NCBI GenBank assembly: GCA_964362535.1
Contig: CAYIEN010000005.1
Location: forward strand, 1,320 to 65,319
Direction of reading: 5' to 3'
Length of the DNA stretch: 64,000 nt
Source: an uncultured Methanosarcinales archaeon
GTDB taxonomy: Archaea > Nanobdellota > Nanobdellia > Woesearchaeales > ARS49
Both the position numbers and the translations under genes were made by a program. The notes under the pieces were generated by a model. It saw nothing but the letters and a program-made list of their open reading frames with translations. It ran no database searches and was not told where the DNA came from. Below, piece by piece: positions 1-64,000 of this stretch (positions are counted from its first letter, which is position 1; each line of letters opens with the position of its first letter).

Positions 1-1
1 A

Positions 2-313
2 GCAAGTGAAATCAAGCTTGAGGAAAAAGTAGAACGCGAATTCGAAAAAGAAGGAAGAGAATTGATGGCGAGCATGCAACTAGAACATGACCGCGCGCAT
101 TTTAGTTTTTTGAAAGGAATGCTTCCGATGTATTTTTCCGTTCCGGGAAATGCTGCCTCGCTCTGTATCAAAGACAGATATGCACTTGAGGAACATAAAG
201 ACGTATGGTACCGTACGCACAATGTCAATCCAATACAACTCGTGGCATTGCTGGGATTATTTCATATATGGGCAGATCGCGTATTCGGTCCTCCAACACT
301 TCCTCCTTTGTAA
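2..313 (+). CDS. hypothetical protein, 3' fragment (CDS enters the window from upstream)
   Basis: Frame of track ORF 62..313 stays open back to base 2 (ASEIKLEEKVEREFEKEGREL...). TAA at 311-313. No family motif recognised. Confidence 0.3.
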   Translation, partial: ASEIKLEEKVEREFEKEGRELMASMQLEHDRAHFSFLKGMLPMYFSVPGNAASLCIKDRYALEEHKDVWYRTHNVNPIQLVALLGLFHIWADRVFGPPTLPPL

Positions 314-316
314 GAA

Positions 317-724
317 TTATTTCACCGCTCGAATCTTGTCCGCCATCAATGCCAAGGCATTCGGTGTTGCGTCGCGGTGTGCCCAGTGTTTGAATCCGTC
401 ATTGGGAAATCGAGGAATAACGTGCAAATGCGCATGGAAGATTGCTTGTCCCGCGACGGCTCCGTTGTTCATTCCAATATTAACTCCTTCAGCGCCGGTT
501 GCGGCTTTGACTTTTTCGGCAACAATCTTAGCCGCAACAATAAGCTCGGCCATGTCTGCTTCGGGTGTGTCAAAGATGTCCGCGTGGTGGTGTCGATGGA
601 CAACCAGAGCATGACCTCTATTTACGGGCTGAATAGTTAAAAAAGAAACAACATTTTCGGTTTCGTAGATGATTCTACTCGCTATTTCGCCGCGGATGAT
701 TCTGCAAAAAAGGCAGTCGTTCAT
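317..724 (-). CDS. HIT-family (histidine triad) nucleotide hydrolase
   Basis: 135 aa. Histidine triad HAHLHVIPR and N-terminal CLFCRI motif. 4-nt overlap with the upstream HAD gene. Confidence 0.85.
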   Translation of the reverse strand: MNDCLFCRIIRGEIASRIIYETENVVSFLTIQPVNRGHALVVHRHHHADIFDTPEADMAELIVAAKIVAEKVKAATGAEGVNIGMNNGAVAGQAIFHAHLHVIPRFPNDGFKHWAHRDATPNALALMADKIRAVK

Positions 725-1356
725 AGGAATTTTTCGATTTCCTTGAGTTCTGCGATTTTGTTGGCGTATTCGCGCGTATTGCGTCGGTCAACGAGGACTG
801 CTTTGATGCCGGCTGCGTCCGCTCCTTTGATGTCGGTTTCCAAGGAGTCTCCAACAACGAGTGCGTCCTTGACGGGAACTTTTAATTCCTTGAGCGCAAT
901 TTTGTAGAGTTCGCCGTCCTGCTTGAGGACGCCGTGCTGGTACGAGATGACGACTGCGTCAAAGTAACCAGCCAAGTCGTGCTTTGCGATGACGTCTTCG
1001 ACTGCGCCTTTGTTTGCGTTGCTGACAATGGCCAACTTGATTCCTTTGTCTTTGAGCATTTGCAATGTTTCCTTGGTGTCAGGGTACGGTATTGCGAAGA
1101 GTTTGTTTTTGTTCCACAAGCCGACCAATTTGCTGATAACGATGGGCAACGGTCGCACGCCGAAGTGTTCGCAGACTGCGGTGAAGGCTTCTTCCTGTGT
1201 TGCGTAGTCTTTTGCGAAAAAGATTTCTTCGAAGGGGACGATGAAGTCTTTGTATTCCTGCTGGATGCGCAGGATAAAAAGCGTTCCTTTGGTTGGGTTG
1301 CGAGCACCGTTTTCGGCGAGTGTGCCCCAAAAGTCGAATAATATTGCTTTTACCAT
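721..1356 (-). CDS. HAD-superfamily hydrolase
   Basis: 211 aa. Motif I ILFDFWGTL, distal VGDSLETDIKGADAAG motif. Confidence 0.75.
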   Translation of the reverse strand: MVKAILFDFWGTLAENGARNPTKGTLFILRIQQEYKDFIVPFEEIFFAKDYATQEEAFTAVCEHFGVRPLPIVISKLVGLWNKNKLFAIPYPDTKETLQMLKDKGIKLAIVSNANKGAVEDVIAKHDLAGYFDAVVISYQHGVLKQDGELYKIALKELKVPVKDALVVGDSLETDIKGADAAGIKAVLVDRRNTREYANKIAELKEIEKFL

Positions 1357-1382
1357 AGTATTTCTCCTTGCACTTGATGCAA

Positions 1383-1456
1383 TGGACTGGCGGGGATTTG
1401 AACCCCGAGCCTCACCGCTGCCAGCGGCGCGTTATACCGGGTTTAACTACCAGCCC
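1383..1456 (-). tRNA. tRNA-Ala (anticodon GGC)
   Basis: Hand-folded 74-nt cloverleaf. Acceptor GGGCTGG/CCAGTCC with the G3:U70 Ala identity pair. D stem GTTA/TAAC, anticodon stem CGCCG/CGGTG with loop CTGGCAG, T arm CGGGG-TTCAAAT-CCCCG, discriminator A. No encoded CCA. Confidence 0.85.
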
Positions 1457-1471
1457 AACTTGGAGCGTGTA

Positions 1472-1543
1472 TGGACACGCCGGGAATCGAACCCGGAGCC
1501 TCATCGTTGCGAACGATGCGTCATACCGTTAGACCACGTGCCC
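1472..1543 (-). tRNA. tRNA-Ala (anticodon CGC)
   Basis: Hand-folded 72-nt cloverleaf. Acceptor GGGCACG/CGTGTCC with G3:U70. Anticodon stem CATCG/CGATG with loop TTCGCAA, T arm CCGGG-TTCGATT-CCCGG, discriminator A. No encoded CCA. Confidence 0.85.
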
Positions 1544-1579
1544 AATCACGCGCCCCAATACGTCGTTGTGCTGAATGAG

Positions 1580-1597
1580 GGTATTTAAAGGTTGCTT
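1580..1597 (-). promoter_or_regulatory. BRE/TATA promoter element upstream of the tRNA-Ala pair
   Basis: Minus strand reads AAGCAACCTTTAAATACC. The 18-nt string is identical to the one upstream of gltX (23775-23792). TTTAAATA matches the archaeal TATA consensus. Confidence 0.55.
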
Positions 1598-1646
1598 GAG
1601 AAGAATTTAAATATCTCCCGAGTGGTTTTAGGGGTGAGGTGCTATT

Positions 1647-2057
1647 ATGGCAGTAAACGTGTTAGGAATTGTTGTTGCGTCGGTTGTCAGCTTTATTGTT
1701 GGCATGCTGTGGTACGGGCCGTTGTTTGGTAAAACATGGGCTGCGTTGTCCGGTATGAAGATGCCGAAGAAGATGACTCCTGCGATGAAGCAGAAGGCGA
1801 TGAAGTCCATGTCGTTGGGTTTCGTGATCAGTCTGTTGATGGCGTACGTTGTCTCGAATTTTGTGGCGTTGTTGAACGTTACATCTGCCGCGTCTGCGTT
1901 TCAGCTCGCGCTGTGGGCATGGCTCGGATTCATGGTGCCGATCATTATGGGCGCGTTTTTGTGGGAGAACAAGTCCTTCAAACTAGTCGTACTGAACAGT
2001 GCGTACTGGCTTGTGAGCTTGTTCGTAATGACGCTCATCTTGGCGTACTGGCGCTAG
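1647..2057 (+). CDS. DUF1761-family membrane protein
   Basis: 136 aa, 4 hydrophobic segments, N-terminal MLWYGPLFGKTW motif typical of DUF1761. GGGGTGAGGTG Shine-Dalgarno-like box upstream. TAG stop. Confidence 0.6.
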   Translation: MAVNVLGIVVASVVSFIVGMLWYGPLFGKTWAALSGMKMPKKMTPAMKQKAMKSMSLGFVISLLMAYVVSNFVALLNVTSAASAFQLALWAWLGFMVPIIMGAFLWENKSFKLVVLNSAYWLVSLFVMTLILAYWR

Positions 2058-2095
2058 AATTTTTTGTTTTCGTTTTTATTTCTTTTTTTTATTTT
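2058..2095. terminator. T-rich bidirectional terminator region between convergent genes
   Basis: aattttttgttttcgtttttatttcttttttttatttta. Oligo-T tracts are the known archaeal termination signal. Confidence 0.35.
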
Positions 2096-3060
2096 ACCAA
2101 ATCTTTATTGACCAGACTTGGTGGCGTCTTTCCGTTCAACGCTGCGATGATGTTTTGTGCGGCGAGTATGCTCATTTCGTTGCGTGCTTCCACGGTTGCG
2201 CTTGCAATGTGAGGTGTCAAAACAACAGTTGAAAGTTTTGTCAGTCCAGCAACGGGTTTTGGTTCGAATTCGAAGACGTCGAGTCCTGCGCCCGCGATTT
2301 GTTTTCGTTTCAGTGCTTGATACAATGCTTTTTCGTCAACGACCGGTCCGCGGGAGGTATTGATCAAAAAGGCTGTTTTCTTCATGAGTTTGAGTGTTTT
2401 TGCGTTGATTAAATGCCTCGTTGACGGCAGTAAGGGGACGTGAACAGAGACAAAGTCTGACTGTTTCAGCAGTGAATCGAGCGTGGTGAATTTTGCGCCG
2501 TACTCTTTTTCGAGTTCGGGAACGCGATTAACATCCGTATACACGATGTGCATGTTGAGTGCTTTTGCAAACTTGACGAAGAGCGCTCCGATGCGGCCGG
2601 TGCCGATGACGCCACAGGTTTTGCCGTCAAATTCGGTGCCGAGTAAGAGGGAGGGGTTCCATGCTTTGTATTTTCCTGCGCGGAGGAAGCTGTCTGCTTC
2701 AACGACGCGTTTGCCGAGGGCCATCATGAGCGCAACTGCGTGTTCGGCAACTGATTCTGTTAAGACGCCAGGGGTATTCGTGATTGGGATGTGGCACAGG
2801 GTGGCTGATTTCAAATCAATATTATCGTAGCCAACGGCATAGTTAGCGACAATCTTCAAGTGTTTGTTTTGTGAGAGGAAGTCTGCATCGATTTTGTCAG
2901 TCAGAAGGGAGAGCACTGCGTCTGCCCATTTGGCGCCTTTCAGTAGGTTCGGGCGAGTGATGGGTCCGTTTTGAGGAGCTACTTTGACAACAAAATGCTT
3001 TTTTAAAAGTTCGATGCCGTGTCCGGGAATGTTTCTTGTTACGAATACTTTTTGTTTCAT
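2089..3060 (-). CDS. gyaR: glyoxylate reductase / D-2-hydroxyacid dehydrogenase
   Basis: Start moved to the internal MKQKVFVTRNIPG. The longer track ORF would overlap the upstream gene. Motifs: VANYAVGYDNID, GIIGxGRIG-type NAD site (GVIGTGRIG), LTPHIASAT, C-terminal TPPSLVNKDLV as in archaeal GyaR. Confidence 0.85.
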   Translation of the reverse strand: MKQKVFVTRNIPGHGIELLKKHFVVKVAPQNGPITRPNLLKGAKWADAVLSLLTDKIDADFLSQNKHLKIVANYAVGYDNIDLKSATLCHIPITNTPGVLTESVAEHAVALMMALGKRVVEADSFLRAGKYKAWNPSLLLGTEFDGKTCGVIGTGRIGALFVKFAKALNMHIVYTDVNRVPELEKEYGAKFTTLDSLLKQSDFVSVHVPLLPSTRHLINAKTLKLMKKTAFLINTSRGPVVDEKALYQALKRKQIAGAGLDVFEFEPKPVAGLTKLSTVVLTPHIASATVEARNEMSILAAQNIIAALNGKTPPSLVNKDLVK

Positions 3061-3428
3061 TTGGCCCACTTTTTGAGTTCGTCGTAGTCGCATTGGCCGC
3101 AAATCCATTTTTTGTTTTTGGCGTTGTAAAAGAACGGAACTCCGCCGCATTTGCCGTTGTCGACTTTTGACAATTCTTCGGCGTTTTCGTCGTTGTGCCA
3201 GACTTCTTTTTCGATGACTTTGACGTGCAATTCGCGTTCAAGTTTGCGAATGAGGGGGTCCATATTGTCACAGTGTGGGCATCCGTTGCCGTAATATGCG
3301 AGGAGGTGGTGTGCTGTTGTTTTCTTTGCAGCAGCGATTCTTTTATTCTTCTTCACCGCAGGGACTTTGTTATTCTTTTTCGCAGCAGCGACATGATTCT
3401 TCTTTGAAGCTTTTCGTTTGGTAGGCAT
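3057..3428 (-). CDS. thioredoxin-fold protein (CPHC) with lysine-rich N-terminal tail
   Basis: Start chosen at MPTKRKASKK. CPHC active-site motif in YYGNGCPHCDNM, GVPFF cis-Pro-type motif. N-terminal ~40 aa are K/A-rich. Confidence 0.6.
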   Translation of the reverse strand: MPTKRKASKKNHVAAAKKNNKVPAVKKNKRIAAAKKTTAHHLLAYYGNGCPHCDNMDPLIRKLERELHVKVIEKEVWHNDENAEELSKVDNGKCGGVPFFYNAKNKKWICGQCDYDELKKWAK

Positions 3429-3432
3429 GGCG

Positions 3433-3690
3433 TTATTCTCCTTCGTGGCACGTGCAGGCCATGAGTTTTTTGGTGCATCCTTTGCAGGGCTTGCACATCG
3501 GACACAATTTGAGCGCGTGAAGTAATTTGTGCGTGTAACCGCAGTCTCGACAGGAAGGGGTATCTGATGAATAATTAAAGGAAGGGTTTTGTTTAGCCAC
3601 ATTCTTTTTCACATCAGTGACTCTATTTCGCACGGAAGTTTTATTCTTTCTCGCAGCAGCGACTCTTTTCCGCGCAGAGGTTTTCTTCAT
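3433..3690 (-). CDS. small Cys-rich (zinc-binding-like) protein with basic N-terminal tail
   Basis: 85 aa. CRDC...CPMCKPCKGC...CTC cysteine cluster. N-terminal tail MKKTSARKRVAAARKNK resembles the tail of the next gene. Confidence 0.45.
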   Translation of the reverse strand: MKKTSARKRVAAARKNKTSVRNRVTDVKKNVAKQNPSFNYSSDTPSCRDCGYTHKLLHALKLCPMCKPCKGCTKKLMACTCHEGE

Positions 3691-4994
3691 TGATTCCTCA
3701 CCAACTGCGAAATGCGCGCCCCGATGACGTGCGCAGTGGAAATCGGAGTAGTTGCTGCTTGGAGCGCAATTGCTAAGTCAGGATCTTTATGCACGTCGGC
3801 GACCCATTGTGCGAAGTCGTTGCGTGCGTTGGTGACGTGGTGGTTGAATGTTTGCGGGTCCATGGTACGGATTGCTTTGTGCAGTTGGGGCAAGCTGCTG
3901 ATGATGATTCCTGTTTTTGTGCGGAATGCGAGCGATTGGTGCACAGGTTTCAAAACGCGACCGGCGAGTTCTTTTTCAACGGGTTTTTTCCGGTTATCGT
4001 CGTTGCGGGTGCTGTATTTCATTTTGATTGCTTGTTTGGCCGCCGAAACAATGTGGGTCGACTTGAGTCCGTACAATTTGAGCAGTTCGTCAGGTGTGCC
4101 TGATTGTCCGAATTTGTTTTGCACGCCGATGCGGAGGATAGGAACAGGATGTGTGCTACTCAACAATTCTGCGACTGCTCCGCCCAATCCGCCAAGGACT
4201 TGGTGTTCTTCTGCCGTTACGACGCATCCGCAGTTTTTTGCGACGGTGATGATTGTTGTTGCGTCGAGTGGTTTGACCGTGTGGCAGTTGACGACGGTTG
4301 CGTTGATGCCTTCTTTTGCGAGGAGTTCGGCGGCGACCATTGATTCGTAGACCATGGTTCCCATTGCAACGATGGCGACGTCGGTGCCTTCGCAGTAGAG
4401 TTCTGCTTTGCCGATGGTGTAGGGTGTTGCTTCGGTGGTGACAATGGGTGTTTTGTCGCGTGCAAATCTGAGATAGACAGGTCCCGGATATTCTGCGGCT
4501 GCGATGGTTGCTTTGCGGGCTTCAATGGCGTCGCAAGGAACCAAGATGGTCATGTTTGCGATGGGTCGTACGATGGCGACGTCTTCGATTGCTTGGTGTG
4601 TTGCGCCGTCTGGTCCGACTGAAATGCCTGCGTGTGCGCCTGCAATCTTTACGGGGACGTTGTTGTAGCAGATGGTGGTTCTGATTTGTTCCCAGTTTCG
4701 TCCGGGAGAAAACATTGCGTAGCTTGAGATGAAGGGTATTTTGCCTGCGACGGCGAGTCCTGCGGCGACGGAGGCCATGTTTTGTTCGGCAACGCCCATT
4801 TCGATAAAGCGATCAGGATGTTTTTGTTGAAATACGAGGGAGCGTGTGCTTTCGGTTAAGTCTGCGCAAAGCACCATGATATTTTTGTTTGCTTCTGCTG
4901 CGATGACAAGTCCTTCGCCGTAACCGTTACGAATCGGCGTGTATGCAAGTGCTCCGTTGATGTTGACTAATTGCATTTTGGGATTGATACGCAT
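3687..4994 (-). CDS. transketolase, C-terminal (pyrimidine-binding) subunit, with ~110-aa C-terminal extension
   Basis: Residues 1-~320 match split-transketolase C subunits (GVAEQNM, HAGISVGPDGATHQ, EEHQVLGGLG). Residues ~326-435 are extra. Confidence 0.9.
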   Translation of the reverse strand: MRINPKMQLVNINGALAYTPIRNGYGEGLVIAAEANKNIMVLCADLTESTRSLVFQQKHPDRFIEMGVAEQNMASVAAGLAVAGKIPFISSYAMFSPGRNWEQIRTTICYNNVPVKIAGAHAGISVGPDGATHQAIEDVAIVRPIANMTILVPCDAIEARKATIAAAEYPGPVYLRFARDKTPIVTTEATPYTIGKAELYCEGTDVAIVAMGTMVYESMVAAELLAKEGINATVVNCHTVKPLDATTIITVAKNCGCVVTAEEHQVLGGLGGAVAELLSSTHPVPILRIGVQNKFGQSGTPDELLKLYGLKSTHIVSAAKQAIKMKYSTRNDDNRKKPVEKELAGRVLKPVHQSLAFRTKTGIIISSLPQLHKAIRTMDPQTFNHHVTNARNDFAQWVADVHKDPDLAIALQAATTPISTAHVIGARISQLVRNQ

Positions 4995-5858
4995 TTAGTC
5001 AGCTCCTGCTGTGATTTGGTCGCGCCAATGGTTGAGTTCTGCCAAAGCGACGTCTGCTTGTTCTTTGGTGGGTGGTTTTCCGTGCCATTCGTGGTCGTTT
5101 TCCATGAACGAGACTCCTTTGCCTGGAATGGTGTGTGCGATAATGACTGTCGGTTTTTCGTAGACTGCTTTTGCTTCGTTGAACGCGTCGATTAAGTGTC
5201 GGTGGTTGTGGCCGTCGACTTCGATGACGTGCCAGCCGAACGATTCGTATTTCGCGCGTAAGGATTCGAGAGGCATGATGTCTTCGGTGTGTCCGTCGAT
5301 TTGGATGTTGTTGCGGTCGATGACTCCTGTTAAATTGCGGAGTTTGTTTTTGCCTGCGAACATGGCTGCTTCCCAGAGTTGTCCTTCGTCGTGTTCTCCG
5401 TCGCTCATTAAGCAATAGACTCGCCATTTCTTTTTGTCCATGAGCGCTGCGTATGCCATGCCGCATGCTTGGCTGAGTCCTGAGCCGAGTGGTCCGGATG
5501 TAGTTTCGATGCCGGGCAATGAACCTCGGTGAGGGTGTCCTTGTAATCTGCTTCCGAGTTTGCGGAGTGTTTGGAGTTCTGCGCGGGGGTAGTAGCCTGC
5601 GTTTGCCAAAGTAGCGTATTGCACGGGGCAGATGTGTCCGTTGCTCAGCACAGCTCTGTCACGTTCGTCCCAGTCGGGTTTTGCCGGGTCGTGGTTTAAG
5701 ATGTTGAAGTAGAGTGTGGTGAAGACATCAGCCATGCCTAACGGTCCGCCACTATGTCCAGAGCCTGCAGACACAAGGGAATTGATGAGGTCTTGTCTGA
5801 TAGTGTTAGAAAGGAGTTTCAGCTGTTTGATATCAGTCACTCTTTTGAATACTGCCAT
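4995..5858 (-). CDS. transketolase, N-terminal (TPP-binding) subunit
   Basis: 287 aa. SGHSGGPLG, GSLPGIETTSGPLGSGL, MSDGEHDEGQLWEA motifs. Abuts the C subunit with no gap. Confidence 0.9.
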   Translation of the reverse strand: MAVFKRVTDIKQLKLLSNTIRQDLINSLVSAGSGHSGGPLGMADVFTTLYFNILNHDPAKPDWDERDRAVLSNGHICPVQYATLANAGYYPRAELQTLRKLGSRLQGHPHRGSLPGIETTSGPLGSGLSQACGMAYAALMDKKKWRVYCLMSDGEHDEGQLWEAAMFAGKNKLRNLTGVIDRNNIQIDGHTEDIMPLESLRAKYESFGWHVIEVDGHNHRHLIDAFNEAKAVYEKPTVIIAHTIPGKGVSFMENDHEWHGKPPTKEQADVALAELNHWRDQITAGAD

Positions 5859-5893
5859 ACTGCCTCTTTATGAAACAAAACGGGCTTTGCGCA

Positions 5894-5905
5894 TTTATAA
5901 AGGTT
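5894..5905 (-). promoter_or_regulatory. BRE/TATA element upstream of the transketolase genes
   Basis: Minus strand AACCTTTATAAA, same AACC+TATA pattern as other promoters in the window. Confidence 0.45.
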
Positions 5906-5914
5906 ATGGGACGG

Positions 5915-6559
5915 TTATTTGAGTTCTTTAAGAAGGAGCTTGAACGTCTTCTTCAAATCTTTCGCTGTCAGTGCGCTTCCCACAACAAATTTATTCGCGC
6001 CTGCTTTGTGGCAGATTGCGAGTGTTCCGTGATGAATTCCTCCATCAACCTCAATGGCAATTTTTTTGTTCCACTTGCGGATTTGTTTGATTTTATTGGT
6101 TTGGTCGATGAATTGGGCGCCCATGAATCCAGGATGAACCGTCATGACGGTTACTTGGTCTACTAATTTCAGGAATGGTTTTATTTTGAGCGCAGGAGTT
6201 TCTGGTTTCAGAGCTATGCCGACCTTCAACTTGTGGAATCTTGCGTGGCGGATGAATCGTTCAACGTGTTTTGCGTCCGGCATGCTTTCAATGTGGAAGA
6301 TGACTGTCTTTGATTGCGGAATGTGTGCGATGTCATGCAAGTGGTGTTCGGGATACAAAACCATGAGGTGGAATTCGAATGCGGTTTTTGTTTTGATGTC
6401 GACTAAATCGCGAGGAAGAAGTGTGGTGTTTGGGACGAAGTGGCCGTCGCAAATGTCGACTTGCAATGTTTTGCCTACTTTTGAAACGAGTTTGATGCGG
6501 TCGAGCGCTTCGTGGCGGGTGTGCGAAAGGACGGCAGGGATGATTTCGGTTTTCATCAT
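5915..6559 (-). CDS. rpe: ribulose-phosphate 3-epimerase
   Basis: 214 aa. VDICDGHFVPN, HLMV, MTVHPGFMGAQF, EVDGGI motifs. Confidence 0.85.
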   Translation of the reverse strand: MMKTEIIPAVLSHTRHEALDRIKLVSKVGKTLQVDICDGHFVPNTTLLPRDLVDIKTKTAFEFHLMVLYPEHHLHDIAHIPQSKTVIFHIESMPDAKHVERFIRHARFHKLKVGIALKPETPALKIKPFLKLVDQVTVMTVHPGFMGAQFIDQTNKIKQIRKWNKKIAIEVDGGIHHGTLAICHKAGANKFVVGSALTAKDLKKTFKLLLKELK

Positions 6560-7017
6560 GATTCGTATCTGTCGATTTTTTTCAGTCGTCGAGCGTGTCT
6601 TGTTTCGCCGCTGAATTCGGTTTTGAGCCAGACATCAATAATTTTTTTTGCAGAAGCAAAAGTCATGCCCATGTTTGATTTATCAACTGTTTTGCCGCCT
6701 GCTAAGCAGAGGACGTTTGCGTCGTTGTGGAGTCTGCTGAACTTTGCGGTTTGAACATCCGAAGGAGCGACTGCGCGTGCGCCTTTGACTTTGTTGGCCG
6801 CAATACACACACCTTCTGCCGAGCCGCACACAACGATGCCTTTGCTGTCAGTCTTCACTGCCATTTCCGCGACGGGGATGGCAAAGTCAGGATAATCGTC
6901 ATCTTTGTCGTAAGACCACGCGCCTAAGTCGCGAACAGAAATGCTTTTTTTCTTTAAGTAGACCTTAATCTGCTCTTTCAAGTCATAGCCTGCGTGGTCT
7001 GCTCCAAGATATATCAT
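6556..7017 (-). CDS. rpiB: ribose-5-phosphate isomerase B (RpiB/LacAB family)
   Basis: 153 aa. MIYLGADHAGYDLK N-terminus, GIVVCGSAEGVCIAANK active-site region. 4-nt overlap with rpe. Confidence 0.85.
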   Translation of the reverse strand: MIYLGADHAGYDLKEQIKVYLKKKSISVRDLGAWSYDKDDDYPDFAIPVAEMAVKTDSKGIVVCGSAEGVCIAANKVKGARAVAPSDVQTAKFSRLHNDANVLCLAGGKTVDKSNMGMTFASAKKIIDVWLKTEFSGETRHARRLKKIDRYES

Positions 7018-7132
7018 TCGCGAGTTCCTCTTTTTTACTCTAACACTCCTGTGCTGATTTGGCTATTTAAATAGTGCGGTGGTATGTTCTTCACCACAAC
7101 GATTCTTATAAATCAGTGCTTGAAGTAGAACT

Positions 7133-7762
7133 ATGATGAATAAACCGTTGGAACCGATCGATGTGATTCTGTTTGATGTGGATGAAACGCTTGTTGATTT
7201 TATGGGTATGAAGAAGGAATGCGTTACTGCTGGTTTGGAAAGAATGATCGCGCGCGGGCTTCCCGTGGCTGATATTGCTGCGGGGCAACGTGTAGTTGAT
7301 GAAGTGTATCGTAATTTTGGAATGGAAGATAAAATGTTGTTCTGGCATGTTGCGCAGTATGCTGGCGTGACGACGGAAGTTACTAAGGAACGGTTGGCGC
7401 AGGTGGGCAAGACCGCATATCGAAAGCATCAACGGGATTATTTGGCGCCGTACGAGAGCGTGCCTGAAACGCTTGCGGAGCTGAAAACGAGGGGAATTCT
7501 TATTGGAGTGTTGTCTGATGCTCCGCGCATAAAAATATTTGATCGATTGTGCGATGCGGGTTTGGAGCAGTATTTTGATGATTATGTTATTGGCGGGAAT
7601 GACAATCGTAAGTTATTGAAGCCTTCGGAACATGCGTTTAAGCGGGCGTTGCGCATGATGGGTTGTAAAAACGGAAAGGGTGTGCTCATGGTAGGTAATG
7701 ATCCGGTGAGAGATGTTGGTGGCGCGAAAGATGCGGGTTTGCAGGCTGCGTGGGCGAAGTAG
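7133..7762 (+). CDS. HAD-superfamily hydrolase, apparently truncated by an in-frame TAG
   Basis: Motif I ILFDVDETLVDF, LSDAP, MVGNDPVRDVGGAKDAGL. Ends ...AAWAK-TAG where relatives have W-x-x-Y-G. Confidence 0.7.
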   Translation: MMNKPLEPIDVILFDVDETLVDFMGMKKECVTAGLERMIARGLPVADIAAGQRVVDEVYRNFGMEDKMLFWHVAQYAGVTTEVTKERLAQVGKTAYRKHQRDYLAPYESVPETLAELKTRGILIGVLSDAPRIKIFDRLCDAGLEQYFDDYVIGGNDNRKLLKPSEHAFKRALRMMGCKNGKGVLMVGNDPVRDVGGAKDAGLQAAWAK

Positions 7763-7864
7763 GGTTTTGAGCCGCGCAGGGATGAAAATGTGTCAAAGAT
7801 GAGAACGCGTGCTGATTACGTGCTTGAACAATTTTCTGATTTGTTGAAATATGTTACGAAGTGA
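7763..7864 (+). other. in-frame coding-like tail following the TAG of the HAD gene
   Basis: 33 sense codons in the same frame (GFEPRRDENVSKMRTRADYVLEQFSDLLKYVTK) then TGA. ADYV...LL is the usual HAD C-terminus. Confidence 0.5.
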
Positions 7865-7906
7865 GGACACTGCATGTTTTTATAGTGGAAAGAATCTAAA
7901 GTATGC

Positions 7907-8527
7907 ATGGCAGACGAACCAAAGGATGCGTTTCATCTTGATTTAGAAAAGGCACCTAAGAAAGTGATAAATGCCGCATTGAAGAAGTCGGAGAGGAATG
8001 ATTTTGATGCGCAGGTTGCGTTGGCAAAGAAATCGATTGATCCTTCTGATGTCAAGAACCAGTATGTGTGGACAGGAAGTGTTTCTCGCGTGGTGATTGG
8101 CAAAGGAGGGCAATACGCGTTATCAGTGAGAAACGCAAATCCGCAACCTACTATTTCGTATGCAACATTATTGGAAACGGATGATGCGGTGATAAAACGC
8201 ATTGTTTTTCCGTATGATATTCCGATTCGTGCGGGTGACTGGATTCGTGCATCGTTGATGCCGGTAGAGAAGGTGTACGTGCCGTTCGCGCAGGAAGGAC
8301 ACATAAAACAGGATAAGAATATGCGCGACTCGCTTGCCGGTCTTTCAAAATTTGTGTATGTTCCTCGGAAGCCCGCTGAAGAAGAATTGGCTGTGCTGAT
8401 TGAGCGTATTAATGAAAAAGGCAAAGCGCAGGAAGAATACCATACAGGTGGATTTGAATTACTAGTTACTCCGCGAACGTTTCCCCATCTGTTCAATTCG
8501 CGAGACACAGTGTACAAGAAAGATTAA
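7907..8527 (+). CDS. hypothetical protein
   Basis: 206-aa ORF with ordinary coding composition, no motif recognised. Confidence 0.45.
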   Translation: MADEPKDAFHLDLEKAPKKVINAALKKSERNDFDAQVALAKKSIDPSDVKNQYVWTGSVSRVVIGKGGQYALSVRNANPQPTISYATLLETDDAVIKRIVFPYDIPIRAGDWIRASLMPVEKVYVPFAQEGHIKQDKNMRDSLAGLSKFVYVPRKPAEEELAVLIERINEKGKAQEEYHTGGFELLVTPRTFPHLFNSRDTVYKKD

Positions 8528-8766
8528 GAAATTCCGAGCGCTTTCTTCATTGCGCCCTTATCAAAACCTACAATAATTGTTTTGTCGATTTCGACGACGG
8601 GGACGCCCATTTGGCCTGACTTTTCAATCATGTCTTGCGCTTTTTTCTCATCCGCAGCAACATCTACTTCAGTAAAATGAATGTTGTGTTGTTTGAGAAA
8701 GTCTTTTGCCTGCTTGCAATAGGGGCAGGTGGGTGTGCTGTAAACGATGACTTTGTGTTCACTCAT
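8524..8766 (-). CDS. glutaredoxin-like protein (CPYC)
   Basis: 80 aa. VIVYSTPTCPYCKQAKDFL and GVPVV motifs. Confidence 0.8.
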   Translation of the reverse strand: MSEHKVIVYSTPTCPYCKQAKDFLKQHNIHFTEVDVAADEKKAQDMIEKSGQMGVPVVEIDKTIIVGFDKGAMKKALGIS

Positions 8767-8804
8767 GATATGCCTCTTTTAATCAGTCACTCGCGTTGGA
8801 GTTT

Positions 8805-9797
8805 TTAAACATCTCGTTTTCGAAGTATCCAGATGAACCCGCCAAGAAGGGCAAGACCGAGAATGACGCCGAGCACTTGAGCAGCTGTGGATGTGAAGAA
8901 GGGTGTGTTGGTGAGCGAGTCGTTCATGGCATAGAACGCTGTCATGCTCCACGGGATGAAGCGAGTTACGGTGAGTTCGATGAAGCTTGTTCCTCGCCAC
9001 CACACCATGATGGCGCCGATGGTGATTAAGATGGCTGCGCTGATGAGGTTGAACGTGTGAATCTCGTATTTGCCAATCTTGAGTGTTTTTCCGGTCCAGC
9101 GTGCCCAGTCGAATTTGTCGGACAAAGCTGCGATGATGATGAGGGGTATGCCGACGCCGAGGGCGAAGAATGCGAGCATGATGGCGCCTTGCAGTACGCT
9201 GCCGGTTGTTGCTGCCAAAAGTAAAATGCCTCCGAGTACGGGTCCGATGCAGGGGCTCCAGCCGAATGCAAAAGCAAAGCCGAACAAGACTAATCCCCCA
9301 GGCTTCTTCGTCAGCAACTTAGGATGGAACGTTCCAAATCCTTTGTTGAAGAGCAAGAGGAATCCGAACAGGATGAATATCAAACCTGAAAAGATTGCGA
9401 AGGGTCCGCGATATTGGTTGATGAACGTACCGGCGAATGCGGCAGCAATTCCTAACAAAATAAATCCTATCATCATGCCGAGCGTGAATAGTGAAGTCAT
9501 CATCACGGCTTTTTTTCGTTCTTTGAACAGGATGGTGAAGAAGGTGGGCAACAAAACAAATCCGCAAGGACTGGTAAAGCTTATGATTCCGGCCAAGAGC
9601 GCTGCGAGGAAGGTGATGCTAGCTGCCAATTGATTACGATATTCAATAATCTTCAAAACGCCGAGGGGTAATGTTGAAGAGTTGGTGGCGGTAGCGTGGT
9701 CAAATTCGTCCTGCGGAGTCATGTGTGACACGCCATCATGGGCGAATACAACGGTGGCTAATAGCAAGAATACCAGAATCCACACGCTCGTTTTCAT
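8805..9797 (-). CDS. ccdA: CcdA/DsbD-family thiol:disulfide electron-transfer membrane protein
   Basis: Start set at MKTSVWILVFLLLATVVFA (signal-like). The longer ORF would overlap fba. Paired membrane cysteines FTSPCGFVLLP and WSPCIGPVLG, 6+ TM segments. Confidence 0.8.
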   Translation of the reverse strand: MKTSVWILVFLLLATVVFAHDGVSHMTPQDEFDHATATNSSTLPLGVLKIIEYRNQLAASITFLAALLAGIISFTSPCGFVLLPTFFTILFKERKKAVMMTSLFTLGMMIGFILLGIAAAFAGTFINQYRGPFAIFSGLIFILFGFLLLFNKGFGTFHPKLLTKKPGGLVLFGFAFAFGWSPCIGPVLGGILLLAATTGSVLQGAIMLAFFALGVGIPLIIIAALSDKFDWARWTGKTLKIGKYEIHTFNLISAAILITIGAIMVWWRGTSFIELTVTRFIPWSMTAFYAMNDSLTNTPFFTSTAAQVLGVILGLALLGGFIWILRKRDV

Positions 9798-9846
9798 ACC
9801 GTTACAAGGAGTGTAATGCTTTATAAATGTTACGGACGTAAAAAAT

Positions 9847-10764
9847 TTAAGCTTTCCCTTTGCTTCCAAACAGTTCCATTCTATGCTCGACAACCTGCTG
9901 GAGTAATGCTTTTCCTGCGGTTAAAACACGGCGAGGGTCAATATCATCAGGGTGTTCGTGCAAATACTCGCGCATGCCGGTTACAAACGCAAGTCGCAAA
10001 TCAGTATCAGTATTTATCTTGCAAATGCCGTAATGAATCGCTCGTTGAAGTTGAAGTTCAGGCACTCCTTCTGCAGTTCCTAATTTTGCGCCGAAATCGG
10101 TTGCTTTCTTGATGAGCCAATCAGGAAGCGAAGACGCGCCATGTAAAACAAGTGGTACAGAAACAACTTCTCGAATGACCTGCAAACGTCCGATGTCGAG
10201 TTTGGCTGCGCCGTTGAATTTGTACGCGCCGTGAGATGTGCCGATTGCAATCGCAAGTGAGTCGCATTTTGTTTCTTTTACGAATTGCACGGCAACCGCG
10301 GGATCGGTATAAACAATAGTGCGAGAGGAAACGTTGTCTTCCGCGCCACCGATGGTGCCGAGTTCTGCTTCGACGGAAACGCCCTTTTCTTCTGCCCATG
10401 CAACAACTTTTTGTGTGTTTGCTATATTTTCAGCGAGTGGCAAATGGCTGCCATCATACATAATTGAAGTATAGCCAATATCAATACATTTTTTGATGAG
10501 TTTCAAATCTTTGCCGTGGTCTAAGTGTAAAGCGAAGGGCATGTTTGAATTGCGAGCAGCATTGGCGATTAAGCAATGTAGTTGTTCAAGTCCGGCGTAC
10601 TGTATTGCTCCTTCAGAAGTTTGCAGTATTGCGGGCGCTTTTTGTGCTTCTGCAGCAGAAACAATTGCTTGCAAGATTTCGAGGTTGTTGACGTTAAAGG
10701 CTCCCACGGCGTAATGTCCTTTTTGTGCGAGTGCCAATAGTTTTGCGCCAGTGACGAGTGTCAT
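9847..10764 (-). CDS. fba: class II (metal-dependent) fructose/ketose-bisphosphate aldolase
   Basis: 305 aa. LHLDHG, GTSHGAYKF, LVLHGASS motifs. Confidence 0.85.
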   Translation of the reverse strand: MTLVTGAKLLALAQKGHYAVGAFNVNNLEILQAIVSAAEAQKAPAILQTSEGAIQYAGLEQLHCLIANAARNSNMPFALHLDHGKDLKLIKKCIDIGYTSIMYDGSHLPLAENIANTQKVVAWAEEKGVSVEAELGTIGGAEDNVSSRTIVYTDPAVAVQFVKETKCDSLAIAIGTSHGAYKFNGAAKLDIGRLQVIREVVSVPLVLHGASSLPDWLIKKATDFGAKLGTAEGVPELQLQRAIHYGICKINTDTDLRLAFVTGMREYLHEHPDDIDPRRVLTAGKALLQQVVEHRMELFGSKGKA

Positions 10765-11723
10765 AGTTTGGTGACCGTTACTTTTTCTCGTTTTGCGCCT
10801 GTTACAATCTGCGTGCGTGAGCGTAATCCTGTTTTGGCGCCTATGTTGCCCAATACTCCTGCTGCTTCTGCTTGTCCCATTTTCAAACTCTCAATGATAT
10901 TTTTGCCGAGCATCTGTCCAGCAACAAAACCCGACGCAAAAGCATCGCCTGCGCCAGTGCTTTCGACGACGTTAATGTGTTTTGGCTTCAGCGCAAAAAT
11001 GAATTCTCCTTCGGTGGCGAATGAACCATTTGCACCGTCAGTAATGACGGGAATATGAACAATAGCTGAAAGCGCACGGAGGAGTTCTTTGATAGTGCCA
11101 TGAGGCTTTTTGAGGAGGGCTTGTGCTTCTTGTTTGTTCAAGAGAAGAACATCCAGTCCATAAAGAACGGGTGCGAGTTTCACAACGCCTTGTTTCGCCA
11201 AATACATACTTGGATTGAACGCGATTTTTGTTCCTTGTCTACGGGCGTGAAAGCAGGTTTGCACGAGTGTGTTCCAACTTTTGCCAAGCATTGAGCAGCA
11301 ATACAGCCATTTTGTGGCGGGAAAGTGGGAATCAGTAAGTTTGTCATTGACTCCTTTGTATGTCAAAACAGTGCGGTCATGTTCTAGTCCGACAAGAATA
11401 ACCGACAGGCCAGTTCTTCCTTTGGTTGGTTTTGTGACGGGAGTGACTTTTTCTTTTTTGAGTTCTGCAAGAATTGTTTTACCATTTTCGACCGAGCCAA
11501 CAACGCCATGCCATGCTGTTTTGAAGCCCATGCGTGAGAACGCGACAGCCGTGTTTGTTCCGCCGCCACCCGTGAAGATGTGGATGTCATCCACTAAAAC
11601 TTTTGCGCCGATAGGAAGGCAAATGTCTCGTTCGGATGCGTGGGTGAGAATTTGTTTGGCTGAAGAGTGTGTTTTGACAAAAATGTCGATTGTCGCGCTG
11701 CCTACCGTAACGATGTCGTACAA
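10761..11723 (-). CDS. PfkB-family sugar(-phosphate) kinase
   Basis: 320 aa. GGGGTNTAVAF and TGAGDAFASGFVAG signatures. TTG start behind AGAGGTGA. Stop overlaps the fba start by 4 nt. Confidence 0.8.
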   Translation of the reverse strand: MYDIVTVGSATIDIFVKTHSSAKQILTHASERDICLPIGAKVLVDDIHIFTGGGGTNTAVAFSRMGFKTAWHGVVGSVENGKTILAELKKEKVTPVTKPTKGRTGLSVILVGLEHDRTVLTYKGVNDKLTDSHFPATKWLYCCSMLGKSWNTLVQTCFHARRQGTKIAFNPSMYLAKQGVVKLAPVLYGLDVLLLNKQEAQALLKKPHGTIKELLRALSAIVHIPVITDGANGSFATEGEFIFALKPKHINVVESTGAGDAFASGFVAGQMLGKNIIESLKMGQAEAAGVLGNIGAKTGLRSRTQIVTGAKREKVTVTKL

Positions 11724-11757
11724 GGGTCACCTCTCTTGGTAAAATGTGGGTGAGAAT

Positions 11758-11771
11758 GGTATTTAAAGGTT
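11758..11771 (-). promoter_or_regulatory. BRE/TATA element upstream of the pfkB-fba pair
   Basis: Minus strand AACCTTTAAATACC. Confidence 0.5.
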
Positions 11772-11785
11772 CTGAAGAGGCCGAC

Positions 11786-11959
11786 TTACTTCGCGAAGTG
11801 TCTGAAGAGGGAAATGATGAAGAATATGATAAAGATGATGAGCAATACTTTGGCAATCCATGCTGCGGTTCCTGCAATGCCGCCGAAGCCGAGGACTGCT
11901 GCGAAGATAGCCACTATGAGGAAGATGAATGCCCATCCGAGTTGTCCGCGCGTGTTCAC
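11786..11959 (-). CDS. UPF0391/DUF1328 small membrane protein (absent from ORF track, 57 aa, GTG start)
   Basis: Own translation: [57 protein letters not shown]. The LGFGGIAG core is the DUF1328 hallmark. In-frame TAA three codons upstream. TTTATATA box ends 23 nt upstream of the GTG. Confidence 0.7.
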
Positions 11960-12028
11960 AAAAGGAAGTTAGTTGACTGCATATATAAATTCTGAGTATA
12001 TAGTAAAATAAAAAAGAAAACAAAGAAA

Positions 12029-12436
12029 TTACGAAGTAGCTGCTTTCGCTTTCACATCAGGTCGTTCTTCGTAGGGCAAGACAGTGATGTTGCCTTCCAT
12101 GTCTTGCTGGTACTGGTCTCGGTATTTGTAAAAGCCGGTTTCGGTGAAGATGTAACTCCATGATTTGCCTGGCTGGATGACGGTCGAGGGTTCCATTCCC
12201 CAGAGCCAGATGCTTTTGACGAAGGGCATGTTGTTTATCCACTTGATGCGGTCGCCTTGGTAGACCGTGATTGCTTTCGGCGTGAATGTATAACCTTTGA
12301 TTTCGATTTCTTGGTATCCTGGGTTGATGAAATCGGTGGTGCTGTTTGTGGGCTGCGTGTCGATGACGTCGGGTTTCGGCGTGCAGGCTGTCAGTAACAA
12401 TAACAGCAATAAACTAAACGAAAGTATTTGTTTCAT
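12029..12436 (-). CDS. lipobox lipoprotein with cupredoxin-like domain lacking metal ligands
   Basis: Start at MKQILSFSLLLLLLLTAC (lipobox LTAC). FTPKAITVYQGDRIKWINN... beta-sandwich pattern, no Cys/His ligand set. Confidence 0.5.
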   Translation of the reverse strand: MKQILSFSLLLLLLLTACTPKPDVIDTQPTNSTTDFINPGYQEIEIKGYTFTPKAITVYQGDRIKWINNMPFVKSIWLWGMEPSTVIQPGKSWSYIFTETGFYKYRDQYQQDMEGNITVLPYEERPDVKAKAATS

Positions 12437-13013
12437 GGTGTACCTCGGGATGTTCATGTTTTCTGACAAACCATGCGCTGATGAAGAGCAGGATGCCGAT
12501 GATGAGTGTGATGCCAAACCATAATGCGATGCTGTTGAAGACGCTGGTGATGGCGGGTGTGACAAATGCGCTTGCTCCGGAAGGAACGAACGCGAGTACG
12601 GTTGTTTTTGCGAATGCTACAATAACGAAGAGTCCGGCGATGGTGAATGCGATGGCTGCGTGCAATAGTCGCGAGGCCCAGCAGGTGGGGACGAGCATGA
12701 GCACAACCAAGAGTGCGAGCACGGCGAGCAAGAGCTGTATCGCGAGGACGGATAGGTAGTTGTGTCCTGCTTTGCTCAACAATACTGCTCCGATGCCTTC
12801 GTCGGGTTGGTTGCTGAAGCAGCCGATGATACCGCATTCGTATGTTTTGGGATACCACTTATCAAATGCAGTGGGATCGTTGGCATTTACTAATGGTCGA
12901 AGTGTTGCTTCGCTCGTGACACCGACCATCACGTAAGTAAAGATAGTTGTAATTAACCCAACGCACAATAAGATGGTGCTCAGGATTGTGATTGTTGTTC
13001 TCCACCAGACCAT
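12414..13013 (-). CDS. hypothetical polytopic membrane protein
   Basis: 199 aa, about 5 hydrophobic segments. TATA 23 nt upstream of the ATG. Confidence 0.5.
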   Translation of the reverse strand: MVWWRTTITILSTILLCVGLITTIFTYVMVGVTSEATLRPLVNANDPTAFDKWYPKTYECGIIGCFSNQPDEGIGAVLLSKAGHNYLSVLAIQLLLAVLALLVVLMLVPTCWASRLLHAAIAFTIAGLFVIVAFAKTTVLAFVPSGASAFVTPAITSVFNSIALWFGITLIIGILLFISAWFVRKHEHPEVHHETNTFV

Positions 13014-13061
13014 ATATAGAAAGCTAAATTTTCAGTTTATAAAGATTGTGAAACGGGAAGG

Positions 13062-13829
13062 TTATTGCCTTACCTGATTTTTACGGATTTTGAGCCAGAG
13101 AACAATACCAACCCCGACCATCGCCACGCTCAACCACTGCCCAATCGTCAAAAAGCCCCACATGACTTCGGGTTCTTTGAAGTATTCGACGACGAAACGG
13201 CAGGCGCCGTACATGATGAAGAATAACGCGAAGAGTGTGCCGTGGGGCAATTTCTTTTTGCTTAAAAAGAGTAATACTGCAAAAATAACTAAGTTGTAGA
13301 ATATTTCATACAATTGCACGGGGTGTCGGGGGACTTCATCTACTGCGGTGTAAATCATTGCCCATGCGCCGTTAAACGCGCGGCCAACTAATTCTTGATT
13401 AAACAAATTACCAAGTCTACCGAATGCTTGAGCCAATGCGCCAGGCACAATCAAAACGTCAGTGAATTGCCAGAATGATAAATGGTGTTTGCGGCTGAAA
13501 TACCAGACGGAAAGGATGCAGCCGATGAATCCGCCGTGGAAACTTAACCCGCCTTTCCAGACGGCAAGAATGTCCAAAGGATTTGCAAAATAGTAGGATG
13601 GCTGGTAAAACAGCACTTCAAAAAGTCGCGCGCCAACAACCATGGAGACGACAATCCAGAAGTATGCGTTGTCGAAGTCTTTCAAAGTCATAGAAAATCG
13701 TCCGTGCTTAATCAGGTGTGTGCCGTAATAGTATGCGGCAAACACGCCAAGTGCATAAAGCAGTCCGTACCAGTAAATCGTAACAAAGCCAAATGAAAAC
13801 AGGACGGGGTTAAGCGTGTTGACGAGCAT
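13062..13829 (-). CDS. lgt: prolipoprotein diacylglyceryl transferase (bacterial-type Lgt)
   Basis: Start at MLVNTLNPVLF. Matches to the E. coli Lgt signature blocks: WKGGLSFHGGFIG, GRLGNLFNQELVGR, RHPVQLYE. Confidence 0.88.
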   Translation of the reverse strand: MLVNTLNPVLFSFGFVTIYWYGLLYALGVFAAYYYGTHLIKHGRFSMTLKDFDNAYFWIVVSMVVGARLFEVLFYQPSYYFANPLDILAVWKGGLSFHGGFIGCILSVWYFSRKHHLSFWQFTDVLIVPGALAQAFGRLGNLFNQELVGRAFNGAWAMIYTAVDEVPRHPVQLYEIFYNLVIFAVLLFLSKKKLPHGTLFALFFIMYGACRFVVEYFKEPEVMWGFLTIGQWLSVAMVGVGIVLWLKIRKNQVRQ

Positions 13830-14616
13830 GTAGTGCCTCCATGACGCGGGCGATGTAAACGCGAATAACGAACAGTCCGGGGAAGACGAGGAGTATTCCG
13901 AGGATGCTTCCCGCAATGCTGTTTTGGACGAACGTCCACATGATAAGTGCGTTCACGACCAAAACCGTTCCGACAAGGAGTGCGGCTGCAGGAATGAGCG
14001 TGTCAAGTTTTCGCGTGCCTAGAACAAAGGCCATTTTGCTGGCGTGTTTCCAGGAGTCTTTGATGATGGCTGTTGCGAGGATGAAAAAGTAAACGATGAT
14101 TGCGATAATGATGATGAATATGGTGTGTGGAACAGTCGAAGCGGCTTGTTCAGTGACTTGTTGTACGAGTATTGCGCGCAAATCAATGACGGTAACAACC
14201 AAATTCAGAATGCTGATAGGTACAAACCATGCGGCACAAAGTTTTGCGAACTGCCCGAGAGGAGTGCCTGCGGCGAGTTTCCACGCAAAGCCTTGAAAGA
14301 CGGAGTAGAGGGCGTAGACGATGAGTAACAGAATGACAATCCAGAACAGAATCATGAGCGTAAATGGTAAAGCTGTTTTGTCGAAGAACAACTGCATCAG
14401 GCTGGGAGTTGTATAAGTGGCAGCGGCTGCAGACAAAAGCGTACTAAATGTTTGCGTTAAGTTTCCAGCGGCGATGAAGAGTTGTTCGCGGGGAAACTGC
14501 GTAATAAAACCGTACAAGAAAAGAAAGGCAATGTCAACGACGCAAGATAATAAGACGTGCAGTGGGCGTGTCCAGAGCGCGGTGAGTGCGTGTTTTGCGG
14601 CTGTTAACGCAATCAT
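13810..14616 (-). CDS. hypothetical polytopic membrane protein
   Basis: 268 aa, 6+ hydrophobic segments. Overlaps neighbouring genes at both ends, operon-like. Confidence 0.5.
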   Translation of the reverse strand: MIALTAAKHALTALWTRPLHVLLSCVVDIAFLFLYGFITQFPREQLFIAAGNLTQTFSTLLSAAAATYTTPSLMQLFFDKTALPFTLMILFWIVILLLIVYALYSVFQGFAWKLAAGTPLGQFAKLCAAWFVPISILNLVVTVIDLRAILVQQVTEQAASTVPHTIFIIIIAIIVYFFILATAIIKDSWKHASKMAFVLGTRKLDTLIPAAALLVGTVLVVNALIMWTFVQNSIAGSILGILLVFPGLFVIRVYIARVMEALHARQHA

Positions 14617-15122
14617 GTCTTTCCGCCGACAATCAGGGTGCCGTCGTTAGTGCTGGAGGTGTCGTCGTATTTGAATTCGCCTTTGATGGTACCATAAAAC
14701 TCAACAAGAACGGTTTCGTCGGGCGCGATTGTTTTTGCAATGTCATATTCTTTGACGTTGAACGTGTGGCTTTTGGTGTCGTCGTTCGAAATTGTCAATT
14801 TGACACGGTCTCCGTGGCCTACGGTGAGAATTTTCGGATCAAATCCAGATGCGGTGATGGTGATGGGGATTTGCAATGTTTTTCCAGAGCGATAGTTTTC
14901 CGCGTCCTGCTGCGGAATGTTGCTTAATCCGGAAGAAGGCGACGCGCCGAGCTGGTCTTGGACCGGCGCGACAGGGATGTCTGAGACTTTTTCTTGTTCC
15001 TGTGAGGAGTAGGTAGAGTCTGTTGATTGTGTTGTATCTTTTGTTTCGATTGTTGAAGGTGCGGTTGTGCATGCTGCGAGCAAGAGTGCTAAGCAGAGTA
15101 AAAGAGAGATTGTTTGTTTCAT
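14613..15122 (-). CDS. lipobox lipoprotein with cupredoxin-like domain (no Cys ligand)
   Basis: MKQTISLLLCLALLLAAC (lipobox LAAC), S/T/Q-rich linker, then ITITASGFDPKILTVGHGDRVKLTISNDDTKSHTFNV cupredoxin-like pattern. Confidence 0.55.
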   Translation of the reverse strand: MKQTISLLLCLALLLAACTTAPSTIETKDTTQSTDSTYSSQEQEKVSDIPVAPVQDQLGASPSSGLSNIPQQDAENYRSGKTLQIPITITASGFDPKILTVGHGDRVKLTISNDDTKSHTFNVKEYDIAKTIAPDETVLVEFYGTIKGEFKYDDTSSTNDGTLIVGGKT

Positions 15123-15499
15123 TGTGTTGCCTCCGTGACTTCTATTGCGCCGAGCATGTCTCGGTGTCCTGTTCCGCAGGGTACGCTGCAGCGGTATTCG
15201 AATATGCCTGCTTTGTCCGCGACAAAGGTCATGTCTGTTGTTTTGCCTGCTGGAATGATGGCTGATGCGCGAAATGCGGGTATAGAAATGCCGTGTTCAA
15301 CGTCAGAGCTGGTTAAATGAATCTTGACCGTATCTCCTTTGTTGACCGTGATGAGTGCGGGTTCGAATGCGTATTGTTTCACTACCATGTCAAATTCTTT
15401 GGTTTCACCGGTTGTCGAGACGGGCTGCGATGCTGAAGTGCAACCCACTAGTAATAAGCACAGGATGAAAAGAAACACTGCATTCATACCGCCCCTCAT
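15119..15499 (-). CDS. lipobox lipoprotein, CuA-type (COX2-like) cupredoxin
   Basis: Lipobox LLVGC. DVEHGISIP then exactly 34 residues to CSVPCGTGHRDM, i.e. the H-x34-C-x3-C-x3-H-x2-M CuA ligand pattern. Alternative start at 15487. Confidence 0.7.
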   Translation of the reverse strand: MRGGMNAVFLFILCLLLVGCTSASQPVSTTGETKEFDMVVKQYAFEPALITVNKGDTVKIHLTSSDVEHGISIPAFRASAIIPAGKTTDMTFVADKAGIFEYRCSVPCGTGHRDMLGAIEVTEATQ

Positions 15500-15542
15500 A
15501 CATTGGTTGTAACGGTTTGGGTTTAAAAGCGTTGTGGAGTGT

Positions 15543-15917
15543 CTATATTGCTATTTCAACGTTCAACTTGTCAAAAGCAACGATTGGTTTTACTTTTGTG
15601 CGTTCGTCTTTGCTTGTTTCTAATGTGATGATTCCGAGGCTTGCGAGTATGGTTATGTCGGTGTTGACGCTTTTGAGGTCGCGATGCACGAGATGAGCGA
15701 GTTCGTAAATAGAATCAGGTTCTTTTTCTTTGATGACGCGCAGTAATGCGATTCTTTTTTCGGTGAGTATTTTTCGTAGTGTTGCCATCGTTGCAAAAGA
15801 AAGCTCGTAATGAGGGGTTATCTTTTTGCCGTTCTTGAGATCCATGTATGCTTGCGCAAATTCATTAAGCACTGTTTTTGTTTCTTTTACAGTTATCTTG
15901 ATATTTTTTGTTCTCAT
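15543..15917 (-). CDS. HTH DNA-binding protein, putative antitoxin (TumA / HVO_A0114-like)
   Basis: 124 aa. Central wHTH-like segment (IYELAHLVHRDLKSVNTDITILASLGII). 4-nt overlap with the upstream TumE-like gene. Confidence 0.5.
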   Translation of the reverse strand: MRTKNIKITVKETKTVLNEFAQAYMDLKNGKKITPHYELSFATMATLRKILTEKRIALLRVIKEKEPDSIYELAHLVHRDLKSVNTDITILASLGIITLETSKDERTKVKPIVAFDKLNVEIAI

Positions 15918-16210
15918 AGCTCACCTTTTCTGAGTTTTTCAACGTCGTCCATAAAATCGCTGATGACTGCCCACATATCTTTATAGGGATAAGGCATTAT
16001 TTTATTTCGTAGATGCTTATGGTGGTTGCTTTTGCCGGTTCCGTGATGCTCGTTATCATATCCAATGATTCTCTTTCCTTCCGAAACATAAACGAGGGAA
16101 TATACTTCACCTTCAGGATACGCTGGCGTAATGGGCACTGCCCAAATGTTCATTTCAATAATATCCCCGTTTGGTTCCACCTGTTTCAAATAAAACAGTT
16201 CTTCGCTCAC
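15914..16210 (-). CDS. TumE-like (DUF6516) putative toxin
   Basis: 98 aa. IIGYDNEHHGTGKSNHHKH block matches my recollection of the DUF6516/TumE family. Confidence 0.5.
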   Translation of the reverse strand: MSEELFYLKQVEPNGDIIEMNIWAVPITPAYPEGEVYSLVYVSEGKRIIGYDNEHHGTGKSNHHKHLRNKIMPYPYKDMWAVISDFMDDVEKLRKGEL

Positions 16211-16290
16211 TAACTAAGGTACGGGATACCCCATATATAAATGTTTGTAGCGATGGCAACTATTAAAAAGTCTGACGGAGGTGTTGCGGT

Positions 16291-16962
16291 ATGCGCATCG
16301 ATCTTCCCGTTCCGTTGGTTTTGCAGGAGAAAGATTCGGTGGAGTGCGGTCTTGCGGGACTATCGATGCTTTATGGATTCTATGGAAAAAGCAAAACAAT
16401 TGCTGAACTGAAGGAACACATCAAAATCCATGCTGTTGGAACGTATGCGCCGCAACTCGGGACATTTCTGAGAAAAGACGGATTTCACGTAGAAATCATC
16501 ACGCACCATCCATCGCTTTTCGTAAAAAAAGAACAACAACTCTCACAAGAAGAACTCAAAGAAAAATTCAAATTGTCGTTAGAAAAACAACAAACAGAAA
16601 ATGTCAAAAACGTACTGCAATACTTTCATGAATTTCTCGAAAACAAAGGAAAATTGACAGTTAAGATTCCGACGCCTGATGACGTTATTTTTCAGTTAAA
16701 GCAAGGCCATCCGGTCGGTGCCCTAGTGACGAGTAATTTTGTTCATGGTTCCAAAGCGGTTTTTAATTACCATTTTCTTCTTATCCGAGGCGTTACCGAA
16801 ACGGGATTCATTGTGAATGATCCTATTCCTGACGAACGTGGCGGCGTGAAGGAATACACGTTTGACGAGTTCAGATATGCGCTGTATGCAAGTGCTGCAG
16901 GAGACTTAGACAACGCATCACTATTCATTGCCTATCCTGACGTGCATACTCGACCAGCATAA
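16291..16962 (+). CDS. peptidase C39-like papain-fold cysteine peptidase (stand-alone)
   Basis: 223 aa. QEKDSVECGLAGLSMLYGFYG (oxyanion Gln + catalytic Cys) and HFLLIRGVTETGFIVNDP (His/Asp). GGAGGTG SD upstream. Confidence 0.6.
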   Translation: MRIDLPVPLVLQEKDSVECGLAGLSMLYGFYGKSKTIAELKEHIKIHAVGTYAPQLGTFLRKDGFHVEIITHHPSLFVKKEQQLSQEELKEKFKLSLEKQQTENVKNVLQYFHEFLENKGKLTVKIPTPDDVIFQLKQGHPVGALVTSNFVHGSKAVFNYHFLLIRGVTETGFIVNDPIPDERGGVKEYTFDEFRYALYASAAGDLDNASLFIAYPDVHTRPA

Positions 16963-16994
16963 ACTATTTAAACAAGAAACGCTCTCGAAAAAGC

Positions 16995-17159
16995 GTGACA
17001 AAGAACAAGTTTTGGTGCACATCGTGCAAGTACAAATTCGAGCGTAACCTGAAGCCTAACTTGTGTCCGTATTGCGGCAAGGGTGCTGTTGAAGCCAACT
17101 TGTCCCGCGGAGCAGAAGATTTGCTCAGAGAAGTTTCTCAGATTGGGAATGACGAATAA
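16995..17159 (+). CDS. small zinc-ribbon protein (54 aa, GTG start, absent from track)
   Basis: Own translation VTKNKFWCTSCKYKFERNLKPNLCPYCGKGAVEANLSRGAEDLLREVSQIGNDE, with CxxC...CxxC. TATTTAAA box ends 23 nt upstream of the GTG. Confidence 0.5.
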   Translation: MTKNKFWCTSCKYKFERNLKPNLCPYCGKGAVEANLSRGAEDLLREVSQIGNDE

Positions 17160-17162
17160 ACG

Positions 17163-17223
17163 TCTCATTTTTATTTAGTATTCTTTCTTCTAGAAAACAA
17201 AAAGAAATAATAAAAAAGAAGAA
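17163..17223. terminator. T-/A-rich bidirectional terminator region
   Basis: catttttatttagtattctttcttc ... aaaaagaaataataaaaaagaagaa between convergent genes. Confidence 0.3.
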
Positions 17224-18315
17224 TTACTGCGTAGGTTGTGTAACCAATTGTCCGTTGGTCAAGTTCTTTGCTGTTGTGCCGGGCAATAATTCAGTGTGTC
17301 TGAACACGTAAATATTGTTCTCAGCGGTTCCGACTTGGGACCAGACTTGTTGCAACGAAGGATAGAGTTGCGGGTCTCCCGTCATGACGATGGTGGGGAT
17401 CATTTCTATCTTGTTTGTCGCAATCAATTCTTTTGCTTCCGCACTTGAAACGTCAAGTGTTTTTTCGGTGTAGGGTTTGATGCCGAAGCCGAGCAGGATT
17501 TGTTTGTGCATGCTGACGTCGTAACAGGTGGTGCAGGTCGCGTCAACGAGGTTGATGAGGTTGACGTGTCCTCTGACCATTTTTGTTGCCAAATCGTAGT
17601 AGGGTGGCGCGATGGTTCGTAGAACAAACAATCCATCGGGGGCGATGTCTCCTGCTTGCTCCCAGGTTTGCGTGATGAGTTCGTATTCGGCAGCATCTGG
17701 TGATAACACAACGGCAGGAAGCTTCGTTAATGAATATGCCGCTATCATGCGCTTGCCGTCTTCGCTGGATGCCGTGTATTTTGTTTCCGAAGCGACAAAC
17801 ACTCCTGCGCTCTCGAGTTGTGCGCCAAGAACGGTAATGTTTCCACAGTCAGTACAGGTTCCTGCGTCTGCAAGAACATAGGTAATGGCAACTTTGCCTT
17901 TGACCGTGCTGCTTTGTACATCATAATAGGGTGCGGGTGAGTCAATCAACAAGACGCTTCCTGATTTGCGCGTGCCTTCAAGGGCAAGTGCGGAAGTATC
18001 TCCTTCGATGACAATGGCGGGCAATCGAGTGATGTTGTTCTCGGTTGCGAGTCGTTGCGCGTGCGCGTCAGTAATAGCGAGTTCTTGGGAGTTCTCCACT
18101 TTGTAGGTAGTACCCTTCAACAATTCAGCATAAACGGATTGCATATCAAAACAATCAGTACAATCTGCCGTGATCAAAGTAACTTCAATTTTGGGCAGTT
18201 TCGGTTCTGAAGCAGAACCAATGCCGGCGATTTGGTATGCGTTGAAGAGCATGACGACACCAATAAGACAAGCTAATACGATGTGGATTGGTCCGAATGT
18301 TTTTGTGTGTTCCAT
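17224..18315 (-). CDS. membrane-anchored protein with three tandem thioredoxin-like CxxC modules
   Basis: N-terminal TM. Three ~110-aa repeats, each with CTDC/CTDC/CTTC followed ~50 aa later by (L/I)P(A/T)(I/V)V and then PPYYD. Confidence 0.55.
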   Translation of the reverse strand: MEHTKTFGPIHIVLACLIGVVMLFNAYQIAGIGSASEPKLPKIEVTLITADCTDCFDMQSVYAELLKGTTYKVENSQELAITDAHAQRLATENNITRLPAIVIEGDTSALALEGTRKSGSVLLIDSPAPYYDVQSSTVKGKVAITYVLADAGTCTDCGNITVLGAQLESAGVFVASETKYTASSEDGKRMIAAYSLTKLPAVVLSPDAAEYELITQTWEQAGDIAPDGLFVLRTIAPPYYDLATKMVRGHVNLINLVDATCTTCYDVSMHKQILLGFGIKPYTEKTLDVSSAEAKELIATNKIEMIPTIVMTGDPQLYPSLQQVWSQVGTAENNIYVFRHTELLPGTTAKNLTNGQLVTQPTQ

Positions 18316-18324
18316 GTGTATACC

Positions 18325-18753
18325 TCAGAGTGGGCAGCCCGTTAGTGCAGACAATCGTTCAAGGGACTGGACGTTTTCGTACATTTGTCCGTTTATCTGC
18401 CACGTGGGTGTTTTTTTGATGTTGGGACCGTTGGTGTGGTCCTCGTACGTGATGAATTTGAAGCTTTTGCCGAACATGCCTGCTTGGTCTTGGGTGTAGC
18501 TGCACCATTCGATTGCGCCATACATGACTGCGTCTTTCTCTGATAAGCATTTTGCGAAAGAGTCGAGTCTGCCAGGCATCGCGAATGCGATTCCTGCAAT
18601 GAGCAAAACCAGCGTGAGCACGATGCCGCTTGTCCAATAGATTTTTTTGCGTCGAGACGCATGAGCTGAGTTTTTTGCCTGTAATGCCGCGTCGCGTTCT
18701 GCGTTGCGCTGGACTTGTTTCAGGCGTAGCTCTTCATGTCGGGAAGTATCCAT
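18325..18753 (-). CDS. membrane-anchored thioredoxin-like protein with degenerate active site
   Basis: TM at 40-58. FAKCLSEKDAVMYGAIEWCSYTQDQAGMFG...TPTWQINGQ...LTGC resembles the VKOR-associated Trx-like domain, but WCPHC is replaced by WCSYT. Confidence 0.5.
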   Translation of the reverse strand: MDTSRHEELRLKQVQRNAERDAALQAKNSAHASRRKKIYWTSGIVLTLVLLIAGIAFAMPGRLDSFAKCLSEKDAVMYGAIEWCSYTQDQAGMFGKSFKFITYEDHTNGPNIKKTPTWQINGQMYENVQSLERLSALTGCPL

Positions 18754-18798
18754 TTATCCTCAGTTCTTTTTTCGTAAATAAAGTGAAATAAAACAAAT

Positions 18799-18987
18799 CT
18801 ATAGTGCTACGGATTCGTCTGTTGTTTCCGCGCAGGGGTCTTCAGTAGTTACTGAAGCGCCGACTCCGCATCCGCCGCCGACCGGTCCTGAGGCAGGTGT
18901 GTATGTTGCTTGACCAGTGGTGCATCCGCTGACGAAGACGAGCCCGATGATTGCGAGCACGAAGATTACTGTTCCGAGTTTGTTCAT
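18799..18987 (-). CDS. small lipobox lipoprotein (62 aa)
   Basis: Start at MNKLGTVIFVLAIIGLVFVSGC (lipobox VSGC). Mature part has GGGCG and DPC cysteines. Confidence 0.45.
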   Translation of the reverse strand: MNKLGTVIFVLAIIGLVFVSGCTTGQATYTPASGPVGGGCGVGASVTTEDPCAETTDESVAL

Positions 18988-18997
18988 GTTAGATACC

Positions 18998-19195
18998 TCA
19001 ACATCCGCCAACCATTGTTGGGAGATTCTGTAGTCCGGAGGGCACGTTGGAGCCACCGGATGTTCCTGTCGAGCTGACTTTGAAGGTTCCGCCCGCTATT
19101 TTTTGCTTGATGTCGTTGATTTGGAATGCTTGCGCGACGCTGATGACGAGCAATACTGCCAGAACAACTGCGATGATGATGTTTGTTTTTTTCAT
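18998..19195 (-). CDS. small signal-anchored protein ending LPTMVGGC
   Basis: 65 aa, one N-terminal TM. C-terminus is shared with the next gene. Confidence 0.5.
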   Translation of the reverse strand: MKKTNIIIAVVLAVLLVISVAQAFQINDIKQKIAGGTFKVSSTGTSGGSNVPSGLQNLPTMVGGC

Positions 19196-19286
19196 TGTTG
19201 TGTACCTCGCTAAAATGAACTTAGCAGCCCCCTACATATGCCGACGTGCTGTCGGCAAAGTTGTAGGTTGCGCAAATAAAAACCAT

Positions 19287-20114
19287 TTAGCAACCTCCAA
19301 CCATATTGGGCAAGTCTGCGCCGATGTCTGTTGATCCGGCATTGATTTTTTTGAGTAGTTGTACGTCGTTGAGCGCTGCGGGGGTTAACTCCATGTTGTT
19401 GTTGACAAGTGCAACGCCTTTTTCAACCATGTTTTTCGGGAAAAAGATGGATTTCCATCGCGTGACTTCCCAATAGATTTGTTCATCGGTCCAGTCGCCA
19501 GAATGCTGGGTGACTAAATACTTTGTGAGTCCGCGGATGGCAAGTGCGTGTGAGCATCCGCAAAGGTCGCGTCCGTTTGCGTCAGCGACGGCAGGTGCTG
19601 AGCAGCAGTATTCGCAGGAGATTTTGCTGACGGTGGAAACGTATCTTGTTTTTTGTTCGGGAGTTAGAGCGGAAGTGGCGATGGCACGGTCGAGTCGTGC
19701 GAGAACGGTGAGGCTGGGAACGGGGTCGTCGAACGAGACGCCAAGTTCTGTGCCGTATTGTTCGGGTGTGCCTGTGGGGATCATTGCTTTGATGACTTCG
19801 TTGACGACGTCGTCGTTTGCGTCGAGTTTGATGCTGCCGCTGGTTTTGTCCGCGGTCGGTCCGGCAAATCCTGTTCCGCCAGTGCCTCCCGATCCCAACT
19901 GCATGAGTTGGATGCCGTTAAAGACAACAACAAGAGCGATAACTGCAATAAGCAAATAGCTTAAACGTTCGATATTGGAAGAAGGTTCGTGATGTGTTGC
20001 GTGGTGTTTCGGTGAAGCGCTGGGCGTGGTTGCCTTTGCGTGTTCGTGAGCGTGTTCAGAGTGCGCGTGCGGCGCGTTTGGGTCTTCGTCTGGCTGAAAT
20101 ACTTTGATTGGCAT
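19287..20114 (-). CDS. membrane protein with His-rich N-tail and Cys-cluster ectodomain, ending LPNMVGGC
   Basis: Start at MPIKVFQPDE behind AAGGGGG. HAHSEHAHEH...HHATHH, one TM, CEYCC...CGCSHA. The longer track ORF runs through the promoter region. Confidence 0.55.
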   Translation of the reverse strand: MPIKVFQPDEDPNAPHAHSEHAHEHAKATTPSASPKHHATHHEPSSNIERLSYLLIAVIALVVVFNGIQLMQLGSGGTGGTGFAGPTADKTSGSIKLDANDDVVNEVIKAMIPTGTPEQYGTELGVSFDDPVPSLTVLARLDRAIATSALTPEQKTRYVSTVSKISCEYCCSAPAVADANGRDLCGCSHALAIRGLTKYLVTQHSGDWTDEQIYWEVTRWKSIFFPKNMVEKGVALVNNNMELTPAALNDVQLLKKINAGSTDIGADLPNMVGGC

Positions 20115-20225
20115 GTGTTTCCCCCTTTGGAATTTGTGTTCGTTGTTCGTATATAAAGATTGTGATGGAGCAGTTTTCTGTTGATTTTGTCCGTTTCTTG
20201 TATGAACTTCTTTTTTTACGCTAAC

Positions 20226-20243
20226 CGTTACAATGTTCGTAAC
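20226..20243. promoter_or_regulatory. putative operator copy 1 (inverted repeat GTTAC-N7-GTAAC)
   Basis: cgttacaatgttcgtaac in the divergent intergenic region. Confidence 0.4.
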
Positions 20244-20270
20244 ATAACGCATATTTAAATGTTGTGAATG

Positions 20271-20287
20271 CGTTACAACGTTCGTAA
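20271..20287. promoter_or_regulatory. putative operator copy 2, abutting the blaI-like TATA box
   Basis: cgttacaacgttcgtaa, 16/17 identical to copy 1. TATTTAAG at 20290-20297 lies 23 nt before the ATG at 20320. Confidence 0.4.
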
Positions 20288-20319
20288 AGTATTTAAGTAA
20301 CGTCAGTATTAGGAAAGAC

Positions 20320-20676
20320 ATGAAAGAATTAGTAACAAAATTTGACGACATTCTCAGTCCGTTAGAGTCTGATGTGCTCGCAATCATTTGGCCAAACAAA
20401 CAAATGAAGGTGCGAGAGATTTACGAGCAACTCAAGAAAAAAAGAAAAGTCGCGTTGAGTTCAGTTGCCGTGATTCTTGACCGTTTGCATGACAAAAAGA
20501 TCGTGATGCGCACGGAAGAAGTCGCGCGTGGCGGAACAAGATATACTTACTCGCCTGCGGAAGACAAGAAGACGTTTGAAAAGAACGTTGTTGAAGAAGC
20601 AGTTAACAATCTCATAGAGTCTTTTGGTCCGGTTGCAGTGAATTATTTCAACGACCGATTCAGTAAAAAGAAGTGA
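20320..20676 (+). CDS. BlaI/MecI/CopY-family winged-helix repressor
   Basis: 118 aa. LSPLESDVLAIIW...REIYEQL...LSSVAVILDRLHDKKIV pattern. No C-terminal CxC metal motif. Confidence 0.8.
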   Translation: MKELVTKFDDILSPLESDVLAIIWPNKQMKVREIYEQLKKKRKVALSSVAVILDRLHDKKIVMRTEEVARGGTRYTYSPAEDKKTFEKNVVEEAVNNLIESFGPVAVNYFNDRFSKKK

Positions 20677-20679
20677 ACA

Positions 20680-21405
20680 ATGAACCTTGCTGACTTGATT
20701 GTGATTTTTGCGCAGAGTCCGACCTATGTAATGCTCACAATATTGACGTTGTTGAGCGCGTTTATCGTGTTGGTGTTTGCGCGCAGAAAAACACTTCCTG
20801 TCACGACACGAGTGTTTTTGATTTACGTGCATCTCGCGTTGTTGGTTGTTCCTGTTGCGTTGTTCGCGTACTCCAGCGGTTGCGCCATGCCAATGGTTGA
20901 TTGTACTTGGAAAACGACGCTTTATGCAGCGCCGTTCATTTTGCTCGGCCTGATCGCGACGGCAGGCATCATCGGATACTTTGTGCTTCCCCGAATGTAC
21001 AGCAAGAACGCGGTAAAGTCAGAAGATAACTCCTTGTTAAGATTCATCAAGCATCATTCGACAAAACACAATCTCAAAACGCCTGAATTATTCCTTGTTG
21101 ATTCGCGCGTGCCGATGGCGTTTAGCTTTTCGGCGTTCAAGCCGTCAATGTATCTATCTATAGGATTGATGGATTTGCTCGAGCGCAAGGAACTTGAGGC
21201 AGTTATTTTGCACGAGATTGGTCATTTGCATCACAAGAGCGCATTACTAAAGTTCTCATCGCATTTTGTGCGTTGGTTTAGTCCGATTGCGCATTTTGGC
21301 AAGAACACGATTGTGGATGAGGAAGAACATATTGCAGATGTGTTCGCGATCGACGCGCAAGGCACGGATAAGTATTTGACCGCAGCATATGAGAAAGTGA
21401 GATAA
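20680..21405 (+). CDS. BlaR1-like M56/M48 membrane zinc metalloprotease (no sensor domain)
   Basis: 241 aa, 3-4 N-terminal TMs, HEIGH zinc motif (ILHEIGHLHH). Starts 4 nt after the repressor stop. Confidence 0.7.
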   Translation: MNLADLIVIFAQSPTYVMLTILTLLSAFIVLVFARRKTLPVTTRVFLIYVHLALLVVPVALFAYSSGCAMPMVDCTWKTTLYAAPFILLGLIATAGIIGYFVLPRMYSKNAVKSEDNSLLRFIKHHSTKHNLKTPELFLVDSRVPMAFSFSAFKPSMYLSIGLMDLLERKELEAVILHEIGHLHHKSALLKFSSHFVRWFSPIAHFGKNTIVDEEEHIADVFAIDAQGTDKYLTAAYEKVR

Positions 21406-21423
21406 AAAGAACTAATTCTTACT

Positions 21424-21585
21424 TTAAACGTCTCGTGCTAAAACAGTGCGTCGGTTGTTTTCTTTCGCGCGTCGGATTGCTTCTTTGACGACATGTTCAG
21501 TATACTTGTCGAGCGCCGCAATAAAGTCGCCGCCGACATTAATCTCGCCACAAATTTCTTTGACTTTTGATTTGACAATCAGCAT
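21424..21585 (-). CDS. DUF1931-type histone-fold-like small protein (53 aa, absent from track)
   Basis: Own translation MLIVKSKVKEICGEINVGGDFIAALDKYTEHVVKEAIRRAKENNRRTVLARDV. GGGTGA SD 6 nt upstream. Confidence 0.55.
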   Translation of the reverse strand: MLIVKSKVKEICGEINVGGDFIAALDKYTEHVVKEAIRRAKENNRRTVLARDV

Positions 21586-21646
21586 GGTATCACCCTTTGG
21601 TTATCTTCTATGTATTATTGAGTCATTAAGAGAATAAAAAGCTTTC

Positions 21647-22066
21647 TTACTGGAACTTGGTTACGTCGCCATGCAAGATGGTTGGTTTCATCACGTCAAG
21701 CTCCAATGCGTACGGGGCAGTTGATTCGTATTGGTTCAAAAGGGTTATTTTCTTTTTGAGATAGTATGCAACGCCTAATTCCATCAACACAGAAGTTCCA
21801 AGATAGCCTTTGATTCCTTTTTTGTCATGATTAAGGACAAGAACTTGGTCTGCGGACGCGACTTTGTCAAGGCAGCTGCGCATGACGTCCTTTGCTCCTG
21901 CAACATGCAATTCTCCTTCTTTTGTTTCTTTGTGGTGGGGGTTTGTTGCGTAAATTTCCGCATCTTCCTCCATAATAACCGTAAAACCTTTCTTTAAGAG
22001 CAACTTTTTTGCTTCGACCATTTCTTTCGCGAACGAAAAACTTGCGAGAATCATTACTTTGTTCAT
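21647..22066 (-). CDS. nucleoside 2-deoxyribosyltransferase-like Rossmann protein (tentative)
   Basis: 139 aa. GYLGTSVLMELGVAYYLKKKI resembles the NDT-like family C-terminal block. 4-nt overlap with gltX. Confidence 0.35.
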   Translation of the reverse strand: MNKVMILASFSFAKEMVEAKKLLLKKGFTVIMEEDAEIYATNPHHKETKEGELHVAGAKDVMRSCLDKVASADQVLVLNHDKKGIKGYLGTSVLMELGVAYYLKKKITLLNQYESTAPYALELDVMKPTILHGDVTKFQ

Positions 22067-23754
22067 TTGTGCGTATACCAGAACCAGACTTTGTTTTTGT
22101 CGATTTTGTCTACGCGGCAGAATCCGAAGCGTTCCAATTGAACGACGTCGTTGACTTTGAGCTTTCGCAAATCATGCTCTCCGAGTCCCTTAACAGTCGT
22201 CGCATCAGGCATCAAGACTTCAACTTCGGTTAAATCGTGCTGGTGTTCGGCTGGCAACCAGTGCATGTTGCGTTCGCCTTTTTCTTTGTAAACGGTAACA
22301 TCCTGTGAGTCAAACGCAAATCCTTTTGCTGTTTTGACGAAGTTGCAGCACTCCATTAAGCGGTACAGTTTCTTCAACTGCAAGTCATCAAAGTCTTTTC
22401 TTGCAATGAGGAATTTGTCATGCGCGATTAATGTTCTTGTTCCTCGCTCAGGATGGTCTGGGTGTAAATTAAACAGGACTGTTCGTGAAGGGTTTTTGTC
22501 AATCGTAATCTCGACAGGGTCTTCGACGAAGAAGTATCTGTTTGTTTTGGGGTCGATGAGTTTGCGGTTGATGCTTGCGATTGCTGTCCAGTCAATGTTT
22601 GCTTGGTCGCGCTTCAAACCAACTTCCATAACTAATTCGTGCAGTGTCGCGGGTTCGATTCCTCGGCGACGCAATGCTTTGAGTGTAACCAATCGCGGGT
22701 CGTCCCAGCCAAGCATTTTGCCTGACTCAATTAACTCTCGGATTTCTCTGCCTTGCGTGGTGGAACCGATGACGTTGAAGCGACCGAACTCAAAAATGTT
22801 CAGCTCTCGATAACCAAGAATTTTGCGTAGCCAGTCGTGGAGTTCTGCGCGTAAGACAAATTCTGCCGAACGCATAACGTGAGTGATGCCTCCGTGTTCT
22901 TCTTCAACAACGCTTGCCATGTCGTAGAGCGGCCACAGACAGTATTTGTTCGCTGTTCGATAGTGCGCATGCGTATCCAAGCGATACAATACCGGGTCTC
23001 GGAGGATGCCATTTTTGGAGTTCATGTCTCCTTTGAATCGGATGGTGACTTCTCCTTCTTTGTATTTTTTGTCGAGGATGTCTTTCCAAATTTTGAGGTT
23101 TTCGTTTGGATCTGAAGTTCGGTGTGCGCAGGCCACTCCTTTGTGTCGTAAATCGCGCATGATTTCTTGGTTGCAGAAGCAGGCGTAGGCGTGGTTGCTG
23201 CGAATGAGTTGTTCGCCGGCGTTGTAGAACAAGAGCATGTCATCGGACATGATGGTTTCTTTGCTGGGCGTGATGCCGAGCCAATGAATATCTTCGCGGA
23301 TTGCTTCGAGGAATTCTTGCGTTGATTTTTCTGGGTTGGTGTCTTCGAAGCGAAGGATGCACTTTCCGCCGTATTTTTGGGCGAATTTGTAGCTGACCAG
23401 GAATGCGAGGGCGTGGCCGACGTGAGGGTATTTGCTGGGCTCAGGAGGAATGCGAGTCACAACTTTTCCTTGGACTGCGTTGGGCAGTTCGGGCAATTCG
23501 CGAGGTTTTTCTTCAACCTTTTTTTCTTCAAGCAATTCAGGAGCGGTTTCTTGGAGTTCTTTCAACTGCGCGTCGGGTTTCATCGCGTTGACTTCTTTGA
23601 TAACCGAAGCGATGTCTTTCGCAAGGGTCTTCATTTGGTCTTTCAATGAAGCATCCATGCCGAGTAATTTGCCGATGACGGAGCCTTGGCTGGCTTTGCC
23701 TGCGTACTTGATGGCGTTTTGGAGTGCGTATTTACGGATGGTGCTTGTGTCCAT
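22063..23754 (-). CDS. gltX: glutamyl-tRNA synthetase, archaeal type
   Basis: 563 aa. N-terminal IRKYALQNAIKYAGKA domain, HIGH-type PHVGHA, RFEDTNPE block. Confidence 0.9.
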   Translation of the reverse strand: MDTSTIRKYALQNAIKYAGKASQGSVIGKLLGMDASLKDQMKTLAKDIASVIKEVNAMKPDAQLKELQETAPELLEEKKVEEKPRELPELPNAVQGKVVTRIPPEPSKYPHVGHALAFLVSYKFAQKYGGKCILRFEDTNPEKSTQEFLEAIREDIHWLGITPSKETIMSDDMLLFYNAGEQLIRSNHAYACFCNQEIMRDLRHKGVACAHRTSDPNENLKIWKDILDKKYKEGEVTIRFKGDMNSKNGILRDPVLYRLDTHAHYRTANKYCLWPLYDMASVVEEEHGGITHVMRSAEFVLRAELHDWLRKILGYRELNIFEFGRFNVIGSTTQGREIRELIESGKMLGWDDPRLVTLKALRRRGIEPATLHELVMEVGLKRDQANIDWTAIASINRKLIDPKTNRYFFVEDPVEITIDKNPSRTVLFNLHPDHPERGTRTLIAHDKFLIARKDFDDLQLKKLYRLMECCNFVKTAKGFAFDSQDVTVYKEKGERNMHWLPAEHQHDLTEVEVLMPDATTVKGLGEHDLRKLKVNDVVQLERFGFCRVDKIDKNKVWFWYTHK

Positions 23755-23774
23755 AGTGTTGTCTCGAGAAAGAT

Positions 23775-23792
23775 GGTATTTAAAGGTTGCTT
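23775..23792 (-). promoter_or_regulatory. BRE/TATA promoter of gltX (leaderless geometry)
   Basis: Minus strand AAGCAACCTTTAAATACC. TATA edge is 23 nt from the ATG. Confidence 0.6.
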
Positions 23793-23798
23793 ACTAAA

Positions 23799-24326
23799 TT
23801 AAGAAGTAGTTTCTATCGTCTTGACTCTTGCTTTCAACTGCTTTAATTTGTCATCAACGATTGCGAGTTTGCTTTTGTATTTCTTGCTCTTGGCTAATTC
23901 TTTGTGCATGGCTTCGAGTTTCTTGATATCATCCTTAAAGATAGCAATCTTTTGTGATTTGTCCGAGAGTCTTTCAAGTATTTTGCGTTCAAGTGAGCGT
24001 ATGCGTTCTGCGCGTGCTTCTCGGTTTTCGAGAAAGACGCCGAGTCTTTTTTCGAGAACTTCCATTTTGTCTTTGAGTTTGCGGTGGAAGACGTCTTCTT
24101 CGCCTTGGTGTTTGGAAACGCGTTGTTCAATTTCGATAGCTTGACCAATCTTGCGCTCGAGTTCTTCCAAGTGTCCTTTGAAGTCTTTGTTTGCGAGTTT
24201 TCGCATTTTGACGATTTGGTCTTCGAGGTCTCGTCGAACAAAGTCTCGTTGGTTAATTTTTCGCGCAGCGTGACCACAGTAATGGAAGAATGTGCTTGCT
24301 TTGTCCTGGTCTACTCCTGGAAACAT
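23799..24326 (-). CDS. hypothetical coiled-coil protein
   Basis: 175 aa, K/E/L-rich heptad-like sequence. Confidence 0.45.
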   Translation of the reverse strand: MFPGVDQDKASTFFHYCGHAARKINQRDFVRRDLEDQIVKMRKLANKDFKGHLEELERKIGQAIEIEQRVSKHQGEEDVFHRKLKDKMEVLEKRLGVFLENREARAERIRSLERKILERLSDKSQKIAIFKDDIKKLEAMHKELAKSKKYKSKLAIVDDKLKQLKARVKTIETTS

Positions 24327-24337
24327 TGGTTACCTGG

Positions 24338-24892
24338 TTAGAAGATTCCGAACTTGCGTTTTTGCTGGCTCAAGGGCGGCAACGGCGGTCCCATTGGAGG
24401 CATTGCGCCGAATTGTTGCGGCGGTCCCATCGGTGCGCTTCGTTGCATCGGTGGTGGGCTGAAGGAACGCATGTTGGGTTCCGGGCGGATGAATGTGTCG
24501 CCGGAGGGCATGGTTTCTTCTTTCTTAACGGTGAATCCTTCTTCCATGTTGCCTTTCAAATCGTTGACTAAGTCTGCTACTGCAACGATTCCTTTTGCGA
24601 TTTCGGAGTTTTGTTCGAGAATTTTGTTCATTTTTTCCAAGAGAGGTTTCATTTTCTCCTGAAAGGAAAGTCCGCCTTCTTCGGTTTTGATTTCGTGGCC
24701 TGCTTCTTCAAAGATGGCGGTTAAGCGGTCCATCTTTGCGGCCAAATCGTCCATCGTGACTTGCAATTTCTTGGTTGAGGGGATAGGAACGTCCTTCAAG
24801 CGCTTCAATTCTTCCTTCAGGTCTTGGATTTCCTTGTAGGGGACTAATTCGTAGTTGTCTTCGGCATCAGAAACTGGAGTATTGTCTGGCAT
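24338..24892 (-). CDS. hypothetical coiled-coil protein with Pro/Met/Gly-rich C-terminal tail
   Basis: 184 aa. Tail PPPMQRSAPMGPPQQFGAMPPMGPPLPPL...KFGIF. Confidence 0.45.
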   Translation of the reverse strand: MPDNTPVSDAEDNYELVPYKEIQDLKEELKRLKDVPIPSTKKLQVTMDDLAAKMDRLTAIFEEAGHEIKTEEGGLSFQEKMKPLLEKMNKILEQNSEIAKGIVAVADLVNDLKGNMEEGFTVKKEETMPSGDTFIRPEPNMRSFSPPPMQRSAPMGPPQQFGAMPPMGPPLPPLSQQKRKFGIF

Positions 24893-24956
24893 TCTATCAC
24901 CCTTTTTATCTTATGCAGAATAGAGGTTGGGAGCTTTATAAAGGTTTCGAGCTATC

Positions 24957-25277
24957 TTAGATGTCTTCTAAATTGTGTCCGCAATAGATCTTTCCTTGTT
25001 CAACAAAGAAATCATAACGTTCAGCAGGGGCAATATCAGCAAAATCCAGCTGGAAAGACATCTTACATAAATAGCTTCCATCTTGGAAAGGCATAATTTT
25101 CCAATAATCAAGCGCATTTGACTCGCGAAAAATAACAAACGGCTGCTCAAGTACTTTGCCAACAAGCTGTTGACTTTTAAAGGAAGGTAATTTACTAAGA
25201 GGGATCTCACATCCTGTAATTACTTCTTTCTCAAACGGTGCAAGAAGATCAACAATTGATTTCGGGTCGAGAGCCAT
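24957..25277 (-). CDS. hypothetical protein
   Basis: 106 aa. TAATG overlap with the upstream gene. Confidence 0.4.
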   Translation of the reverse strand: MALDPKSIVDLLAPFEKEVITGCEIPLSKLPSFKSQQLVGKVLEQPFVIFRESNALDYWKIMPFQDGSYLCKMSFQLDFADIAPAERYDFFVEQGKIYCGHNLEDI

Positions 25278-25633
25278 TACATCCCCTCTAACTTTTTTTC
25301 GCGCAAATAAACATTGTAAAGCTTGTTTTCGATGGAGATCGTAATTTTTTCTTGTTCAGCAGAAGAAATTCTTGCTAGACCTTCGCGGAGTGGCATGATA
25401 GACGTAAATTGGTTGCCATAAATAGGTGTGATACCAACGCCGTTAGGTAATGTTGTAACAAGAACGGAAACAGGACCCGTAGGCTTTCCGCCGGGAAGAA
25501 TAATGCCGCCAAACATCCGCACGTTTTCTTCCAATAATTCAATTGAGTTTTCAAGAGCGGAAAGTTCTTGGGGTGTAGAGACACGGAATTCAGGCGCGAG
25601 GAATTGATATTTTTTTTCAGTTGTGGTTGTCAT
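25277..25633 (-). CDS. hypothetical protein
   Basis: 118 aa. GGAGGGG SD upstream. Confidence 0.4.
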   Translation of the reverse strand: MTTTTEKKYQFLAPEFRVSTPQELSALENSIELLEENVRMFGGIILPGGKPTGPVSVLVTTLPNGVGITPIYGNQFTSIMPLREGLARISSAEQEKITISIENKLYNVYLREKKLEGM

Positions 25634-25778
25634 GTTACATCCCCTCCATCTTAAGTAGTGTATTCCCTGCTAGACGTACCCCTCGAGCCTGCCTACTGAC
25701 GCTGAAGTTGCAGGTTGCATCAATAGCACAACCGCTCATATCCCCGAGACCGACAGGCCGGACAATCAACAAGTCACT

Positions 25779-26321
25779 TTATTGTTCATACTTGATAGAA
25801 ATCTCTCCATAAGCATGGCCTTTTTTTTGTAAATACCTCGCGTTGGTTGCTGCCTGTTTAGGCATTAACGCAATCGCCGCACTATTTTTTCTATAGTCAT
25901 CAAGCATGATTTGCACGTGCTGCTTTGGAACAAATTCTCTACCACTTAAAAATCGCTTTCCAAGTGGGCTGGTTTTTGAAAGAAAAACTAAAGGCATGTT
26001 GCGAATGAAATCTGCATGTTTCATGAGTTCTTCGAGGTCTGCAGGTTCATAAACGAATGCACGCACATCGATTCCATCACGCAACGTCGCAATAAGTGTA
26101 CTGGTAAATTGGTACGCGGAAGAACTATTCTTTCCGTCAAACATTACGCGCGCTTCAATAGCATCGTCCAGTGTCTGCAACATTGTTCCGCGCGCCAAAC
26201 AATACCTGGCACAATCGCGCCAATCCATTGGAGATGACGCTTGTGTCCAAATTTTCCCACCAAATGAATAACCATCTTCTTTCGCTGAAACAGTAATTGC
26301 AGCTTTTGCCAAAATAGTCAT
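25779..26321 (-). CDS. hypothetical protein
   Basis: Start at MTILAKAAITV, directly after the thermosome stop. The longer track ORF would overlap the thermosome gene. Confidence 0.45.
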   Translation of the reverse strand: MTILAKAAITVSAKEDGYSFGGKIWTQASSPMDWRDCARYCLARGTMLQTLDDAIEARVMFDGKNSSSAYQFTSTLIATLRDGIDVRAFVYEPADLEELMKHADFIRNMPLVFLSKTSPLGKRFLSGREFVPKQHVQIMLDDYRKNSAAIALMPKQAATNARYLQKKGHAYGEISIKYEQ

Positions 26322-26322
26322 C

Positions 26323-27945
26323 TCACATCCCATCCATGCCCGGAGGCATTCTCTGGTTCGGTTGTGTTTTGCCACCGGAGATAACATCGTCGATGCGCAA
26401 AATCATTTGCGCGACTTCTGAAGCAGAGCTAATCGCCTGCGTCTTAATCTTCAAGGGTTCCAAGACTCCTGCTTTCCAGGCGTCCATGACTTTGCCTGCG
26501 TTGACGTCTACTCCTGCCCAGATTTGCTTTTTGTCATGCGCGGCTTTTAATTCCGTGATGATGTCGATCGGATCCATGCCCGCATTCTCAGCGAGTGTGC
26601 GAGGAATGACTTCGAGTGCTTCAGCGAATGCTAAGACTGCCAATTGTTCGCGGCCGGAAAGGCTGTCGGCGAACTTTCGAAGTTCTTTTGCAACTTCCAT
26701 TTCGGGCGCGCCAGCACCGGCTACAACCTTTCCAACTTTAATCGCGGCAGCGACGTCGCCGATTGCGTCGGTCATTGCGCGTCGTACTTCGTCGACGATG
26801 TGCATTGTTCCGCCGCGCACTAAGATAGTGACGCTCTTCGGGTTTTTGCAACCAGTAACGTAAGTTAATTCGTCGTCGCCCATTTTGATTTCTTCGACTT
26901 TGCCCGAGTGTCCAAGCTCTTTCGGAGTCAAGTCGTCAAGGTTTGAAACGATGGATGCGCCTGTCGCGCGAGCGAGTGCTTCCATGTCGGATTTCTTGAC
27001 GCGGCGTGCGGCATAAATTCCTTTCTTTGCGAGAAAGTGCTGTGCCGTATCGTCAATACCTTTCTGGCAGAACAACACATTTGCGCCGGAGGCGACAATC
27101 TTGTCAACCATCGTTCGCAACATGCGTTCTTCCTGGTCGAGGAATGCCTGCATTTGCGAAGGTTGTGTGATTTCGATTTTGGCGTCCATTTCAGTGTCTT
27201 TGATTTCGATTGCCAAATCAACGAGTGCAATCTTTGCCGCATTTACCAATTTCGGCATTTGCGGGTGGACTGCTTCTTTTTCGAGGACAATTCCTTCAAT
27301 AAGTTCAGTGTCTTCAACGCTTCCACCAACTTTCTTTTCGAGTTTGATGTGGTCTTTGTCGAAGTGAACATGACCAGCAGAATCGCGCTCAATGACGCGC
27401 TTGACGGCTTTGACTGCGATATCACTCATTTTGTCTTTCGCAGTCTCGGCACCCTTGCCCGTAACGGCAGTAACAGCAATCTTTCGTAACGAAGAATCAT
27501 CCTTCTCAGTGATGTTTTCAGCAATAGAGTTCAGTACGGCAATTGCTTTTTCATGCGCAATGCGATATCCTCGAGCAATAACGGTGGGATGTACTTCTTG
27601 GTCAAGCAAGAATTCTGCTTTGCGCAATAATTCGCCTGCCAAAACCACAGCGGTTGTAGTTCCGTCTCCGACTTCTGCTTCTTGTGTTTTTGCGACTTCG
27701 ACAATCATGCGTGCTGCAGGATGTTCGACTTGCATTTCTTGCAAAATGGTAACGCCATCGTTAGTAACAGTAATATCTCCCATTGCGTCAACCAACATTT
27801 TGTCCATGCCTTTCGGACCAAGAGTGGTGCGAACGGTTTCAGCCACTAATTTGGCTGCCATGATGTTGTTTCGCTGGGCATTCTTGCCAGTCGTTCGTTG
27901 TGTGCTTTCGGGCAAGATAAAGATAGGTTGGACTTGATTTGTCAT
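26323..27945 (-). CDS. ths: thermosome subunit (group II chaperonin)
   Basis: 540 aa. [42 protein letters not shown] motifs. Confidence 0.95.
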
Positions 27946-28055
27946 GAGTATGAACCCCCGCTAATCTAAAGAATTTTGTCGGCGTTCGGTATTTAAAGCT
28001 TGCGAACAAAATGACCTATTTGTCGATATAAACACAAGATGAGAACCGTGTAGAC

Positions 28056-28424
28056 TTACGTTTTAAATCCGTGTGCCTTGGAAAAGGGCACAATATCCAA
28101 TTTATCGGTTTCTCGGAGACGCAGGTAAACGGCGTGGCTTATGCTGAATTCTGCTTGCAGACTTGCTCCTTGGTTATACTTGATTTCGCGATATTCACCT
28201 GCGCGTGCGCGGTCGAGGTCGTAGTTTGCGGCTTTGACTTCGCGTGCGGAAGCAAACCAGCGCGGGTGGTACTTGTCGTATTCTTCGTCAACAATTTTTC
28301 GTTGAGAAGGAGGGATGCAGGTAAGAGTGATTTCGAGGCTCATTGCGCAATACTTGAAGCCTTCACTAAGAAGCGGGTCTTTGAGATGCTTATTCTCGTT
28401 TTTTTGTGTTGGATTAACGCCCAT
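28056..28424 (-). CDS. hypothetical protein
   Basis: 122-aa ORF, third gene of a tightly packed trio. Confidence 0.4.
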   Translation of the reverse strand: MGVNPTQKNENKHLKDPLLSEGFKYCAMSLEITLTCIPPSQRKIVDEEYDKYHPRWFASAREVKAANYDLDRARAGEYREIKYNQGASLQAEFSISHAVYLRLRETDKLDIVPFSKAHGFKT

Positions 28425-28426
28425 GT

Positions 28427-28669
28427 TTATGCCACATCGTCGAAATCAAGCAGTCCTTCTGCTTCGTCTTGGAGGCGTGCTTCGAGTTCTTCGAGTTTTT
28501 CGTGGGTTGCGAGTAGTTTTTTCTTTTTTGGGCGCGCGAGTGGGTCAACGGTGACGCCAACGACGTATCCTTGTCGTGCAGCGGAGATGTTCGTATTGAG
28601 CTTTCGCAATTCTTGTTCGGTAACGTAGGCTTCTCCTTGTTCCGGTTGGTCTTGCGCGTTGTACGTCAT
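28427..28669 (-). CDS. hypothetical protein
   Basis: 80-aa ORF with acidic C-terminus. Confidence 0.4.
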   Translation of the reverse strand: MTYNAQDQPEQGEAYVTEQELRKLNTNISAARQGYVVGVTVDPLARPKKKKLLATHEKLEELEARLQDEAEGLLDFDDVA

Positions 28670-28672
28670 TAT

Positions 28673-28825
28673 TTATGCCTGTTTGATTGTTTTTGCGGTT
28701 TCGATCTTCACGACGAATTCGAGTCGGGAAAATCGGGATTGATAGGTGTTGACCTGTTGAGAAATGTTTGCTCGGTGCGCTGCGTAGTCTGTTGCTGTGG
28801 TTTGTTTGTGGTATTGTTTATGCAT
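28673..28825 (-). CDS. possible 50-aa ORF (absent from track)
   Basis: Own translation MHKQYHKQTTATDYAAHRANISQQVNTYQSRFSRLEFVVKIETAKTIKQA. Strong GAGAGGTGA SD 6 nt upstream. Stop is 3 nt before the next start. Confidence 0.3.
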   Translation of the reverse strand: MHKQYHKQTTATDYAAHRANISQQVNTYQSRFSRLEFVVKIETAKTIKQA

Positions 28826-28911
28826 ATTCACTCACCTCTCTAGAGCCAAAAAATGCCTTTTTAAACCTTGCGACCTAAAACCATAAATATGGGCAAACCT
28901 CGTTTTTGGGC

Positions 28912-29481
28912 ATGATTATCACGATTTCGGGTTCTCCAGGCTCGGGTAAGAGCACGATTGGGCAATTGTTGGCCAAAAAGCTCGGTTTCAAGCGTTACTC
29001 GTTGGGTGATTTGCAAAGAAGGTTAGCCAAGGACAACGGTATGACAATTGAGCAGTGGAACGAGTTCTGTTACAACAACGCAATTGCGGACAAGAACGCG
29101 GATGAATTCCAGAGAAGACTAGGTCAGGTTGAGGACAATTTTGTTATTGACGGTCGTGTTTCGTGGTTTTTCATTCCGCAGTCATTCAAGGTTTTTCTGA
29201 AGGTGGATGACGCAGTCGCGGCAAAGCGTATTTTTGAGGACCACGCAAAGGGCAAGAGAGATTCAGAAAGCAAAGTCGCAAGTCTCTCGGATGTATTGAA
29301 AGAAATAAAGACGCGTCAAAAGAACGAGCTTGCGAGATACAAAAAAGCATATAACATTAATTATGCTGACCTGAAGAATTATGATTTGGTGCTAGACACT
29401 ACACAATTAACGATTCCGCAGACGCTGAACGCAGTGTTAGCTGCGATGAAAACCGTAAAGTCTAAAAAGAAGGTAGCGTGA
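28912..29481 (+). CDS. cmk: cytidylate kinase, archaeal type (P-loop NMP kinase)
   Basis: MIITISGSPGSGKSTIGQLLAKKLG P-loop. ATG chosen over the track's upstream TTG. TATA-like ATAAATAT ends 22 nt upstream. Confidence 0.65.
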   Translation: MIITISGSPGSGKSTIGQLLAKKLGFKRYSLGDLQRRLAKDNGMTIEQWNEFCYNNAIADKNADEFQRRLGQVEDNFVIDGRVSWFFIPQSFKVFLKVDDAVAAKRIFEDHAKGKRDSESKVASLSDVLKEIKTRQKNELARYKKAYNINYADLKNYDLVLDTTQLTIPQTLNAVLAAMKTVKSKKKVA

Positions 29482-29490
29482 GGGCAAAAG

Positions 29491-30126
29491 ATGGCATTTA
29501 AAGTGAATGATTTTGTTGAGCTGGACTATACTGGTCACGTCAAGGATTCAAAAGACGTGTTTGACACGACGGACGCTGGTATTGCCAGAGCGCATCACTT
29601 GCAGGGTTCTGCTCCGGGCAAAGTCGTTATTCCATTGGGCAAAGGTTTTCTTCATAAGGGTCTCGAGCTCAAGCTTGTCGGTAAAGATGTTGGTAAGCAC
29701 CGCATCGAACTCAATGTTGATGAAGCGTTTGGTAAAAAGAGCGCAAAACTTCTCAAGCTTATCCCTACACAAGAATTTGTTCGCGACAATATTCAGCCAC
29801 AGCCGGGTTTGCCCGTGCAGGTTGATGGCGCTATGGGTTTTGTGAAAACCGTTAACGGTGGAAGAACAATTGTCGATTTTAACCATCCTGTTGCTGGCAA
29901 AGAAGTCTATTATGATGTTGACGCTCATCGCGTTATCACAGATGTGAAAGAAAAGGTCTCTGCAGTCGTTAAATTATTGCTCAAAGTCAACGCGCAAATC
30001 ACGGTTACGAAGGACGACGCGACCATCACGTTCAAGCAGGAGCTTCCGGATGATATTCGTGAGGGTTTAATTACGGAAATTAAGGAAAGCACGGGCGTGA
30101 AGCACGTGACTGTTTTGAAAGCGTAA
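29491..30126 (+). CDS. FKBP-type peptidyl-prolyl cis-trans isomerase (SlyD-like, with insert and C-terminal domain)
   Basis: 211 aa. FVELDYTGH...FDTT and VDFNHPVAGKEVYYDV motifs. Confidence 0.8.
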   Translation: MAFKVNDFVELDYTGHVKDSKDVFDTTDAGIARAHHLQGSAPGKVVIPLGKGFLHKGLELKLVGKDVGKHRIELNVDEAFGKKSAKLLKLIPTQEFVRDNIQPQPGLPVQVDGAMGFVKTVNGGRTIVDFNHPVAGKEVYYDVDAHRVITDVKEKVSAVVKLLLKVNAQITVTKDDATITFKQELPDDIREGLITEIKESTGVKHVTVLKA

Positions 30127-30213
30127 TGCGTGTTTTATTCTATACAAATCCTTATAAACATTATAGCTCGACACTATTCTAGAAAAGTAACAATAAAATT
30201 TGGGTGGTGTTTT

Positions 30214-31398
30214 GTGGTACAACCAAGTAATGAACAGCCGACATTTGTTCCGGCGCAGCCGTCGTTTCCTCAGCCGAGTTTTCCTCCGAATACGCAGAAC
30301 AATAACACTATGTTTATCGAGCCGAAGGTGGCCAACGTGCGAAAATCGGCAAGTTCTGTTGATGCTGAATTGGAAGAGATGCTTTCTCGCCAGAAGGCAA
30401 CCCTTAAGGTTGTTGGTTGCGGTGGCGGCGGTAATAACACGATTAACAGAATCACCGAAGTTGGCGTGACGGGCGCGGAAACGATTGCGATTAACACGGA
30501 CGCACAAGATCTTCTTTACACAAGTGCGGACAAGAAAATTTTGATTGGCCGCGAAACCACGCGAGGCATGGGTGCTGGTTCGGATCCGAAACAGGGCGAA
30601 GCCGCTGCTCACGAACAAGAGCACGACATCAAGAACGCGCTGTCTGGCGCAGACATGGTGTTTATCACGTGCGGTCTTGGCGGCGGTACAGGTACTGGTT
30701 CTGCTCCGGTTGTTGCGGATGTGTCTAAGAAGATGGGCGCATTAACCGTCGCAGTTGTTACGATGCCGTTTACAATGGAAGGCGGTCGCCGTTACGAAAA
30801 CGCAATTACGGGTCTTGAACGATTGGAACAATTGGTTGACACGCTTATCGTCATTCCGAACGACAAACTTTTGGAATTAGCGCCTGACTTACCGTTACAC
30901 ACCGCATTCAAAGTTGCGGACGAAATTCTTACGAACGCAGTCAAAGGTATTGCAGAACTTGTCACAAAGGCAGGTTTGGTTAACTTGGACTTCGCGGACA
31001 TTCGTGCAGTTATGCAGAACGGCGGCGTTGCATTGATTGGCGTCGGTGAATCCGATTCTGAAAACCGAGCAACAGAAGCGGTTGAGAAGGCAATTCACAA
31101 CCCTCTATTAGATGTCGACATCACGGGTGCTACTGGCGCACTTATCAACGTCGCTGGCTCAAAGGACCTCTCGCTTAATGAAGCAAGAAAGGTTGTTGAA
31201 GCAGTCTCGTCAAAACTTTCGGAGGACGCCAAGATTATTTGGGGCGCACAAATCTACGAAGACCTTGGCGCAACGCTCCGGGTGATGTTAATAGTTACAG
31301 GAGTCCAATCGCCGCAAATCTTCGGCAAAACCCACAAAGTCTCCGACGACACACGAAAAGAGATTTCTAACGAGTTAGGAATTGAGTTTGTGGATTAG
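30214..31398 (+). CDS. ftsZ: cell division GTPase FtsZ
   Basis: [36 protein letters not shown] motifs. GTG at 30214 preceded by GGGTGGTG. Alternative ATG at 30310. TAG stop. Confidence 0.9.
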
Positions 31399-31399
31399 T

Positions 31400-32065
31400 A
31401 TGGGTTCCTACAAAAACGAAGTTGAGCCATATCTCGCACAAAGAATAATTCAAGCGTCTGCAAAAGCTGGAACGAGGTGGGAAGCTGATATTGTTCATTC
31501 ATTTTTTCTTCGAGATACTATGGCTGAGAAATTAGAAGAAAAACTCGGAATGCCCTCAAAAGAAATTAACGTTATTTTAGATCAGGAGCAAAGCGGATTA
31601 AATCAAATGCTTTGTCAAGCAAAGCACACTACTTGTGAAGGTCACGCAACGATTAATCCTGCGCGCGTTCAGCATGCAGAAAGTCTCACTGGCATTCGTG
31701 AGTTTCGCGGTTACATTAACGACAAACTTGTTGTTAACGGTAAAGGAATATTAGAAAAAGATAAAGTGAGATTTGAATTGTATCAGACCTCTTTTGAAGA
31801 GATTGAGCACATTCACGCATATGGTTCTTTACTTATCTGCTTGTCTGGTCAAACAACATCTATACGAGAAGCACAGGAATTAGGGTATCAGCAAAATGAT
31901 TCTGTTCCTGAAGAACCGGAAGGTTGGGCGGAAGAACGTCCGCCTGTTGAGCAGCGTGATGCAGAAATAGACAGTCGGGATTGCAGTGAACCTGAGCTGA
32001 TTAATGATCGGGAAGATGTGTTCTATCCTCCTGTTGATGAGTGGAGTTCGCAGCACAACTCTTAA
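31400..32065 (+). CDS. hypothetical protein, co-operonic with ftsZ
   Basis: ATG lies 1 nt after the ftsZ stop. 221 aa with an acidic C-terminal third. Confidence 0.45.
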   Translation: MGSYKNEVEPYLAQRIIQASAKAGTRWEADIVHSFFLRDTMAEKLEEKLGMPSKEINVILDQEQSGLNQMLCQAKHTTCEGHATINPARVQHAESLTGIREFRGYINDKLVVNGKGILEKDKVRFELYQTSFEEIEHIHAYGSLLICLSGQTTSIREAQELGYQQNDSVPEEPEGWAEERPPVEQRDAEIDSRDCSEPELINDREDVFYPPVDEWSSQHNS

Positions 32066-32090
32066 AAACCCCTCTTTTTGATGTTTTTTT

Positions 32091-32684
32091 ATGGTTGTGA
32101 AACTTGCATCGTCATTGAAATCGCTTGATGAGCTTATCAAGATGGAAGCGGGAAAAGTAGTGCTTCCGAAAAAGTGGAAGGCAAGTTTTTCAAGTTATGG
32201 CACTCCGGGAGATGGCACATTTTACGTTGAAGGATTCATGAATAATTTTGCGTTCTCGTACAATGTTAAAACGGAAGAGGCGGTGTCGCTGGAGTTAAAG
32301 CAGGATGCGGACATCATTTCGGTGACGGGAAAGAAAGGGGTTGTTGAGTTGATGCGGTTGAACGATTTGACGTATTTCAATAATGATAAGTCGTTGTCAA
32401 AAGCGATTGATGATTTTCACAAAGTGGTTGCGGAAGAGATGGATATGCCTGTTCCGGTGCGTCGCCAGTCAGAGCATGATGTTGAGCAGGCGGAAGCGTT
32501 GCGTTTTGGTCAGCAGGCATTGAATGCGGTGAAAAAATATGTGCAGTTGGAAGCACCCGCATTGACAAATCTGATGAATGGATACTTTTCTCGTTCGTTG
32601 ATGGACTTTTCTGCGCAACCCGGAATGAAGACGAATAAGGAGATTTTTGATTGTTTTAATCTTCGGCTTTCGGAGAAAGCTTAA
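32091..32684 (+). CDS. hypothetical protein
   Basis: 197-aa ORF. Confidence 0.45.
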   Translation: MVVKLASSLKSLDELIKMEAGKVVLPKKWKASFSSYGTPGDGTFYVEGFMNNFAFSYNVKTEEAVSLELKQDADIISVTGKKGVVELMRLNDLTYFNNDKSLSKAIDDFHKVVAEEMDMPVPVRRQSEHDVEQAEALRFGQQALNAVKKYVQLEAPALTNLMNGYFSRSLMDFSAQPGMKTNKEIFDCFNLRLSEKA

Positions 32685-32710
32685 TAAAGCAACATAGGGG
32701 TATTCTTGTT

Positions 32711-33001
32711 ATGGATGAAGCAACGAAGCCCTCGGAGATTCCGGCAGAAGACCTCTCGCCGCACTCTGACCCCCACGCGCATAATGACCAGGTTAAAGGT
32801 CCGGGTAAAATCAAGACGAAGTGGCTATGGTTGTTGGCGTTCATTAAGGAATGCAAGCGAGTTCTCACGGTTACGAAGAAGCCCAATAAAGAAGAGTTTA
32901 AGACGATTGTCAAGATTTCTGGCGTTGGCATTTTGCTCATCGGATTGATTGGTTTCTTGATTCATGCAGCACGAGAAGGCTTGCGGGCTTTCGGGCTGTA
33001 A
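32711..33001 (+). CDS. secE: preprotein translocase subunit SecE / Sec61-gamma
   Basis: C-terminal KECKRVLTVTKKPNKEEFKTIVKISGVGILLIGLIGFLIH is the archaeal SecE pattern. Carries an ~35-aa N-terminal extension. Confidence 0.65.
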   Translation: MDEATKPSEIPAEDLSPHSDPHAHNDQVKGPGKIKTKWLWLLAFIKECKRVLTVTKKPNKEEFKTIVKISGVGILLIGLIGFLIHAAREGLRAFGL

Positions 33002-34146
33002 TGGACGTCGCCCCAACGAGGTGGCATTCGTGGTGTTCTGGTCAATTATCTGAGGGTTGCAAGCGTTGTGTTGAGGGCAGAAAACTGGTTCTTTTCATTA
33101 CAGGCATGTGTGCGCAGAAGTGCTGGTATTGTCCGATTGGCGAAAATAAGTACGGGCATGATGTGGTGTTCGCGAACGAGTGGAAGCTCGATAATCCGAA
33201 CGATCCTGTTGAATTATTGGAAGAAGCAAAATTAACGAAAGCAACTGGCGCAGGAATTACTGGTGGCGATCCATTAGCGAGAGTTGACCGTTGCGTGCAA
33301 TACATCACGCTCCTCAAAAAAGAGTTTGGCAAGGACTTTCACATTCACTTGTACACTCCACTCAAGCTTGTCTCGAAAGAAAACCTCACAAAACTGTTCA
33401 AGGCAGGATTAGACGAAATCCGTTTCCACCCTGACCTTGACGACAAAACGTTGTGGAACAGAATTGACCTCGCAAAGCCTTTTTCGTGGACGGTTGGTTT
33501 GGAAATTCCCGCAATTCCCGGTTACGAAAAGCAAACGAAAGAGCTTATCGAATTCGCGCACAAGAAAGTGAAATTCATCAATCTCAACGAGTTGGAGCGT
33601 TCAGATACGCAAGCTGAACACTACACGCTCGAAAAGAAGGGTTTCAAGCAGAAGGACGAAATTAGTTACGGAGTGAAAGGCAGCAAGGACATGGCGCTCG
33701 CAATGATTGTGTTCGCAAAGAGTAAAGGTTTGCCAGCGCATTACTGCACGGCAAAATTAAAAGATAGTGTGCAGGTCAAACAAAGACTCCTCCTTAGAGC
33801 GGAAAGCACCGCCTTGTCCTATGATGAAAAAACAGAGGACGGCACGCTCCTCCGCGGCTGCATTTATCTCAGAGGTCTCGAGCCAGGTTTCGAAACAAAA
33901 GAACGTTTAGCAGCGATTCCAAAGGCAGAACGTCAGCGTTTGTTGGAAGACATGAAGTCTGCATTGATGAAGGACGGATTGCCGGAAAACAAAATCCATC
34001 TCGACGCGGCGCACGGACGCTTAATCGTTCCGAGACTCGTCATCCAAAAGAAAAAGAAAGTTCTCTGGAAAGACGGTGTTCCTGCGTTTGTGGAAGAATA
34101 CCCGACGGCTGACGCACTCATTGTTGACGTGCAGTTCGCGAAATAA
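33001..34146 (+). CDS. radical SAM protein
   Basis: 381 aa. CAQKCWYC (Cx3Cx2C) cluster motif near the N-terminus. Start overlaps the secE stop (TAATG). Confidence 0.75.
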   Translation: MDVAPTRWHSWCSGQLSEGCKRCVEGRKLVLFITGMCAQKCWYCPIGENKYGHDVVFANEWKLDNPNDPVELLEEAKLTKATGAGITGGDPLARVDRCVQYITLLKKEFGKDFHIHLYTPLKLVSKENLTKLFKAGLDEIRFHPDLDDKTLWNRIDLAKPFSWTVGLEIPAIPGYEKQTKELIEFAHKKVKFINLNELERSDTQAEHYTLEKKGFKQKDEISYGVKGSKDMALAMIVFAKSKGLPAHYCTAKLKDSVQVKQRLLLRAESTALSYDEKTEDGTLLRGCIYLRGLEPGFETKERLAAIPKAERQRLLEDMKSALMKDGLPENKIHLDAAHGRLIVPRLVIQKKKKVLWKDGVPAFVEEYPTADALIVDVQFAK

Positions 34147-34710
34147 TTACTCTTTCACCGCGACAATCCAGAACTTATAGCCACCGCCGAATTTCTCAAC
34201 CCGAAAGCCGACTTTTTGTAGTTCTGCAAAGAATTCTTGTTTGGTAAAAATGCTGGGGGCATGCATGAACAGGTGTTTGAAGAACGGGAACGGTTTGAGC
34301 GCGAGCTCTTCAATATACAGTCGGCCGTTTGGTTTCAAGACGCGATACATTTCGGAAACGGCTTTTTTCCAATTGGGGACGTGGTGGAAAGTTAAGAACG
34401 CAAAGCCTACGGCAAAAGTATTATTTTTGAACAATAGCGCAGACGCGTCTGCTTGTCGGAAGATGATGCGAGAGGTGGCGTGACATTTTGCAGTCAGAAT
34501 TTGAGCGTCATCAAAGTCTGTAGCGACAATACGAGCAGAGGGTAATTTATTCGCGATGAGTTTGGTGGTTGTGCCTTTACCGCATCCGATTTCGAGCACT
34601 TGGCCTTTGACGTCTTGCACTTCGCGCATGACTCGTCGTAATGACCATTTGCGCCAAATGTCAGAAACGCGGCTGTTCACCACGAGCGTCTCAATCCAGG
34701 ACATTTTCAT
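34147..34710 (-). CDS. class I SAM-dependent methyltransferase
   Basis: 187 aa. VLEIGCGKGTTT motif I, DFDDA, LKPNGRLYI. Confidence 0.8.
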   Translation of the reverse strand: MKMSWIETLVVNSRVSDIWRKWSLRRVMREVQDVKGQVLEIGCGKGTTTKLIANKLPSARIVATDFDDAQILTAKCHATSRIIFRQADASALLFKNNTFAVGFAFLTFHHVPNWKKAVSEMYRVLKPNGRLYIEELALKPFPFFKHLFMHAPSIFTKQEFFAELQKVGFRVEKFGGGYKFWIVAVKE

Positions 34711-34847
34711 AAATAAAAGAATAAAGTAGGTATATTTAACGATGTCTGCGAAGGCGTGCAGTATCCGACAGAAACCTTTATAAAGGACCCTTTGCGATTG
34801 AATACTATTCTTCTCCGCTTCGAACTTCGAGCAGAGAGTAACTCAAT

Positions 34848-35363
34848 ATGGCTGATGAAAAAAACGCACCGATGACAACGCACCTGTTTGCAGTCCGTAC
34901 GACGGCAAACCGTGAAGATCAAGTGCTGGACTTTTTGAGCAGCAACATCAAGAAAAGAAAATTAGAAGTTTATTCTATTGTCCGTCCGCACGGTATGCGT
35001 GGCTACATTTTCATTGAAGCAAAGGACAAGCAGTCTGCTGAAGAATCTATTTTCGGCGTTCCGTATGCACGAGGTCTTTTGCCCAAAGAAGTCGAATACA
35101 AAGAAATCGAGCACATGCTTGAACAAGTCAAGCACGAAGTCGATATCAGAAAGAGCGACATTGTCGAAATCATCGGCGGTGCGTTCAAGCGCGAACAGGC
35201 TAAGGTTACAAGAGTCGACAAGGCAAAGGAAGAGATTGTCGTCGAATTGCTCGAAGCTGCCGTTCCTATCCCTATCACGTTGAAGATTGACGCTGTCAAG
35301 GTTATCCGTCGAGAAACCGCCGGAGAAGAAGGCATCGGCAACAAGAAGGACGACGACGACTGA
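34848..35363 (+). CDS. spt5: transcription elongation factor Spt5 (archaeal NusG)
   Basis: NGN domain (LFAVRTTANRE), KOW (DIVEIIGGAFKREQAKVTRVD). Acidic tail KKDDDD. Confidence 0.85.
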   Translation: MADEKNAPMTTHLFAVRTTANREDQVLDFLSSNIKKRKLEVYSIVRPHGMRGYIFIEAKDKQSAEESIFGVPYARGLLPKEVEYKEIEHMLEQVKHEVDIRKSDIVEIIGGAFKREQAKVTRVDKAKEEIVVELLEAAVPIPITLKIDAVKVIRRETAGEEGIGNKKDDDD

Positions 35364-35410
35364 TTTCAAAGGAAAGCTTTAAAAGGACATCACAGGAAAA
35401 TCAAACTCAC

Positions 35411-36190
35411 ATGGCGAAACAAACGATTGAAGCGATGATTGAAGGCGGCAAAGCTAGCGCAGCTCCGCCGCTCGGTCCCGCTCTCGGTCCGGCTGGCGTC
35501 AACATCGGTCAGGTTATTTCTGAAATTAACAAGAAAACTGCGGACTTCAAGGGTATGCAGGTTCCTATCAAGATCATGGTTGCGGATGACAAGAGTTTCA
35601 CCATCACGGTTGGAACTCCTCCTGTTTCCGCACTTCTCAAGAAGGAAGCCAACCTCGAAAAGGGTTCTGGCAACCCGTTGGCGGACAAAGTAGCTGACTT
35701 GAAAATCGAACAAATTATCAAAGTTGCAAAGATGAAGACTGACTCGTTGCTCGGTAAAACAATGTTTGACCGTGTGAATGAAGTTATCGGCACGTGCAAC
35801 AGTATGGGCATTATGGTCGAAGGCAAGCAGGCTCGAGACATTACTGCTGATATTAAGGGTGGCGCGTTCAAGGACGAAATCACGGCTGAAAAGACCGAGT
35901 TGTCGGCCGAAGAACTCAAGCAGCTCGAAATCGAGCGAAAGAGACTCGCGGAAGATATCGAGAAGCGAAAGGTCGAACTCACGACGATGGCGAAGAGCAT
36001 CATCGAGGGTATGGCTGGCAAGCCTCGTGGTATGATCAAGGCAAAGCTTGTCGAAGCAAAGATTCCTGCTCTCATCATCGAAGAATTGTTGCCGGTCGAA
36101 TCGGCAGCACCCGCGGATGGCAAGCCTGGAGCTCCCGCAGCACCTGGCGCGAAAGCAGAAGCAAAGCCTGCAGCAGCGGCTAAGAAGTAA
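35411..36190 (+). CDS. rpl11: ribosomal protein uL11 with ~100-aa C-terminal extension
   Basis: GGKASAAPPLGPALGPAGVNIGQV and the rest of the uL11 fold in residues 1-~155. Followed by a coiled-coil-like segment and an A/P/K-rich tail. Confidence 0.9.
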   Translation: MAKQTIEAMIEGGKASAAPPLGPALGPAGVNIGQVISEINKKTADFKGMQVPIKIMVADDKSFTITVGTPPVSALLKKEANLEKGSGNPLADKVADLKIEQIIKVAKMKTDSLLGKTMFDRVNEVIGTCNSMGIMVEGKQARDITADIKGGAFKDEITAEKTELSAEELKQLEIERKRLAEDIEKRKVELTTMAKSIIEGMAGKPRGMIKAKLVEAKIPALIIEELLPVESAAPADGKPGAPAAPGAKAEAKPAAAAKK

Positions 36191-36200
36191 TTTTCTTTTT

Positions 36201-36902
36201 ATGGAAGTCTCGTTTAAGTATGAATCGCCAGACACATTACGCGTTCTCGTAAATGCACTTTCTGAAAATTCTGTTGAGATGAGCGTGGGATTAAAACCAG
36301 TGCTTCCCGAACAAATTTTTTCCGAAATATATAAGTTAACGCAAAAAATAGAAGTTATCAGAGATCAAATTCCGTGGAACGAGCAAGAGAAACCTATGCT
36401 GGAAGTATTATTGCGTCTCGGGGATATTGCTGAGGAGTACCAAATACTTCCGCTCACATCACTGCTTTGTGATTATTCTATCGGGAGGGGCAGACCTGAG
36501 CTCAAAAATGAAATGGTTCCAACGAATGAAAGCTCCAAAGTGTTCGCCGCGGCACATCGCGTGATGCCTCCTGCGCACATGAATGACCGTCGTCCGCTGA
36601 GTATTTATTTTCGCGAAGCGCGAGGAACAGACAACATTCAACTTATCAAAACTTCAGTTCTTGAACTGCCCAAAGAAAAATGGAGTGTATCAAGTGTATA
36701 TGTGGGTCTGAATCCCCGTGATTGGTCAAGTGAATATTATGGCGGCACTGATTATGATGCCCACTTGTCTGCAGGTAAGGGAAAAATTACGATTTCTGGC
36801 GATTGGAAAGAAGAAATGGTTGCACAGAAATACACTGAACAAGTTCAGAAAATGCTTGTTGGCGAACAGTTGCTTCTTGTAGCACCAGTCCAGAAGACCT
36901 AA
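36201..36902 (+). CDS. hypothetical protein
   Basis: Start at MEVSFKYESPD after the rpl11 stop. The longer track ORF overlaps rpl11. Confidence 0.45.
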   Translation: MEVSFKYESPDTLRVLVNALSENSVEMSVGLKPVLPEQIFSEIYKLTQKIEVIRDQIPWNEQEKPMLEVLLRLGDIAEEYQILPLTSLLCDYSIGRGRPELKNEMVPTNESSKVFAAAHRVMPPAHMNDRRPLSIYFREARGTDNIQLIKTSVLELPKEKWSVSSVYVGLNPRDWSSEYYGGTDYDAHLSAGKGKITISGDWKEEMVAQKYTEQVQKMLVGEQLLLVAPVQKT

Positions 36903-37084
36903 TTTTCCATCACTTTTCTCCGCAGTTGCTTCCCTTGCGTCTTCTCCCCCGCACGTCTGCACTCCCAGGCAGTCTTTGAATCGTTTTAGTCCGAAAGCGC
37001 AAGAACACAAAAAAGAATCTGAACGAACCACCATCCCCCCGTGGTTACACATACTTTTAAGCGCTGTTCAGTAAAGTGTGCTTT

Positions 37085-37591
37085 ATGTTAGACAAAGGGC
37101 TGTATCGAGAAGTAAGCGATCTATTAGACCTACAAGTTGATGATGACAAGATAGTGAGAATTCTCTTAGTGCAGGGTTTCACAACCGAACAAATCAAGCG
37201 TGCAGTAAAAGACATTAGAACAAAGCAAGCCCCCATTGCCGTAAAGGAAGCGCGTCACGAGCCTGTTTCTGAAACCATTGAAGCAGGAGCAAGTAAGAGA
37301 GTCGGCATGCTGAACAAGATGTTTGGCAAGGAAACGGAAGCCCAAATCGTGGCGGAAGAAACCCGAAAGTATGCGGAAGAGGAAGTGAAGATCAAGGCCG
37401 AAGAAAAGAAGCTGGTCGAGCACTCTGACGAAATCATGGCGCAGAACCAGAAGACTATTCCTGCCGATGTGAAGAAAGTTCTGAAAATGATGGACAGATT
37501 GCTTGGTGAAATGCCTGAAGCAGAAGTGAAGAAGTTTGCGAGATCTGAAGAATTTGATATTTACCGAGACGTTCTGAAGCGCTATTTGTAA
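37085..37591 (+). CDS. hypothetical protein
   Basis: ATG at 37085, preferred over the track's GTG at 37076. K/E-rich middle section. Confidence 0.45.
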   Translation: MLDKGLYREVSDLLDLQVDDDKIVRILLVQGFTTEQIKRAVKDIRTKQAPIAVKEARHEPVSETIEAGASKRVGMLNKMFGKETEAQIVAEETRKYAEEEVKIKAEEKKLVEHSDEIMAQNQKTIPADVKKVLKMMDRLLGEMPEAEVKKFARSEEFDIYRDVLKRYL

Positions 37592-37651
37592 GCCGTAATT
37601 CTGTGTTTTTTGAAGCATTCCTTTATAAACCCCTGTTTTGGCGCCTTATAT

Positions 37652-38293
37652 ATGGAATTCGGCACCAATGATGTATTAGAGGACTTATGCAAGACGATAG
37701 AGCAAGCGCCCTGGCATGTTTCTTCTCTTGAAAGAACATACAGGCAGATGCGCCGTGAAGACCGCTTTGATTTTTTTGATAACAGTCGTGGCCGAGTGGG
37801 TGAAGTTTGGCTGCACTCAACCTTGCAAGTTGCAGGCGTGCAAAACAAATTAATCGTTCCTGATGTTTTTCCGTACGATAAAGAGACCAAGGCAAGCAAA
37901 CTTGGCAACAAACCGTACCGCTCAATTTCACTCAAAGGCAAATCCTTGTTCGCGTTTACTGAATACGATGCTGTTCCGATGTGCGGCAATCTTCCCGTTG
38001 TGTGCGAAATGAAGATGGGTAAGAACATGACGAGCAACGTCAAAAAATCAACAAATCCTGACAGTGTCAGAACAAGACTCAACGTGCTCAAAGAATACTT
38101 TGCCAGCCCTGCACTCGGCTACGTGCTCATCATGCCTGCTGATTGGAAGCGTTTTGATTTCTCTGATTTGCAAAGCATTGGGGGCAAAGTTATTCTGCTT
38201 GACAAGTCAGCGGAAGAACTCCAAGTAATCAGCGACTTTGTCACGTGGCGTTTGCCGCAAACAGTTGCGCAGACAACACACAGTCACACGTGA
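37652..38293 (+). CDS. PD-(D/E)xK-like putative nuclease, paralog 1
   Basis: Start at MEFGTNDV, 23 nt after TTTATAAA. EYDAV-x8-VVCEMKMG fits D...ExK. Clear paralogy with the next gene. Confidence 0.45.
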   Translation: MEFGTNDVLEDLCKTIEQAPWHVSSLERTYRQMRREDRFDFFDNSRGRVGEVWLHSTLQVAGVQNKLIVPDVFPYDKETKASKLGNKPYRSISLKGKSLFAFTEYDAVPMCGNLPVVCEMKMGKNMTSNVKKSTNPDSVRTRLNVLKEYFASPALGYVLIMPADWKRFDFSDLQSIGGKVILLDKSAEELQVISDFVTWRLPQTVAQTTHSHT

Positions 38294-38298
38294 ACATA

Positions 38299-38955
38299 AT
38301 GAAATTTGCAAAAAATGAAATCTTGGAAGAGATGTGCAAAACCTTTCCCACGCTTCCTTGGGACGTTTCTTCCCTGCTGTCTATTTGTCGTGAACAATAT
38401 AAGATAAGACCGATAATGTTCAAGGATATCGATAGCGTAACGGGAAGAATTGCGGAAGCGTGGCTTAATGATTCCTTAAAGACTATTGCGCTGAAGAACC
38501 GAGAGATCGAACCGGACATTTTTCCTTATGATGTACATACTGACGAATTTGGCTCTACTCCTTGGCCATTACGGCACATCAGGTATGCATTTGGTATGGG
38601 GACAAAACATGCAGAATATGATGGGGTTATGAGTTGCGGCGATTTGCCAGTCATACTTGAGATTAAAACAGGGCAAAGAAAAAACTATACTTCACTGCGG
38701 AAAGTAGGTTTGCGAACTAATCATGTGTATGAAAAAGCAGAAGTGTTGAAAAATTATTTTGGAAGTGTCGAAGTGGGGTATGTGCTGATTTTGCCTGATG
38801 ATTGGAAAAGAAAAGAGTACGGCACATTGACTGAATTAGGGGTGCAGAAGGTTATTCTTGAAAAGACATCACTTGAACTGAGAACCGTATGCCATCAGGC
38901 GATAGCTGAGTTAGAAAAAGAAATATCCCTCAGGAATCTCAGCTGTAACCTTTAA
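38299..38955 (+). CDS. PD-(D/E)xK-like putative nuclease, paralog 2
   Basis: Start at MKFAKNEI. EYDGV-x8-VILEIKTG. Aligns with paralog 1 end to end (LEDLCKT/LEEMCKT, PWHVSSL/PWDVSSL, GYVLIMPADWKR/GYVLILPDDWKR). Confidence 0.45.
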   Translation: MKFAKNEILEEMCKTFPTLPWDVSSLLSICREQYKIRPIMFKDIDSVTGRIAEAWLNDSLKTIALKNREIEPDIFPYDVHTDEFGSTPWPLRHIRYAFGMGTKHAEYDGVMSCGDLPVILEIKTGQRKNYTSLRKVGLRTNHVYEKAEVLKNYFGSVEVGYVLILPDDWKRKEYGTLTELGVQKVILEKTSLELRTVCHQAIAELEKEISLRNLSCNL

Positions 38956-38958
38956 ATA
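38947..38958 (+). promoter_or_regulatory. BRE/TATA promoter of the KaiC-like gene, embedded in the end of the upstream CDS
   Basis: AACCTTTAAATA. TATA edge is 23 nt before the ATG at 38981. Confidence 0.5.
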
Positions 38959-38980
38959 CGCCTTCTACTCAGCAGGGTTC

Positions 38981-39823
38981 ATGAATAAAGAGGGGTTGTT
39001 AGCTAGAGCAGAAGCGTCTTTAGTGCAAGTAGAACAATTCTCAGGCAAATTTGAATCACGAACAGAAGCATTTGAAGACTTGCCAGAAGCAATCACCACA
39101 CTAGATGCGTTACGTTCATTGTTGAGAAGGCCGAACAAATCGCGAATTGTGCTTCCGGAAGGCAAAGTCTTGGTGGGCAAGCCCAATACGGAAAACGCAA
39201 CAAAAACAATTTTGCCCGAAATAAACGTGCCAGAAAAGAGTCTTGTGTTAGTCACGGGTAGTCCTGCGTCGGGAAAAACCATTCTTGGGGTCCAATTCTT
39301 AATGGAAGGCAGAAAGCAAAACGAAAGCGTTGTCTACATTTCGTTCGAAGAAAGGAAAGAAAACTTTTTCAAATACATGGCAAAGTTTGGCTGGGATCTC
39401 GACACTGCTGAACGGACAGGTTCGTTTGCGTTTGTGAGATACGAGCCTGAATCAGTGGCAAGATTCCTGGAAGACGCTCCTGCATTAGGAAAACACTATT
39501 CGCGAGTCTGCATTGACAGCCTCACTGCTTTGACAGTTCTGTGCAAAGACGAAATGACGGCGCGAGAAACGCTCGCCAGTGTCAATGCTGCCATTAAGTC
39601 ATGGCACGCCACAACAATGGTGATTGCGGAAGAAACCCCGCAGGCAGGCAAGAGTATGGTGACGTTGGAATCCGACGCTAGCATCGCCCTTTATAGCCTC
39701 AGAGATGGCCTCGTAAGGCAACGAATCAGTCATGTTTCTGCAGGCAAACAAAACGCATTAGTGCCGTTTAGCATCGGGAATGATGGGCTTTCTTTTGCAT
39801 TCGACGAAGCAATAAGAAGTTAA
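38981..39823 (+). CDS. KaiC/RecA-superfamily ATPase with ~85-aa N-terminal extension
   Basis: Walker A VTGSPASGKT, Walker B RVCIDSL, YISFEE block typical of KaiC-like ATPases. Confidence 0.7.
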   Translation: MNKEGLLARAEASLVQVEQFSGKFESRTEAFEDLPEAITTLDALRSLLRRPNKSRIVLPEGKVLVGKPNTENATKTILPEINVPEKSLVLVTGSPASGKTILGVQFLMEGRKQNESVVYISFEERKENFFKYMAKFGWDLDTAERTGSFAFVRYEPESVARFLEDAPALGKHYSRVCIDSLTALTVLCKDEMTARETLASVNAAIKSWHATTMVIAEETPQAGKSMVTLESDASIALYSLRDGLVRQRISHVSAGKQNALVPFSIGNDGLSFAFDEAIRS

Positions 39824-40077
39824 TACTTACATAATAAGAGTAGTCTTCTTCAGCAATCAATCAATGAACAACCAACAACATCCAATATCTATCAGTACAC
39901 AATACTGACAAAATAAGTATATAAACTCATTAATTCTCAAAAAAGAAGTAATTAATACATACATAATAAGTATTCTATATTTATCAACATATTGCACACT
40001 AACATCTAAACACACATAGTGAGTATCCACAACAACAAAATACTAAGCTTTATATATACTCATACTTACATAATAGG
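39821..40077. repeat. AT-rich non-coding region with three copies of ATAC(T/A)TACATAATA(A/G)G
   Basis: Copies at 39823-39838, 39955-39970 and 40062-40077. No credible ORF in the region. Confidence 0.5.
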
Positions 40078-40094
40078 AAAATTGAGGCACATTT

Positions 40095-40649
40095 GTGAGT
40101 AAACTGCATCCCGCAATCAAAGCAGAACACGCTGACTTCTTGCACAAATACGCCGCAAACGTAACGAAAGAAGAACTCTTAGACGCGTTCGTCAACCATC
40201 TCCAATCCGAGCACGCCCTCACCACAACCGAAATCAACCATCTTCTTTCCGAATCAAAGCACCAGCACGAAACGCTCTTACCAATTAACATTTTCAAAAC
40301 CGATGAACTCTCAGCCTTGGAAGCCATCGTAAAATACCTGAAAGAAAACAAGGAGCTTACGTTCCACAACATTGCCGTTTTGTTAAAGCGCGATGACAGA
40401 ACAATCTGGGCAACGTACGCAAAGTCAAGAACAAAGATGATCGCGCACTTTCACTTGATGCCGAGCAAACATGTTATTCCCGCTGGTTTGTTCGCTGAAA
40501 GAAAACTTTCCGTCCTAGAAACAATTGTTCATTACCTCAAGCACTCCATTAAACTCAACCTGAACGAAATTGCCGTTCTCCTGAACAGAGATGACCGCAC
40601 CATTTGGACCGTCTGGCACCGTGCTTCGAAGAAGGAGGTTCCGCAATGA
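40095..40649 (+). CDS. DNA-binding protein with two tandem HTH modules
   Basis: GTG start. Internal duplication LSALEAIVKYLKENKELTFHNIAVLLKRDDRTIWATYAKSRTK / LSVLETIVHYLKHSIKLNLNEIAVLLNRDDRTIWTVWHRASKK. Confidence 0.5.
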   Translation: MSKLHPAIKAEHADFLHKYAANVTKEELLDAFVNHLQSEHALTTTEINHLLSESKHQHETLLPINIFKTDELSALEAIVKYLKENKELTFHNIAVLLKRDDRTIWATYAKSRTKMIAHFHLMPSKHVIPAGLFAERKLSVLETIVHYLKHSIKLNLNEIAVLLNRDDRTIWTVWHRASKKEVPQ

Positions 40650-41134
40650 ACAATCTTCCGTGGTGGGAACAAGCGCTAGTATTGATGGGGTTCATCTTCT
40701 TGCTTGGAGGAATCTTCTGGCTGTCATCGGACGGTCCGGAAATCACAGGCATGTTCACGAAGGAAGTCAAAGTCCAAATGATTGACAAAACCATTAGCGA
40801 GCCGACAACGTTACAAATGGACTCAGGTGAACATTTGTTTTCGGTCAAAATCTGGGCAGCAATAGTTGGCGAAGGCGAAGCCACCGTCTGGCTTGTCAAC
40901 GAACGAGATGAACGATTGCTCGTGTTCACAAATGCGCAAAAGAAAGGTTTGGGAGGCATCACGAGTTTTGTTTCGTCAGAAATGGAAAATCCTGAACAGC
41001 AAAATTTGTGGGATGGCTATTGTGCAGATACTTGTATCATTCCAGGGTCATTTGACGCGAAGACATACCATTTGCTCATTGAAGTAGACCCCAATACACA
41101 GTTGAAAGTGCAGCGCGTGCAGGTGGAATCATGA
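40646..41134 (+). CDS. signal-anchored extracytoplasmic protein, hypothetical
   Basis: ATGA overlap with the upstream gene. GAAGGAGG SD. One N-terminal TM. Confidence 0.45.
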   Translation: MNNLPWWEQALVLMGFIFLLGGIFWLSSDGPEITGMFTKEVKVQMIDKTISEPTTLQMDSGEHLFSVKIWAAIVGEGEATVWLVNERDERLLVFTNAQKKGLGGITSFVSSEMENPEQQNLWDGYCADTCIIPGSFDAKTYHLLIEVDPNTQLKVQRVQVES

Positions 41135-41832
41135 TACTCACGCTCAACTCTGCAGTTGGTCTTGGCGGCGCAGTTATCACGCTCGCAGCAGCTGTCGCAG
41201 CCGTTTATTTCTTCGACAACAAGCGCAAGGATGAGCTCATTCCAGAAACAGCCACAATTACCGGCGAATCTGACGGCATTCTTGTGCAGGCATGCATGCT
41301 TGACGATGGAAAACGCATTATTGAGGAAGCCCAGCATGGTTTGAGTCACGATCAATGGCGAGAACTCGAAGCAGAATATTCAATTTGGCTTATCCAAACG
41401 TGCAAAGCGGCCATGCGACGCGCTGCAAAGAACCCGACGAACACGGCTTCGTTGAAAGAAACAGATTACATCAGTGCCTCGATTTTAATGGAGCAATTAG
41501 TCGCGTTCGCAAGTCAACAACTCGAACATCCAGTCAAATCAATGACGCCGTCAAACGTTCCCGCAAAACAAGGCCTTCCCATCAAACAAATGACGTTAAC
41601 CGAAAAGAATGTCTCAACAATCATTGACGAACTCAGACAAGGACAAAGAATGCTCATTATCAATATTGCTAACGTAGAGAATGAAGACACGCTCAAGAGA
41701 GCATTGAAACTCATAAAACGTACTTCAGAAGCTCAGGACGGTGCCGTTTTAGGTTTGGGCACGGACTGGCTTGTTGCGACTCATGCAATTCCAATAAACA
41801 CACAAGGAGGTGAAAAGCATGGGATTATTTAG
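41131..41832 (+). CDS. sepF: SepF-like protein with N-terminal transmembrane anchor
   Basis: C-terminal IIDELRQGQRMLIINIANVENEDTLKRALKLIKRTSEAQDGAVLGLGTDWLVATHAIPI aligns by eye with SepF cores (archaeal ...DGNLVIADI...TMEHIIDDLRQVAREVDGDIVQKGDDQIVITPTGISI). N-terminal TM helix. ATGA coupling. Confidence 0.55.
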   Translation: MILTLNSAVGLGGAVITLAAAVAAVYFFDNKRKDELIPETATITGESDGILVQACMLDDGKRIIEEAQHGLSHDQWRELEAEYSIWLIQTCKAAMRRAAKNPTNTASLKETDYISASILMEQLVAFASQQLEHPVKSMTPSNVPAKQGLPIKQMTLTEKNVSTIIDELRQGQRMLIINIANVENEDTLKRALKLIKRTSEAQDGAVLGLGTDWLVATHAIPINTQGGEKHGII

Positions 41833-42118
41833 TTGGTTAAACGGAGAAGCGCACGCGATTCGAGAGAAGATTATCGTGACGCAAAGAACGAGAATTTCTG
41901 CGCTCGAGCAGGAATGTGGTGAACTTAAGAAAGTTCACGACAAGAAGGACGACGAATTGAATCGTCTTCGAGACAGCCACGAGCGTGGCCGTGAGCGATT
42001 GATTGACCAGATTGTCAAGCTGAGCGATAAGTTCGCGGGCTTGAACGAGCGTTCAATGAATGTTGCGCACGAAAATGCTCGATTGAAGTTGATGTTGTCG
42101 CAGAGAAAAGGGAAGTAA
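41819..42118 (+). CDS. coiled-coil protein with MGLFSWL amphipathic N-terminus
   Basis: ATG 5 nt after a perfect GGAGGTGA, preferred over the track's upstream GTG. 99 aa, heptad-rich. Confidence 0.45.
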   Translation: MGLFSWLNGEAHAIREKIIVTQRTRISALEQECGELKKVHDKKDDELNRLRDSHERGRERLIDQIVKLSDKFAGLNERSMNVAHENARLKLMLSQRKGK

Positions 42119-42262
42119 TTCGATGAGTGTCGGTTGCTTCCCTCTTCCTGCTACGGCTCGGTGGAGGGCTGTTGCTTTGTCAAGGATAGTTGCGACACCG
42201 AGGAAGAAACTGACGAGAAAGAGACACGAAGACATAAATAGGGCTGTGAAGGGCGTTAAGGT

Positions 42263-43198
42263 ATGTTGAAGCCTATTGACAAGGAAGTCGAGTTCAAGGA
42301 CAAATTCGTTGAGCGTTACAAGACGTTGACGGATTGGGAAGTGTTCAAGAAGTATTCCTTGTCATACCTAAGAAAGTCAATTCGAGTAAATACGTTGAAG
42401 ATAGGAGTGAAAGAATTGACGGAAAGGTTGGCTGATAGATTTCTGCTGGACCCGATTCCGTGGTGTCCGGAAGGTTTCTGGATTGAGCACAAAGAAGGTA
42501 GACTAGATATCGGTAATACCATCGAACACTGTTTGGGTTACTATTATTGTCAGGAAGCGGCGTCAATGATTCCGCCGATGGTACTCGCACCGCAGCATGG
42601 AGAAGTTGTGTTGGACATGGCTGCTGCTCCTGGTTCAAAGACAACGCAGATTGCGCAGATGTTGTGGAACACAGGATTGCTCATTGCAAATGATATCACG
42701 AGCGACAGATTAGCCGCGTTAGGAATTAACCTCCAGCGTTGTGGCGTTACAAACACGCTCACCACGCAAATGCCAGGTCAGAGATTGCAGGGCGTTGAGT
42801 TTGACCGAATCTTGGTTGACGCTCCTTGCTCGGGCACAGGCACCATTAGAAAGTCATTGAAAACATTGTTGCTCTGGAACCCTGCGATGGTAACGAGACT
42901 CACCGTCACCCAATCAAAGATGCTGGACACCGCGTTCAGTCTGCTCAAGAGAGGTGGCACGATGGTGTACTCTACCTGTTCAAACGAGCCGGAAGAAGAC
43001 GAAGGAGTCGTTAGCGCATTTTTGGACCGTCACGAAAACGCAAAGCTTGTGCCAATTGATCTCCCGCTCAAAAGAACAACTCCGTTCACGGAATGGGAAG
43101 GCAAGAAATACCGTGAAGAAGTCAAGCACTGTCTCAGACTCTGGCCGCAGGACAACGATACGGAAGGATTTTTCGTAACGAAGATTACAAAGTGTTGA
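42263..43198 (+). CDS. NOL1/NOP2/Sun-family RNA cytosine-C5 methyltransferase
   Basis: DMAAAPGSKT, DAPCSGTG, YSTCS motifs. TATA-like box ends 23 nt upstream. Confidence 0.85.
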   Translation: MLKPIDKEVEFKDKFVERYKTLTDWEVFKKYSLSYLRKSIRVNTLKIGVKELTERLADRFLLDPIPWCPEGFWIEHKEGRLDIGNTIEHCLGYYYCQEAASMIPPMVLAPQHGEVVLDMAAAPGSKTTQIAQMLWNTGLLIANDITSDRLAALGINLQRCGVTNTLTTQMPGQRLQGVEFDRILVDAPCSGTGTIRKSLKTLLLWNPAMVTRLTVTQSKMLDTAFSLLKRGGTMVYSTCSNEPEEDEGVVSAFLDRHENAKLVPIDLPLKRTTPFTEWEGKKYREEVKHCLRLWPQDNDTEGFFVTKITKC

Positions 43199-43199
43199 A

Positions 43200-43721
43200 A
43201 TGACCAATCAAGAAACGCACAGCGGGGCACAGTCTCTGCCTTGGAAAATTAAGCAAACCAGAATGGGTTACCTGCATGATTATGTTGTTGCATTTTTTCT
43301 TGTGGTTGGAGCGGTTGCGTTATTCATAATTCAGTCTGCAGAATTCATCAATGTAATTATTTGGAGCCTATTGGTTCTCGCTCTCTTTCTCGTACTGGTA
43401 GTTGAACTGCACGTGAAAAGTTCAACGTTACTTGTTGATCATGATAAAGTCTTATTGGCTCATGGTATTTTGTCGCGGTCGGAAAGTTCTGCTGCGTTTC
43501 AGAATATCGCTGATTTTCACACGCACCAAACGGTTCATGAACGCATGTTCGGGTACGGCACATTGACGATCAACACGTCGGGCGGCAAACAACCGTTGGA
43601 GTTTCACAAGGTGAAGCATCCGCATAAGGTTTGCGATGCGTTATTAAAGTTGGCGCACACGCACACTATGAACGTTAAAGGAGGATCTCATGACGCATCT
43701 ACGCACAAAAATCATTCTTAG
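43200..43721 (+). CDS. membrane protein with bacterial-type PH (bPH_2 / YdbS-like) domain
   Basis: Two TMs followed by ...HTHQTVHERMFGYGTLTINTSGG...LEFHKVKHP. Confidence 0.55.
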   Translation: MTNQETHSGAQSLPWKIKQTRMGYLHDYVVAFFLVVGAVALFIIQSAEFINVIIWSLLVLALFLVLVVELHVKSSTLLVDHDKVLLAHGILSRSESSAAFQNIADFHTHQTVHERMFGYGTLTINTSGGKQPLEFHKVKHPHKVCDALLKLAHTHTMNVKGGSHDASTHKNHS

Positions 43722-43887
43722 ATATGTACTACTCGTAATTTTAATTCTCGCGCTATCAGCAATCGCTTGGTTGAGCGGCGAGGATTTCAAGCCTTTCGAA
43801 GCGATTAGCGCAATTGTGCTTGTCGGGCTCGTGCCCATCATTGCTATCGCTGTTGCGTTGATGAAACGAAATAAGAAAATAAACTAA
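43690..43887 (+). CDS. small two-TM membrane protein
   Basis: 65 aa. AAGGAGGA SD upstream. Confidence 0.45.
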   Translation: MTHLRTKIILRYVLLVILILALSAIAWLSGEDFKPFEAISAIVLVGLVPIIAIAVALMKRNKKIN

Positions 43888-44111
43888 GAATAACGTTGCT
43901 GTGCGCTTTCGGAGCGGAGCAAGACTGGTTCTTGGGAAGCGAGTTTTGGTGCGCGTATGCCGTAGAATGCTGCGTTGTAAAGGGGGGGATATTCAGGGGC
44001 AGTTTTTGCCGGAACTTGTGCAAGTTCGGCTTCTAATCCAGATGCTGATGGTCCGGCGGGTGGTGTCGGAAATATACAATTTTCTCCGGGGTATCGGTCG
44101 TAGTTTTTCAT
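43884..44111 (-). CDS. hypothetical protein
   Basis: 75 aa. AGGTGA SD upstream. Confidence 0.35.
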   Translation of the reverse strand: MKNYDRYPGENCIFPTPPAGPSASGLEAELAQVPAKTAPEYPPLYNAAFYGIRAPKLASQEPVLLRSESAQQRYS

Positions 44112-44272
44112 CTTCGCTCACCTTCACTTATTTAGTATACCTTTTACTACACTAACGCTTTATAAAGGCTGTGACAAATTTAGCCACAATAGGCTTAAAT
44201 AGGCGTATTTGTTTAGAACACGACATAAATAGGCACTAGTTTTGTGCTAAAACACACACAAACAGGCATCCC

Positions 44273-44914
44273 ATGACACTTAGCGTGAACCAAAACATTA
44301 CCAAGCTCCTGCATGGAGACATCGCGATTCAGAAAGACCTCTCGCGTAAACTCATCAACATGCGTGCGTTGGCGAAGTATCTCATAAAAAAACACGACAT
44401 TCGGGCGTCTCTTGACAGCGTGATTTCTGCCATTCGCCGATTCCAAATGGATGAAGTGTTTGAGGAGGAAGAAAAAGAGTTGTTGCACATTTTCAAGAAT
44501 GCCATGATTTCAACGAAGAATAATATTGCAGTCATTAACACACGTTTGTCCGAAGCTGAGTTTCACAAGCGGTTTTGCAAGAGCAACGGCCACCACCACA
44601 GTATTAAGATGGTGACTGGCAGCGACGGCATCAGAATAATTGCTGAACAGAAAGAATTGGAAAACTACAAAGGTCTTTTTACCAAGGATGAAATCATCAA
44701 CATCGAAACGGACTTGAGCGAAATCAGCGTGATGGTAAACGAGCAAGCCGCGCACACGAAAGGAGTCATTGCCAGACTTACATCAGAATTAGCCATGAGC
44801 AACATCAATCTGTACGAGCTTATTGTGGCCATGCCTGAATTCCTTGTGTATGTCAAACACAAAGACTTGGTCAAAGCGCACGATAGTTTGCTCAAGTTGA
44901 GTAAGGAAGCCTAA
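44273..44914 (+). CDS. putative regulator with C-terminal ACT-like domain
   Basis: 213 aa. N-terminal HTH-like LINMRALAKYL...SVISAIRR. C-terminal VMVNEQAAHTKGVIARLTSELAMSNINL ACT-like pattern. Confidence 0.4.
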   Translation: MTLSVNQNITKLLHGDIAIQKDLSRKLINMRALAKYLIKKHDIRASLDSVISAIRRFQMDEVFEEEEKELLHIFKNAMISTKNNIAVINTRLSEAEFHKRFCKSNGHHHSIKMVTGSDGIRIIAEQKELENYKGLFTKDEIINIETDLSEISVMVNEQAAHTKGVIARLTSELAMSNINLYELIVAMPEFLVYVKHKDLVKAHDSLLKLSKEA

Positions 44915-44964
44915 CCATTCTCCAATAGTGACGCTCTTTTTTATACGCATTCTTGTGTTATTGA

Positions 44965-45966
<1,002 letters not shown>

Positions 45967-46050
45967 TGCTCATCCATCAAAATAGAGCACAAATGGCTGA
46001 ACGACACCTTTAAATAGCATATTCACACAGATAAGTAAAAAAGAGGAAGC

Positions 46051-46359
46051 ATGGTTTTAAGCATCTACGACTACGTTTACGGCATTGCTCAGCTAGCAGC
46101 TGGCTTTCTCGCCATTATTGCAGGCTTTATAGCAATCACGTTATTCAAGGCAGCGCATGTGAAGAAGCAGCTTAGAGCGTGGAAATATCTTTTGCCTGCA
46201 TTAGTGCTCTTCGTTATCGTTGAAGTGTTGGGCGCGTTGAACGCGTTCGGAGTCAATATCGCGCCGTATTGGACGCATGTTTTAGTCAGCGTTATTTTAG
46301 TCCTCCTCATCGCAGCATTAACGAGCCAGATCCACTTAAACAAAGGGTGGGCTGAATGA
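46051..46359 (+). CDS. small membrane protein
   Basis: 102 aa, 3 TMs. Confidence 0.45.
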   Translation: MVLSIYDYVYGIAQLAAGFLAIIAGFIAITLFKAAHVKKQLRAWKYLLPALVLFVIVEVLGALNAFGVNIAPYWTHVLVSVILVLLIAALTSQIHLNKGWAE

Positions 46360-46649
46360 GCATTACCGAAGCACTAGCCATAGCAGCTCCGTTCTACAAC
46401 TTAGCAATGGTCATCATCGTTATTCTCCTGTTCTCAAAGTTGTTCAACCATCATCCGAAGAACGCATTCCTCAAGCCGTGGTATTTTATGTTCGCTGCGG
46501 TGATGGTGTTTATCTTGGAAGAAGTCATCACGATCTTAAGAGCGGCAGGCATCGTGAATATCACGCTCTACATCAATGGCTTTTTCGAACTCGTCATCAT
46601 CTCGCTGTTTATCTACACGTTGTTGCTTGTGAAAGAGCAAGTAAAGTAA
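46356..46649 (+). CDS. small membrane protein
   Basis: 97 aa, 3 TMs. 4-nt overlap with the previous gene. Confidence 0.45.
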   Translation: MSITEALAIAAPFYNLAMVIIVILLFSKLFNHHPKNAFLKPWYFMFAAVMVFILEEVITILRAAGIVNITLYINGFFELVIISLFIYTLLLVKEQVK

Positions 46650-46680
46650 ATTATTTTTCTAAGTTAAATAAAGAATATGC

Positions 46681-47502
46681 TCAGTGCGTTTCGATAAATT
46701 CTTCGATTGCGAGTAAGGCAGTTCCTTCTGTGTCATCACGAACGATAGTGTGGCTGGGTTTGTCTATCCACAGCAATTGTTTATCCGCGCTGCCTATTCG
46801 GTCGTAAAGTATCTGCGCGCTGGATGGATCGACAGTGGGATCTTGTGTGGACTGCACGAGTAACGCAGGAGCATCAATATCGCCCAAATCAGTCTGCACT
46901 GCGCCAATCATGCGCAACAATTGAACAATAGTTCGGGACGGCATAACCGAATAGTAGTGTCCTTGTTCTTCAACTAATACCGTTCGTTTGGTATACCGCC
47001 AGAAAGGAGCCAAAACGGGTACGTACTCTATGCGAGAATCTTGCAAGTTGACAGGAGCGCCGATTGTCACAACTCCTGAAACAGGATGTTGCTTCGCCAA
47101 TTCAAGCGCGAGCGACCCACCGGTAGATATTCCGACAATAAAGACGCGTGAATAATTTGAAGCAAGGCGGTTGTATCCTTGTTCAACGCTTTCGTACCAG
47201 TCTTGCCAGTTTGTTGCTTCTAAGTCGACGGGTCTTCGTCCGTGGCCTTCCAAAACAGGAGTGTAAACGGTAACATTGTGTTCGCTTAAGTAAACAGAAA
47301 GGCCGAATACTTCCCACGGTGTTGCTGATAATCCATGCACTACTAAAACAGCAGTCTCGGATGACGCTTCAAATAAATATTGTCCATTTCCTTCCGTTGG
47401 CAATGATTCATACATTGGGTCGGAGGAAATTGAGCCTGCGATGACGAGTGCAAGAATGACGGAAAGAATCAGGTACAAGATGTTTCGCGGGTGTTTTTTC
47501 AT
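46681..47502 (-). CDS. membrane-anchored alpha/beta-hydrolase (Est/monoacylglycerol-lipase-type esterase)
   Basis: N-terminal TM. VVHGLSATP, nucleophile elbow GISTGGS. ATGA overlap with the stop of the 3121-aa gene. Confidence 0.75.
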   Translation of the reverse strand: MKKHPRNILYLILSVILALVIAGSISSDPMYESLPTEGNGQYLFEASSETAVLVVHGLSATPWEVFGLSVYLSEHNVTVYTPVLEGHGRRPVDLEATNWQDWYESVEQGYNRLASNYSRVFIVGISTGGSLALELAKQHPVSGVVTIGAPVNLQDSRIEYVPVLAPFWRYTKRTVLVEEQGHYYSVMPSRTIVQLLRMIGAVQTDLGDIDAPALLVQSTQDPTVDPSSAQILYDRIGSADKQLLWIDKPSHTIVRDDTEGTALLAIEEFIETH

Positions 47503-50500
47503 CGTTTTTTCAAGTCTCTTTTGATGCGTGCTAATTCAAGGTTGATCTTGGTGACTTGTGTGCGTGATGCGTCCACTTGTTTGTGTGTTGTGACAGAACG
47601 GTTTTGGAGCAGGTTGGTGACTTTGTTCAGTATGGATGGTCGTTGGGTAGGGACGGGAGTTCGTGTTTGCGTGAGTTGTGCTTTGACGTTGATGCTTCCG
47701 TGGCGGAAGAATTCGATGAAGAACAATGCTGCGAATGAAACGCCAGACGCCAGCAACAGTCCGGTGAGTAAGTGTGAACTTATTTGTGTGGGGTCGAGTG
47801 CGTAAAGTGCGAGTCCGAACAACAATCCTGCTTCGAGTGCATACACTGCATGTGCGTGCAGGAATCTGCGTCGGAGCCAGAGTTCCAGTAATAATGCAAG
47901 AACAAGGCTTCCTGTTGCGGTGAGTATGAGTGCGAGGTGCGAAGTAAACCAGTTATTGTTCGTAAACAAGTCGCGAAGCACAACGAGGACGTTTGGTATT
48001 TCAAAGATGGATACTGCTTCTGCGCAGCTTTCGGTGGTGTCTGGTTTGAGTGTTGTTGTTCCGCAGCCCGCTACATCAAGGCAGTCGCGCGTGTGGCTGC
48101 CGTCAGTGCAAGAGTTCCAGTCGTCGCAAATCCAGCTTTCGACGCAGGTGATTGCGGGCACAACTGGCGGAACATATCCTCCGCCGCCACCGCCTCCACC
48201 GCTTGAAGAGCTGCTTGGGGTCGGGCTCGGGTCGGGAGTTGGGTCTGTAGTAATGTTTTGTACGGTTGTTTGTTCTGAGTCTGAAACATTGGTGCGGTAG
48301 CCGGTTTCATTGACAAAGCTCACGTTTGCGGTGTTGTTGATGACGGTGCCGTTGCTGATATTTAACGTCAAGACGCTGATGTTGACGACGTAAATTCCTC
48401 CGGAACTAATATTTCCGATGAGGAAGCTAGTATTGCTGCCTGCAATTGGACTCGGGCTTGCGCTGATGAATCGCACTTCTGAGGGGTATGTTTCATTTAA
48501 TGTCACGTTGTATGCAATTCCCGTTCCTGTGCTCGTTATGGAGATAGTGTAGTTGAGAAGAACACTGAAATTCACAGGGTCGGTAACGTCCGATTTCACA
48601 ACGCTGATGTTAGTGGTGTTGTATGCGAGCAAATTGATTGCGGTTGTCGTGATGGTGGTGTTTTGCGTGAAGAACGCGCCGGTTGCGTTGAAGAAACTGA
48701 CGTTTGCGGTGTTGTTGAACGTGGTTGCGTTGCTGACGTTCAATACGAGAACGGTAATGTTGACAACATATGTTTGTCCGGGGGTTAAGTTGTTGAGGAT
48801 GAACGTGTCGTTTGTTCCGGCGAAGGGAGATGGTGCAGAGTTGTTGAAACGGATGCTAGGCGAGTACGCGTCGGAAACGGTGACGTTAAAGAGGGTGTTG
48901 TTGCCGTTGTTGGTTAGATTAATCGTGTAATTGAGATACGTGCTGACGGTCACGGGATCGGGTGCGTCAGTCTTAGTAAACGTAAAATTGGTCAGGTTGA
49001 GCTCACCGGGGAGTGTTAAAACAGTGGTGTTCTGTATGGATGAGTATGTTACAAACGCACCGGTTTCGTTTTGGTAGGTGACGTTTGCCGTGTTGTTGAT
49101 GACGGTGTTGTTCGCAAAAGAATTGCTGACGTTAACGGTGATGTTGATGCGGTACAGCGTGCCTGAGGTCAAATTACCAATTAAGAAGCTGCGGTTGTCA
49201 GCGAGGGGAGATGGACTCGCTGTGCTGAACACGACGCCGGAAGGATATGTTTCGTTGACCGTAATATTATACGCGGTGCCGTTCGTGATGTTTAACAAAA
49301 TAGTATAGTTCAACTGAGTGCTGACATTCACCGGATCGATGTTGTCTGTTTTCAAAATGCTGAGGTTGGTGTAGTTGTACACGGGCTCATTCACGATGGT
49401 GGTGTTGATGGTGGTGTTGAGTGTTCTGAACGCGCCGGTGCTGTTGATGTAGCTGAGGTTTGCGAAGTTGTTGAAAACGGTGGCGTTTGCGGCTTCTTGG
49501 ACGAGGACGCTGATGTTCACGACATACACTTGTCCTTGGGTTAAATTGTTGATGATGAATGTATTATTTGTTCCTGTAACTGGTGTGGGTTGTGAGGTGT
49601 TGTATCGTACAAACGCAGAGTAGGTGTCTGAGAGTGTGAGGTTGTTGGCGCTGCCGTTGGTGAGGTTGATTGTGATGGTGTAGTTAAGCAATGAACCGAC
49701 TGCAACGGGGTCAGTCACATCAGTCTTGGTGAGTGTGATGGTCGTCGAGTTAAGCGGAGTATTGTCCAGCACGGTTGTTGTGGTGCTTGCGTTGTTGGTG
49801 AGGTAGGTTCCTGTTTCGTTGAAGTAGCTGACGTTGACGTTGTTCGTGATCAGGGTGTTGTTGCTCATGTTCAGCGTCAAGACGGTGATGTTGACGAGGT
49901 AGGATGTTCCTGCGCTGATGTTGCCGATTGAGAACGTTCCGTTCGTTCCAGCGACAGGGGAGGGTGACGAGCTGATGTATCTCACTTCCGCAGGATAGGT
50001 GTCATTGACGGTGATGTTGTACGCCATTCCTGTTCCGACGCTGGTGATGTTGATAGTGTAGTTGAGCAGTGAGCTCATGTTGACAGGGTCGGGTGTGTCG
50101 GTTTTTCGCACGCTGATGTTTGTGAAGTTGTACGAAAGGACTCCCAAACTGGATTGTTCTTCGCTGGAGAATGTTGTCCAGTGCGAGACGTTGAATTTGA
50201 ACGTACTGCCGTCATAGCTGGTGTTTGTGCAAACAGCAGCGCTGCAGTTGAGATAGGTTCCGTCATCTTCCGCATCAATGAGCGCGACTGCGTTTGTGAA
50301 CGTCAAACCAAATAAGGTCAAATTTGCCGAACTGTTGAATAGCGGGTTCTTCACTGTCAGGTTGTTCGTCGCTATTCTCGTTTCGTTCGTGAAGTTTGTT
50401 CCGGTAACAGTCATTGACCTATTATTAAACTCAATTTGTCCAACGCTAGTAGTTCGGATGGTGATTCCCGAAGAAGTCATAGTGTAGTTCTTGAACGGAC

Positions 50501-53500
50501 TGTCGAGCACGGTCGTGTTCGAGCTGTTCAGCAATTGCAGCGAGGTGAGATTTGTGCTTTGAAGTGTGTTTGCTCGGAGCAACGTGTTGTTGGTGATGTT
50601 GACTCGTATGAATGTACCGTTCACGCCAGTGATGTTGTTGAACGCAATTGTCAAATTTTCAACCATGTTCACCCAGATTCCAGTGTCGGTGACGTTCGTG
50701 ATGTTGTTTCCCGTGATGTTGAGGTTCTTGACGTCGCGCGCGTAGATGCCGCTGCCAGTGCTGCTCGCGAGTCCCGCAAACCTGATGGTATTGTTGACGA
50801 TGGTGATGTTCTGGCTGAGGTTCAATACGACGATGCCGTGGCCTCCAGTGCCGTTGATGATGTTGTGGATGATGGTGATGTTGTGGTTCGGCGAATTGTT
50901 TGTGTAAAGGTTGATGCCCGCTCCTCCGGCCGCAAGATGGTCTGTGATGAGGTTACGGATGAAAGTAGAATTTTCGCTGTGTCTCGCGACGAAAATGCCG
51001 TCGTTTGTGTTGTTGGTGATGGTGTTGTTTTCGATCCAGATACCGAATCCTGGCGTCAGCGCGATGCCGAGATAGTTGCCTTGGATGTAGTTGAAGGAGA
51101 TGTTGTGTCCGGTGTCGTTGCTGATATCAATGCCATCATCACCGTTGTTGAGGACGCGGTTGTATGCGACGATGCTGCTATTGCTTCGGATGAGTTGAAT
51201 GCCGTCGTCAGAGTTGTCGATGGCGGTGTTGTTGATGATGCGGTTGTTGTTTGAGCGGTTGGAGACGGCAATGCCGTTGTTGAATCCTGTTCCTGCGGCA
51301 CGCGCTGCAGTGTTGTTCGTAACATTGTTGAAATTACTGTCAAACAGGATGATGTTGTTGTCTCCGTTACGCGAGGCGTTGTTGAGGTCGACGACACTCA
51401 GGTTGGTTGTATCAAGGACGATGCCGTCGTCGGAGTTGTTGCGCACGAGGTTACCGCGCACGATGTTTGTCAGTGAGAGGTTGAGCACGAGGCCGTCTTC
51501 GCCGTTCGCGAATACGGTGTTGTTGATGACGGAGTTGTTGTCGCTTTGAGTAATGAGTATACCGGTGTTTTGATTGCTGAAGACGGTGTTATTGATGAGT
51601 ATGTTTTCTTTTGAGTTCACGGTAATCGTGATTCCATTAGAATAGACGTCGCCGTGCGCGTTGTCGGCAGTATTGTTGGTGAAGTTGTTGTACCATCCAG
51701 CTGCGAGGAGGATGTTCGTGTCAAAGTTACGGCTTGCGTTGTTGTGGCTAATGATGCTTGTGTTGGTACTTCGGATATCGAAGCCGTCATCGGAATTGTT
51801 CAGCGCGGTGTTGTTGAAGAGGGTTGCATTCTTGACGCGCGAGAATACAACGCCGTCCGTGAAGTTTGTAATCATGCAATTTTGGATGGTGATGTTGTTG
51901 AGTGCGGATGCGTTGATGCCATGCTGGCCTTCGGAACGGTTTCCGCGGAGCCAGTAGCCGTTGCAGTTAAGATTGATGTCGTTTGCAGTGATGTTGAAGC
52001 ACGTGCTGAAATTGCCGAACATGGAAAGGTTTTGGCTGACACGATAGTTGCCGCTGGTGTTAAGAATGCGGCACGTGTCTGTCTGAATGTCTCCGGTAAC
52101 GGTGGTGTTGATGGTGGTATTTTTGGTGTTGAAAATGCCTGTTGTGTTAATCCACGAAATGTTTGCGGTGTTGTTGAGCAGCGTTGCGTTGAAAACGGTG
52201 CTGTTGACGAGTACGCTAATGTTGACAGTGTAAACTTGGCCGGAAGTTAAATTTCCGATGAGGAACGTGTTGTTGCCGATGCCGATGGGGATAGGACTTG
52301 CCAAACTAAACGTTACGTTCGCGTCATAGGTATCGGTCAGCGTCAGGTTATACGCGGTGTCCGTGCCGGTGTTGTTGATAGTGACCGTATAATTCAGTAG
52401 GGTGCCGATTGTAACCGGATCAGACAAATCAATTTTGGTCAGCGTGACATTTGTAACGTTCGGTGTCGGGGCCGGCTCGTCTGTACCGATTGAAAAGTTA
52501 TACAGTTCAGGCGTGTACGTGATGTTTTCCGTACCCATCTGTAGTTGGTACTGGAAGTAACGGTTATCAGCGATGCTCAGCGTTTGCGGTGACACAGTTG
52601 TATTGAACTCAGTCATTGACTCCCCGCTACACGCTGCGTCATCGCAACTTCGTACACCGGTCAAATTCAGCGTGTGAATTCCTCGTTCGTAGAGGCGGAG
52701 AATTTCGTCATCCGAAAGCGTTCGATTCCAGAGTGCTGCTTCATCCATGAATCCTTGGAAGTGTTGCGATGTGAACACGCGGTTGTACGCGATGTCGACA
52801 GGTTGGCTGTTGGTGTCAATTACGCCGGTTTTTGCAGTGGCTGCTTCGCGTTTTCCGTTCACGTATACGACGACAGTGGTGCCGTTGTACGTTCCCGCGA
52901 CATGCATCCATGTATCGACCGGAACGCGTGTCGTGCTTGTCGCGGTCGCTCCTACGCCTCCGCTCGAGATGGAAAAATCGACTTTTCTTGCGCCTGCGGT
53001 ATTGTCGAGATCAAGCCCCCAAAGTGAGTAAGGCGGGTCATTTGACGTGTGCGGTTTAACCCAGATACGTTCGAAGTCAATCAGTCCGGTGGGTCGTATC
53101 CAGATGGACATAGTCATGTGGTCTATCATGCCGAATGATGTTGTGTCATTGATAGACACTCGGTCCGATTCGGATGACGTAAAAAAGATGGAGTGATTGC
53201 CCAATTTTGTCGTTGACGTAAACAGACCGCCGGGAGAAACGGAGGTTATATCCCCATTGTGTCCGCGTCCGCTGAAGTCATATGCCCAGGAGGTGCTTTC
53301 GCCGAATGCGGCATCGTTATTGAAGTGCATAAGCAAAAGCAAATCACTCATGTTAACGTAATGCTGCTGGGCATCCTGAATGCTATCGTTACGGAAATTT
53401 GGCAGTTCGCCTATCGGGCTGCTTTTCCAACTGACGTTCTTCCACGTTACCGCATGGCCGACATCGATAATCTGAGATGTGAAATTACCGGTGTTGTTTC

Positions 53501-56500
53501 CAGCAGTGATGTTGATGATGGGGGCTGTGAAATTGAACAGGGTAGCGAAGAACGTGCCTGCATTAAATCCGTAACGTGTTTGGTTCGTGGCGTTAATCAC
53601 GAATGTTCCTGACGGCGAAACTGTTTCTGGAATGGGAGGGGTTTCCTGTGCTGCGAAGGAAGTCCAGTGACTGACGTTAAAGGTGTAGACATTGCCGGAA
53701 TAGCTTGTTTCTGTGCAGACATCCGCTGGGCAGGCAACATAGGTGTCAAGACTTGAATAGTCGACCATGGGAGTCGGGTCAGTCAGTACAATGCTGTTCA
53801 GCGTGATACTGGCACTGCGATTGAAGGCGGTCAAATTTGAGCTGTTGACGACCGTTCGGTTAAGTGTTATATTGATTTTGTTCTGCGTGATGTTGACGGT
53901 TCCGTTGAGATGTATTTGGTCAGGGAATCTGATGGTGCCGTTGTTTGCTGCGAAAGTGATGTTGGTGAGGTTGACGAATGTGTTTTCGCCGAGCAATATC
54001 CAGATGGATGGTGCGTTGAGGATTGTGTTCGTGAAGTTTGTGTTGTTTGCGTTGTTGAGATTTATCGCATGGCTCGAGAGGGATGTTGTTGTGCTGAAAT
54101 TGTTGTTGGTGAACGTGTTGTTGCTTGATGCCGAACCAAGCCCGATGCCTGTTGTTGCATTGAGGATGCTGTTGTTGCGGAAATTGTTGAATCCGCTGCC
54201 GGTTCCCACCGAAAGTCCTGTGCTCGCATTTACGCGGTTGTTTGTTATGTTGTTGTTTGCCGCGCCGGCGAGTGCAATGCCGATGCTGTTTGCCGTGATA
54301 AAGTTCGCGTCGATGACGTTGCCGGTCGCATTCGTTCCTCCGAGCGCGACATAAACAAAAATGTCAACGCCCGTAAACGTCGCGTTGATGGTGTTGTTGC
54401 GTACGGTATTGTTGCTTGTCTGGTACAAATAAACTCCTGTGCCTGTTCCGATGGGGTTCACGTAATTTGTCGTGACGTTGTTTGCTTTACTCGGACCACT
54501 GATGGCTATGCCATATGCATACGCTGAAATTTCACTTGCCCAAAGACTGTTGTTGATGATTTGGTTATAATGAGAGTCTCCGCTGAGGGTTACTGCGGGG
54601 TACCAAATGTCTGCAATGATTGATCCGCTGTCTGAAACGTTTGCGCGCACGTTATTGTGTGCTAGGTTGTTACGGGAAGAATCAACGAGGTCGATTCCAG
54701 TGGAAGGTCTACCGTCGATAAATATGGTGTTGTTCAGGATGGTGCTGTTTTCAGCAAACGCATCCTGCCAGATGCCTCGCACACTGGTGGATGTATTGAT
54801 AGTGATGAAGGTGAGATTAATTGCAGTATTGGTGACTGCATTGGTCAGGCGGATTCCATTGGGAGTTCCTATTGTTTTGCTTATGATGGTATTGTTCTTG
54901 ATGGTGTTATTCACGCTGTAATCAGCAACAAAAATGCCATAAGACGTGGCGGTGCTGTTCATGATGAGTGTGTTGTTCGAGATAACGCTGTTGTTGACCG
55001 TTGTGAAGTTGATGTTTGCGCTGTCCGTACCCGTAATACTCGCGTCCTGAATGATGCAGTTTTTCACCGTCAAGTTGTTCTTGAACGTGGCCAATACTCC
55101 ATATGCCGCTCCTGAACCGGAAGAGTCGTACGTGATGGTGTATCCCGCGCAATCGAGAGTGATATTACTCGCGCCAAGTGTAAGGCATGTTCCGGTGCCG
55201 GTGATGCCCGCAGTCAAGGTTGTGCTTGTTGTCAGTGTGTCTCCGCACGCTACTGCTGCTTCTTGCGCACGGTAACTTGTCCAGTGACTAATGTTGAATC
55301 GCAACGTGTCGGTTGTGCTGCTCGTTTCGGTGCAGATGTCTGCGGGGCACACGGCATATGAAAGTGTATCTCCGTAGTCGACACCTGGGACTGAATTGGT
55401 GAATGTGGTGCCTGTGTGGTTGAGGACAATGAACGCGCTGGTGTTCATGTTGCTGAGGTTGGTGGTGTTGAGGTATGCCCTGTTGTTCGAGATGTTGAGT
55501 GTGGTTGTGTTAACTTCTTGAGAAATATTTGCTTGGAAGAAAGAGAGCCGTATGCTTCCGTTGCTGTTGGCGAATGTTGTGTTCGTGAAGTTGTTGTTGA
55601 CCAAGGAGTTATTGATAGTAAACCAGGAATTGTTGGAATAGATGGTCATGTTCCAGAACGTGTTGTTCGCGCTGCCGTGCCTGATGCGGAGCACATCAAG
55701 CGTGCCGTAATAGAGTGTGTTGTTAGTGAAATTATTGTTGTGGCTCTGGATGACATCGATATTTTGTCCTAAGGTCTCAGATATGTTGTTGAACGCGATG
55801 AACGAATAATTCGTGCCATCCATCGTGAGGCCGTCGTCTCCGCCAATACCTATGTTGTTGCCAGTGACGTTGATTGACGTCGCGTTCCACAGGACGATTG
55901 CGTCGTCACCGCTGCCAACGATGGTGTTGTTCGCGATGACTGAGTCGTTCAGCCACGCGCTGTTGATGCCGTCGTTCTGGTTGTTGATGAACGTGTTGTT
56001 GATGATGCGGTAGCTTGCGGGTCCGCTGCCGGGAACGATTGATGAGCCTCTGAATATTTGTATGCCGTGCGACGTCAAAGAGCCACGCGCGTTCACAAGT
56101 GTGTTGTTGGTGATGTTGATGTACCAACCAGATATCTCAAAGTTGTTGTCGGTGTTGTTAGCAGCAAAATTGTGACTCACGACGGTCTGGTTGTTGTTGC
56201 TCAAGTCCAATCCATCGTCAGAGTTGTTGAAGAGGGTGTTGTTGAAGATGGTGCCGTTCCTTCCGCGGGTGAAGAAGATGCCGTCGCTGAAGTTGGAGAT
56301 GATGCAGTTTTGAACGGTAATATTAATACGTGAACTAGCGTTGACGCCGTGCTGATCAAGACCGCGATTGCCGGTGATGCTAAATCCGAGGCAGTCAAGA
56401 ATGATGTTGTTGGCGGTGATGTTGAAGCATGCTGATCCGATAGTGCTCACGTTTGCGGAGAGCTGGTAGGTTTCGCCTTGTCGGGAGAGGTTTGTGCATT

Positions 56501-56864
56501 CGGAAAGGACGGTGGTTGCAGCAATGCTGAACCCTTCGGTGCCGAAGCCGGTTGTTTCGAGTGGTGCGGGGGCAGGAGCGGTTTCAGGGTCAGAAGTTTC
56601 TACAGGGGGAGTGTCAACTGGAGTGTCAGGAATTGTTTCTTCAGGGCTTGTTTCGGCAGGGATAGTTTCTGCGAGTGGTTCAGCGGGAATGATTTCAGGC
56701 ACTATTGTTTCTTCAACGGGCGCTGCGGTGAACATTCCTGTTGGTGTTCCGTTTTGTCCGAGGAATAAAGCAGTTGCTAGAACGAACATTACAAAAATTG
56801 CCAAGAGCAACGTCTGCCTGCCCTGTTCGCGGGGCGTGGCGTTGGTTCGTCGCGTCTGTTTCAT
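47499..56864 (-). CDS. giant (3121-aa) surface protein
   Basis: Uninterrupted 9.4-kb ORF. Architecture in order:
- N-terminal signal anchor.
- Three parallel beta-helix (NosD/PbH1-like) blocks.
- LamG-like domain (about nt 52675-53330).
- Six DUF11-type repeats.
- Gly8 hinge, Cys-knot, C-terminal TMs and a basic tail.
Repeated N-N-T/S...D-G-(I/L) rungs, saturated with N-x-S/T sequons. Confidence 0.85.
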   Translation of the reverse strand: MKQTRRTNATPREQGRQTLLLAIFVMFVLATALFLGQNGTPTGMFTAAPVEETIVPEIIPAEPLAETIPAETSPEETIPDTPVDTPPVETSDPETAPAPAPLETTGFGTEGFSIAATTVLSECTNLSRQGETYQLSANVSTIGSACFNITANNIILDCLGFSITGNRGLDQHGVNASSRINITVQNCIISNFSDGIFFTRGRNGTIFNNTLFNNSDDGLDLSNNNQTVVSHNFAANNTDNNFEISGWYINITNNTLVNARGSLTSHGIQIFRGSSIVPGSGPASYRIINNTFINNQNDGINSAWLNDSVIANNTIVGSGDDAIVLWNATSINVTGNNIGIGGDDGLTMDGTNYSFIAFNNISETLGQNIDVIQSHNNNFTNNTLYYGTLDVLRIRHGSANNTFWNMTIYSNNSWFTINNSLVNNNFTNTTFANSNGSIRLSFFQANISQEVNTTTLNISNNRAYLNTTNLSNMNTSAFIVLNHTGTTFTNSVPGVDYGDTLSYAVCPADICTETSSTTDTLRFNISHWTSYRAQEAAVACGDTLTTSTTLTAGITGTGTCLTLGASNITLDCAGYTITYDSSGSGAAYGVLATFKNNLTVKNCIIQDASITGTDSANINFTTVNNSVISNNTLIMNSTATSYGIFVADYSVNNTIKNNTIISKTIGTPNGIRLTNAVTNTAINLTFITINTSTSVRGIWQDAFAENSTILNNTIFIDGRPSTGIDLVDSSRNNLAHNNVRANVSDSGSIIADIWYPAVTLSGDSHYNQIINNSLWASEISAYAYGIAISGPSKANNVTTNYVNPIGTGTGVYLYQTSNNTVRNNTINATFTGVDIFVYVALGGTNATGNVIDANFITANSIGIALAGAANNNITNNRVNASTGLSVGTGSGFNNFRNNSILNATTGIGLGSASSNNTFTNNNFSTTTSLSSHAINLNNANNTNFTNTILNAPSIWILLGENTFVNLTNITFAANNGTIRFPDQIHLNGTVNITQNKINITLNRTVVNSSNLTAFNRSASITLNSIVLTDPTPMVDYSSLDTYVACPADVCTETSYSGNVYTFNVSHWTSFAAQETPPIPETVSPSGTFVINATNQTRYGFNAGTFFATLFNFTAPIINITAGNNTGNFTSQIIDVGHAVTWKNVSWKSSPIGELPNFRNDSIQDAQQHYVNMSDLLLLMHFNNDAAFGESTSWAYDFSGRGHNGDITSVSPGGLFTSTTKLGNHSIFFTSSESDRVSINDTTSFGMIDHMTMSIWIRPTGLIDFERIWVKPHTSNDPPYSLWGLDLDNTAGARKVDFSISSGGVGATATSTTRVPVDTWMHVAGTYNGTTVVVYVNGKREAATAKTGVIDTNSQPVDIAYNRVFTSQHFQGFMDEAALWNRTLSDDEILRLYERGIHTLNLTGVRSCDDAACSGESMTEFNTTVSPQTLSIADNRYFQYQLQMGTENITYTPELYNFSIGTDEPAPTPNVTNVTLTKIDLSDPVTIGTLLNYTVTINNTGTDTAYNLTLTDTYDANVTFSLASPIPIGIGNNTFLIGNLTSGQVYTVNISVLVNSTVFNATLLNNTANISWINTTGIFNTKNTTINTTVTGDIQTDTCRILNTSGNYRVSQNLSMFGNFSTCFNITANDINLNCNGYWLRGNRSEGQHGINASALNNITIQNCMITNFTDGVVFSRVKNATLFNNTALNNSDDGFDIRSTNTSIISHNNASRNFDTNILLAAGWYNNFTNNTADNAHGDVYSNGITITVNSKENILINNTVFSNQNTGILITQSDNNSVINNTVFANGEDGLVLNLSLTNIVRGNLVRNNSDDGIVLDTTNLSVVDLNNASRNGDNNIILFDSNFNNVTNNTAARAAGTGFNNGIAVSNRSNNNRIINNTAIDNSDDGIQLIRSNSSIVAYNRVLNNGDDGIDISNDTGHNISFNYIQGNYLGIALTPGFGIWIENNTITNNTNDGIFVARHSENSTFIRNLITDHLAAGGAGINLYTNNSPNHNITIIHNIINGTGGHGIVVLNLSQNITIVNNTIRFAGLASSTGSGIYARDVKNLNITGNNITNVTDTGIWVNMVENLTIAFNNITGVNGTFIRVNITNNTLLRANTLQSTNLTSLQLLNSSNTTVLDSPFKNYTMTSSGITIRTTSVGQIEFNNRSMTVTGTNFTNETRIATNNLTVKNPLFNSSANLTLFGLTFTNAVALIDAEDDGTYLNCSAAVCTNTSYDGSTFKFNVSHWTTFSSEEQSSLGVLSYNFTNISVRKTDTPDPVNMSSLLNYTINITSVGTGMAYNITVNDTYPAEVRYISSSPSPVAGTNGTFSIGNISAGTSYLVNITVLTLNMSNNTLITNNVNVSYFNETGTYLTNNASTTTTVLDNTPLNSTTITLTKTDVTDPVAVGSLLNYTITINLTNGSANNLTLSDTYSAFVRYNTSQPTPVTGTNNTFIINNLTQGQVYVVNISVLVQEAANATVFNNFANLSYINSTGAFRTLNTTINTTIVNEPVYNYTNLSILKTDNIDPVNVSTQLNYTILLNITNGTAYNITVNETYPSGVVFSTASPSPLADNRSFLIGNLTSGTLYRINITVNVSNSFANNTVINNTANVTYQNETGAFVTYSSIQNTTVLTLPGELNLTNFTFTKTDAPDPVTVSTYLNYTINLTNNGNNTLFNVTVSDAYSPSIRFNNSAPSPFAGTNDTFILNNLTPGQTYVVNITVLVLNVSNATTFNNTANVSFFNATGAFFTQNTTITTTAINLLAYNTTNISVVKSDVTDPVNFSVLLNYTISITSTGTGIAYNVTLNETYPSEVRFISASPSPIAGSNTSFLIGNISSGGIYVVNISVLTLNISNGTVINNTANVSFVNETGYRTNVSDSEQTTVQNITTDPTPDPSPTPSSSSSGGGGGGGGYVPPVVPAITCVESWICDDWNSCTDGSHTRDCLDVAGCGTTTLKPDTTESCAEAVSIFEIPNVLVVLRDLFTNNNWFTSHLALILTATGSLVLALLLELWLRRRFLHAHAVYALEAGLLFGLALYALDPTQISSHLLTGLLLASGVSFAALFFIEFFRHGSINVKAQLTQTRTPVPTQRPSILNKVTNLLQNRSVTTHKQVDASRTQVTKINLELARIKRDLKKR
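48300..50125 (-). repeat. five tandem DUF11-type (~125-aa) coding repeats within the 3121-aa gene
   Basis: Each unit: (K/T)xDxxDPV...LLNYT(I/V)...YN(I/V/L)T(V/L)x(D/E)TY...GN(I/L)(T/S)xGxxYxVNI(T/S)VL. A sixth copy lies at about 52095-52450. Confidence 0.7.
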
Positions 56865-56889
56865 CTCTCTGATTGTGACTGCTTGAATT

Positions 56890-59800
56890 TCATTTTTTGA
56901 GTTTGCGACGGAGCGCGTCGAGTTCTTTGTTGAGGTCGTCGAGTTCGTCGCGGAGTTCTGCGTGGTTCGCGTTGAGTTTGCTTTTTTTGCCCGGCACTAT
57001 TTTTTGGGTGAATTTGCGTCGTAATGTTTCGAGCGCGGAGTCTGCTTGTTCTAATTTCTGGTGAGCGTCCTGGTGGGGGGCTTCGTCGTGGTGTCCAGAG
57101 TCAATGGTGGACGGGAATGGTTTGGGTTGGTATTGTGGCGAGGCTCGCGGTACGCGGATGGGAGGAATATCGATGGGTACTGCGGGTCGTTTCACTGCTG
57201 GTTTCGGCATCGGCACGCTGGGCATGCGCGGCATGACGAATTTTGGAATGGTTGGGATAGGCGTGGCAGGTCGTTGTGCGTCAATGAGTGCAGCAATGGC
57301 TGAGGGTTTTTTGCGTTCGAGCAAAATAAGTACGACATAGACCAGTCCTGTTCCGGTGAGTATGAGAACCCACGTCCAAGGTCTGTCTGCGCAGATGCCG
57401 CTCAATAATAACACGAGGGCGAGGGCGAAAAGAACAAACGCTTCGCCGGTGTAGAGCCAACGGATGCGAATGTTTGTTTTGTGGAGCCAGCGTTTGATGA
57501 GGTAGGTTGCCGCGATGGAGAGCGCTGCGATAAGCAAGATAATGGCGAGGAAGTCTTTGGTGACGCAGAGTGCTTCGAAGGTAAAGACGTCTGCGCAGTC
57601 GCCGGGGCAATTCAACGAGTCCTCTCCTTCGCCGCACCAGCCGTTGCCGCATGCGCAGCCGCTAGGATCGTATCGTTGTTCGTCGCGGAGGAGTTTGCCG
57701 ACGACGAGGTACTGGTCGGCTGCGTTGCAATTTTCGATGGGGACGCTGACGTAGGTGGTGTATCCAGAGCGTGCTTGTTCTGTGGGTGTGCTTTCGGATG
57801 CAATGATTCGTTGGGTGACTCGTATGCCGAGGTCGTTGTCGATCAGGTCTGTATGTGTCAAATTTAATTCGTAAAAGTCAGTGCAGGCGTTGTCGAGATG
57901 GTCGTCGCCGACTTTTTGCGCGCTGGTGACCGTGATGAGTCCGTCGTTTTTGAGGATGTTTCCATCTGGGTCTTTGAAGAGGTCGAGGTTGAAGCCGTAG
58001 GGTCTGATTCCTGCGATGACGCGGTAATCAATGCCTGGTACGCGTGGAACGTTTTTGCCGGTGACGGATGCTTGGATAAGGTCGGAGTGGACGTTGAAGA
58101 TTTTTGCGACGGTGCGTTGGTTGATGAGCCAATCAAACATGTTTTCGATGGTTTGCACGGCGGGTGAGCCTTCGGTTGGCGTTCCAATCAAAATAATTTT
58201 TTTGATTTTGTGGATGTCGTCTCCGCGGGTGTATGCGTCCCAGACTGCTTGTTGGGTGATGAGTCCGCCGGCGCTGTGTCCGACGATGACGAACTGGTCG
58301 TATTGGCTGGCGCGGGTGAGCAATGCATCAGCGAGTGCGTTCGAAATTTCAGTGAGTGATTTGCTCGGGGGGTAGGCGAAGGTCCATGCGTCGAAGGGGG
58401 CGTGGTTTGCTTTCATGTCTTCAATCATGGAGTTGAACGTTGAGGCATCGCTGAATGCGCCGTGGACAAAGACGACTGCGGTGCGCGTGTCGGGCGAACT
58501 ATAAACGTTATCGAATGCGGTTCCTTGGCAGGGGTTGCAGGTTGTTCCGAGGACTGCGAAGATGATGTGTCCTTGTTTGATGAGCGCGGTGAGGTCAGTG
58601 GTATGTGCGGTGATGACTCCTGAGTCTTGGAGTGTGCTGTCGAGGACGTGCCAGCTTGTTCCGTCGAAATAATAGACGCCAATAGTACTTTTATCGATGG
58701 AGCTTGTTGTCGGCGCGGGCATCGTGATGGTCGCGGGCAGAGGTCCGTTTGCGGATTGTATTTCGATGACGAGGGGGTTGCCGAGGATGACGAGGCTGGG
58801 GTTTGTGGGAGATGGTATGGCGCTGTTGGGTTCGGAGAGTCTTGCTTCAGCAACTCCGGTTATTTCGAGGGAGTAGGGGCCTTGTCGGAGTATGCTGTTG
58901 CCTGGCGCGAGCGGGGCAAAGCTTGTTTCGAATGTGGCGATTTCTGTGGGGAGGAATACGTTTTCTTTTTGCGTTTCTTGTTTAGTGGTTTCTTCGCCGA
59001 GAGTGGTGTCTCCGCAGGGGATGGCTATGTGGCTTGTTTCTTCAATAGTGATTTCTTGACATTCTCCTGCGGCGCATTTCAGGACTTTGTAGTCGGAGTA
59101 GGAGTCAGATACGCCGAGGGTGATGTCGACGTGTTCTCCGGCGCAGGCGAGTTTGAAGGGGGATGATACTGCTATGTATCCATCTGGTACTGCTGCGGTG
59201 AGGTCGAGGGTGCTGGTGGTGGCGCTGAGGCTTGTCGAGACTCCTCCTGTTCCGACTGCGCACGTGACGGGCGTTCCTGCGAAAAGTTCGCCGTACACAA
59301 TCGGGACGACTGGTGCGGGGAGTTCGATGACGGGGAGTAATTCACAGGCTTTGCTGAGTGCGGGTCTGATGGTGGTGGTGCCGCAGCCGACGGAATCGAA
59401 GCAGGTTCGTTTTTGTGTGCCGAGAAGACAGGGTCCCCATTCGTCGCAAGTCCAGCTTTCGATGCAGGGGACGCACGTTCCGCCTGTGCAGAGTTCTCCT
59501 GTGGCGCAGGGGTCGTATTCGAGTGTGGTGCAAGTGCTTTTTTTGACGCAGGAATAGTGTCCGTATGCGGAGCAAACTCCGGTGCCGAGTGTGCACGCAT
59601 CTGAACATCCTCCGCCACCGCCCCCACCACCGCTTGGAGGTGCGGCTGCTGCGGTGATGCTGGTGTCAACTGAATCAGTTGTGGATGTGAGTGTTCCGCT
59701 GACAAAGTAGGTGGTGTTTGCGCTGCTGCTGATTGTTCCACTCGCGCTTCCAGAAACGCTGGTGGTGATGTTGACGGTGTAGCTTCCGACGGTGAGATTG

Positions 59801-61200
59801 CCGAGCGAGAATGTGTCGTTCAAGCTTCCAGTGGGCACAGGTGAGCCGCTGGAGAACGTGACGCTGGGTGAATACGTGAACGTGACTGTTGCGTTGGTGA
59901 CGGTTCCGCCGGTGACGCTCAAATAAACGGTGAAGCTGAGGGTCGATCCCGCGTCCACAGGGTCAGGCGAGGAGAGAACGGTTATGTTGATTGCAGGGGT
60001 GGCTTGCACAATGGGTCCGCTGTCTTCGACGCTGCCGAGAACAAACGCGCTGTTTGCAAGATTATACGGGTATTGCGCGCCGGTGTCTCCGTATTCGTTG
60101 CCGTTCGAGTCGGTGATGGACAGTCGCGAAATATCATCCCAGAAATTGCCAATCACGTCAGCAGTCTCGTTGAGGTCAAACTCATTGCTCGCGTCATCGG
60201 TGTTTGCGTGCGCTTGCGTTGAGTTGCGAATCCAGTTGCCGTAGACGTGGCTTATTGTCATGCCTGTTAGATTGATGGCGAGTGTGTTGTTGCTGATGGT
60301 GTTGTTGCGGATGGTTTGGTTGTGCGATGACGAAAGCGCTTCAATGGCAGTGGTGTGATTGTCAAATGTGTTGTTGTAAATGACGTTAATTATTGCAGAG
60401 GAAACGGCGGAAATACCGATACCATCCTTGTTTCTGTTGTTTATAGTGAGGTTGTTGAATGAAATAGTGTTGTGGTGTGCGTTGTTCAGCCAAATGCCAT
60501 ATCGGGTGTTGTTGGTGATGTTGTTATACGCGATAGAGTTATTCTGTGAGTTCAGCTGGATGCCTATGCCGCCGCAAGCAGTGGATGGCGAAATGTCGCA
60601 GGTGCGGTAACCGTTTTCAAAATATTGGCTGCTGTTGATGATGTTGTTCGTCATGGCGATGTTCATGTGCTGGCCCCATAACGAGTTGTTGTGGATGGTG
60701 TTGTTCGTGAATCTGCCGTTGCTGACGGTGAGCGTTGCGTAAATTCCTTTGTTGAAGTTTAAAATGTCGCAGTTCTTTACCGTGATGCCGCTCTGAGTAG
60801 TTATCGAAACTCCGTTGCCGGTTCCGTTGAATCCGATGAGTTTGAAGCCGTTGCAGTTGAGGGCAATGTTGCTTGCTCCGAAGGTGACGCAGTCTTCGTC
60901 TACGATAACCGCTTCTACGTCTGCGGTCAGCGTTGTGTCGACCATGATTGTTCCGGGGCACGGGTCTGCCGCGATGCCGAAGTCGCTTGTTTCAAAGTCG
61001 TCGCCTTCCATTCCCGTTATGCTTGTGAGTGTGCCGTTGGGTTCGAATACTTGGACGTCGAATATTTCTTCGGTGTTTGCTTGTGTGATGTCTGCGAGTA
61101 ATGCTCCGCTGGGCGAATGCGTGATGGAGAGTGTTGTTATGGTGAGTGCCAAAATGAAGAACGTGAGTGCTGCGTATCCGGAAAGTAAATTCTTTCTCAT
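56890..61200 (-). CDS. giant (1436-aa) surface protein
   Basis: ATG at 61200 (ATGA overlap with the upstream ORF) preferred over the track's GTG at 61215. Architecture in order:
- Beta-helix block.
- One DUF11 repeat, Gly8 hinge and Cys-rich modules.
- Embedded lipase-like alpha/beta-hydrolase domain (VFVHG...VIVGHSAGGL...IGTPTEGSP).
- C-terminal TMs and a Pro-rich/basic tail. Confidence 0.85.
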   Translation of the reverse strand: MRKNLLSGYAALTFFILALTITTLSITHSPSGALLADITQANTEEIFDVQVFEPNGTLTSITGMEGDDFETSDFGIAADPCPGTIMVDTTLTADVEAVIVDEDCVTFGASNIALNCNGFKLIGFNGTGNGVSITTQSGITVKNCDILNFNKGIYATLTVSNGRFTNNTIHNNSLWGQHMNIAMTNNIINSSQYFENGYRTCDISPSTACGGIGIQLNSQNNSIAYNNITNNTRYGIWLNNAHHNTISFNNLTINNRNKDGIGISAVSSAIINVIYNNTFDNHTTAIEALSSSHNQTIRNNTISNNTLAINLTGMTISHVYGNWIRNSTQAHANTDDASNEFDLNETADVIGNFWDDISRLSITDSNGNEYGDTGAQYPYNLANSAFVLGSVEDSGPIVQATPAINITVLSSPDPVDAGSTLSFTVYLSVTGGTVTNATVTFTYSPSVTFSSGSPVPTGSLNDTFSLGNLTVGSYTVNITTSVSGSASGTISSSANTTYFVSGTLTSTTDSVDTSITAAAAPPSGGGGGGGGCSDACTLGTGVCSAYGHYSCVKKSTCTTLEYDPCATGELCTGGTCVPCIESWTCDEWGPCLLGTQKRTCFDSVGCGTTTIRPALSKACELLPVIELPAPVVPIVYGELFAGTPVTCAVGTGGVSTSLSATTSTLDLTAAVPDGYIAVSSPFKLACAGEHVDITLGVSDSYSDYKVLKCAAGECQEITIEETSHIAIPCGDTTLGEETTKQETQKENVFLPTEIATFETSFAPLAPGNSILRQGPYSLEITGVAEARLSEPNSAIPSPTNPSLVILGNPLVIEIQSANGPLPATITMPAPTTSSIDKSTIGVYYFDGTSWHVLDSTLQDSGVITAHTTDLTALIKQGHIIFAVLGTTCNPCQGTAFDNVYSSPDTRTAVVFVHGAFSDASTFNSMIEDMKANHAPFDAWTFAYPPSKSLTEISNALADALLTRASQYDQFVIVGHSAGGLITQQAVWDAYTRGDDIHKIKKIILIGTPTEGSPAVQTIENMFDWLINQRTVAKIFNVHSDLIQASVTGKNVPRVPGIDYRVIAGIRPYGFNLDLFKDPDGNILKNDGLITVTSAQKVGDDHLDNACTDFYELNLTHTDLIDNDLGIRVTQRIIASESTPTEQARSGYTTYVSVPIENCNAADQYLVVGKLLRDEQRYDPSGCACGNGWCGEGEDSLNCPGDCADVFTFEALCVTKDFLAIILLIAALSIAATYLIKRWLHKTNIRIRWLYTGEAFVLFALALVLLLSGICADRPWTWVLILTGTGLVYVVLILLERKKPSAIAALIDAQRPATPIPTIPKFVMPRMPSVPMPKPAVKRPAVPIDIPPIRVPRASPQYQPKPFPSTIDSGHHDEAPHQDAHQKLEQADSALETLRRKFTQKIVPGKKSKLNANHAELRDELDDLNKELDALRRKLKK

Positions 61201-61478
61201 GAGGGCATCACCCACACACGCTTTGATTGCATGTTACATTTCCAGAATGTTAAGAATTCGCGGACGTTTTTTTCGTGCGCGTCAGAAACCAACAAAACCG
61301 CGCGACCGAGTTGTTCGATGTTCCACGCAACAACAACGCCAGATTTGCCGTCGCGGCCTTTCAATGCATAGTAAAATCGTACTTTGTCCGTCTTGGACAG
61401 GTGCTCTATAGAATAGGTGAAGATAACGCTAGCTACGGCAGAATCAGGTTGTTTGACTGAGACCTCTTTGTTACTCAC
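61197..61478 (-). CDS. small hypothetical protein translationally coupled to the 1436-aa gene
   Basis: 93 aa, GTG start. TTTATATA at 61509-61516. Stop overlaps the next ATG. Confidence 0.5.
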   Translation of the reverse strand: MSNKEVSVKQPDSAVASVIFTYSIEHLSKTDKVRFYYALKGRDGKSGVVVAWNIEQLGRAVLLVSDAHEKNVREFLTFWKCNMQSKRVWVMPS

Positions 61479-61598
61479 AACAATCAGTTAGTCTACTTAA
61501 CAAAGAGCTATATAAATGTTATGTTTATTACCCAAATAACATCTTATTTGAATTTAACTGATTTCGTTAATCTATTTAACCATCTTCTTTCTTACCGC

Positions 61599-61892
61599 CT
61601 ATCTGACTCGTTTCTTGCGCATGTGCTTACATTGGAGGCAGGCAAATACAACCATTCCATTCTTGGTTCGAATGCGAACGGTTTTTCCCGGATGCCAGTA
61701 TGCGTTGCATTCTTTGCAAAATCGGTACTTGAGTTCGGTAGGCAAAGGAAGTTTGAACTTCATTTGCAGTCGGCGGGCTTTGGTAACGTATCTTTTCGCG
61801 ACGGTCACGTCTTTGGTGTCGTGGGCTTTGATGAACAGTGCTTGAATTGTTTCTAGCGCTGCTTTTTTTTCGCCGAATTTACCCTTACCCAC
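61599..61892 (-). CDS. rnp4: RNase P protein component 4 (Rpp21/Rpr2)
   Basis: 97 aa. FCKECNAYWHPGKTVRIR...FACLQCKH zinc ribbon in the Rpr2 arrangement. Confidence 0.75.
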   Translation of the reverse strand: MGKGKFGEKKAALETIQALFIKAHDTKDVTVAKRYVTKARRLQMKFKLPLPTELKYRFCKECNAYWHPGKTVRIRTKNGMVVFACLQCKHMRKKRVR

Positions 61893-61953
61893 TCCTTTTC
61901 AGCACATGTTTACCTATATAATCGTTCCCGTATCACGCGAGAGTCATAACTGC

Positions 61954-63129
61954 TTAAACGCGTTTGAATTTGAGATAGTTTCGTTCCAAAGAAGCAATGC
62001 CGGGCAGAGTTTTACCCGCAAAGACATCTAAACTTGCGCCGCCACCGGTGGAAACGTGCGTGAATTTGTCAGCAAATGCTTTGACCGCGTCAGCCGTGTC
62101 TCCGCCACCTACAATGGTAATGGCTTTCGAATCTGCCAATGCATGAGCGATGGAAGTTGTTCCTTTAGAGAACTGTTTTTGTTCAAATAGTCCCATGGGT
62201 CCGTTCCAAATGACTGTTTGTGCTTTGGAAATAATAGCTGCGAATATGTTTGCGGTTTCGGGGCCGATATCGAGTCCCATTTCATTTTTCGGAATGGAAT
62301 CAATGGCAACAATGTGTCCTGCGCTTTTGGTGTCTTTCGCGATGACGCAATCAACAGGCAGTACGATTTTGCGGGACTTCAATAAATTCTTGGCAAAATC
62401 AAGTTTGTCCAGTTCGACTTTGCTTTTGCCGGTTTCGTTGCCGATTGATTTCAGGAATGTAAATGCCATTGCGCCGCCGACGAGAACGGCGTCGACTTTG
62501 GGCAACAAATTCTTGATAACATCAATCTTATCAGAAACTTTCGCGCCACCCAGTATTGCGATGAACGGATGTTTTGGATTATGCAAAGCTTTGTCCATTG
62601 TCTCAATTTCTTTTTGTAATTGAAATCCTGCTGCGCTGGGTAAATGTTCGGGAACGCCGACAATACTTGCGTGGTTGCGGTGCGAGACGCTGAATGCGTC
62701 GTTGACGTAGATGTGCGCGAGTTCAGATAAGGCCATTGCGAAGTGAGGGTCGTTTTGTTCTTCTTCGGGATAGAATCGCACGTTTTCGAGCAAACAGACT
62801 TCGCCCAAAGCCAATTCGTTAATTTTGTTTTCGACTTCGGAGCCGATAACGTCGTCGATTTTATAGATGGGAATTTTCATGAGTTCGTGCAATCGTTGTG
62901 CGAGGATGTCAGTTCTCCATTTGTCTTCGACTTTTTCCGGTCGTCCAAAGTGCGTCAAAAGAATTGTGATTGCTTTTTGTTTGCGCAAATACTGTATGGT
63001 GGGTATTGCGGTGCGGATGCGTGAGTCATCCGTTATGTTTCCTTTGTCATCGATGGGTACACTAAAATCCACGCGGACAAGTACTTTTTTATGAGCTACA
63101 TTGATGTCTTTGAGTGTGCGGAATACCAT
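61954..63129 (-). CDS. pgk: phosphoglycerate kinase
   Basis: 391 aa. VRVDFSVP, AILGGAKVSDKI, WNGPMGLFE, STGGGASL motifs. Confidence 0.95.
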   Translation of the reverse strand: MVFRTLKDINVAHKKVLVRVDFSVPIDDKGNITDDSRIRTAIPTIQYLRKQKAITILLTHFGRPEKVEDKWRTDILAQRLHELMKIPIYKIDDVIGSEVENKINELALGEVCLLENVRFYPEEEQNDPHFAMALSELAHIYVNDAFSVSHRNHASIVGVPEHLPSAAGFQLQKEIETMDKALHNPKHPFIAILGGAKVSDKIDVIKNLLPKVDAVLVGGAMAFTFLKSIGNETGKSKVELDKLDFAKNLLKSRKIVLPVDCVIAKDTKSAGHIVAIDSIPKNEMGLDIGPETANIFAAIISKAQTVIWNGPMGLFEQKQFSKGTTSIAHALADSKAITIVGGGDTADAVKAFADKFTHVSTGGGASLDVFAGKTLPGIASLERNYLKFKRV

Positions 63130-63217
63130 CTCTTTTCAGTAAATTGCAGTTAGAAAGTCTATAAAAATGTTCTGACTACACAAATACATAAAAAGCCTGA
63201 ATGAACAACAAACAATC

Positions 63218-64000
63218 ATGATTGAATTGGATGGCAGTCAGGGTGAGGGTGGCGGGCAGATGCTGAGAACAGCACTATCGTTGTCTGCTATTTCTGGTGA
63301 TGCGTTCCGTATCAAGAATATTCGTGCGGGTAGAGAAGACCCTGGACTCAAAGCACAGCATCTTGCGGCGATTAAGGCGGTGCAGAAGTTGTGTGGCGCG
63401 GTTGTTGACGGCGCCGAATTAGGTTCAACAGAAATAACATTTTATCCGAAGCTGTTGAAGGGTGCCGATGTCGCCATAGATATTGGGACGGCAGGAAGTA
63501 TCACTCTTGTCCTTCAAGCCGCAATTCTTCCAGCATTATTCGGGCTCAGAATTTCGCGTTTCTTAATTTCGGGCGGCACTGACGTTGCGTTTGCTCCCAC
63601 GATTGACTATTTTACGGAAGTGTTCGTTCCTCACATTAGAACGTGGTGCGCGAATATTGAAGTACGCGTTCTGAAGCGTGGCTATTTTCCTGTCGGTAAG
63701 GGGGTTGTGGAAGTTATTGTGCAACCCAAGATTTTCCGTGATGATTACGAGTCATTCACTCAATTTATGGCGATGTTGCAGGCGAGTGTTCCAAAGATTG
63801 ACTCTCTACAGCAAGGACATTTGGTCGTCATAAATGGTGTTTCACACGCATCAATGCAGGGTGTTGCCGAGCGACAAACAGAAACTGCGCAACATTTGCT
63901 TGCGAAAAAAGGCCGCACGCAGATTCGTTCGGAGATGGTGCGTTCTGTTTCTGAGGGGTCGGGCATGACATTGTGGGCGATGTTTTCGCTGCAGCAGGAT
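63218..64000 (+). CDS. rtcA: RNA 3'-terminal phosphate cyclase, 5' part (runs off the window)
   Basis: Own translation MIELDGSQGEGGGQMLRTALSLSAISGDAFRIKNIRAGREDPGLKAQHLAAIKA...GTAGSITLVLQA. Frame open to base 64000. Not in the track because it has no stop. Confidence 0.9.
   Translation, partial: MIELDGSQGEGGGQMLRTALSLSAISGDAFRIKNIRAGREDPGLKAQHLAAIKAVQKLCGAVVDGAELGSTEITFYPKLLKGADVAIDIGTAGSITLVLQAAILPALFGLRISRFLISGGTDVAFAPTIDYFTEVFVPHIRTWCANIEVRVLKRGYFPVGKGVVEVIVQPKIFRDDYESFTQFMAMLQASVPKIDSLQQGHLVVINGVSHASMQGVAERQTETAQHLLAKKGRTQIRSEMVRSVSEGSGMTLWAMFSLQQD

Follow-up and report, generated by a model that had tools for sequence, protein, structure and literature searches.

A bacterial-type Lgt encoded with cupredoxin-fold lipobox proteins and a conserved membrane protein in a DPANN archaeon

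The prolipoprotein diacylglyceryl transferase (Lgt) of E. coli (5AZB/5AZC, PF01790, TIGR00544) is a close relative of the protein described here, and the essentiality of its key residues has been documented (PMC4728403). In bacteria the enzyme serves to anchor proteins to the membrane through a lipid. Papers of 2025-2026 describe archaea as being without Lgt. The same task, attachment of a glyceryl-lipid to the lipobox Cys, has been proposed in Haloferax volcanii for AliA and AliB (arCOG02177/arCOG02178; PMC12462473, PMC13631571), and aliB genes, too, are often found near predicted lipoproteins. AliA attaches archaeol and resembles Lgt only marginally (HHpred probability of 29%, the figure given in the paper). 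Halocyanin of Natronomonas pharaonis is an archaeal blue copper protein of cupredoxin fold with an N-terminal lipobox-Cys anchor (PMC12462473, PMC13631571); its haloarchaeal host has AliA/AliB and no Lgt. Firmicutes have a lipoprotein intramolecular transacylase, Lit (PF07314/TIGR01906). Lit chemistry requires an ester-linked acyl chain.

The locus analysed here lies in a 64-kb stretch of DNA, referred to below as the window. Between 12029 and 15499 there is a tightly packed six-gene operon, in which 4/5 gene junctions overlap. In the direction of transcription it consists of the following genes:

15119-15499, minus strand: predicted CuA-type cupredoxin lipoprotein of 126 aa, LLLVGC, Cys20; matches Cupredoxin_1 and COX2
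14613-15122, minus strand: predicted cupredoxin-fold lipoprotein of 169 aa, LLLAAC, Cys18; Cupredoxin_1, E 1.8e-13
13810-14616, minus strand: membrane protein of 268 aa with six predicted helices, the conserved partner of Lgt
13062-13829, minus strand: Lgt, prolipoprotein diacylglyceryl transferase homologue of 255 aa
12414-13013, minus strand: membrane protein of 199 aa, no family match in Pfam and NCBIfam searches
12029-12436, minus strand: predicted cupredoxin-like lipoprotein of 135 aa, MKQILSFSLLLLLLLTAC, lipobox LLTAC, Cys18; Cupredoxin_1, 29.6 bits

The gene at 13062-13829 is a full-length, canonical bacterial-type Lgt. The preliminary description of this DNA had recognised it by three signature blocks (WKGGLSFHGGFIG, GRLGNLFNQELVGR and RHPVQLYE), and this assignment is borne out by family profiles and by fold. 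Pfam LGT (PF01790) matches with 247.7 bits (cut-off 24.9) over positions 1-239 of the 240-position profile and the NCBIfam equivalog TIGR00544 with 204.5 (cut-off 118.9), while a PDB sequence search finds 5AZB at E 7e-39. The AlphaFold model (pLDDT 91.8) agrees with the seven-helix Lgt fold with its arms and central cavity, matching 5AZB in Foldseek with E 8e-16 and TM 0.87/0.79; the runner-up has E 0.55. N-termini of homologues agree with the start ATG at 13829. We are nearly certain that this is a true Lgt orthologue residing in an archaeal genome.

Residues Y26, G27, Y30, H103, G142, R143, N146, N149, E151, G154, E202, Y235, R239 and E243 are identical to those of E. coli Lgt, and among the 125 sequences that fall on the DPANN side of the tree these positions show little or no variation. 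Both the signature motif G142-RLGNFINGELWG-154 and H103-GG are present, GRLGNLFNQELVG and FHGGF being found in the sequence. Of the catalytic Arg/His residues, whose loss the preliminary description had named as an observation that would speak against its reading, H103, R143 and R239 are kept. The sole departure among the essential residues checked is R246, which is replaced by Lys. The buried hydrogen-bond network thus shares Y26, Y235, R239 and E243 with the E. coli enzyme and has Lys at position 246. This R246K change is found in 22/22 members of the Lgt subclade versus 0/75 bacteria; most other DPANN Lgts keep R246, some of those encoded with the partner gene among them. In E. coli Lgt, R246K is inactive and does not complement (PMC4728403). 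A further difference, M100L, occurs in most DPANN sequences, whereas Met is present in 74/75 bacteria. The gene is a true orthologue of bacterial Lgt that is selectively maintained, and the copy is complete and, judged from its sequence, apparently working in a Woesearchaeota-group archaeon.

A lipobox census, which the preliminary description had proposed for the whole genome, was run with a strict lipobox pattern over the 64-kb window. Only four genic matches were found, all of them within 7 kb of Lgt. Three are the operon cupredoxins, described earlier as flanking lipobox proteins and now seen to be strict matches that all belong to Cupredoxin_1; the fourth, about 5 kb away, had likewise been noted and is also a strict match:

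18799-18987, minus strand: small predicted lipoprotein of 62 aa, VFVSGC (lipobox FVSGC), Cys22

Within the window, the earlier picture of Lgt embedded among lipobox proteins stands. A fifth match (61199-61411, plus strand) is in a frame that does not code, in keeping with the approximately 1.06 strict matches per window expected by chance from shuffled windows. Archaeal Lgt loci have 1.33 lipoboxes per 10 kb and bacterial ones 0.36. Orthologues from three other assemblies likewise have the lipobox Cys. Specifically, the lipobox is retained in orthologues of 14613-15122 at loci L001, L003 and L084 and in those of 15119-15499, and orthologues of 12029-12436 have LTAC and LAAC in L003 and L084. 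The mature part of the small protein at 18799-18987 reads ...PSGPVGGGCGVGA...DPCA, and in its orthologues of 63-68 aa (L001, L003, L084) the lipobox is retained together with the motif GGGCGVGA. Concerning the cupredoxins, 15119-15499 carries CSVPCGTGHRDM (C-x3-C-x3-H-x2-M) and has matches to NosZ C-terminal and CoxB domains; 14613-15122 has no apparent Cys copper ligand and shares a 4-nt overlap with each neighbouring gene. The window holds four genic candidate substrates of a bacterial-type pathway that are conserved in orthologues. Gene arrangement and lipobox conservation make the operon-mate cupredoxins the most likely substrates, and Lgt quite probably lipidates the lipobox proteins in its neighbourhood.

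The preliminary description left out the membrane gene overlapping the Lgt start as well as the copper/thiol-redox character of the cluster. The 3' end of this partner gene (13810-14616), stop codon included, has 20 nt in common with the 5' end of lgt. The protein has no match in Pfam or NCBIfam and no PDB sequence match at E<=10. Its model is of high predicted confidence (pLDDT 94.7) and has no significant Foldseek match in PDB, the best being a choline-transporter-like protein (E 0.16, TM <=0.41). There are 261 representative relatives at E<=0.001; D28, W112 and R252 are near-invariant. The partner is located directly upstream of Lgt in 9/13 distinct archaeal loci examined, weakly in a tenth, and at 0/77 bacterial Lgt loci. 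An Lgt relative (hhalign probability 0.6%) and Lit (0.1% against the Lit of L007) were considered and rejected as identities of the partner, and neither sequence nor fold similarity to Lsp, Lit or Lgt was detected with Pfam, NCBIfam, PDB and Foldseek. At the partner's position, overlapping the Lgt start, Lit itself is encoded in two Nanoarchaeota-labelled loci, L007 (PF07314, 110.7 bits) and L095; it occurs in a Woesearchaeota MAG too. Neither Lnt nor Lit was found in the window, Lit being seen in sister lineages and not in the present one. The earlier statement that no Lsp-like gene is visible there holds, since jackhmmer with E. coli LspA gave no match in the window or in 86 fetched loci, and the cluster ORFs have no Pfam match to Lsp (PF01252) at E<=10. 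As far as seen in the window and the fetched loci, the bacterial lipoprotein pathway appears incomplete.

Gene position suggests a role for the partner in lipoprotein maturation, a guess to which we give even odds. It is a more tentative proposal that the partner and Lgt form a DPANN-specific two-component lipoprotein-maturation machine, in which the partner would be a new enzyme or a lipid-presenting subunit. In such a machine the partner might fit Lgt to an archaeal or host-derived membrane, possibly with ether lipids, or it might carry out a post-lipidation step; we hold either role to be conceivable rather than probable. The post-lipidation step could, equally tentatively, be signal-peptide removal or N-acylation, taking the place of Lit in sister lineages. 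If the two-component proposal is true, bacterial-type and AliA-type lipoprotein pathways coexist within Archaea, and such archaea are a natural test of a lipid-dependent enzyme crossing the lipid divide.

The Lgt operon sits within a conserved extracytoplasmic copper/thiol-redox cluster, in or beside which the following genes are found:

8805-9893, minus strand: DsbD/CcdA-type thiol-disulfide transporter, DsbD_TM 49.6 bits; signal peptide without lipobox
17224-18315, minus strand: membrane-anchored protein with three thioredoxin-like repeats; weak Thioredoxin and Thioredoxin_3 matches
18325-18753, minus strand: membrane-anchored protein of 142 aa, possible thioredoxin-like C-terminus; weak Thioredoxin_4 match, E 0.049
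18998-19195, minus strand: small protein of 65 aa, N-terminal hydrophobic segment, C-terminus ...NLPTMVGGC-COOH
19287-20114, minus strand: protein of 275 aa with His-rich N-terminus, no Pfam family match, C-terminus ...DLPNMVGGC-COOH
20320-20676, plus strand: BlaI/CopY-type (Penicillinase_R) repressor, PF03965 61.5 bits, divergent from the cluster
20680-21405, plus strand: BlaR1-like M56/M48 membrane metallopeptidase, Peptidase_M56 42.3 bits, Peptidase_M48

Each repeat of 17224-18315 has one CxxC (CTDC, CTDC, CTTC). Loci L001, L003 and L084 have a counterpart of this gene at the same place, syntenic genes of 138-145 aa corresponding to 18325-18753, the repressor at the same position and the metallopeptidase, which is the presumed sensor partner of the repressor. 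In the same loci the C-terminal motif of 18998-19195 is identical, and LP(T/N)MVGGC at the C-terminus is conserved in four loci. A DsbD/CcdA-type gene is near the cluster in L084 too. The membrane protein at 12414-13013 is always paired with the downstream cupredoxin, and such a pair is also found after Lgt in L003 (212 + 133 aa), L084 (227 + 145) and L094 (209 + 125).

The source of the window is a Woesearchaeota-type DPANN archaeon. Thermosome (808.9 bits), archaeal GluRS (TIGR00463), Spt5, archaeal L11 and SecE/Sec61-gamma all exceed NCBIfam cut-offs, and the earlier description of the window as otherwise archaeal is upheld by these five marker types. The block from the repressor to PfkB/FBA is syntenic in L001/L002, L003 (GCA_016203225.1), L084 and L094, and more distant loci combine the partner, Lgt and a cupredoxin with exosome subunits and RpoK (L086) or with Nre and S10 (L085). 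It might be argued that the Lgt cluster is bacterial DNA that ended up in an archaeal genome through misjoining or binning, as Lgt is otherwise reported from bacteria only (PMC13251419) and some contigs with the cluster have been assigned to a 'Binatia bacterium' MAG (P0015, L094) or to a 'Methanosarcinales' MAG (L006). We consider such an artefact extremely improbable. The archaeal markers lie on one continuous 64-kb window of even base composition throughout, and the cluster with its flanks recurs in independent NCBI, ENA, JGI and Logan assemblies, on contigs of 100-500 kb bearing exosome, RpoK, Nre, S10, FEN-1 or archaeal CCA-adding enzyme genes. The 'Binatia' contig is the mis-binned one, because it has Woesearchaeota gene order throughout. 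Synteny in several independent Woesearchaeota assemblies means that the cluster is not a chimera, and the bacterial or chimeric contig that the preliminary description had allowed for is contradicted both by this and by the markers. That description had also proposed horizontal acquisition and a phylogeny. An unrooted neighbour-joining tree sets the archaeal Lgts apart from the 37 bacterial ones sampled with a bootstrap of 199/200, the bacterial side being a narrow sample of mostly Proteobacteria, Nitrospirae and Desulfobacterota. The Lgt belongs to a large, old and diversified DPANN clade, from MAGs labelled Woesearchaeota, Nanoarchaeota and Aenigmarchaeota. GenBank already names these archaeal proteins as Lgt. 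The gene is not an isolated acquisition. Transfer from bacteria as such remains parsimonious on this narrow, unrooted sampling; most simply, there was a single old transfer from bacteria to DPANN followed by vertical descent.

The best overall explanation, with a probability of roughly 0.7, is an archaeal Lgt operon that would lipidate cupredoxins. The small GGGCGVG protein would be exported, like the cupredoxins, by means of a Sec-type signal peptide, Lgt would move a glyceryl-lipid from a phosphatidylglycerol-type donor to the lipobox Cys thiol to give a thioether, and the thioether lipid would hold the proteins on the outside of the cytoplasmic membrane. The 268-aa partner, whose gene is translationally coupled to that of Lgt, may act in the same pathway and could be an accessory subunit to Lgt, present the lipid or catalyse a later maturation step. 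Regarding the donor, we lean slightly to ester-linked bacterial-type phosphatidylglycerol, self-made or scavenged, over archaetidylglycerol, because the residues contacting ester oxygens in the E. coli enzyme are retained and sister lineages have Lit coupled to Lgt. Woesearchaeota are reportedly without key archaeal lipid synthases, and some have bacterial G3P-dehydrogenase and fatty-acid genes (PMC8421398, PMC8204110). A rather doubtful alternative is that the DPANN Lgt, perhaps aided by the partner, uses ether-linked archaetidylglycerol and attaches a diphytanylglyceryl (archaeol) thioether, the job of AliA/AliB in haloarchaea, where archaeol-thioether lipoproteins exist (PMC12462473). The host is an archaeon, the Lgt clade is old and apart from the sampled bacteria, lineage-specific R246K and M100L fall at functionally sensitive positions, and the translationally coupled partner is DPANN-specific, all of which fit archaeal chemistry. 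However, Y26 and R143, which hydrogen-bond the acyl-chain ester oxygens in E. coli, are unchanged, and sister DPANN lineages couple Lgt with the ester-requiring Lit. Archaeal lipids have a glycerol backbone of opposite stereochemistry, which also speaks against an archaeal donor, as does the retention of R246 in most other DPANN Lgts, some with the partner. Much less probable is a repurposed homologue that kept the Lgt fold and lost lipobox lipidation, serving with the partner in phospholipid remodelling or scavenging while the lipobox proteins are processed by an enzyme encoded elsewhere in the genome, e.g. of AliA type. The inactivity of R246K in E. coli (PMC4728403), the lack of a known family for the partner and the report of AliA in DPANN 'with some gaps' (PMC12462473) would agree with this. 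Against it, the catalytic network save R246 shows no variation throughout a deep clade, Lys at 246 retains the positive charge, linkage of Lgt to conserved lipobox proteins persists in distant loci and the enzyme coupled to Lgt in sister lineages, Lit, is lipoprotein-specific.

Compared with bacterial Lgt, the archaeal protein has the same family, fold (TM 0.87), signature and HGG motifs and Arg/Glu/Tyr network. Its sequence is about 35% identical to that of E. coli Lgt; for Lgts from Betaproteobacteria, Desulfobacterota and Nitrospirae the identity is 38-45%. It differs in its archaeal host, in R246K and M100L and in length (255 aa versus 291 aa in E. coli), the alignment splitting in two around E. 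coli 168-178. While lgt adjoins thyA in E. coli, here its operon also encodes the presumed substrates and a clade-specific partner. Lit resembles that partner in overlapping the Lgt start in L007 and L095, but the two have no sequence similarity and the window is without a Lit gene. Unlike AliA, the enzyme found here is a canonical Lgt; and in contrast to halocyanin, the cupredoxins of this archaeon, which include a CuA-type domain, are co-encoded with Lgt.

The gene for the prolipoprotein diacylglyceryl transferase homologue (Lgt) overlaps that of a second membrane protein, here called the partner.

13062-13829, reverse strand: Lgt, 255 aa, with matches to PF01790, TIGR00544 and PDB 5AZB
13810-14616, reverse strand: partner, 268 aa, its stop lying 20 nt into the Lgt gene

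Lgt matches the Pfam family LGT (PF01790) end to end with 247.7 bits and scores 204.5 bits against the NCBIfam equivalog TIGR00544 (cut-off 118.9). It aligns with E. coli Lgt (PDB 5AZB) at E 7e-39, and the same structure is the sole significant PDB match (E 8e-16, TM 0.87, 32% identity) of an AlphaFold model made with 25 homologues as input (pLDDT 91.8). All three Lgt signature blocks named in the preliminary description were found in the translated ORF. E. coli numbering was put on the window Lgt via a 201-sequence alignment. Fourteen residues are identical to E. coli (Y26, G27, Y30, H103, G142, R143, N146, N149, E151, G154, E202, Y235, R239 and E243) and are invariant or almost so across 125 DPANN-side sequences; mutagenesis of E. 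coli Lgt has shown them to be essential or to lie within a buried hydrogen-bond network (PMC4728403). Of the catalytic Arg and His residues, on whose conservation the first description had made its reading depend, H103, R143 and R239 are kept, and R246 is Lys here (K218). The window's subclade has Lys at this position throughout (22 of 22 sequences), as have 18 of 103 DPANN-side sequences outside it and 0 of 75 bacteria, and in E. coli Lgt the R246K mutant failed to complement (PMC4728403). That the Lys is strictly kept, with the rest of the site intact, is more in line with a compensated substitution than with decay. At M100 (window L95) nearly all DPANN Lgts have Leu, while 74 of the 75 bacterial ones have Met. 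Note that one relative, P0010, carries Tyr at the essential H103.

The window had been described as archaeal, which is confirmed by five markers above NCBIfam cut-offs: thermosome (808.9 bits), archaeal-type GluRS, Spt5, archaeal L11 and SecE/Sec61-gamma. FtsZ, SepF, FKBP26 and a KaiC-type ATPase are encoded as well, and base composition is even throughout. Moreover, the gene order around Lgt is conserved. More specifically, it runs from a BlaI/CopY-type repressor, an M56 peptidase, a His-rich protein, two small proteins and a 140-aa protein through a triple-CxxC thioredoxin-like protein, a CuA-cupredoxin, a cupredoxin, the partner and Lgt to a membrane protein with a cupredoxin, PfkB and a class II aldolase. 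The same order was found in the Logan assemblies L001 and L002, in a 111-kb contig of the Woesearchaeota MAG GCA_016203225.1 (L003) and in a 293-kb ENA scaffold (L084). In two distant loci, partner, Lgt and cupredoxin stand on contigs with exosome subunits, RpoK and TrmB (L086) or with Nre and ribosomal protein S10 (L085). A chimeric or contaminating bacterial contig is ruled out by the archaeal markers together with the synteny across many assemblies. A close Lgt homologue (60% identity) lies on a 7.9-kb contig of a 'Candidatus Binatia bacterium' MAG (GCA_035476335.1, L094); this contig is almost certainly mis-binned, because its gene order is exactly that of Woesearchaeota. A short contig with a Woesearchaeota-type partner, Lgt and lipoproteins (L006) comes from an 'uncultured Methanosarcinales archaeon' MAG, a label that names an unrelated taxon.

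The homology search with Lgt gave 4,384 proteins (E<=1e-10). The closest relatives are 54-76% identical, and the named ones among them are 'prolipoprotein diacylglyceryl transferase [Candidatus Woesearchaeota archaeon]'; further relatives at 40-48% identity bear the names Woesearchaeota or Aenigmarchaeota. A second, profile-based scan of one genome per species, which supplied labelled bacterial and archaeal sequences for the tree, gave listed matches that are mostly proteobacterial; Lgts from MAGs labelled Woesearchaeota and Nanoarchaeota are among them, the window's own genome and its closest relatives are not, and the nearest bacterial Lgts among the matches listed belong to Betaproteobacteria, Desulfobacterota and Nitrospirae (36-43% identity). 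In neighbour-joining trees all sequences that are labelled archaeal, or whose neighbouring genes confirm them as such, fall on one side and all bacterial ones on the other, with bootstrap 199/200 for 16 archaeal and 37 bacterial sequences in an unrooted tree with a narrow bacterial sample. An unlabelled Lgt beside the bacterial side is bacterial by its neighbours MreBC, PBP2 and RodA. Among themselves the DPANN Lgts go down to 35-41% identity, and the picture is that of one old, diversified clade. Nearly all bacteria have Lgt, and RefSeq archaea were found to be without it (PMC13251419). A transfer from bacteria to DPANN is the probable direction, the tree being unrooted and its bacterial sample narrow; a recent isolated transfer is not borne out by so diversified a clade.

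Lgt is accompanied by four proteins in which a basic n-region and a hydrophobic h-region are followed by a lipobox.

12029-12436, reverse strand: cupredoxin fold, lipobox core LTAC
14613-15122, reverse strand: cupredoxin fold, lipobox core LAAC
15119-15499, reverse strand: cupredoxin fold, lipobox core LVGC
18799-18987, reverse strand: small protein, lipobox core VSGC

The protein at 15119-15499 has the CuA-type motif C-x3-C-x3-H-x2-M and matches the CoxB and NosZ C-terminal domain models. A census with a strict lipobox pattern in all six frames of the 64-kb window gave these four genes, all within 7 kb of Lgt, and a fifth match, at 61199-61411 in a frame that is not coding, which is expected noise because Markov-shuffled copies of the window average 1.06 matches. 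In other assemblies all four proteins have orthologues that keep the lipobox Cys. Chance origin is therefore rejected, and the lipoboxes described from the sequence are real by both shuffling and conservation.

In gene content the cluster resembles an extracytoplasmic module for copper and thiol redox. Its members are the CuA-type cupredoxin, two cupredoxin-fold proteins, thioredoxin-like CxxC proteins and a CopY/BlaI-type repressor paired with a BlaR1-like sensor peptidase, as well as DsbD/CcdA, which has a glutaredoxin-like gene nearby. In the relatives L003 and L085 a YHS/HMBD P-type copper ATPase sits between cupredoxins and partner. The best-supported reading is that Lgt would lipidate the exported cluster proteins at the lipobox Cys, the operon holding the enzyme and its putative substrates together. 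As the preliminary description had noted, no Lsp (signal peptidase II) is found in the window, and none was found in the examined loci (10-kb flanks on related contigs).

Further genes of this region have the following positions.

15543-15917 and 15914-16210, reverse strand: small pair, by its look toxin-antitoxin or HTH
16291-16962, forward strand: Peptidase_C39-like gene
17224-18315, reverse strand: 363-aa membrane-anchored protein with three thioredoxin-like repeats (CTDC, CTDC, CTTC), below Pfam thresholds

The protein at 17224-18315 is in the cluster of all close relatives. The three genes at 15543-16962 separate it from the CuA-cupredoxin gene; in relatives their place is taken by DUF302 and a gene of 273 aa. 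Two otherwise unrelated proteins, at 18998-19195 (reverse, 65 aa, N-terminal hydrophobic segment) and 19287-20114 (reverse, 275 aa, His-rich N-terminus), end in LP(T/N)MVGGC-COOH, which is strictly kept in four loci (window, L001, L003, L084). They match no known families. A small lipoprotein with a GGGCGVGA motif adjoins the pair. This C-terminus could be a metal-binding or a C-terminal modification signal.

The partner is new and looks obligate for Lgt. Homologues with 26-36% identity have the same overlapping position in L001, L003, L084, L085 and L086. A partner HMM was run on 13 distinct archaeal loci and recognised the ORF directly upstream of Lgt in nine of them (window, L001/L002, L003, L004, L006, L084, L085, L086 with L091/L092, and L093, the last labelled Aenigmarchaeota). 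A tenth, L089, is a weak match (hhalign E 4e-4) in which the D and R motifs line up, and the HMM has no match in L005, L007 or L082, nor in 77 bacterial Lgt loci. L094 and L095 were outside these scans; in L094 a 277-aa ORF with no Pfam match overlaps the Lgt start at the partner's position. In a set of 1.84 billion proteins the family has 261 representative clusters (E<=0.001). The partner has no sequence match in Pfam, NCBIfam or PDB and no similarity to Lgt. Its model is all-helical and confident (pLDDT 94.7) with no significant structural neighbour (best E 0.16, TM <=0.41). A diverged Lgt paralogue, an Lsp or a Lit finds no support in either sequence or fold comparisons. Model and charge distribution are read as six helices with both termini inside the cell. 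D28 in the first transmembrane helix, W112, W130, P246 and R252 in the last helix are near-invariant, and they suggest an active or binding site inside the membrane.

In sister lineages the partner's place is taken by Lit.

L007:9361-10014: Lit (PF07314/TIGR01906), overlapping the Lgt start
L095:6001-6642: Lit (PF07314/TIGR01906), overlapping the Lgt start
L096:6001-6705: Lit (PF07314/TIGR01906), third locus

In L007, from a MAG labelled Nanoarchaeota (UBA9640), this ORF is a full-length Lit (PF07314, 110.7 bits), and the JGI contig L095 has the same arrangement of FEN-1, Lit and Lgt with a 66% identical Lit. A Woesearchaeota MAG has a Lit in another setting, next to NucS and a family-B DNA polymerase. 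Of the three Lit loci, two show translational coupling of Lit with Lgt. Since Lit occupies the partner's position in L007 and L095, a role in lipoprotein maturation is the most natural guess for the partner. It is a concrete candidate for a new maturation component. In the reaction of Lit, the sn-2 acyl chain, ester-bound in diacylglyceryl-cysteine, is passed to the free alpha-amino group of the same cysteine. Finding Lit there therefore implies that ester-linked diacylglyceryl lipoproteins are produced, and the signal peptide cleaved off, in those DPANN lineages at least, and by analogy we infer that the window's own lineage may do the same.

The lipid donor may be ester phosphatidylglycerol, as in bacteria, or Lgt may have been adapted to ether lipids. 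Conserved Y26 and R143 and the Lit of sister lineages speak for the ester lipid, as do reports of bacterial G3P-dehydrogenase and fatty-acid genes in some Woesearchaeota, with hints of bacterial hosts (PMC8204110), and of Woesearchaeota being without GGGPS and DGGGPS (PMC8421398). An archaeal host, the clade-specific substitutions R246K and M100L and a partner specific to the clade would fit an ether-lipid enzyme.

Elsewhere in the window, two adjacent giant ORFs (47499-56864, reverse, 3,121 aa; 56890-61215, reverse, 1,441 aa), both with a hydrophobic stretch at the N-terminus, probably encode large surface proteins. Tandem tRNA-Ala genes (1382-1544, reverse) with anticodons GGC and CGC are 13 nt apart. 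A split transketolase (3687-5858, reverse) consists of an N-terminal TPP-binding gene (4995-5858) and a pyrimidine-binding and C-terminal gene (3687-4994), adjoining RpiB and ribulose-phosphate epimerase genes. GC skew stays above zero in 30 of 32 2-kb bins regardless of gene strand (cumulative 4.09); the sign of AT skew mostly follows gene orientation, switching at ~28-30 kb and ~46 kb.

Reviews and primary papers to 2026 describe archaea as being without Lgt, Lsp or Lnt homologues (PMC6098224, PMC12462473, PMC13631571, PMC13251419), and a 2026 follow-up repeats the statement (PMC13631571). In PMC13251419 it rests on RefSeq genomes. For DPANN or Woesearchaeota we found neither Lgt nor signal peptidase II mentioned in the literature, and comparative-genomics papers on these groups leave lipoprotein enzymes unmentioned. 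GenBank automatic annotation already gives these DPANN proteins the name Lgt, so the enzyme is 'known' to databases and new to the field. A widespread, conserved and canonical Lgt clade in DPANN archaea, in some lineages with Lit too, corrects the view of archaea without Lgt. Because Lgt uses membrane phospholipid, its presence bears on the membrane lipids, and hence the hosts, of these uncultured, lipid-auxotrophic symbionts. The operon offers matched enzyme and substrate pairs (Lgt and cupredoxins) suited to expression and assay with ester or ether lipids. The separate archaeal machinery AliA/AliB has been argued for partly because archaea were held to be without Lgt, Lsp and Lnt (PMC6098224, PMC12462473, PMC13631571, PMC13251419); the Lgt described here is a canonical member of the bacterial enzyme family in an unexpected domain, in an operon that links enzyme to substrates.

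What the first reader, a model, noticed from the sequence alone, without database searches (positions are those of the whole stretch)
17224..21405. BlaI/BlaR1-like pair divergent from a five-gene extracytoplasmic Cys/His-rich operon, with duplicated inverted-repeat operators
Seen, plus strand:
- A BlaI/MecI/CopY-type winged-helix repressor (20320-20676).
- It is followed 4 nt later by a 241-aa membrane HEIGH metalloprotease with no sensor domain.

Seen, minus strand, five genes starting at 20114:
- A His-rich/Cys-cluster membrane protein.
- A 65-aa anchored peptide.
- A 62-aa lipoprotein.
- A degenerate thioredoxin-like protein.
- A triple-CxxC protein.

Seen, 205-bp intergenic region:
- It holds two copies of cgttacaa(t/c)gttcgtaa (20226-20243, 20271-20287), each containing GTTAC-N7-GTAAC.
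- Copy 2 ends 2 nt before the TATA box (20290-20297) of the repressor gene.

Established: BlaI-family repressors bind dyad operators in divergent promoters and are inactivated by cleavage through the cognate M56 protease. CopY is the copper-sensing member of the family.

Inference: a proteolytic signal-transduction switch controls an envelope thiol or metal-stress operon in an archaeon. The missing sensor domain and missing CopY Cys motif mean the signal is unknown.
Basis: partly seen in the sequence, partly recalled or inferred. Interest (0 to 1): 0.7.

Follow-up and report, generated by a model that had tools for sequence, protein, structure and literature searches.

The report
Archaeal BlaI–M56 switch for envelope thiol/copper genes
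A tiny groundwater archaeon (DPANN) carries a repressor-plus-membrane-protease pair of the kind that controls penicillin resistance in staphylococci, and across about 30 related species the repressor's DNA site sits in the promoters of exported cysteine-rich proteins, a thiol-reducing pathway and a copper protein.

Summary
20320-20676 is a Penicillinase_R (BlaI-family) repressor. 20680-21405 is a 241-aa M56/M48 protease with no sensor domain. The five minus-strand genes and both repeat copies are where stated.

- The pair lies next to the same operon in 26 of 32 evaluable DPANN species loci.
- The repeat is a dyad, TTAC-N7-GTAA (consensus TTTACA-N5-TGTAAA). It occurs 56 times in 491 kb against about 4 expected. 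49 of these lie in the promoters of the repressor gene or of the first operon gene.
- Two more sites exist in the window. One exact site lies between the TATA box and the ATG of a ccdA-glutaredoxin operon (9802-9816). A one-mismatch site lies at a CuA-type cupredoxin operon (15498-15512).
- The protease has two invariant cysteines in its outward TM2-TM3 loop, the loop proposed as the copper sensor in cyanobacterial PetP.

Best reading: a PetR/PetP-like proteolytic switch that senses a thiol-reactive envelope signal (copper or disulfide stress). Binding, cleavage and the signal itself are inferred, not shown.

The controlled proteins A and B are an undescribed DPANN family that always ends in MVGGC.

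The parts
20320..20676 (+). R: BlaI/MecI/CopY-family winged-helix repressor, 118 aa, no cysteine. Its C-terminal motif AxxYFN(E/D)RF is invariant in the family.
   Evidence: Pfam PF03965, 61.5 bits against cutoff 22.6. The family profile hits Mtb Rv1846c (2g9w, E 2.7e-6) and S. aureus BlaI (1sd4). Alignment of 29 orthologs.
20680..21405 (+). P: sensor-less M56/M48 membrane zinc protease, 241 aa. Three TM helices followed by a cytoplasmic HEIGH domain (H178, E179, H182, E216). Invariant C68 and C75 lie in the TM2-TM3 loop.
   Evidence: Pfam PF05569, 42.3 bits against cutoff 31, plus PF01435. Invariant columns. AlphaFold2 pLDDT 86. Foldseek matches ZMPSTE24, BlaR1 (8exq, TMq 0.52) and HtpX.
20271..20288 (.). 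Operator 2 (GTTACAACGTTCGTAAA). It lies 1 nt upstream of the repressor gene's TATA box. Its right half, CGTAAAG, coincides with a BRE-like sequence.
   Evidence: The same position is kept in all 29 loci that carry the repressor.
20290..20297 (+). TATA box of the R-P operon (TATTTAAG). It is 22 nt from the ATG, which implies a leaderless mRNA.
   Evidence: Conserved as TATTTATA or TATTTAAG in all loci.
20226..20243 (.). Operator 1 (GTTACAATGTTCGTAAC). It lies 8-10 nt downstream, in the minus direction, of the distal promoter of the A operon.
   Evidence: In compact loci such as L020, L024 and L026 the same site fills the gap between this TATA box and the ATG of gene A.
20252..20267 (-). Distal BRE/TATA of the A operon. 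Read on the minus strand it is CACAACA-TTTAAATA.
   Evidence: repeat D2. It is the only promoter of gene A in the compact loci.
20150..20165 (-). Proximal BRE/TATA of the A operon. Read on the minus strand it is CACAATC-TTTATATA, 37 nt from ATG 20114, with a GGGGG Shine-Dalgarno-like run. It carries no operator.
   Evidence: Conserved in the window's clade: L003, L004, L006, L007, L009, L010, L011, L040.
19287..20114 (-). A: membrane-anchored exported protein. His-rich N-terminus. Invariant C167, C170, C171, C185, C187 and H189, and a C-terminal MVGGC.
   Evidence: 687 homologs, all from DPANN where a source names them, none with a Pfam domain. Alignments A1 and A2. AlphaFold2 pLDDT 88.5 with no PDB fold match.
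18998..19195 (-). B: 65-aa signal-anchored peptide ending LPTMVGGC.
   Evidence: All 36 complete homologs end in MVGGC.
18799..18987 (-). C: 62-aa lipoprotein with lipobox VSGC and a GGGCGVGA...EDPC motif.
   Evidence: Present in a subset of loci.
18325..18753 (-). D: anchored VKOR-type thioredoxin-like domain with a monothiol CxxT motif.
   Evidence: PDB 3kp8, E 1.2e-9. The CxxT motif is kept in L004.
17224..18315 (-). E: anchored protein with three thioredoxin-like CxxC repeats.
   Evidence: Present in every locus that extends beyond gene B.
17193..17223 (-). T-rich run after the stop codon of E. Likely the archaeal terminator at the end of the operon.
   Evidence: read directly from the sequence.
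9802..9816 (.). Operator 3 (TTACAAGGAGTGTAA). It lies between TATA TTTATAAA (9821-9828) and the ATG at 9797 of ccdA.
   Evidence: PWM score 17.7, third best in the window.
8524..9797 (-). ccdA-like thiol-disulfide transporter (9797..8805) and glutaredoxin (8766..8524).
   Evidence: Pfam DsbD_TM, 49.3 bits against cutoff 27.1. Glutaredoxin, 73.9 bits against cutoff 22.9. ccdA lies in or beside the cluster in about 21 other loci.
15498..15512 (.). Probable operator 4 (ATAC-N7-GTAA, one mismatch). It overlaps the ATG of the cupredoxin gene by 2 nt. It lies 9 nt downstream of TATA 15522-15529 when counted from this core, or 7 nt when counted from the extended site with its two flanking bases (15496-15514).
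   Evidence: PWM score 9.4. The site and its geometry are conserved in L003, L007 and L040 but absent in L004, L009 and L011.
13062..15499 (-). Cupredoxin operon: Cup1 with a CuA-type site C-x3-C-x3-H-x2-M (15499..15119), Cup2 (15122..14613), a 268-aa membrane protein (14616..13810) and an Lgt homolog (13829..13062).
   Evidence: Pfam Cupredoxin_1 and COX2; LGT at 247.7 bits. In other loci Cup1 directly follows E or P.

Best explanation
This is an archaeal version of the BlaI/BlaR1 proteolytic switch. Its closest worked-out relative is the sensor-less, copper-responsive PetR/PetP pair of cyanobacteria.

**Proposed mechanism**
1. The cysteine-free repressor R binds as a dimer to the 17-bp dyad TTTACA-N5-TGTAAA.
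2. At target promoters (gene A's distal promoter, ccdA-grx, and probably the cupredoxin operon) the dyad lies between the TATA box and the leaderless start codon. Bound R would block recruitment of RNA polymerase.
3. At its own promoter the dyad abuts the TATA box and covers the BRE. Bound R would compete with TFB, giving autoregulation.
4. The co-transcribed membrane protease P has its HExxH domain in the cytoplasm.
5. P's N-terminus and TM2-TM3 loop face outward. The loop carries two invariant cysteines. Most family members have a further N-terminal CxxC.
6. A thiol-reactive envelope signal alters this loop. The signal could be Cu(I) or another soft metal, or oxidation of the cysteine pair when reducing power runs short. 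This activates P, which cleaves R.
7. The regulon is then induced. It comprises a CcdA-to-thioredoxin-like reductant relay (CcdA, E, D, glutaredoxin), the exported Cys-cluster proteins A and B with their MVGGC tails, and a CuA-type cupredoxin with its lipoprotein machinery.

**Shown here**
- Family membership of R and P.
- Conserved gene linkage.
- Conserved operator sequence and its position relative to TATA boxes.
- Invariant residues in R, P, A and B.

**Inferred**
- Binding of R to the dyad.
- Cleavage of R by P.
- Membrane topology of P.
- The identity of the signal.
- The biochemical role of A and B.
For: **Families**
- Pfam hits above threshold for both R and P.
- The R family profile hits Mtb BlaI and S. 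aureus BlaI.
- The P model matches the BlaR1 TM-plus-protease domain at TMq 0.52.

**Linkage**
- The R and P genes are 3 nt apart or overlap.
- They neighbour gene A in 26 of 32 evaluable species loci.
- In L013 and L016, R-P-Cup1-CcdA form one co-directional overlapping string.

**Dyad**
- 56 observed against 3.7 expected; 49 lie in 1.8% of the sequence.
- It sits beside the TATA box of R in all 29 loci that carry R.
- It precedes gene A even where R and P are distant or absent.
- The window has only three strong PWM sites. The third is in the ccdA promoter.
- A fourth, weaker site at Cup1 is conserved in 4 of 7 clade members.
- The half-sites TACA/TGTA match known BlaI and CopY operators.

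**Sensor and signal**
- C68 and C75 are invariant in 48 P sequences.
- The equivalent loop is the proposed copper sensor of PetP, which also lacks a sensor domain and controls a cupredoxin.
- R has no cysteine in 26 of 29 orthologs, so it is not a CopY-type direct metal sensor.

**Regulon content**
- DsbD_TM, glutaredoxin, cupredoxin/COX2 and LGT.
- VKOR-type thioredoxin domain.
- Three CxxC repeats in E.
Against: - There is no experimental datum of any kind.
- Sequence similarity of R and P to solved BlaI and BlaR1 structures is weak. Single-sequence E-values are 5e-4 and 0.06.
- For P, the best Foldseek E-values go to Ste24-type M48 proteases, not to BlaR1.
- P scores below every NCBIfam BlaR1 and HtpX cutoff.
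- P lacks the fourth TM helix of BlaR1 and PetP.
- Operator spacing (TACA-N5-TGTA) differs from BlaI/CopY (N2) and from PetR (GAC-N5-GTC).
- In this window's clade the five-gene operon has a second, operator-free promoter closer to the gene. Repression here may therefore be partial.
- The Cup1 site has a mismatch and is missing in 3 of 7 close relatives.
- Spacing between the two loop cysteines varies (x3 to x6). This fits a flexible loop but does not identify a ligand.
Confidence: 0.68

Rival explanations
1. A specifically copper-responsive PetR/PetP equivalent. Cu(I) binds the Cys (and Met) loop of P and R is degraded. The regulon exists to make and mature a CuA-type cupredoxin: CcdA and E keep its cysteines reduced, much as TlpA and Sco do in bacteria, and A and B deliver copper through the Met...Cys tail. 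This is a narrower version of the best explanation rather than a contradiction of it.
For: - Cup1 carries C-x3-C-x3-H-x2-M and hits COX2.
- Cup1 directly follows E or P in many loci.
- Cup1 has a conserved near-consensus operator in the window.
- PetRP controls plastocyanin in response to copper and is thought to sense it through the same loop.
- The window's loop reads C-A-M-P-M-V-D-C.
- Extra dyad sites in L029 and L031 flank a Met/His-rich MVGGC peptide and a protein with a GDGMCDxCGMP motif.
- His-rich N-termini occur on A and E in this clade.
- CuA-type 'nosZ-like' cupredoxins are widespread in DPANN (PMC10936187).
Against: - A cupredoxin is found in only 14 of 33 fetched loci, while CcdA (about 22) and E (all) are more constant.
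- The Met residues of the loop are not conserved; only the cysteines are.
- No copper exporter or CopZ was seen in the loci.
- The Cup1 operator is absent in L004, L009 and L011.
Confidence: 0.3
2. R is an ordinary autonomous repressor, or responds to some cytoplasmic ligand. P is merely a co-transcribed HtpX-like membrane quality-control protease that does not cleave R.
For: - P scores higher against HtpX NCBIfam models (49 bits) than against BlaR1 models (18.8 bits), though below every cutoff.
- Foldseek ranks Ste24-type M48 proteases first.
- The nearest relatives outside the clade are annotated HtpX.
Against: - Pfam M56 is above its gathering score.
- The R-P order, with overlapping or near-touching genes, is kept in all 28 loci that carry both genes.
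- P forms a discrete clade more than 75 bits away from HtpX-like proteins.
- That clade has its own invariant extracytoplasmic cysteines.
- R has no cysteine and no recognisable ligand domain.
- The same gene pairing is the hallmark of BlaI/BlaR1, MecI/MecR1 and PetR/PetP.
Confidence: 0.12
3. The dyads are not operators of R. They are sites for another factor, or part of a lineage-specific core-promoter element.
For: - The right half-site of operator 2 overlaps a BRE-like sequence.
- No binding data exist.
Against: - The dyad occurs on either side of TATA boxes: upstream at R, downstream at A, ccdA and Cup1. It is therefore not a fixed core-promoter part.
- It is restricted to this regulon. 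Only 3 strong sites occur in 64 kb that hold dozens of promoters.
- It accompanies the R gene in every locus.
- Its half-sites are the TACA/TGTA typical of the family.
Confidence: 0.05

Closest known systems
PetR/PetP of Synechocystis sp. PCC 6803 (Slr0240/Slr0241)
   Same: - A BlaI/CopY-family regulator without CopY's metal-binding cysteines.
- An adjacent, co-transcribed M48/M56 membrane protease that lacks the beta-lactam sensor domain.
- The short TM2-TM3 loop is the candidate sensor.
- The operator is an inverted repeat.
- The regulon includes a cupredoxin.
   Different: - Archaeal host with BRE/TATA promoters and leaderless mRNAs.
- The loop has invariant cysteines, not methionines.
- P has no fourth TM helix.
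- The operator is TTAC-N7-GTAA, not GAC-N5-GTC.
- The regulon is dominated by a CcdA/thioredoxin-like reductant relay and by unknown Cys-cluster proteins.
BlaI/BlaR1 and MecI/MecR1 of Staphylococcus aureus and Bacillus licheniformis
   Same: - Pfam families PF03965 and PF05569.
- HExxH...E..AD protease domain on the cytoplasmic side.
- Divergent promoter carrying two dyad operators with TACA/TGTA half-sites.
- Autoregulated repressor-protease operon.
   Different: - No penicillin-binding sensor domain.
- NCBIfam BlaR1 and BlaI models score far below their cutoffs.
- Half-site spacing is N5, not N2.
- Archaea have no peptidoglycan target, so the signal cannot be a beta-lactam.
Mycobacterium tuberculosis BlaI/BlaR (Rv1846c/Rv1845c)
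   Same: - It is the best solved-structure match for the R family profile (2g9w, E 2.7e-6).
- From my own knowledge, not checked here: its partner protease also lacks the extracellular sensor domain.
   Different: - Bacterial.
- From my own knowledge, not checked here: it regulates blaC and ATP synthase genes.
- No extracytoplasmic Cys pair has been reported for it to my knowledge. This was not checked here.
CopY/CopR copper repressors of Firmicutes
   Same: - The same winged-helix family.
- TACA/TGTA 'cop box', often in two copies.
- A metal-related regulon.
   Different: - R lacks the C-terminal CxCx4CxC motif.
- R scores 36 bits against the 122-bit cutoff of TIGR02698.
- CopY senses metal directly and has no partner protease.

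Membership tests
BlaI/MecI/CopY repressors (Pfam PF03965 Penicillinase_R) | Profile match above the curated threshold | tested here: met
   61.5 bits against cutoff 22.6, covering residues 12-112.
BlaI/MecI/CopY repressors (Pfam PF03965 Penicillinase_R) | Binds inverted repeats with TACA/TGTA half-sites in its own promoter | tested here: inconclusive
   A conserved dyad, TTTACA-N5-TGTAAA, abuts the TATA box of the R gene in all 29 loci that carry R. The half-sites match and the spacing differs. Binding itself was not tested.
BlaI/MecI/CopY repressors (Pfam PF03965 Penicillinase_R) | Inactivated by site-specific cleavage in the C-terminal dimerisation region | not testable with these tools
   An invariant AxxYFN(E/D)RF motif lies in the equivalent region. 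No cleavage data exist.
CopY/TcrY subfamily (TIGR02698) | C-terminal CxCx4CxC metal-binding site, and the equivalog score | tested here: not met
   26 of 29 orthologs have no cysteine. The score is 36 bits against a cutoff of 121.95.
BlaR1/MecR1 signal transducers | M56 zinc-protease domain with HExxH and a downstream Glu | tested here: met
   PF05569 at 42.3 bits against cutoff 31. H178, E179, H182 and E216 are invariant. These residues align with the BlaR1 motifs. Foldseek to 8exq gives TMq 0.52.
BlaR1/MecR1 signal transducers | C-terminal extracellular penicillin-binding (transpeptidase-like) sensor domain following a fourth TM helix | tested here: not met
   The protein ends at residue 241, just after the protease domain. 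There was no transpeptidase hit. NF000326 scores 18.8 bits against a cutoff of 400.
PetR/PetP-type sensor-less switches | BlaI-family gene immediately followed by a sensor-less M48/M56 protease gene | tested here: met
   The genes are 3 nt apart here and overlap in orthologs. Both Pfam families named for PetP are hit.
PetR/PetP-type sensor-less switches | Two conserved Met residues in the TM2-TM3 loop, and a GAC-N5-GTC operator | tested here: not met
   The loop has invariant Cys68 and Cys75. Met is not conserved. The operator is TTAC-N7-GTAA.
PetR/PetP-type sensor-less switches | Copper- and protease-dependent degradation of the regulator | not testable with these tools
   This needs biochemistry.
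HtpX (M48B) quality-control proteases | NCBIfam equivalog score | tested here: not met
   The best HtpX model scores 49 bits against a cutoff of 275. The P clade is separated from HtpX-like hits by more than 75 bits.
CcdA/DsbD thiol-disulfide transporters (gene 9797..8805) | DsbD_TM profile above threshold | tested here: met
   PF02683 at 49.3 bits against cutoff 27.1.
CuA-type cupredoxins (gene 15499..15119) | Cupredoxin fold with ligand motif H...C-x3-C-x3-H-x2-M | tested here: met
   Cupredoxin_1 at 42.5 bits and COX2 at 30 bits, both above cutoff. The motif CSVPCGTGHRDM is read directly from the translation. Metal content was not tested.

The most novel reading that the evidence does not exclude
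A, B, E and CcdA form a previously undescribed DPANN-specific extracytoplasmic thiol system.

- Proteins with a new fold and a Cys5-His cluster, together with small anchored peptides, all carry an invariant C-terminal MVGGC 'swinging arm'.
- This arm would be kept reduced by a CcdA-to-triple-thioredoxin relay.
- It would be used to hand copper, another soft metal, or sulfur to surface proteins such as the enigmatic CuA 'nosZ-like' cupredoxins.
- The system would be governed by the first archaeal regulated-proteolysis switch of the BlaI/M56 type.
- That switch would read the redox or metal state of the cell surface through the protease's own cysteine pair.
Probability: 0.3. Interest if true: 0.8.

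Novelty: new variant of a known kind. Interest (0 to 1): 0.62.

Why it matters
- Regulated proteolysis of a BlaI-type repressor has been worked out in Firmicutes, mycobacteria and cyanobacteria. I found no description of it in Archaea.
- Here it comes with a sharply defined operator and regulon conserved across Woesearchaeota, Aenigmatarchaeota and Nanoarchaeota-labelled genomes.
- For organisms that cannot be cultured, this gives a rare directly testable regulatory circuit. Everything needed (R, P, a 17-bp site) can be reconstituted in E. coli or in vitro.
- It also ties together several unexplained DPANN features:
  - the widespread CuA-type cupredoxins that have no respiratory chain,
  - a bacterial-type Lgt next to lipobox proteins,
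  - a large family of exported Cys-cluster proteins with an invariant MVGGC C-terminus and no known fold.
- If the protease's Cys loop is the sensor, it generalises the PetP idea. The TM2-TM3 loop, which contacts the sensor domain in BlaR1, would then be the ancestral signal input of M56 proteases.

Tried and rejected
- **CopY-like direct metal sensing by R.** Rejected. R has no cysteine in 26 of 29 orthologs and the TIGR02698 score is far below its cutoff.
- **Beta-lactam sensing.** Rejected. There is no sensor domain.
- **Known domain or fold for protein A.** Nothing was found:
  - Pfam and NCBIfam gave no hit.
  - The exhaustive HMM search found 306 cluster representatives but no informative fusions.
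  - A confident AlphaFold2 model had no PDB match; the best Foldseek E-value was 5.4.
- **Literature.** Searches for an archaeal BlaI/BlaR1, for DPANN cupredoxin/CcdA clusters and for 'MVGGC' gave nothing relevant. The exception was the DPANN nosZ-like CuA paper.
- **Rfam.** Only two tRNAs in the window and nothing near the locus.
- **Double-glycine processing of the MVGG|C tail by the C39-like peptidase at 16291-16962.** Considered. It is present in only 3 loci and has no signal peptide, so it was not pursued.
- **Pfam scan of extra genes at dyad sites in other loci.** It gave only DUF3179, PadR and a sub-threshold TRASH hit.
- **Metagenome-contig scan.** Not used, because the genome loci were sufficient.

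Full report
**Source and setting**

The window matches contigs from Hainich groundwater metagenomes (well H43, 0.1 µm fraction). NCBI names the protease 'M56 family metallopeptidase [Nanoarchaeota archaeon]'. It is therefore a DPANN archaeon. Promoters here are BRE/TATA type. What follows about archaeal promoter geometry rests on established knowledge: the TATA box is centred near -26 and the BRE consensus cRnaAnt lies immediately upstream of it.

**Observation check**

- ORF listing and sequence reading confirm all genes and both repeat copies at the stated coordinates.
- Pfam places 20320-20676 in Penicillinase_R (61.5 bits, cutoff 22.6). It places 20680-21405 in Peptidase_M56 (42.3 bits, cutoff 31) and Peptidase_M48. 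No sensor domain is hit.
- NCBIfam equivalogs for CopY, BlaI, BlaR1 and HtpX all score far below their cutoffs. The two proteins are family members, but not orthologs of any named protein.
- Gene D is a VKOR-type thioredoxin domain with CxxT in place of CxxC.
- Gene E is three homologous CxxC repeats.
- A T-rich run follows the stop codon of E. Spacers within the five-gene string are 9-91 nt, which is consistent with one operon.
- One correction: copy 2 of the repeat reads GTTAC-N7-GTAAA, not GTAAC.

**Conservation of the gene arrangement**

- Three orthologous contigs found through the protease show the same divergent layout (L003, L004, L006; 44-68% identity). There the five genes are followed by DUF302, two cupredoxins, a membrane protein and Lgt.
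- Protein A proved to be the most widespread marker. It has 687 homologs, all from DPANN where a source names them, and none has a Pfam domain.
- A scan of GTDB species genomes with its alignment returned 34 loci. I annotated these with phmmer, using the window's proteins as queries.
- The R-P pair lies upstream of A on the opposite strand in 26 of 32 evaluable loci.
- A, B and E are always present. C and D are variable.
- A CcdA homolog lies within the fetched DNA in about 22 loci, and a Cup1-type cupredoxin in 14.
- In L012, L027, L028, L034 and L038 the order is A-B-(D)-E-Cup1-CcdA.
- In L013 and L016 the string R-P-Cup1-CcdA is co-directional with overlapping genes.
- Some records are labelled 'Methanosarcinales' or 'Binatia'. 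Their gene content is that of the DPANN loci, so I treat these labels as binning or naming artefacts.

**The operator**

- Aligning the R-A spacers of all loci gives a clear phylogenetic footprint.
- The element TTAC-N7-GTAA has the PWM consensus C-TTTACA-N5-TGTAAA-G.
- It sits 1-2 nt upstream of TATTTATA or TATTTAAG of the R gene in every locus that has R. It is exact in about 20 loci. In one Woesearchaeota subclade (9 loci) it is a TTAC-N7-GAAA variant.
- A second copy lies on the A side.
- In compact loci such as L020, L024 and L026, the layout read on A's strand is TTTAAATA, 8 nt, dyad, 4 nt, ATG. There the dyad fills the space between the TATA box and a leaderless start.
- The dyad precedes A even where R-P is 0.8-2.6 kb away (L013, L016, L027, L037, L038). 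It also precedes A where R-P is not in the fetched DNA (L012, L018, L023, L028, L034).
- Counts: 56 exact dyads in 490,812 bp against 3.7 expected from Markov simulations. 49 of them lie in the 1.8% of sequence just upstream of R or A (P about 1e-77).
- The half-sites are the TACA/TGTA known for BlaI, MecI and CopY, whose spacing is N2 (PMC7253601). PetR uses GAC-N5-GTC.

**More of the regulon in the window**

- The exact dyad occurs three times in 64 kb (0.46 expected).
- The third copy, at 9802-9816, lies between TTTATAAA (9821-9828) and the ATG at 9797 of a DsbD_TM/CcdA gene. A glutaredoxin gene follows.
- The PWM scan shows a large score gap after these three sites: 21.1, 19.6 and 17.7, then 11.8.
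- It then picks up a one-mismatch site overlapping the ATG of Cup1 (15498-15512), 7 nt downstream of a TATA box when counted from the extended 19-nt site. A BRE-like CACAAC lies like that of gene A's promoters.
- This site and its geometry recur in L003, L007 and L040, but not in L004, L009 or L011.
- The R, ccdA and Cup1 promoters have 22-23 nt between TATA box and ATG, which implies leaderless mRNAs.
- Other loci have extra dyads:
  - In L029 a dyad lies between a Met/His-rich peptide ending MVGGC and a gene for a protein with a GDGMCDxCGMP motif. L031 has a dyad before the homologous gene.
  - In L012 a dyad precedes a DUF3179 lipoprotein gene.

**A complication in this clade**

- In the window and its eight closest relatives, A has gained a His-rich N-terminus.
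- The spacer has gained a second BRE/TATA at 20150-20165. This is repeat D2, a copy of the distal BRE/TATA at 20252-20267. It lies 37 nt from ATG 20114 and has a Shine-Dalgarno-like run.
- Operator 1 covers the start region of the distal promoter but lies about 66 nt upstream of the proximal TATA box.
- The five-gene operon here may therefore have a basal, unrepressed promoter plus an inducible one. I could not resolve this without transcript data.

**The protease as sensor**

- P orthologs form a discrete clade of about 47 sequences above 145 bits. The next hits, HtpX-like, score 67 bits or less.
- Invariant residues are H178, E179, H182, E216, A219 and D220. C68 and C75 are also invariant.
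- By the positive-inside rule, RRK follows TM1 and R/K residues follow TM3. The N-terminus and the TM2-TM3 loop therefore face outward and the protease domain faces the cytoplasm, as in BlaR1.
- Most members outside this clade also begin MCxEC.
- The AlphaFold2 model is confident (pLDDT 86). It matches the BlaR1 TM-plus-protease structures (TMq 0.52), Ste24 and HtpX.
- In PetP the same 14-residue loop carries two conserved Met residues proposed as copper ligands. In BlaR1 that loop contacts the sensor domain.
- R has no cysteine in 26 of 29 orthologs. It keeps an invariant AxxYFN(E/D)RF near its C-terminus. From my recollection of the BlaI sequence, this region corresponds to the one that holds the N101-F102 cleavage site. 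That correspondence is an inference.

**What the regulon does**

- Shown by homology:
  - a CcdA transporter,
  - a glutaredoxin,
  - an anchored triple-CxxC thioredoxin-like protein,
  - a monothiol VKOR-type thioredoxin domain,
  - a cupredoxin with a CuA ligand set,
  - an Lgt homolog beside three lipobox proteins.
- CuA-type 'nosZ-like' cupredoxins without a respiratory chain have been reported as common in DPANN (PMC10936187).
- Unknown: protein A has five invariant cysteines plus one histidine. Its helical fold is confidently predicted (pLDDT 88.5) and has no PDB match.
- Unknown: peptide B.
- All 37 complete A homologs and all 36 complete B homologs end in MVGGC. I found no literature on this motif.
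- My inference is a reductant relay, CcdA to E and D, that keeps exported cysteines reduced. This would include those of A, B and the CuA site. A and B would handle a soft metal, most likely copper.
- Bacterial CuA assembly likewise needs a CcdA/TlpA-type reducing branch and thiol-based copper chaperones. This is established knowledge and was not tested here.

**Verdict**

- It is best filed as a new, archaeal, Cys-loop variant of the sensor-less BlaI/M56 (PetRP-like) switch.
- Its regulon is well defined by comparative genomics, and its output proteins are largely novel.
- Binding of R, cleavage of R and the identity of the signal remain to be shown.

Noticed in passing
window 19287-19301 and 18998-19012; L029 959-1225: Every complete homolog of A (37 of 37) and of B (36 of 36) ends in the pentapeptide MVGGC, usually preceded by LPx. 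An unrelated Met/His-rich peptide next to a dyad in L029 ends the same way. This is an invariant C-terminal signature on exported proteins with no description in the searchable literature.
   Followed up: partly
window 13062-13829 (-): A bacterial-type prolipoprotein diacylglyceryl transferase (Pfam LGT, 247.7 bits) in a DPANN archaeon. It is co-oriented with three lipobox-bearing proteins: Cup1 (LLVGC), Cup2 (LLAAC) and C (VSGC). The arrangement is conserved in L003, L004, L009, L011 and L040.
   Followed up: no
window 15119-15499 (-): Cup1 carries a complete CuA-type ligand motif (H...CSVPCGTGHRDM), yet no oxidase or N2O-reductase catalytic domain was seen in the fetched regions. It probably belongs to the 'nosZ-like' DPANN proteins discussed in PMC10936187.
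   Followed up: partly
window 15543-17159: Genes sit between E and the cupredoxin operon. They are a C39-like peptidase (16291-16962), a 54-aa zinc-ribbon protein (16995-17159) and a small two-gene pair (15543-16210) whose first product looks like a DNA-binding protein. The DUF302 gene that follows E in L003, L004, L006, L007, L009, L010, L011 and L040 is missing here.
   Followed up: no
window 19196-19286 (-): The 91-nt spacer between A and B contains a T-run and nested inverted repeats (CCTACA...CCGAC-AGCAC-GTCGG...TGTAGG). This may be an RNA stem-loop that sets the A:B expression ratio, or a processing site.
   Followed up: no
window 9829-9852: Just beyond the ccdA TATA box lies GTTAC-GGAC-GTAAAA followed by AATTTAAG. 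It resembles operator 2 plus the R-gene TATA box, but with N4 spacing and no downstream gene, because the aldolase gene ends at 9847. It may be a remnant of an R-type promoter.
   Followed up: no
L004 8750-9139; also L015 706-1152, L022 10753-11235 and others: A 129-150-aa polytopic membrane protein with a conserved Cys-x3-Cys in its first TM region recurs beside R-P or the A operon in at least 11 loci. It has no Pfam hit and no homolog in the window.
   Followed up: partly
window 19970-20114; L004 5650-5751: His-rich N-terminal extensions, predicted to be cytoplasmic, occur on A only in the window's clade. In L004 one also occurs on E. Their appearance coincides with the extra proximal promoter.
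   Followed up: partly
L010, L011, L016, L018, L027, L028, L033, L039, L040 (record titles): Contigs with unmistakably DPANN-type gene content are titled 'Candidatus Binatia bacterium' or 'uncultured Methanosarcinales archaeon'. These are likely mis-binned or mis-named MAGs.
   Followed up: no
window 1383-1543 (-): Two adjacent tRNA genes are the only Rfam hits in the window.
   Followed up: no

Follow-up and report, generated by a model that had tools for sequence, protein, structure and literature searches.

A conserved LPxMVGGC C-terminus on two adjacent, probably outward-facing membrane-anchored proteins of DPANN archaea

We found that two adjacent membrane-anchored proteins, probably outward-facing, that are encoded in the 64,000-nucleotide stretch of DNA analyzed here (the window) share a genuine C-terminal signature, LPxMVGGC-COOH, which is conserved and has not been described before. 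Translation of the window confirmed that a 65-aa protein (stop codon TGA) and a 275-aa protein (stop codon TAA), hereafter the small and the large protein, share this ending and that, as noted in the original prediction, the residues at -4 and -7, counted from the terminal Cys, are hydrophobic, namely Met and Leu. The pairing of the two recurs in every related genome sampled, which speaks for a so far undescribed system at the cell surface whose flexible Cys arms would probably convey disulfide, sulfur or metal cargo. The features under discussion are listed in Table 1.

Table 1. Positions of the arm genes, their tails and the neighboring genes in the window.
Feature	Position	Strand	Characteristics
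CcdA/DsbD_TM-type membrane thiol-electron transporter	8805-9797	minus	PF02683, E 5e-13
Two cupredoxin lipoproteins	14613-15499	minus	15119-15499 copy: CuA-type C-x3-C-x3-H-x2-M
Stand-alone C39-like peptidase	16291-16962		about 2 kb from the tail genes
Triple-thioredoxin protein, 363 aa, TM-anchored	17224-18315	minus	three Trx-like repeats: CTDC, CTDC, CTTC
Monothiol thioredoxin-like protein, 142 aa, TM-anchored	18325-18753	minus	motif YGAIEWCSYTQDQ: CxxT replaces CxxC
Third arm protein, 62 aa, lipoprotein	18799-18987	minus	N-terminal lipobox FVSGC; VGGGCG about 20 residues past the lipid-attachment Cys
Small arm-only protein, 65 aa	18998-19195	minus	MKKTNIII...NLPTMVGGC, stop TGA
C-terminal arm of the small protein	18998-19024	minus	L-P-T-M-V-G-G-C + TGA stop
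Large protein, 275 aa	19287-20114	minus	MPIKVF...GADLPNMVGGC, stop TAA
C-terminal arm of the large protein	19287-19313	minus	L-P-N-M-V-G-G-C + TAA stop
BlaI/CopY-type (Penicillinase_R) repressor	20320-20676	plus	divergently transcribed from the arm genes
M56/M48 (BlaR1-like, HEIGH) membrane metalloprotease	20680-21405	plus	sensor-less, paired with the repressor

Results

The terminal cysteine is conserved across a DPANN-wide protein family

The large protein consists of a His-rich N-terminus, one TM helix, a Cys/His domain and a flexible linker that leads into the tail. The mechanically defined ORF of its gene extends to a TTG at 20399; a start at the ATG at 20114 appears to be the correct one, as supported by the MPIKV or MPLKV starts of homologues and by a GGGGGA box upstream. 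Altogether 687 homologues of the large protein were found; the genome scan for the family used one alignment (A1), and residue conservation was read from a more variable and diverse one (A2, 135 members). MVGGC forms the C-terminus in 116 of the 120 closest homologues, the other four being entries that look truncated, so that the proposed new C-terminal signature is indeed conserved and the motif is a regular feature of homologous C-termini. The terminal Cys is also present in 128 of 149 divergent cluster representatives. In A2, the residues C167, C170, C171, C187, H189, P226, G273 and C275 are invariant; G273, G274 and C275 are all invariant or nearly so, as are seven Cys/His residues in total. 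The terminal Cys, the key residue of the tail, is as well conserved as the internal CxxCC...CxCxH cluster and remains invariant down to 25-30% identity, and the cluster and the tail are present together in 244 of 269 sequences.

The MVGGC-type motif is kept in all the DPANN-labelled groups sampled (Woese-, Nano-, Aenigmat- and Micrarchaeota), and variants of it occur. Gln replaces Met at -4 in a large subfamily (about 30 of the 149 representatives), Asp or Glu occurs at -1 in divergent members (MVGDC, MVGEC, WVGDC), the forms MAGAC and MVGSC are found as well, and the LP is absent from whole subfamilies that retain MVGGC.

An AlphaFold2 model of the large protein predicted with confidence a mostly alpha-helical domain bearing C167-x2-C170-C171...C185-G-C187-x-H189, the cluster adopting a hairpin and helix-start geometry typical of metal sites. 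The pLDDT exceeds 94 over residues 90-260, falls in the tail from 72 to 50, and the tail is not docked onto the domain in the model, which indicates that the tail is flexible. The TM anchor and the charges flanking it support a C-terminus that faces outward in the large protein: in a positive-inside analysis, Lys plus Arg in the TM flanks amounted to 2.41 versus 1.04 for the large family, whereas the 2.16 versus 1.75 of the small family are not decisive for its orientation. Eukaryote-type CaaX or Rab prenylation, which takes a cytoplasmic Cys followed by aaX, or CC/CXC, was rejected as an explanation of the tail, since the Cys is the last residue and the flank charges of the large family (given above) predict an outward-facing domain.

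The large family is DPANN-wide and has no relative in Pfam, NCBIfam, the PDB or by Foldseek. Pfam and NCBIfam scans of the large and small proteins gave no family match, the same scans of 135 large-family members gave no recurrent one, and a profile (HMM) search of PDB sequences with the large family returned nothing below E = 1.7; the CsdA match at this value was dismissed as chance, caused by a ...GGC stretch. Comparison of the AlphaFold2 model with the PDB and BFVD by Foldseek yielded no match at E <= 0.001, the best TM-score against the PDB being about 0.16. In a full-text literature search for "MVGGC", no title or abstract concerned the motif.

The large and small proteins form an obligate, co-varying pair

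The small protein has an N-terminal TM segment ending in (N/Q)xxQ(I/L), a Ser/Gly/Ala/Thr/Pro-rich linker of 12-64 residues (median 37 aa) dominated by Ser, Gly and Ala in the window copy, and the tail LPTMVGGC-COOH; it is essentially the large protein minus its domain. The ectodomain contains exactly one Cys, the terminal one, in all 178 of the 178 distinct small proteins, and the small protein can therefore act only as a monothiol. Its gene lies directly downstream of the large gene in 80 of 87 loci, with up to three small genes in one locus.

The last five residues are identical between partners in 141 of 141 distinct large-small pairs, including five QVGGC/QVGGC pairs and one MAGAC/MAGAC pair, and 128 of the pairs also agree with respect to Pro at -6. 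The two genes are thus an obligate and co-varying pair. One contig (L210), the only one to show pair specificity within a contig, carries one Q-type and one M-type pair, which points to the cognate large protein, rather than a common third party, as the partner that recognizes the tail. Large proteins without a tail still precede a tailed small protein, and the tail can therefore be supplied in trans. In addition, 74 of the 145 large proteins and 80 of the 94 small ones carry the TM-end motif [NQ]xxQ[ILVMF], which is nearly absent from the other TM neighbors, suggesting that the large and small proteins are likely to share one complex.

The tails are alike at the peptide level and confined to these proteins

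The tail is encoded by TTG CCC AAT ATG GTT GGA GGT TGC in the large gene and by CTC CCA ACA ATG GTT GGC GGA TGT in the small gene. The similarity of the two DNA segments noted in the original prediction holds only in a trivial sense, as ATG and GTT are identical but the shared Leu, Pro, both Gly and the Cys all use different synonymous codons. Since the synonymous codons differ, the likeness of the tails lies at the peptide level and does not stem from a recent DNA duplication. Across large-small pairs, codon identity at the shared tail residues was 0.37-0.72 versus 0.24-0.55 expected. The codon data are better explained by selection on the peptide than by gene conversion, and the codon comparison led us to reject gene conversion or recent duplication as the origin of the tail.

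Among the 4640 stop-to-stop frames of the window, only the large and small proteins end in GGC, and the same two frames are the only ones to contain MVGGC anywhere. The exclusivity of the tail was tested further by a DNA-pattern scan of 120 metagenome loci, which yielded 169 tail-ending frames: 105 of these belong to the large family, two are chance frames of 8 residues, and nearly all of the remainder are either small proteins of the TM-linker-tail type or pieces of tailed genes that had been cut off. A general sorting tag was rejected on this basis, the tail being confined to the large and small types in the metagenome scan.

Thioredoxin-fold proteins and CcdA are the best-conserved neighbors

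Neighbor families were obtained by unbiased clustering over 128 loci, for which the 25 commonest families are reported. Among the neighbors of the module, conservation is highest for thioredoxin-fold proteins and CcdA and not for copper proteins. The triple-thioredoxin protein occurs in 50 of 87 loci and in 77 of the 128, and its cluster representative matches Thioredoxin families. The monothiol thioredoxin-like protein, which has a weak Thioredoxin_4 match in Pfam, occurs in 28 of 87 loci and in 41 of 128 in the neighbor clustering; WC.(Y/F)TQ.Q is conserved in the four loci bearing the gene. CcdA/DsbD_TM is farther off in the window, yet it is a frequent close neighbor of the module elsewhere (58/128 loci), and a DsbA-like protein was found in 15 of the 128. 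Homologues of the third arm protein were detected in 55 loci; their (V/G/I)GGGCG does not vary, and in some of them ...GGGC(G) is the very C-terminus. The BlaI-type repressor and the M56 protease are encoded in 37 and 32 of 87 loci, respectively.

A possible cysteine swinging arm

We propose that the LPxMVGGC-COOH tail is a flexible "swinging arm" that holds one invariant Cys thiol at the outer face of the membrane, as part of an extracytoplasmic thiol relay, and we give this reading a probability of roughly 0.45. The arms would point outward, borne on a new Cys/His-rich domain in the large protein. The small protein would be an arm-only version, with the same type of anchor, a Ser/Gly-rich tether and the same tail, and the third gene product would supply a lipid-anchored arm with GGGCG. 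The arm Cys may form covalent adducts, as mixed disulfides and possibly persulfides, and may dock at the CxxCC...CxCxH cluster in the large protein of its own pair, the large arm in cis and the small arm in trans. It could pass its adducts to, or take electrons from, the triple-thioredoxin and monothiol Trx-like neighbors, which would be fed from the cytoplasm via CcdA. The Gly-Gly would provide reach and low bulk, and pair-specific recognition might come from the free alpha-carboxylate on the Cys plus the residues at -3, -4, -6 and -7.

Some observations count against such a role. In the AlphaFold2 model the tail stays undocked, and the CxxC...CxC-H hairpin and helix start looks more like a knuckle for a structural metal than like a redox centre. 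The copper-linked neighbors (CuA cupredoxin, DUF411 and the CopY-like repressor), together with cytoplasmic N-termini rich in His or Cys, are as compatible with a metal role as with a thiol relay.

In principle, the closest known analogue of the MVGGC tail is the GGC swinging arm of SoxY, which ends in GGCGG-COOH. Both are extracytoplasmic and flexible C-terminal arms in which, at the very end or close to it, one conserved Cys comes directly after Gly-Gly and hydrophobic residues, and the GGGCG of the third gene is even nearer to the SoxY ending; the likeness is one of function only. The Cys of the SoxY VTIGGC arm carries the pathway intermediates covalently and visits the active sites of several partners, and differences in substrate or partner specificity are mirrored by variants of the arm motif (PMC5336275, PMC11237559). 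In contrast to SoxY, whose arm is part of a soluble, folded SoxYZ heterodimer, the MVGGC arm is attached either to a membrane anchor by way of a disordered tether or to a new alpha-helical domain rich in Cys, and its Cys is the very last residue. The large protein has no SoxY match in Pfam and no fold match by Foldseek against the PDB, and SoxZ, SoxAX and SoxB are not among the 25 commonest neighbor families of the 128 loci.

DsrC likewise has a flexible C-terminal arm, whose strictly conserved penultimate Cys enters DsrAB, and single-Cys members of its family are persulfide carriers (PMC3397948). DsrC/TusE are thus similar in bearing a conserved Cys at the end of a mobile C-terminal extension; however, these are globular proteins of the cytoplasm that are not related by sequence, they lack a membrane tether, and their Cys is the last but one residue. 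C-terminal redox tails also occur in thioredoxin reductase and in MerA, where the tail carries Hg, and we know of no Erv/Ero1-type enzyme that has an arm-only paralogue as a separate gene. Erv oxidases shuttle disulfides on flexible tails that are poorly ordered in structures (PMC3509050). Erv2, with its C-terminal Cys-Gly-Cys, Erv1 and Ero1 resemble the large protein in combining an alpha-helical domain that has a CxxC-type centre with a mobile terminal segment that shuttles redox equivalents from the buried centre to partner proteins and back. However, these shuttles are Cys pairs whereas the MVGGC arm has one Cys, and the large protein lacks a signature for FAD or quinone and, by Foldseek against the PDB, does not resemble Erv, Ero1, DsbB or VKOR in structure.

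The swinging-arm reading can be extended, in a form that is possible but on balance doubtful, to the idea that the arm-only proteins of DPANN (TM-anchored MVGGC and lipid-anchored GGGCG) are membrane-tethered monothiol "cofactors", an external counterpart of small thiols and of SoxY. They would be serviced by the new, armed Cys/His-rich enzyme fold and recharged from the cytoplasm via CcdA and the PDI-like triple thioredoxin. If this is true, the monothiol-cofactor system could be the missing extracytoplasmic machinery for disulfide handling, or for sulfur or metal detoxification, of the quinone-poor, reduced-genome DPANN; alternatively, it could be used as an extracellular electron sink, for example in the reduction of persulfide or polysulfide.

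Alternative explanations of the tail

Of the roles put forward for the terminal Cys in the original prediction, two are still candidates: a thiolate that binds metal, and a site that serves for covalent attachment or as a carrier. The main alternative to the thiol relay, though a rather unlikely one, is that the arm hands off metal. The terminal thiolate, the Met at -4 and the free carboxylate would bind Cu(I) or another soft metal, which would move by ligand exchange among the arms, the metallothionein-like CxxCC/CxC/His site and CuA-type cupredoxin clients, the Trx-like proteins and CcdA keeping the ligand Cys reduced. Trx-type reduction of ligand Cys is a known feature of bacterial CuA assembly, where TlpA acts with Sco and PCuAC. 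A CuA-type cupredoxin with the motif listed in Table 1 is encoded in 29 of the 128 loci and might be a client or a partner of the module; DUF411, which carries the database label 'Protein of unknown function' and which we take to be the copper-resistance protein CopG, and DUF302 are found in 14 loci each. Metal hand-off is also consistent with the metal-site-like geometry of the seven conserved Cys/His of the large protein in the AlphaFold2 model, with the His-rich cytoplasmic N-termini of the large and triple-thioredoxin proteins and the CC or C2H2-like N-termini of some small proteins, and with the single Cys of the arm, which would suit two-coordinate Cu(I) bridging two partners. However, the Gln that replaces Met at -4 in the subfamily described above is a poor Cu(I) ligand, and the neighbors that are best conserved are not the copper proteins. 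Moreover, the 25 commonest neighbor families of the 128 loci include neither a copper ATPase nor CopZ, and the repressor, although its best NCBIfam match is CopY/TcrY (far below the curated cut-off), does not have the C-terminal Cys motif of CopY.

We consider it improbable that the small protein is a regulator or sensor rather than a carrier, its tail competing with that of the large protein for one site or its state being read by BlaI/M56. The identity and pair specificity of the tails and the TM motif common to the two proteins would be expected of such a decoy, a stable RNA hairpin lies between the large and small genes, and the divergent BlaI-like repressor and the sensor-less M56 protease stand beside the pair in 62 and 41 of the 128 loci, respectively. 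Yet the occurrence of several small genes in a locus, together with a lipoprotein arm, is more like a set of carriers, and tail-less large proteins retain a tailed small partner.

It is very improbable that the tail serves C-terminal lipid or covalent anchoring, in which VGGC would mimic a lipobox and the Cys would be thioether-lipidated, for example by the nearby bacterial-type Lgt, or joined to a surface component, so that both ends of the protein were tied to the membrane. MVGGC, MAGAC and MVGSC do fit the relaxed lipobox pattern, as given in PROSITE, and the window encodes a strong Lgt homologue (PF01790, E 2e-73), with Lgt present in 13 of the 128 loci. The published lipobox consensus is [L/V/I][A/S/T/V/I][G/A/S]C (PMC12462473). 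However, a lipobox acts at the end of an N-terminal signal peptide; the fit of the C-terminal VGGC is a loose one, the Asp or Glu at -1 of divergent members is not tolerated by a lipobox, and the third gene (18799-18987), by contrast, has a true N-terminal lipobox. Anchoring signals mark diverse cargo and this tail marks two protein types, pair-specific co-variation is unexpected for a common transferase, and the many true lipoproteins of the locus already account for Lgt.

A processing or sorting signal is largely refuted. The Gly-Gly with hydrophobic residues at -4 and -7, the LPx at the start of the motif and the C39-family peptidase 2 kb away had raised the possibility of a double-glycine site for this enzyme or of an LPxTG-like sortase signal, although a mismatch to both architectures had been noted from the outset. 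Both indeed fail on defining features. A double-glycine leader is N-terminal, and here the motif is C-terminal with a single residue after Gly-Gly; in place of the Thr-Gly of LPxTG the motif has Met-Val at positions 4-5, and its Cys directly precedes the stop, with no hydrophobic or TM segment and no basic tail after it. The suggested link to the C39-like peptidase did not hold up, since among 87 related loci a single one has a homologue close to the gene of the large family, and the window copy adjoins a TumE toxin and wHTH pair in a block that L001 and L003, which are syntenic loci, do not have. The 25 commonest neighbor families of the 128 loci include no sortase-like one, and no real ORF of the window has the TLxTC signature, which is a weak test. 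The loss of LP in whole subfamilies with MVGGC, and the absence of the tail from diverse cargo, also speak against sorting. Chance, or a functionless local duplication or gene conversion, is refuted: adjacent genes could in principle homogenize their ends, but the motif is conserved across the Woese-, Nano-, Aenigmat- and Micrarchaeota-labelled groups, the tails differ in their synonymous codons, and the terminal Cys stays invariant down to 25-30% identity.

Discussion

DPANN archaea are abundant in groundwater and sediments and mostly uncultivated, and many of their conserved genes have no assigned function. The present analysis defines one such block, a three-protein "Gly-Gly-Cys arm" module whose domain matches no known family or fold and which lies among Trx-fold, CcdA and cupredoxin genes. 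The module is a candidate for cell-surface cysteine chemistry or copper handling in organisms without DsbB, VKOR and quinones; for bacteria, gaps in the disulfide pathways have been recognized (bioRxiv 10.64898/2026.03.05.709764). If the arms are carriers, a swinging arm that is a stand-alone, membrane-tethered gene product would represent a new design principle. The invariant eight-residue C-terminus also offers a convenient handle for metaproteomic, docking and in vitro thiol or metal work.

In one Desulfobacterales-labelled contig, an FKBP-type PPIase is fused to the domain of the large protein, a single case that is compatible with a folding or chaperone role.

Two adjacent genes share a peptide tail

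The window has 4640 stop-to-stop frames, of which the large protein (Cys/His-rich, with a transmembrane (TM) helix) and the small protein (a TM helix, a linker and the tail) are the sole ones with a GGC end or with MVGGC anywhere. The shared tail on two adjacent proteins, as the original prediction had it, is thereby confirmed, and the observation now extends beyond one pair of neighbouring genes to a DPANN-wide module comprising the arm genes and their neighbours. The similarity claimed for the DNA holds only trivially: the tail codons of the two genes are unlike at every synonymous opportunity, Val excepted, so the resemblance lies in the peptide. A stable RNA stem-loop between the genes (minimum free energy -34.9 kcal/mol, z = -3.75 versus shuffles) could set the large/small expression ratio or be a processing or attenuation site.

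The proposal of a new C-terminal tag was right in spirit. Scanning metagenomes for DNA that encodes L-P-x-M-V-G-G-C-stop gave at least 120 loci; among the matches listed, 105 of 169 tail-ending frames match the large-family HMM, two are 8-residue chance frames and nearly all the rest are either small TM-linker-tail proteins or truncated pieces of tailed genes. Being nearly restricted to two protein types among these matches, the tail is not a general sorting or anchoring tag.

Features of the module and its surroundings (L-numbers denote related loci, on other contigs with large-protein homologues; all other positions are in the window)
Feature	Position	Strand	Remarks
Large protein, 275 aa	19287-20114	minus	C-terminus ...GADLPNMVGGC, stop TAA
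RNA stem-loop	19196-19286	minus	core GCCGAC...GUCGGC
Small protein, 65 aa	18998-19195	minus	C-terminus ...LQNLPTMVGGC, stop TGA
Third gene, lipobox lipoprotein, 62 aa	18799-18987		invariant (V/G/I)GGGCG, ~20-25 residues past lipid-attachment Cys
C39-like peptidase	16291-16962	plus
TumE-family toxin	15914-16210	minus	adjoins C39-like peptidase
HVO_A0114-type wHTH protein	15543-15917	minus	beside TumE toxin
Cupredoxin lipoprotein, 126 aa	15119-15499	minus	CuA-type C-x3-C-x3-H-x2-M
Prolipoprotein diacylglyceryl transferase (Lgt), bacterial-type	13062-13916	minus	Pfam LGT, 247 bits, E 2e-73
Lgt counterparts	L001:12937-13710, L003:14197-14961
Representatives of four recurring Cys-motif families	L046:4874-5395, L060:7388-7738, L023:8795-9235, L061:8437-9006
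DsbA-like protein	L026:3924-4658		C2H2-like N-terminal segment
Other carriers of this segment	L032:9024-9713, L105:6884-7267, L189:254-670
PPIase-fused large-family member	L088:7075-9416		tail ...MPNMVGGC

Conservation and structure of the arm proteins

A 5.8-billion-protein set yields 687 significant homologues of the large protein. No Pfam domain is present in any of them, and the only names given at source are "hypothetical protein", with Woese-, Nano- and Aenigmatarchaeota as the organisms. MVGGC ends 116 of the best 120 of these 687, and the other four look like truncated entries. An exhaustive HMMER search of 50%-identity representatives yielded 255 large-family clusters; among the best 149, the C-terminus is MVGGC in 77, a different xGGC (mostly QVGGC) in 35 and some other ...C in 16. 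In an alignment of 135 sequences, down to 25-30% identity, C167, C170, C171, C187, H189, P226, G273 and C275 are invariant and C185, V272 and G274 nearly so. Both the C-x2-C-C-x(8-20)-C-x-C-x-H cluster and a C-terminal Cys are present in 244 of 269 sequences. A search of species-representative genomes placed the family on Woese-, Nano-, Aenigmat- and Micrarchaeota-labelled contigs and on a few with implausible bacterial or Methanosarcinales labels.

An AlphaFold2 model of the large protein (88 homologues, mean pLDDT 83.5) is mostly helical across residues 90-260 (pLDDT > 94), with the Cys motifs in a hairpin (165-187) leading into the start of helix 188-203, and its confidence falls to 72 and then 50 over the last 15 residues. 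Foldseek found no fold relatives in PDB or BFVD at E <= 0.001, and a profile search found no PDB sequence relatives. In 178 distinct small proteins the TM-to-tail segment has a median of 37 residues (range 12-64), is 58% Ser/Gly/Ala/Thr/Pro, and leaves the terminal Cys as the sole Cys after the TM helix. The TM-end motif [NQ]xxQ[ILVMF] is found in 74/145 large, 80/94 small and 16/76 triple-thioredoxin proteins and hardly ever in other TM neighbours; the small protein amounts to the large one minus its domain. Together with the third gene, found in 55 loci and in some copies ending exactly ...GGGC(G), the two tails give the module three kinds of membrane-tethered Gly-Gly-Cys peptides.

Large and small tails co-vary

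Directly downstream of the large gene, 80 of 87 loci have an ORF of 60-110 aa that shares its ending, and some of the 87 carry two or three small genes. The last five residues are identical in all 141 distinct large/small pairs from the fetched loci (135 MVGGC, 5 QVGGC, 1 MAGAC), and Pro at -6, counted back from the terminal Cys, is concordant in 128. Locus L210 has two adjacent pairs, ...RQVGGC with ...QQVGGC and ...EMVGGC with ...GMVGGC. Where tail residues are shared, codon identity is 0.37-0.72, little higher than the expected 0.24-0.55, which argues against gene conversion, and selection on the peptide best explains the match. Where the large protein is tail-less (the CDYCC subfamily and a few variants ending ...YRGIEN), a tailed small protein still comes next.

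Gene neighbourhood and possible function

Unbiased ORF clustering at 128 loci measuring 5 kb or more recovered the large protein at 123, the small protein at 88 (only ORFs of at least 70 aa counted), a TM-anchored triple-thioredoxin protein at 77, a BlaI-like repressor at 62, CcdA/DsbD_TM at 58, a C2H2-TM-His-rich protein and a TM-wHTH protein at 42 each, a monothiol thioredoxin-like protein and an M56 protease at 41 each, a CuA-type cupredoxin at 29, a DsbA-like protein at 15, DUF411 and DUF302 at 14 each and Lgt at 13. The window has the same neighbour set.

Several features of the arm are typical of swinging-arm carriers: one invariant thiol directly preceded by Gly-Gly and bearing the free carboxylate, a membrane-fixed disordered tether and pair-specific co-variation with a Cys/His-rich domain. 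Since conservation among the partners is highest for thioredoxin-fold proteins and CcdA, a route carrying reducing equivalents out of the cytoplasm, we favour a thiol relay as the module's inferred function, with a probability of about 0.45. At the CxxCC...CxCxH site of the cognate large protein, the arm Cys would form mixed disulfides or persulfides, which it would exchange with the thioredoxin-like proteins.

The serious rival, distinctly less probable, is Cu(I) hand-off, which the CuA cupredoxins, DUF411, a CopY-like repressor, the His-rich N-termini and a Cys hairpin resembling a metal knuckle support; against it, Met at -4 is replaced by Gln in a large subfamily. The window's 126-aa cupredoxin matches the COX2 and NosZ C-terminal domain models, and its neighbourhood contains no catalytic subunit of an oxidase or N2O reductase. 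We consider it improbable that the small protein is a decoy or sensor tied to BlaI/M56, and more improbable still that the tail is lipidated at its C-terminus. The suggestion that the tail is a site for the C39-like peptidase proved wrong: a homologue lies near the module at 1 of 87 loci, and the C39/TumE/wHTH block (15543-16962) is absent from the syntenic L001 and L003, which suggests that it was inserted locally between the thioredoxin and cupredoxin genes. Processing by C39, a sortase signal and chance are all in effect refuted as readings of the tail.

The module would be a variant of the known cysteine swinging-arm carriers and thiol relays, made from a protein family and domain without known relatives. 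An arm that is a separate, membrane-tethered gene product mirroring the enzyme's own arm has no precedent known to us. A full-text search for "MVGGC", the sole literature check, gave no title or abstract on the motif. The nearest analogue is the SoxY arm (VTIGGC...), whose Cys carries Sox intermediates and visits several enzymes (PMC5336275, PMC11237559), followed by the DsrC/TusE arm, in which the Cys is penultimate (PMC3397948), and by Erv-type oxidases, which have shuttle cysteines on flexible tails (PMC3509050). The likeness lies in the working principle: judged by sequence, fold and partners, the module belongs to none of these families.

Other features

Four further families recur beside the module: a multi-TM protein beginning AHCPLCTAAVGA (31 loci), a soluble EEWCxSKH protein often ending ...DCC (26), and TM proteins with CHxxC and CCAHH motifs (23 each). 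None has a Pfam match, and they may belong to the same system. The bacterial-type Lgt stands in a DPANN archaeal context, and its family occurs beside numerous lipobox proteins; according to a 2025 paper, Lgt homologues had not been identified in archaea (PMC12462473).

Several membrane-anchored proteins, including a DsbA-like protein, a 210-aa His-rich protein and some small arm proteins, carry a segment resembling a C2H2-type zinc finger N-terminal to the TM helix; other small arm proteins have CC motifs there instead, and the N-termini of large and triple-thioredoxin proteins are often His-rich. On a Desulfobacterales-labelled contig whose other genes look bacterial (L088), a family member with an N-terminal FKBP-type PPIase fusion retains the tail with no small arm gene after it, and the DUF1573 protein encoded two genes upstream has the C-terminus ...KPIEGC.
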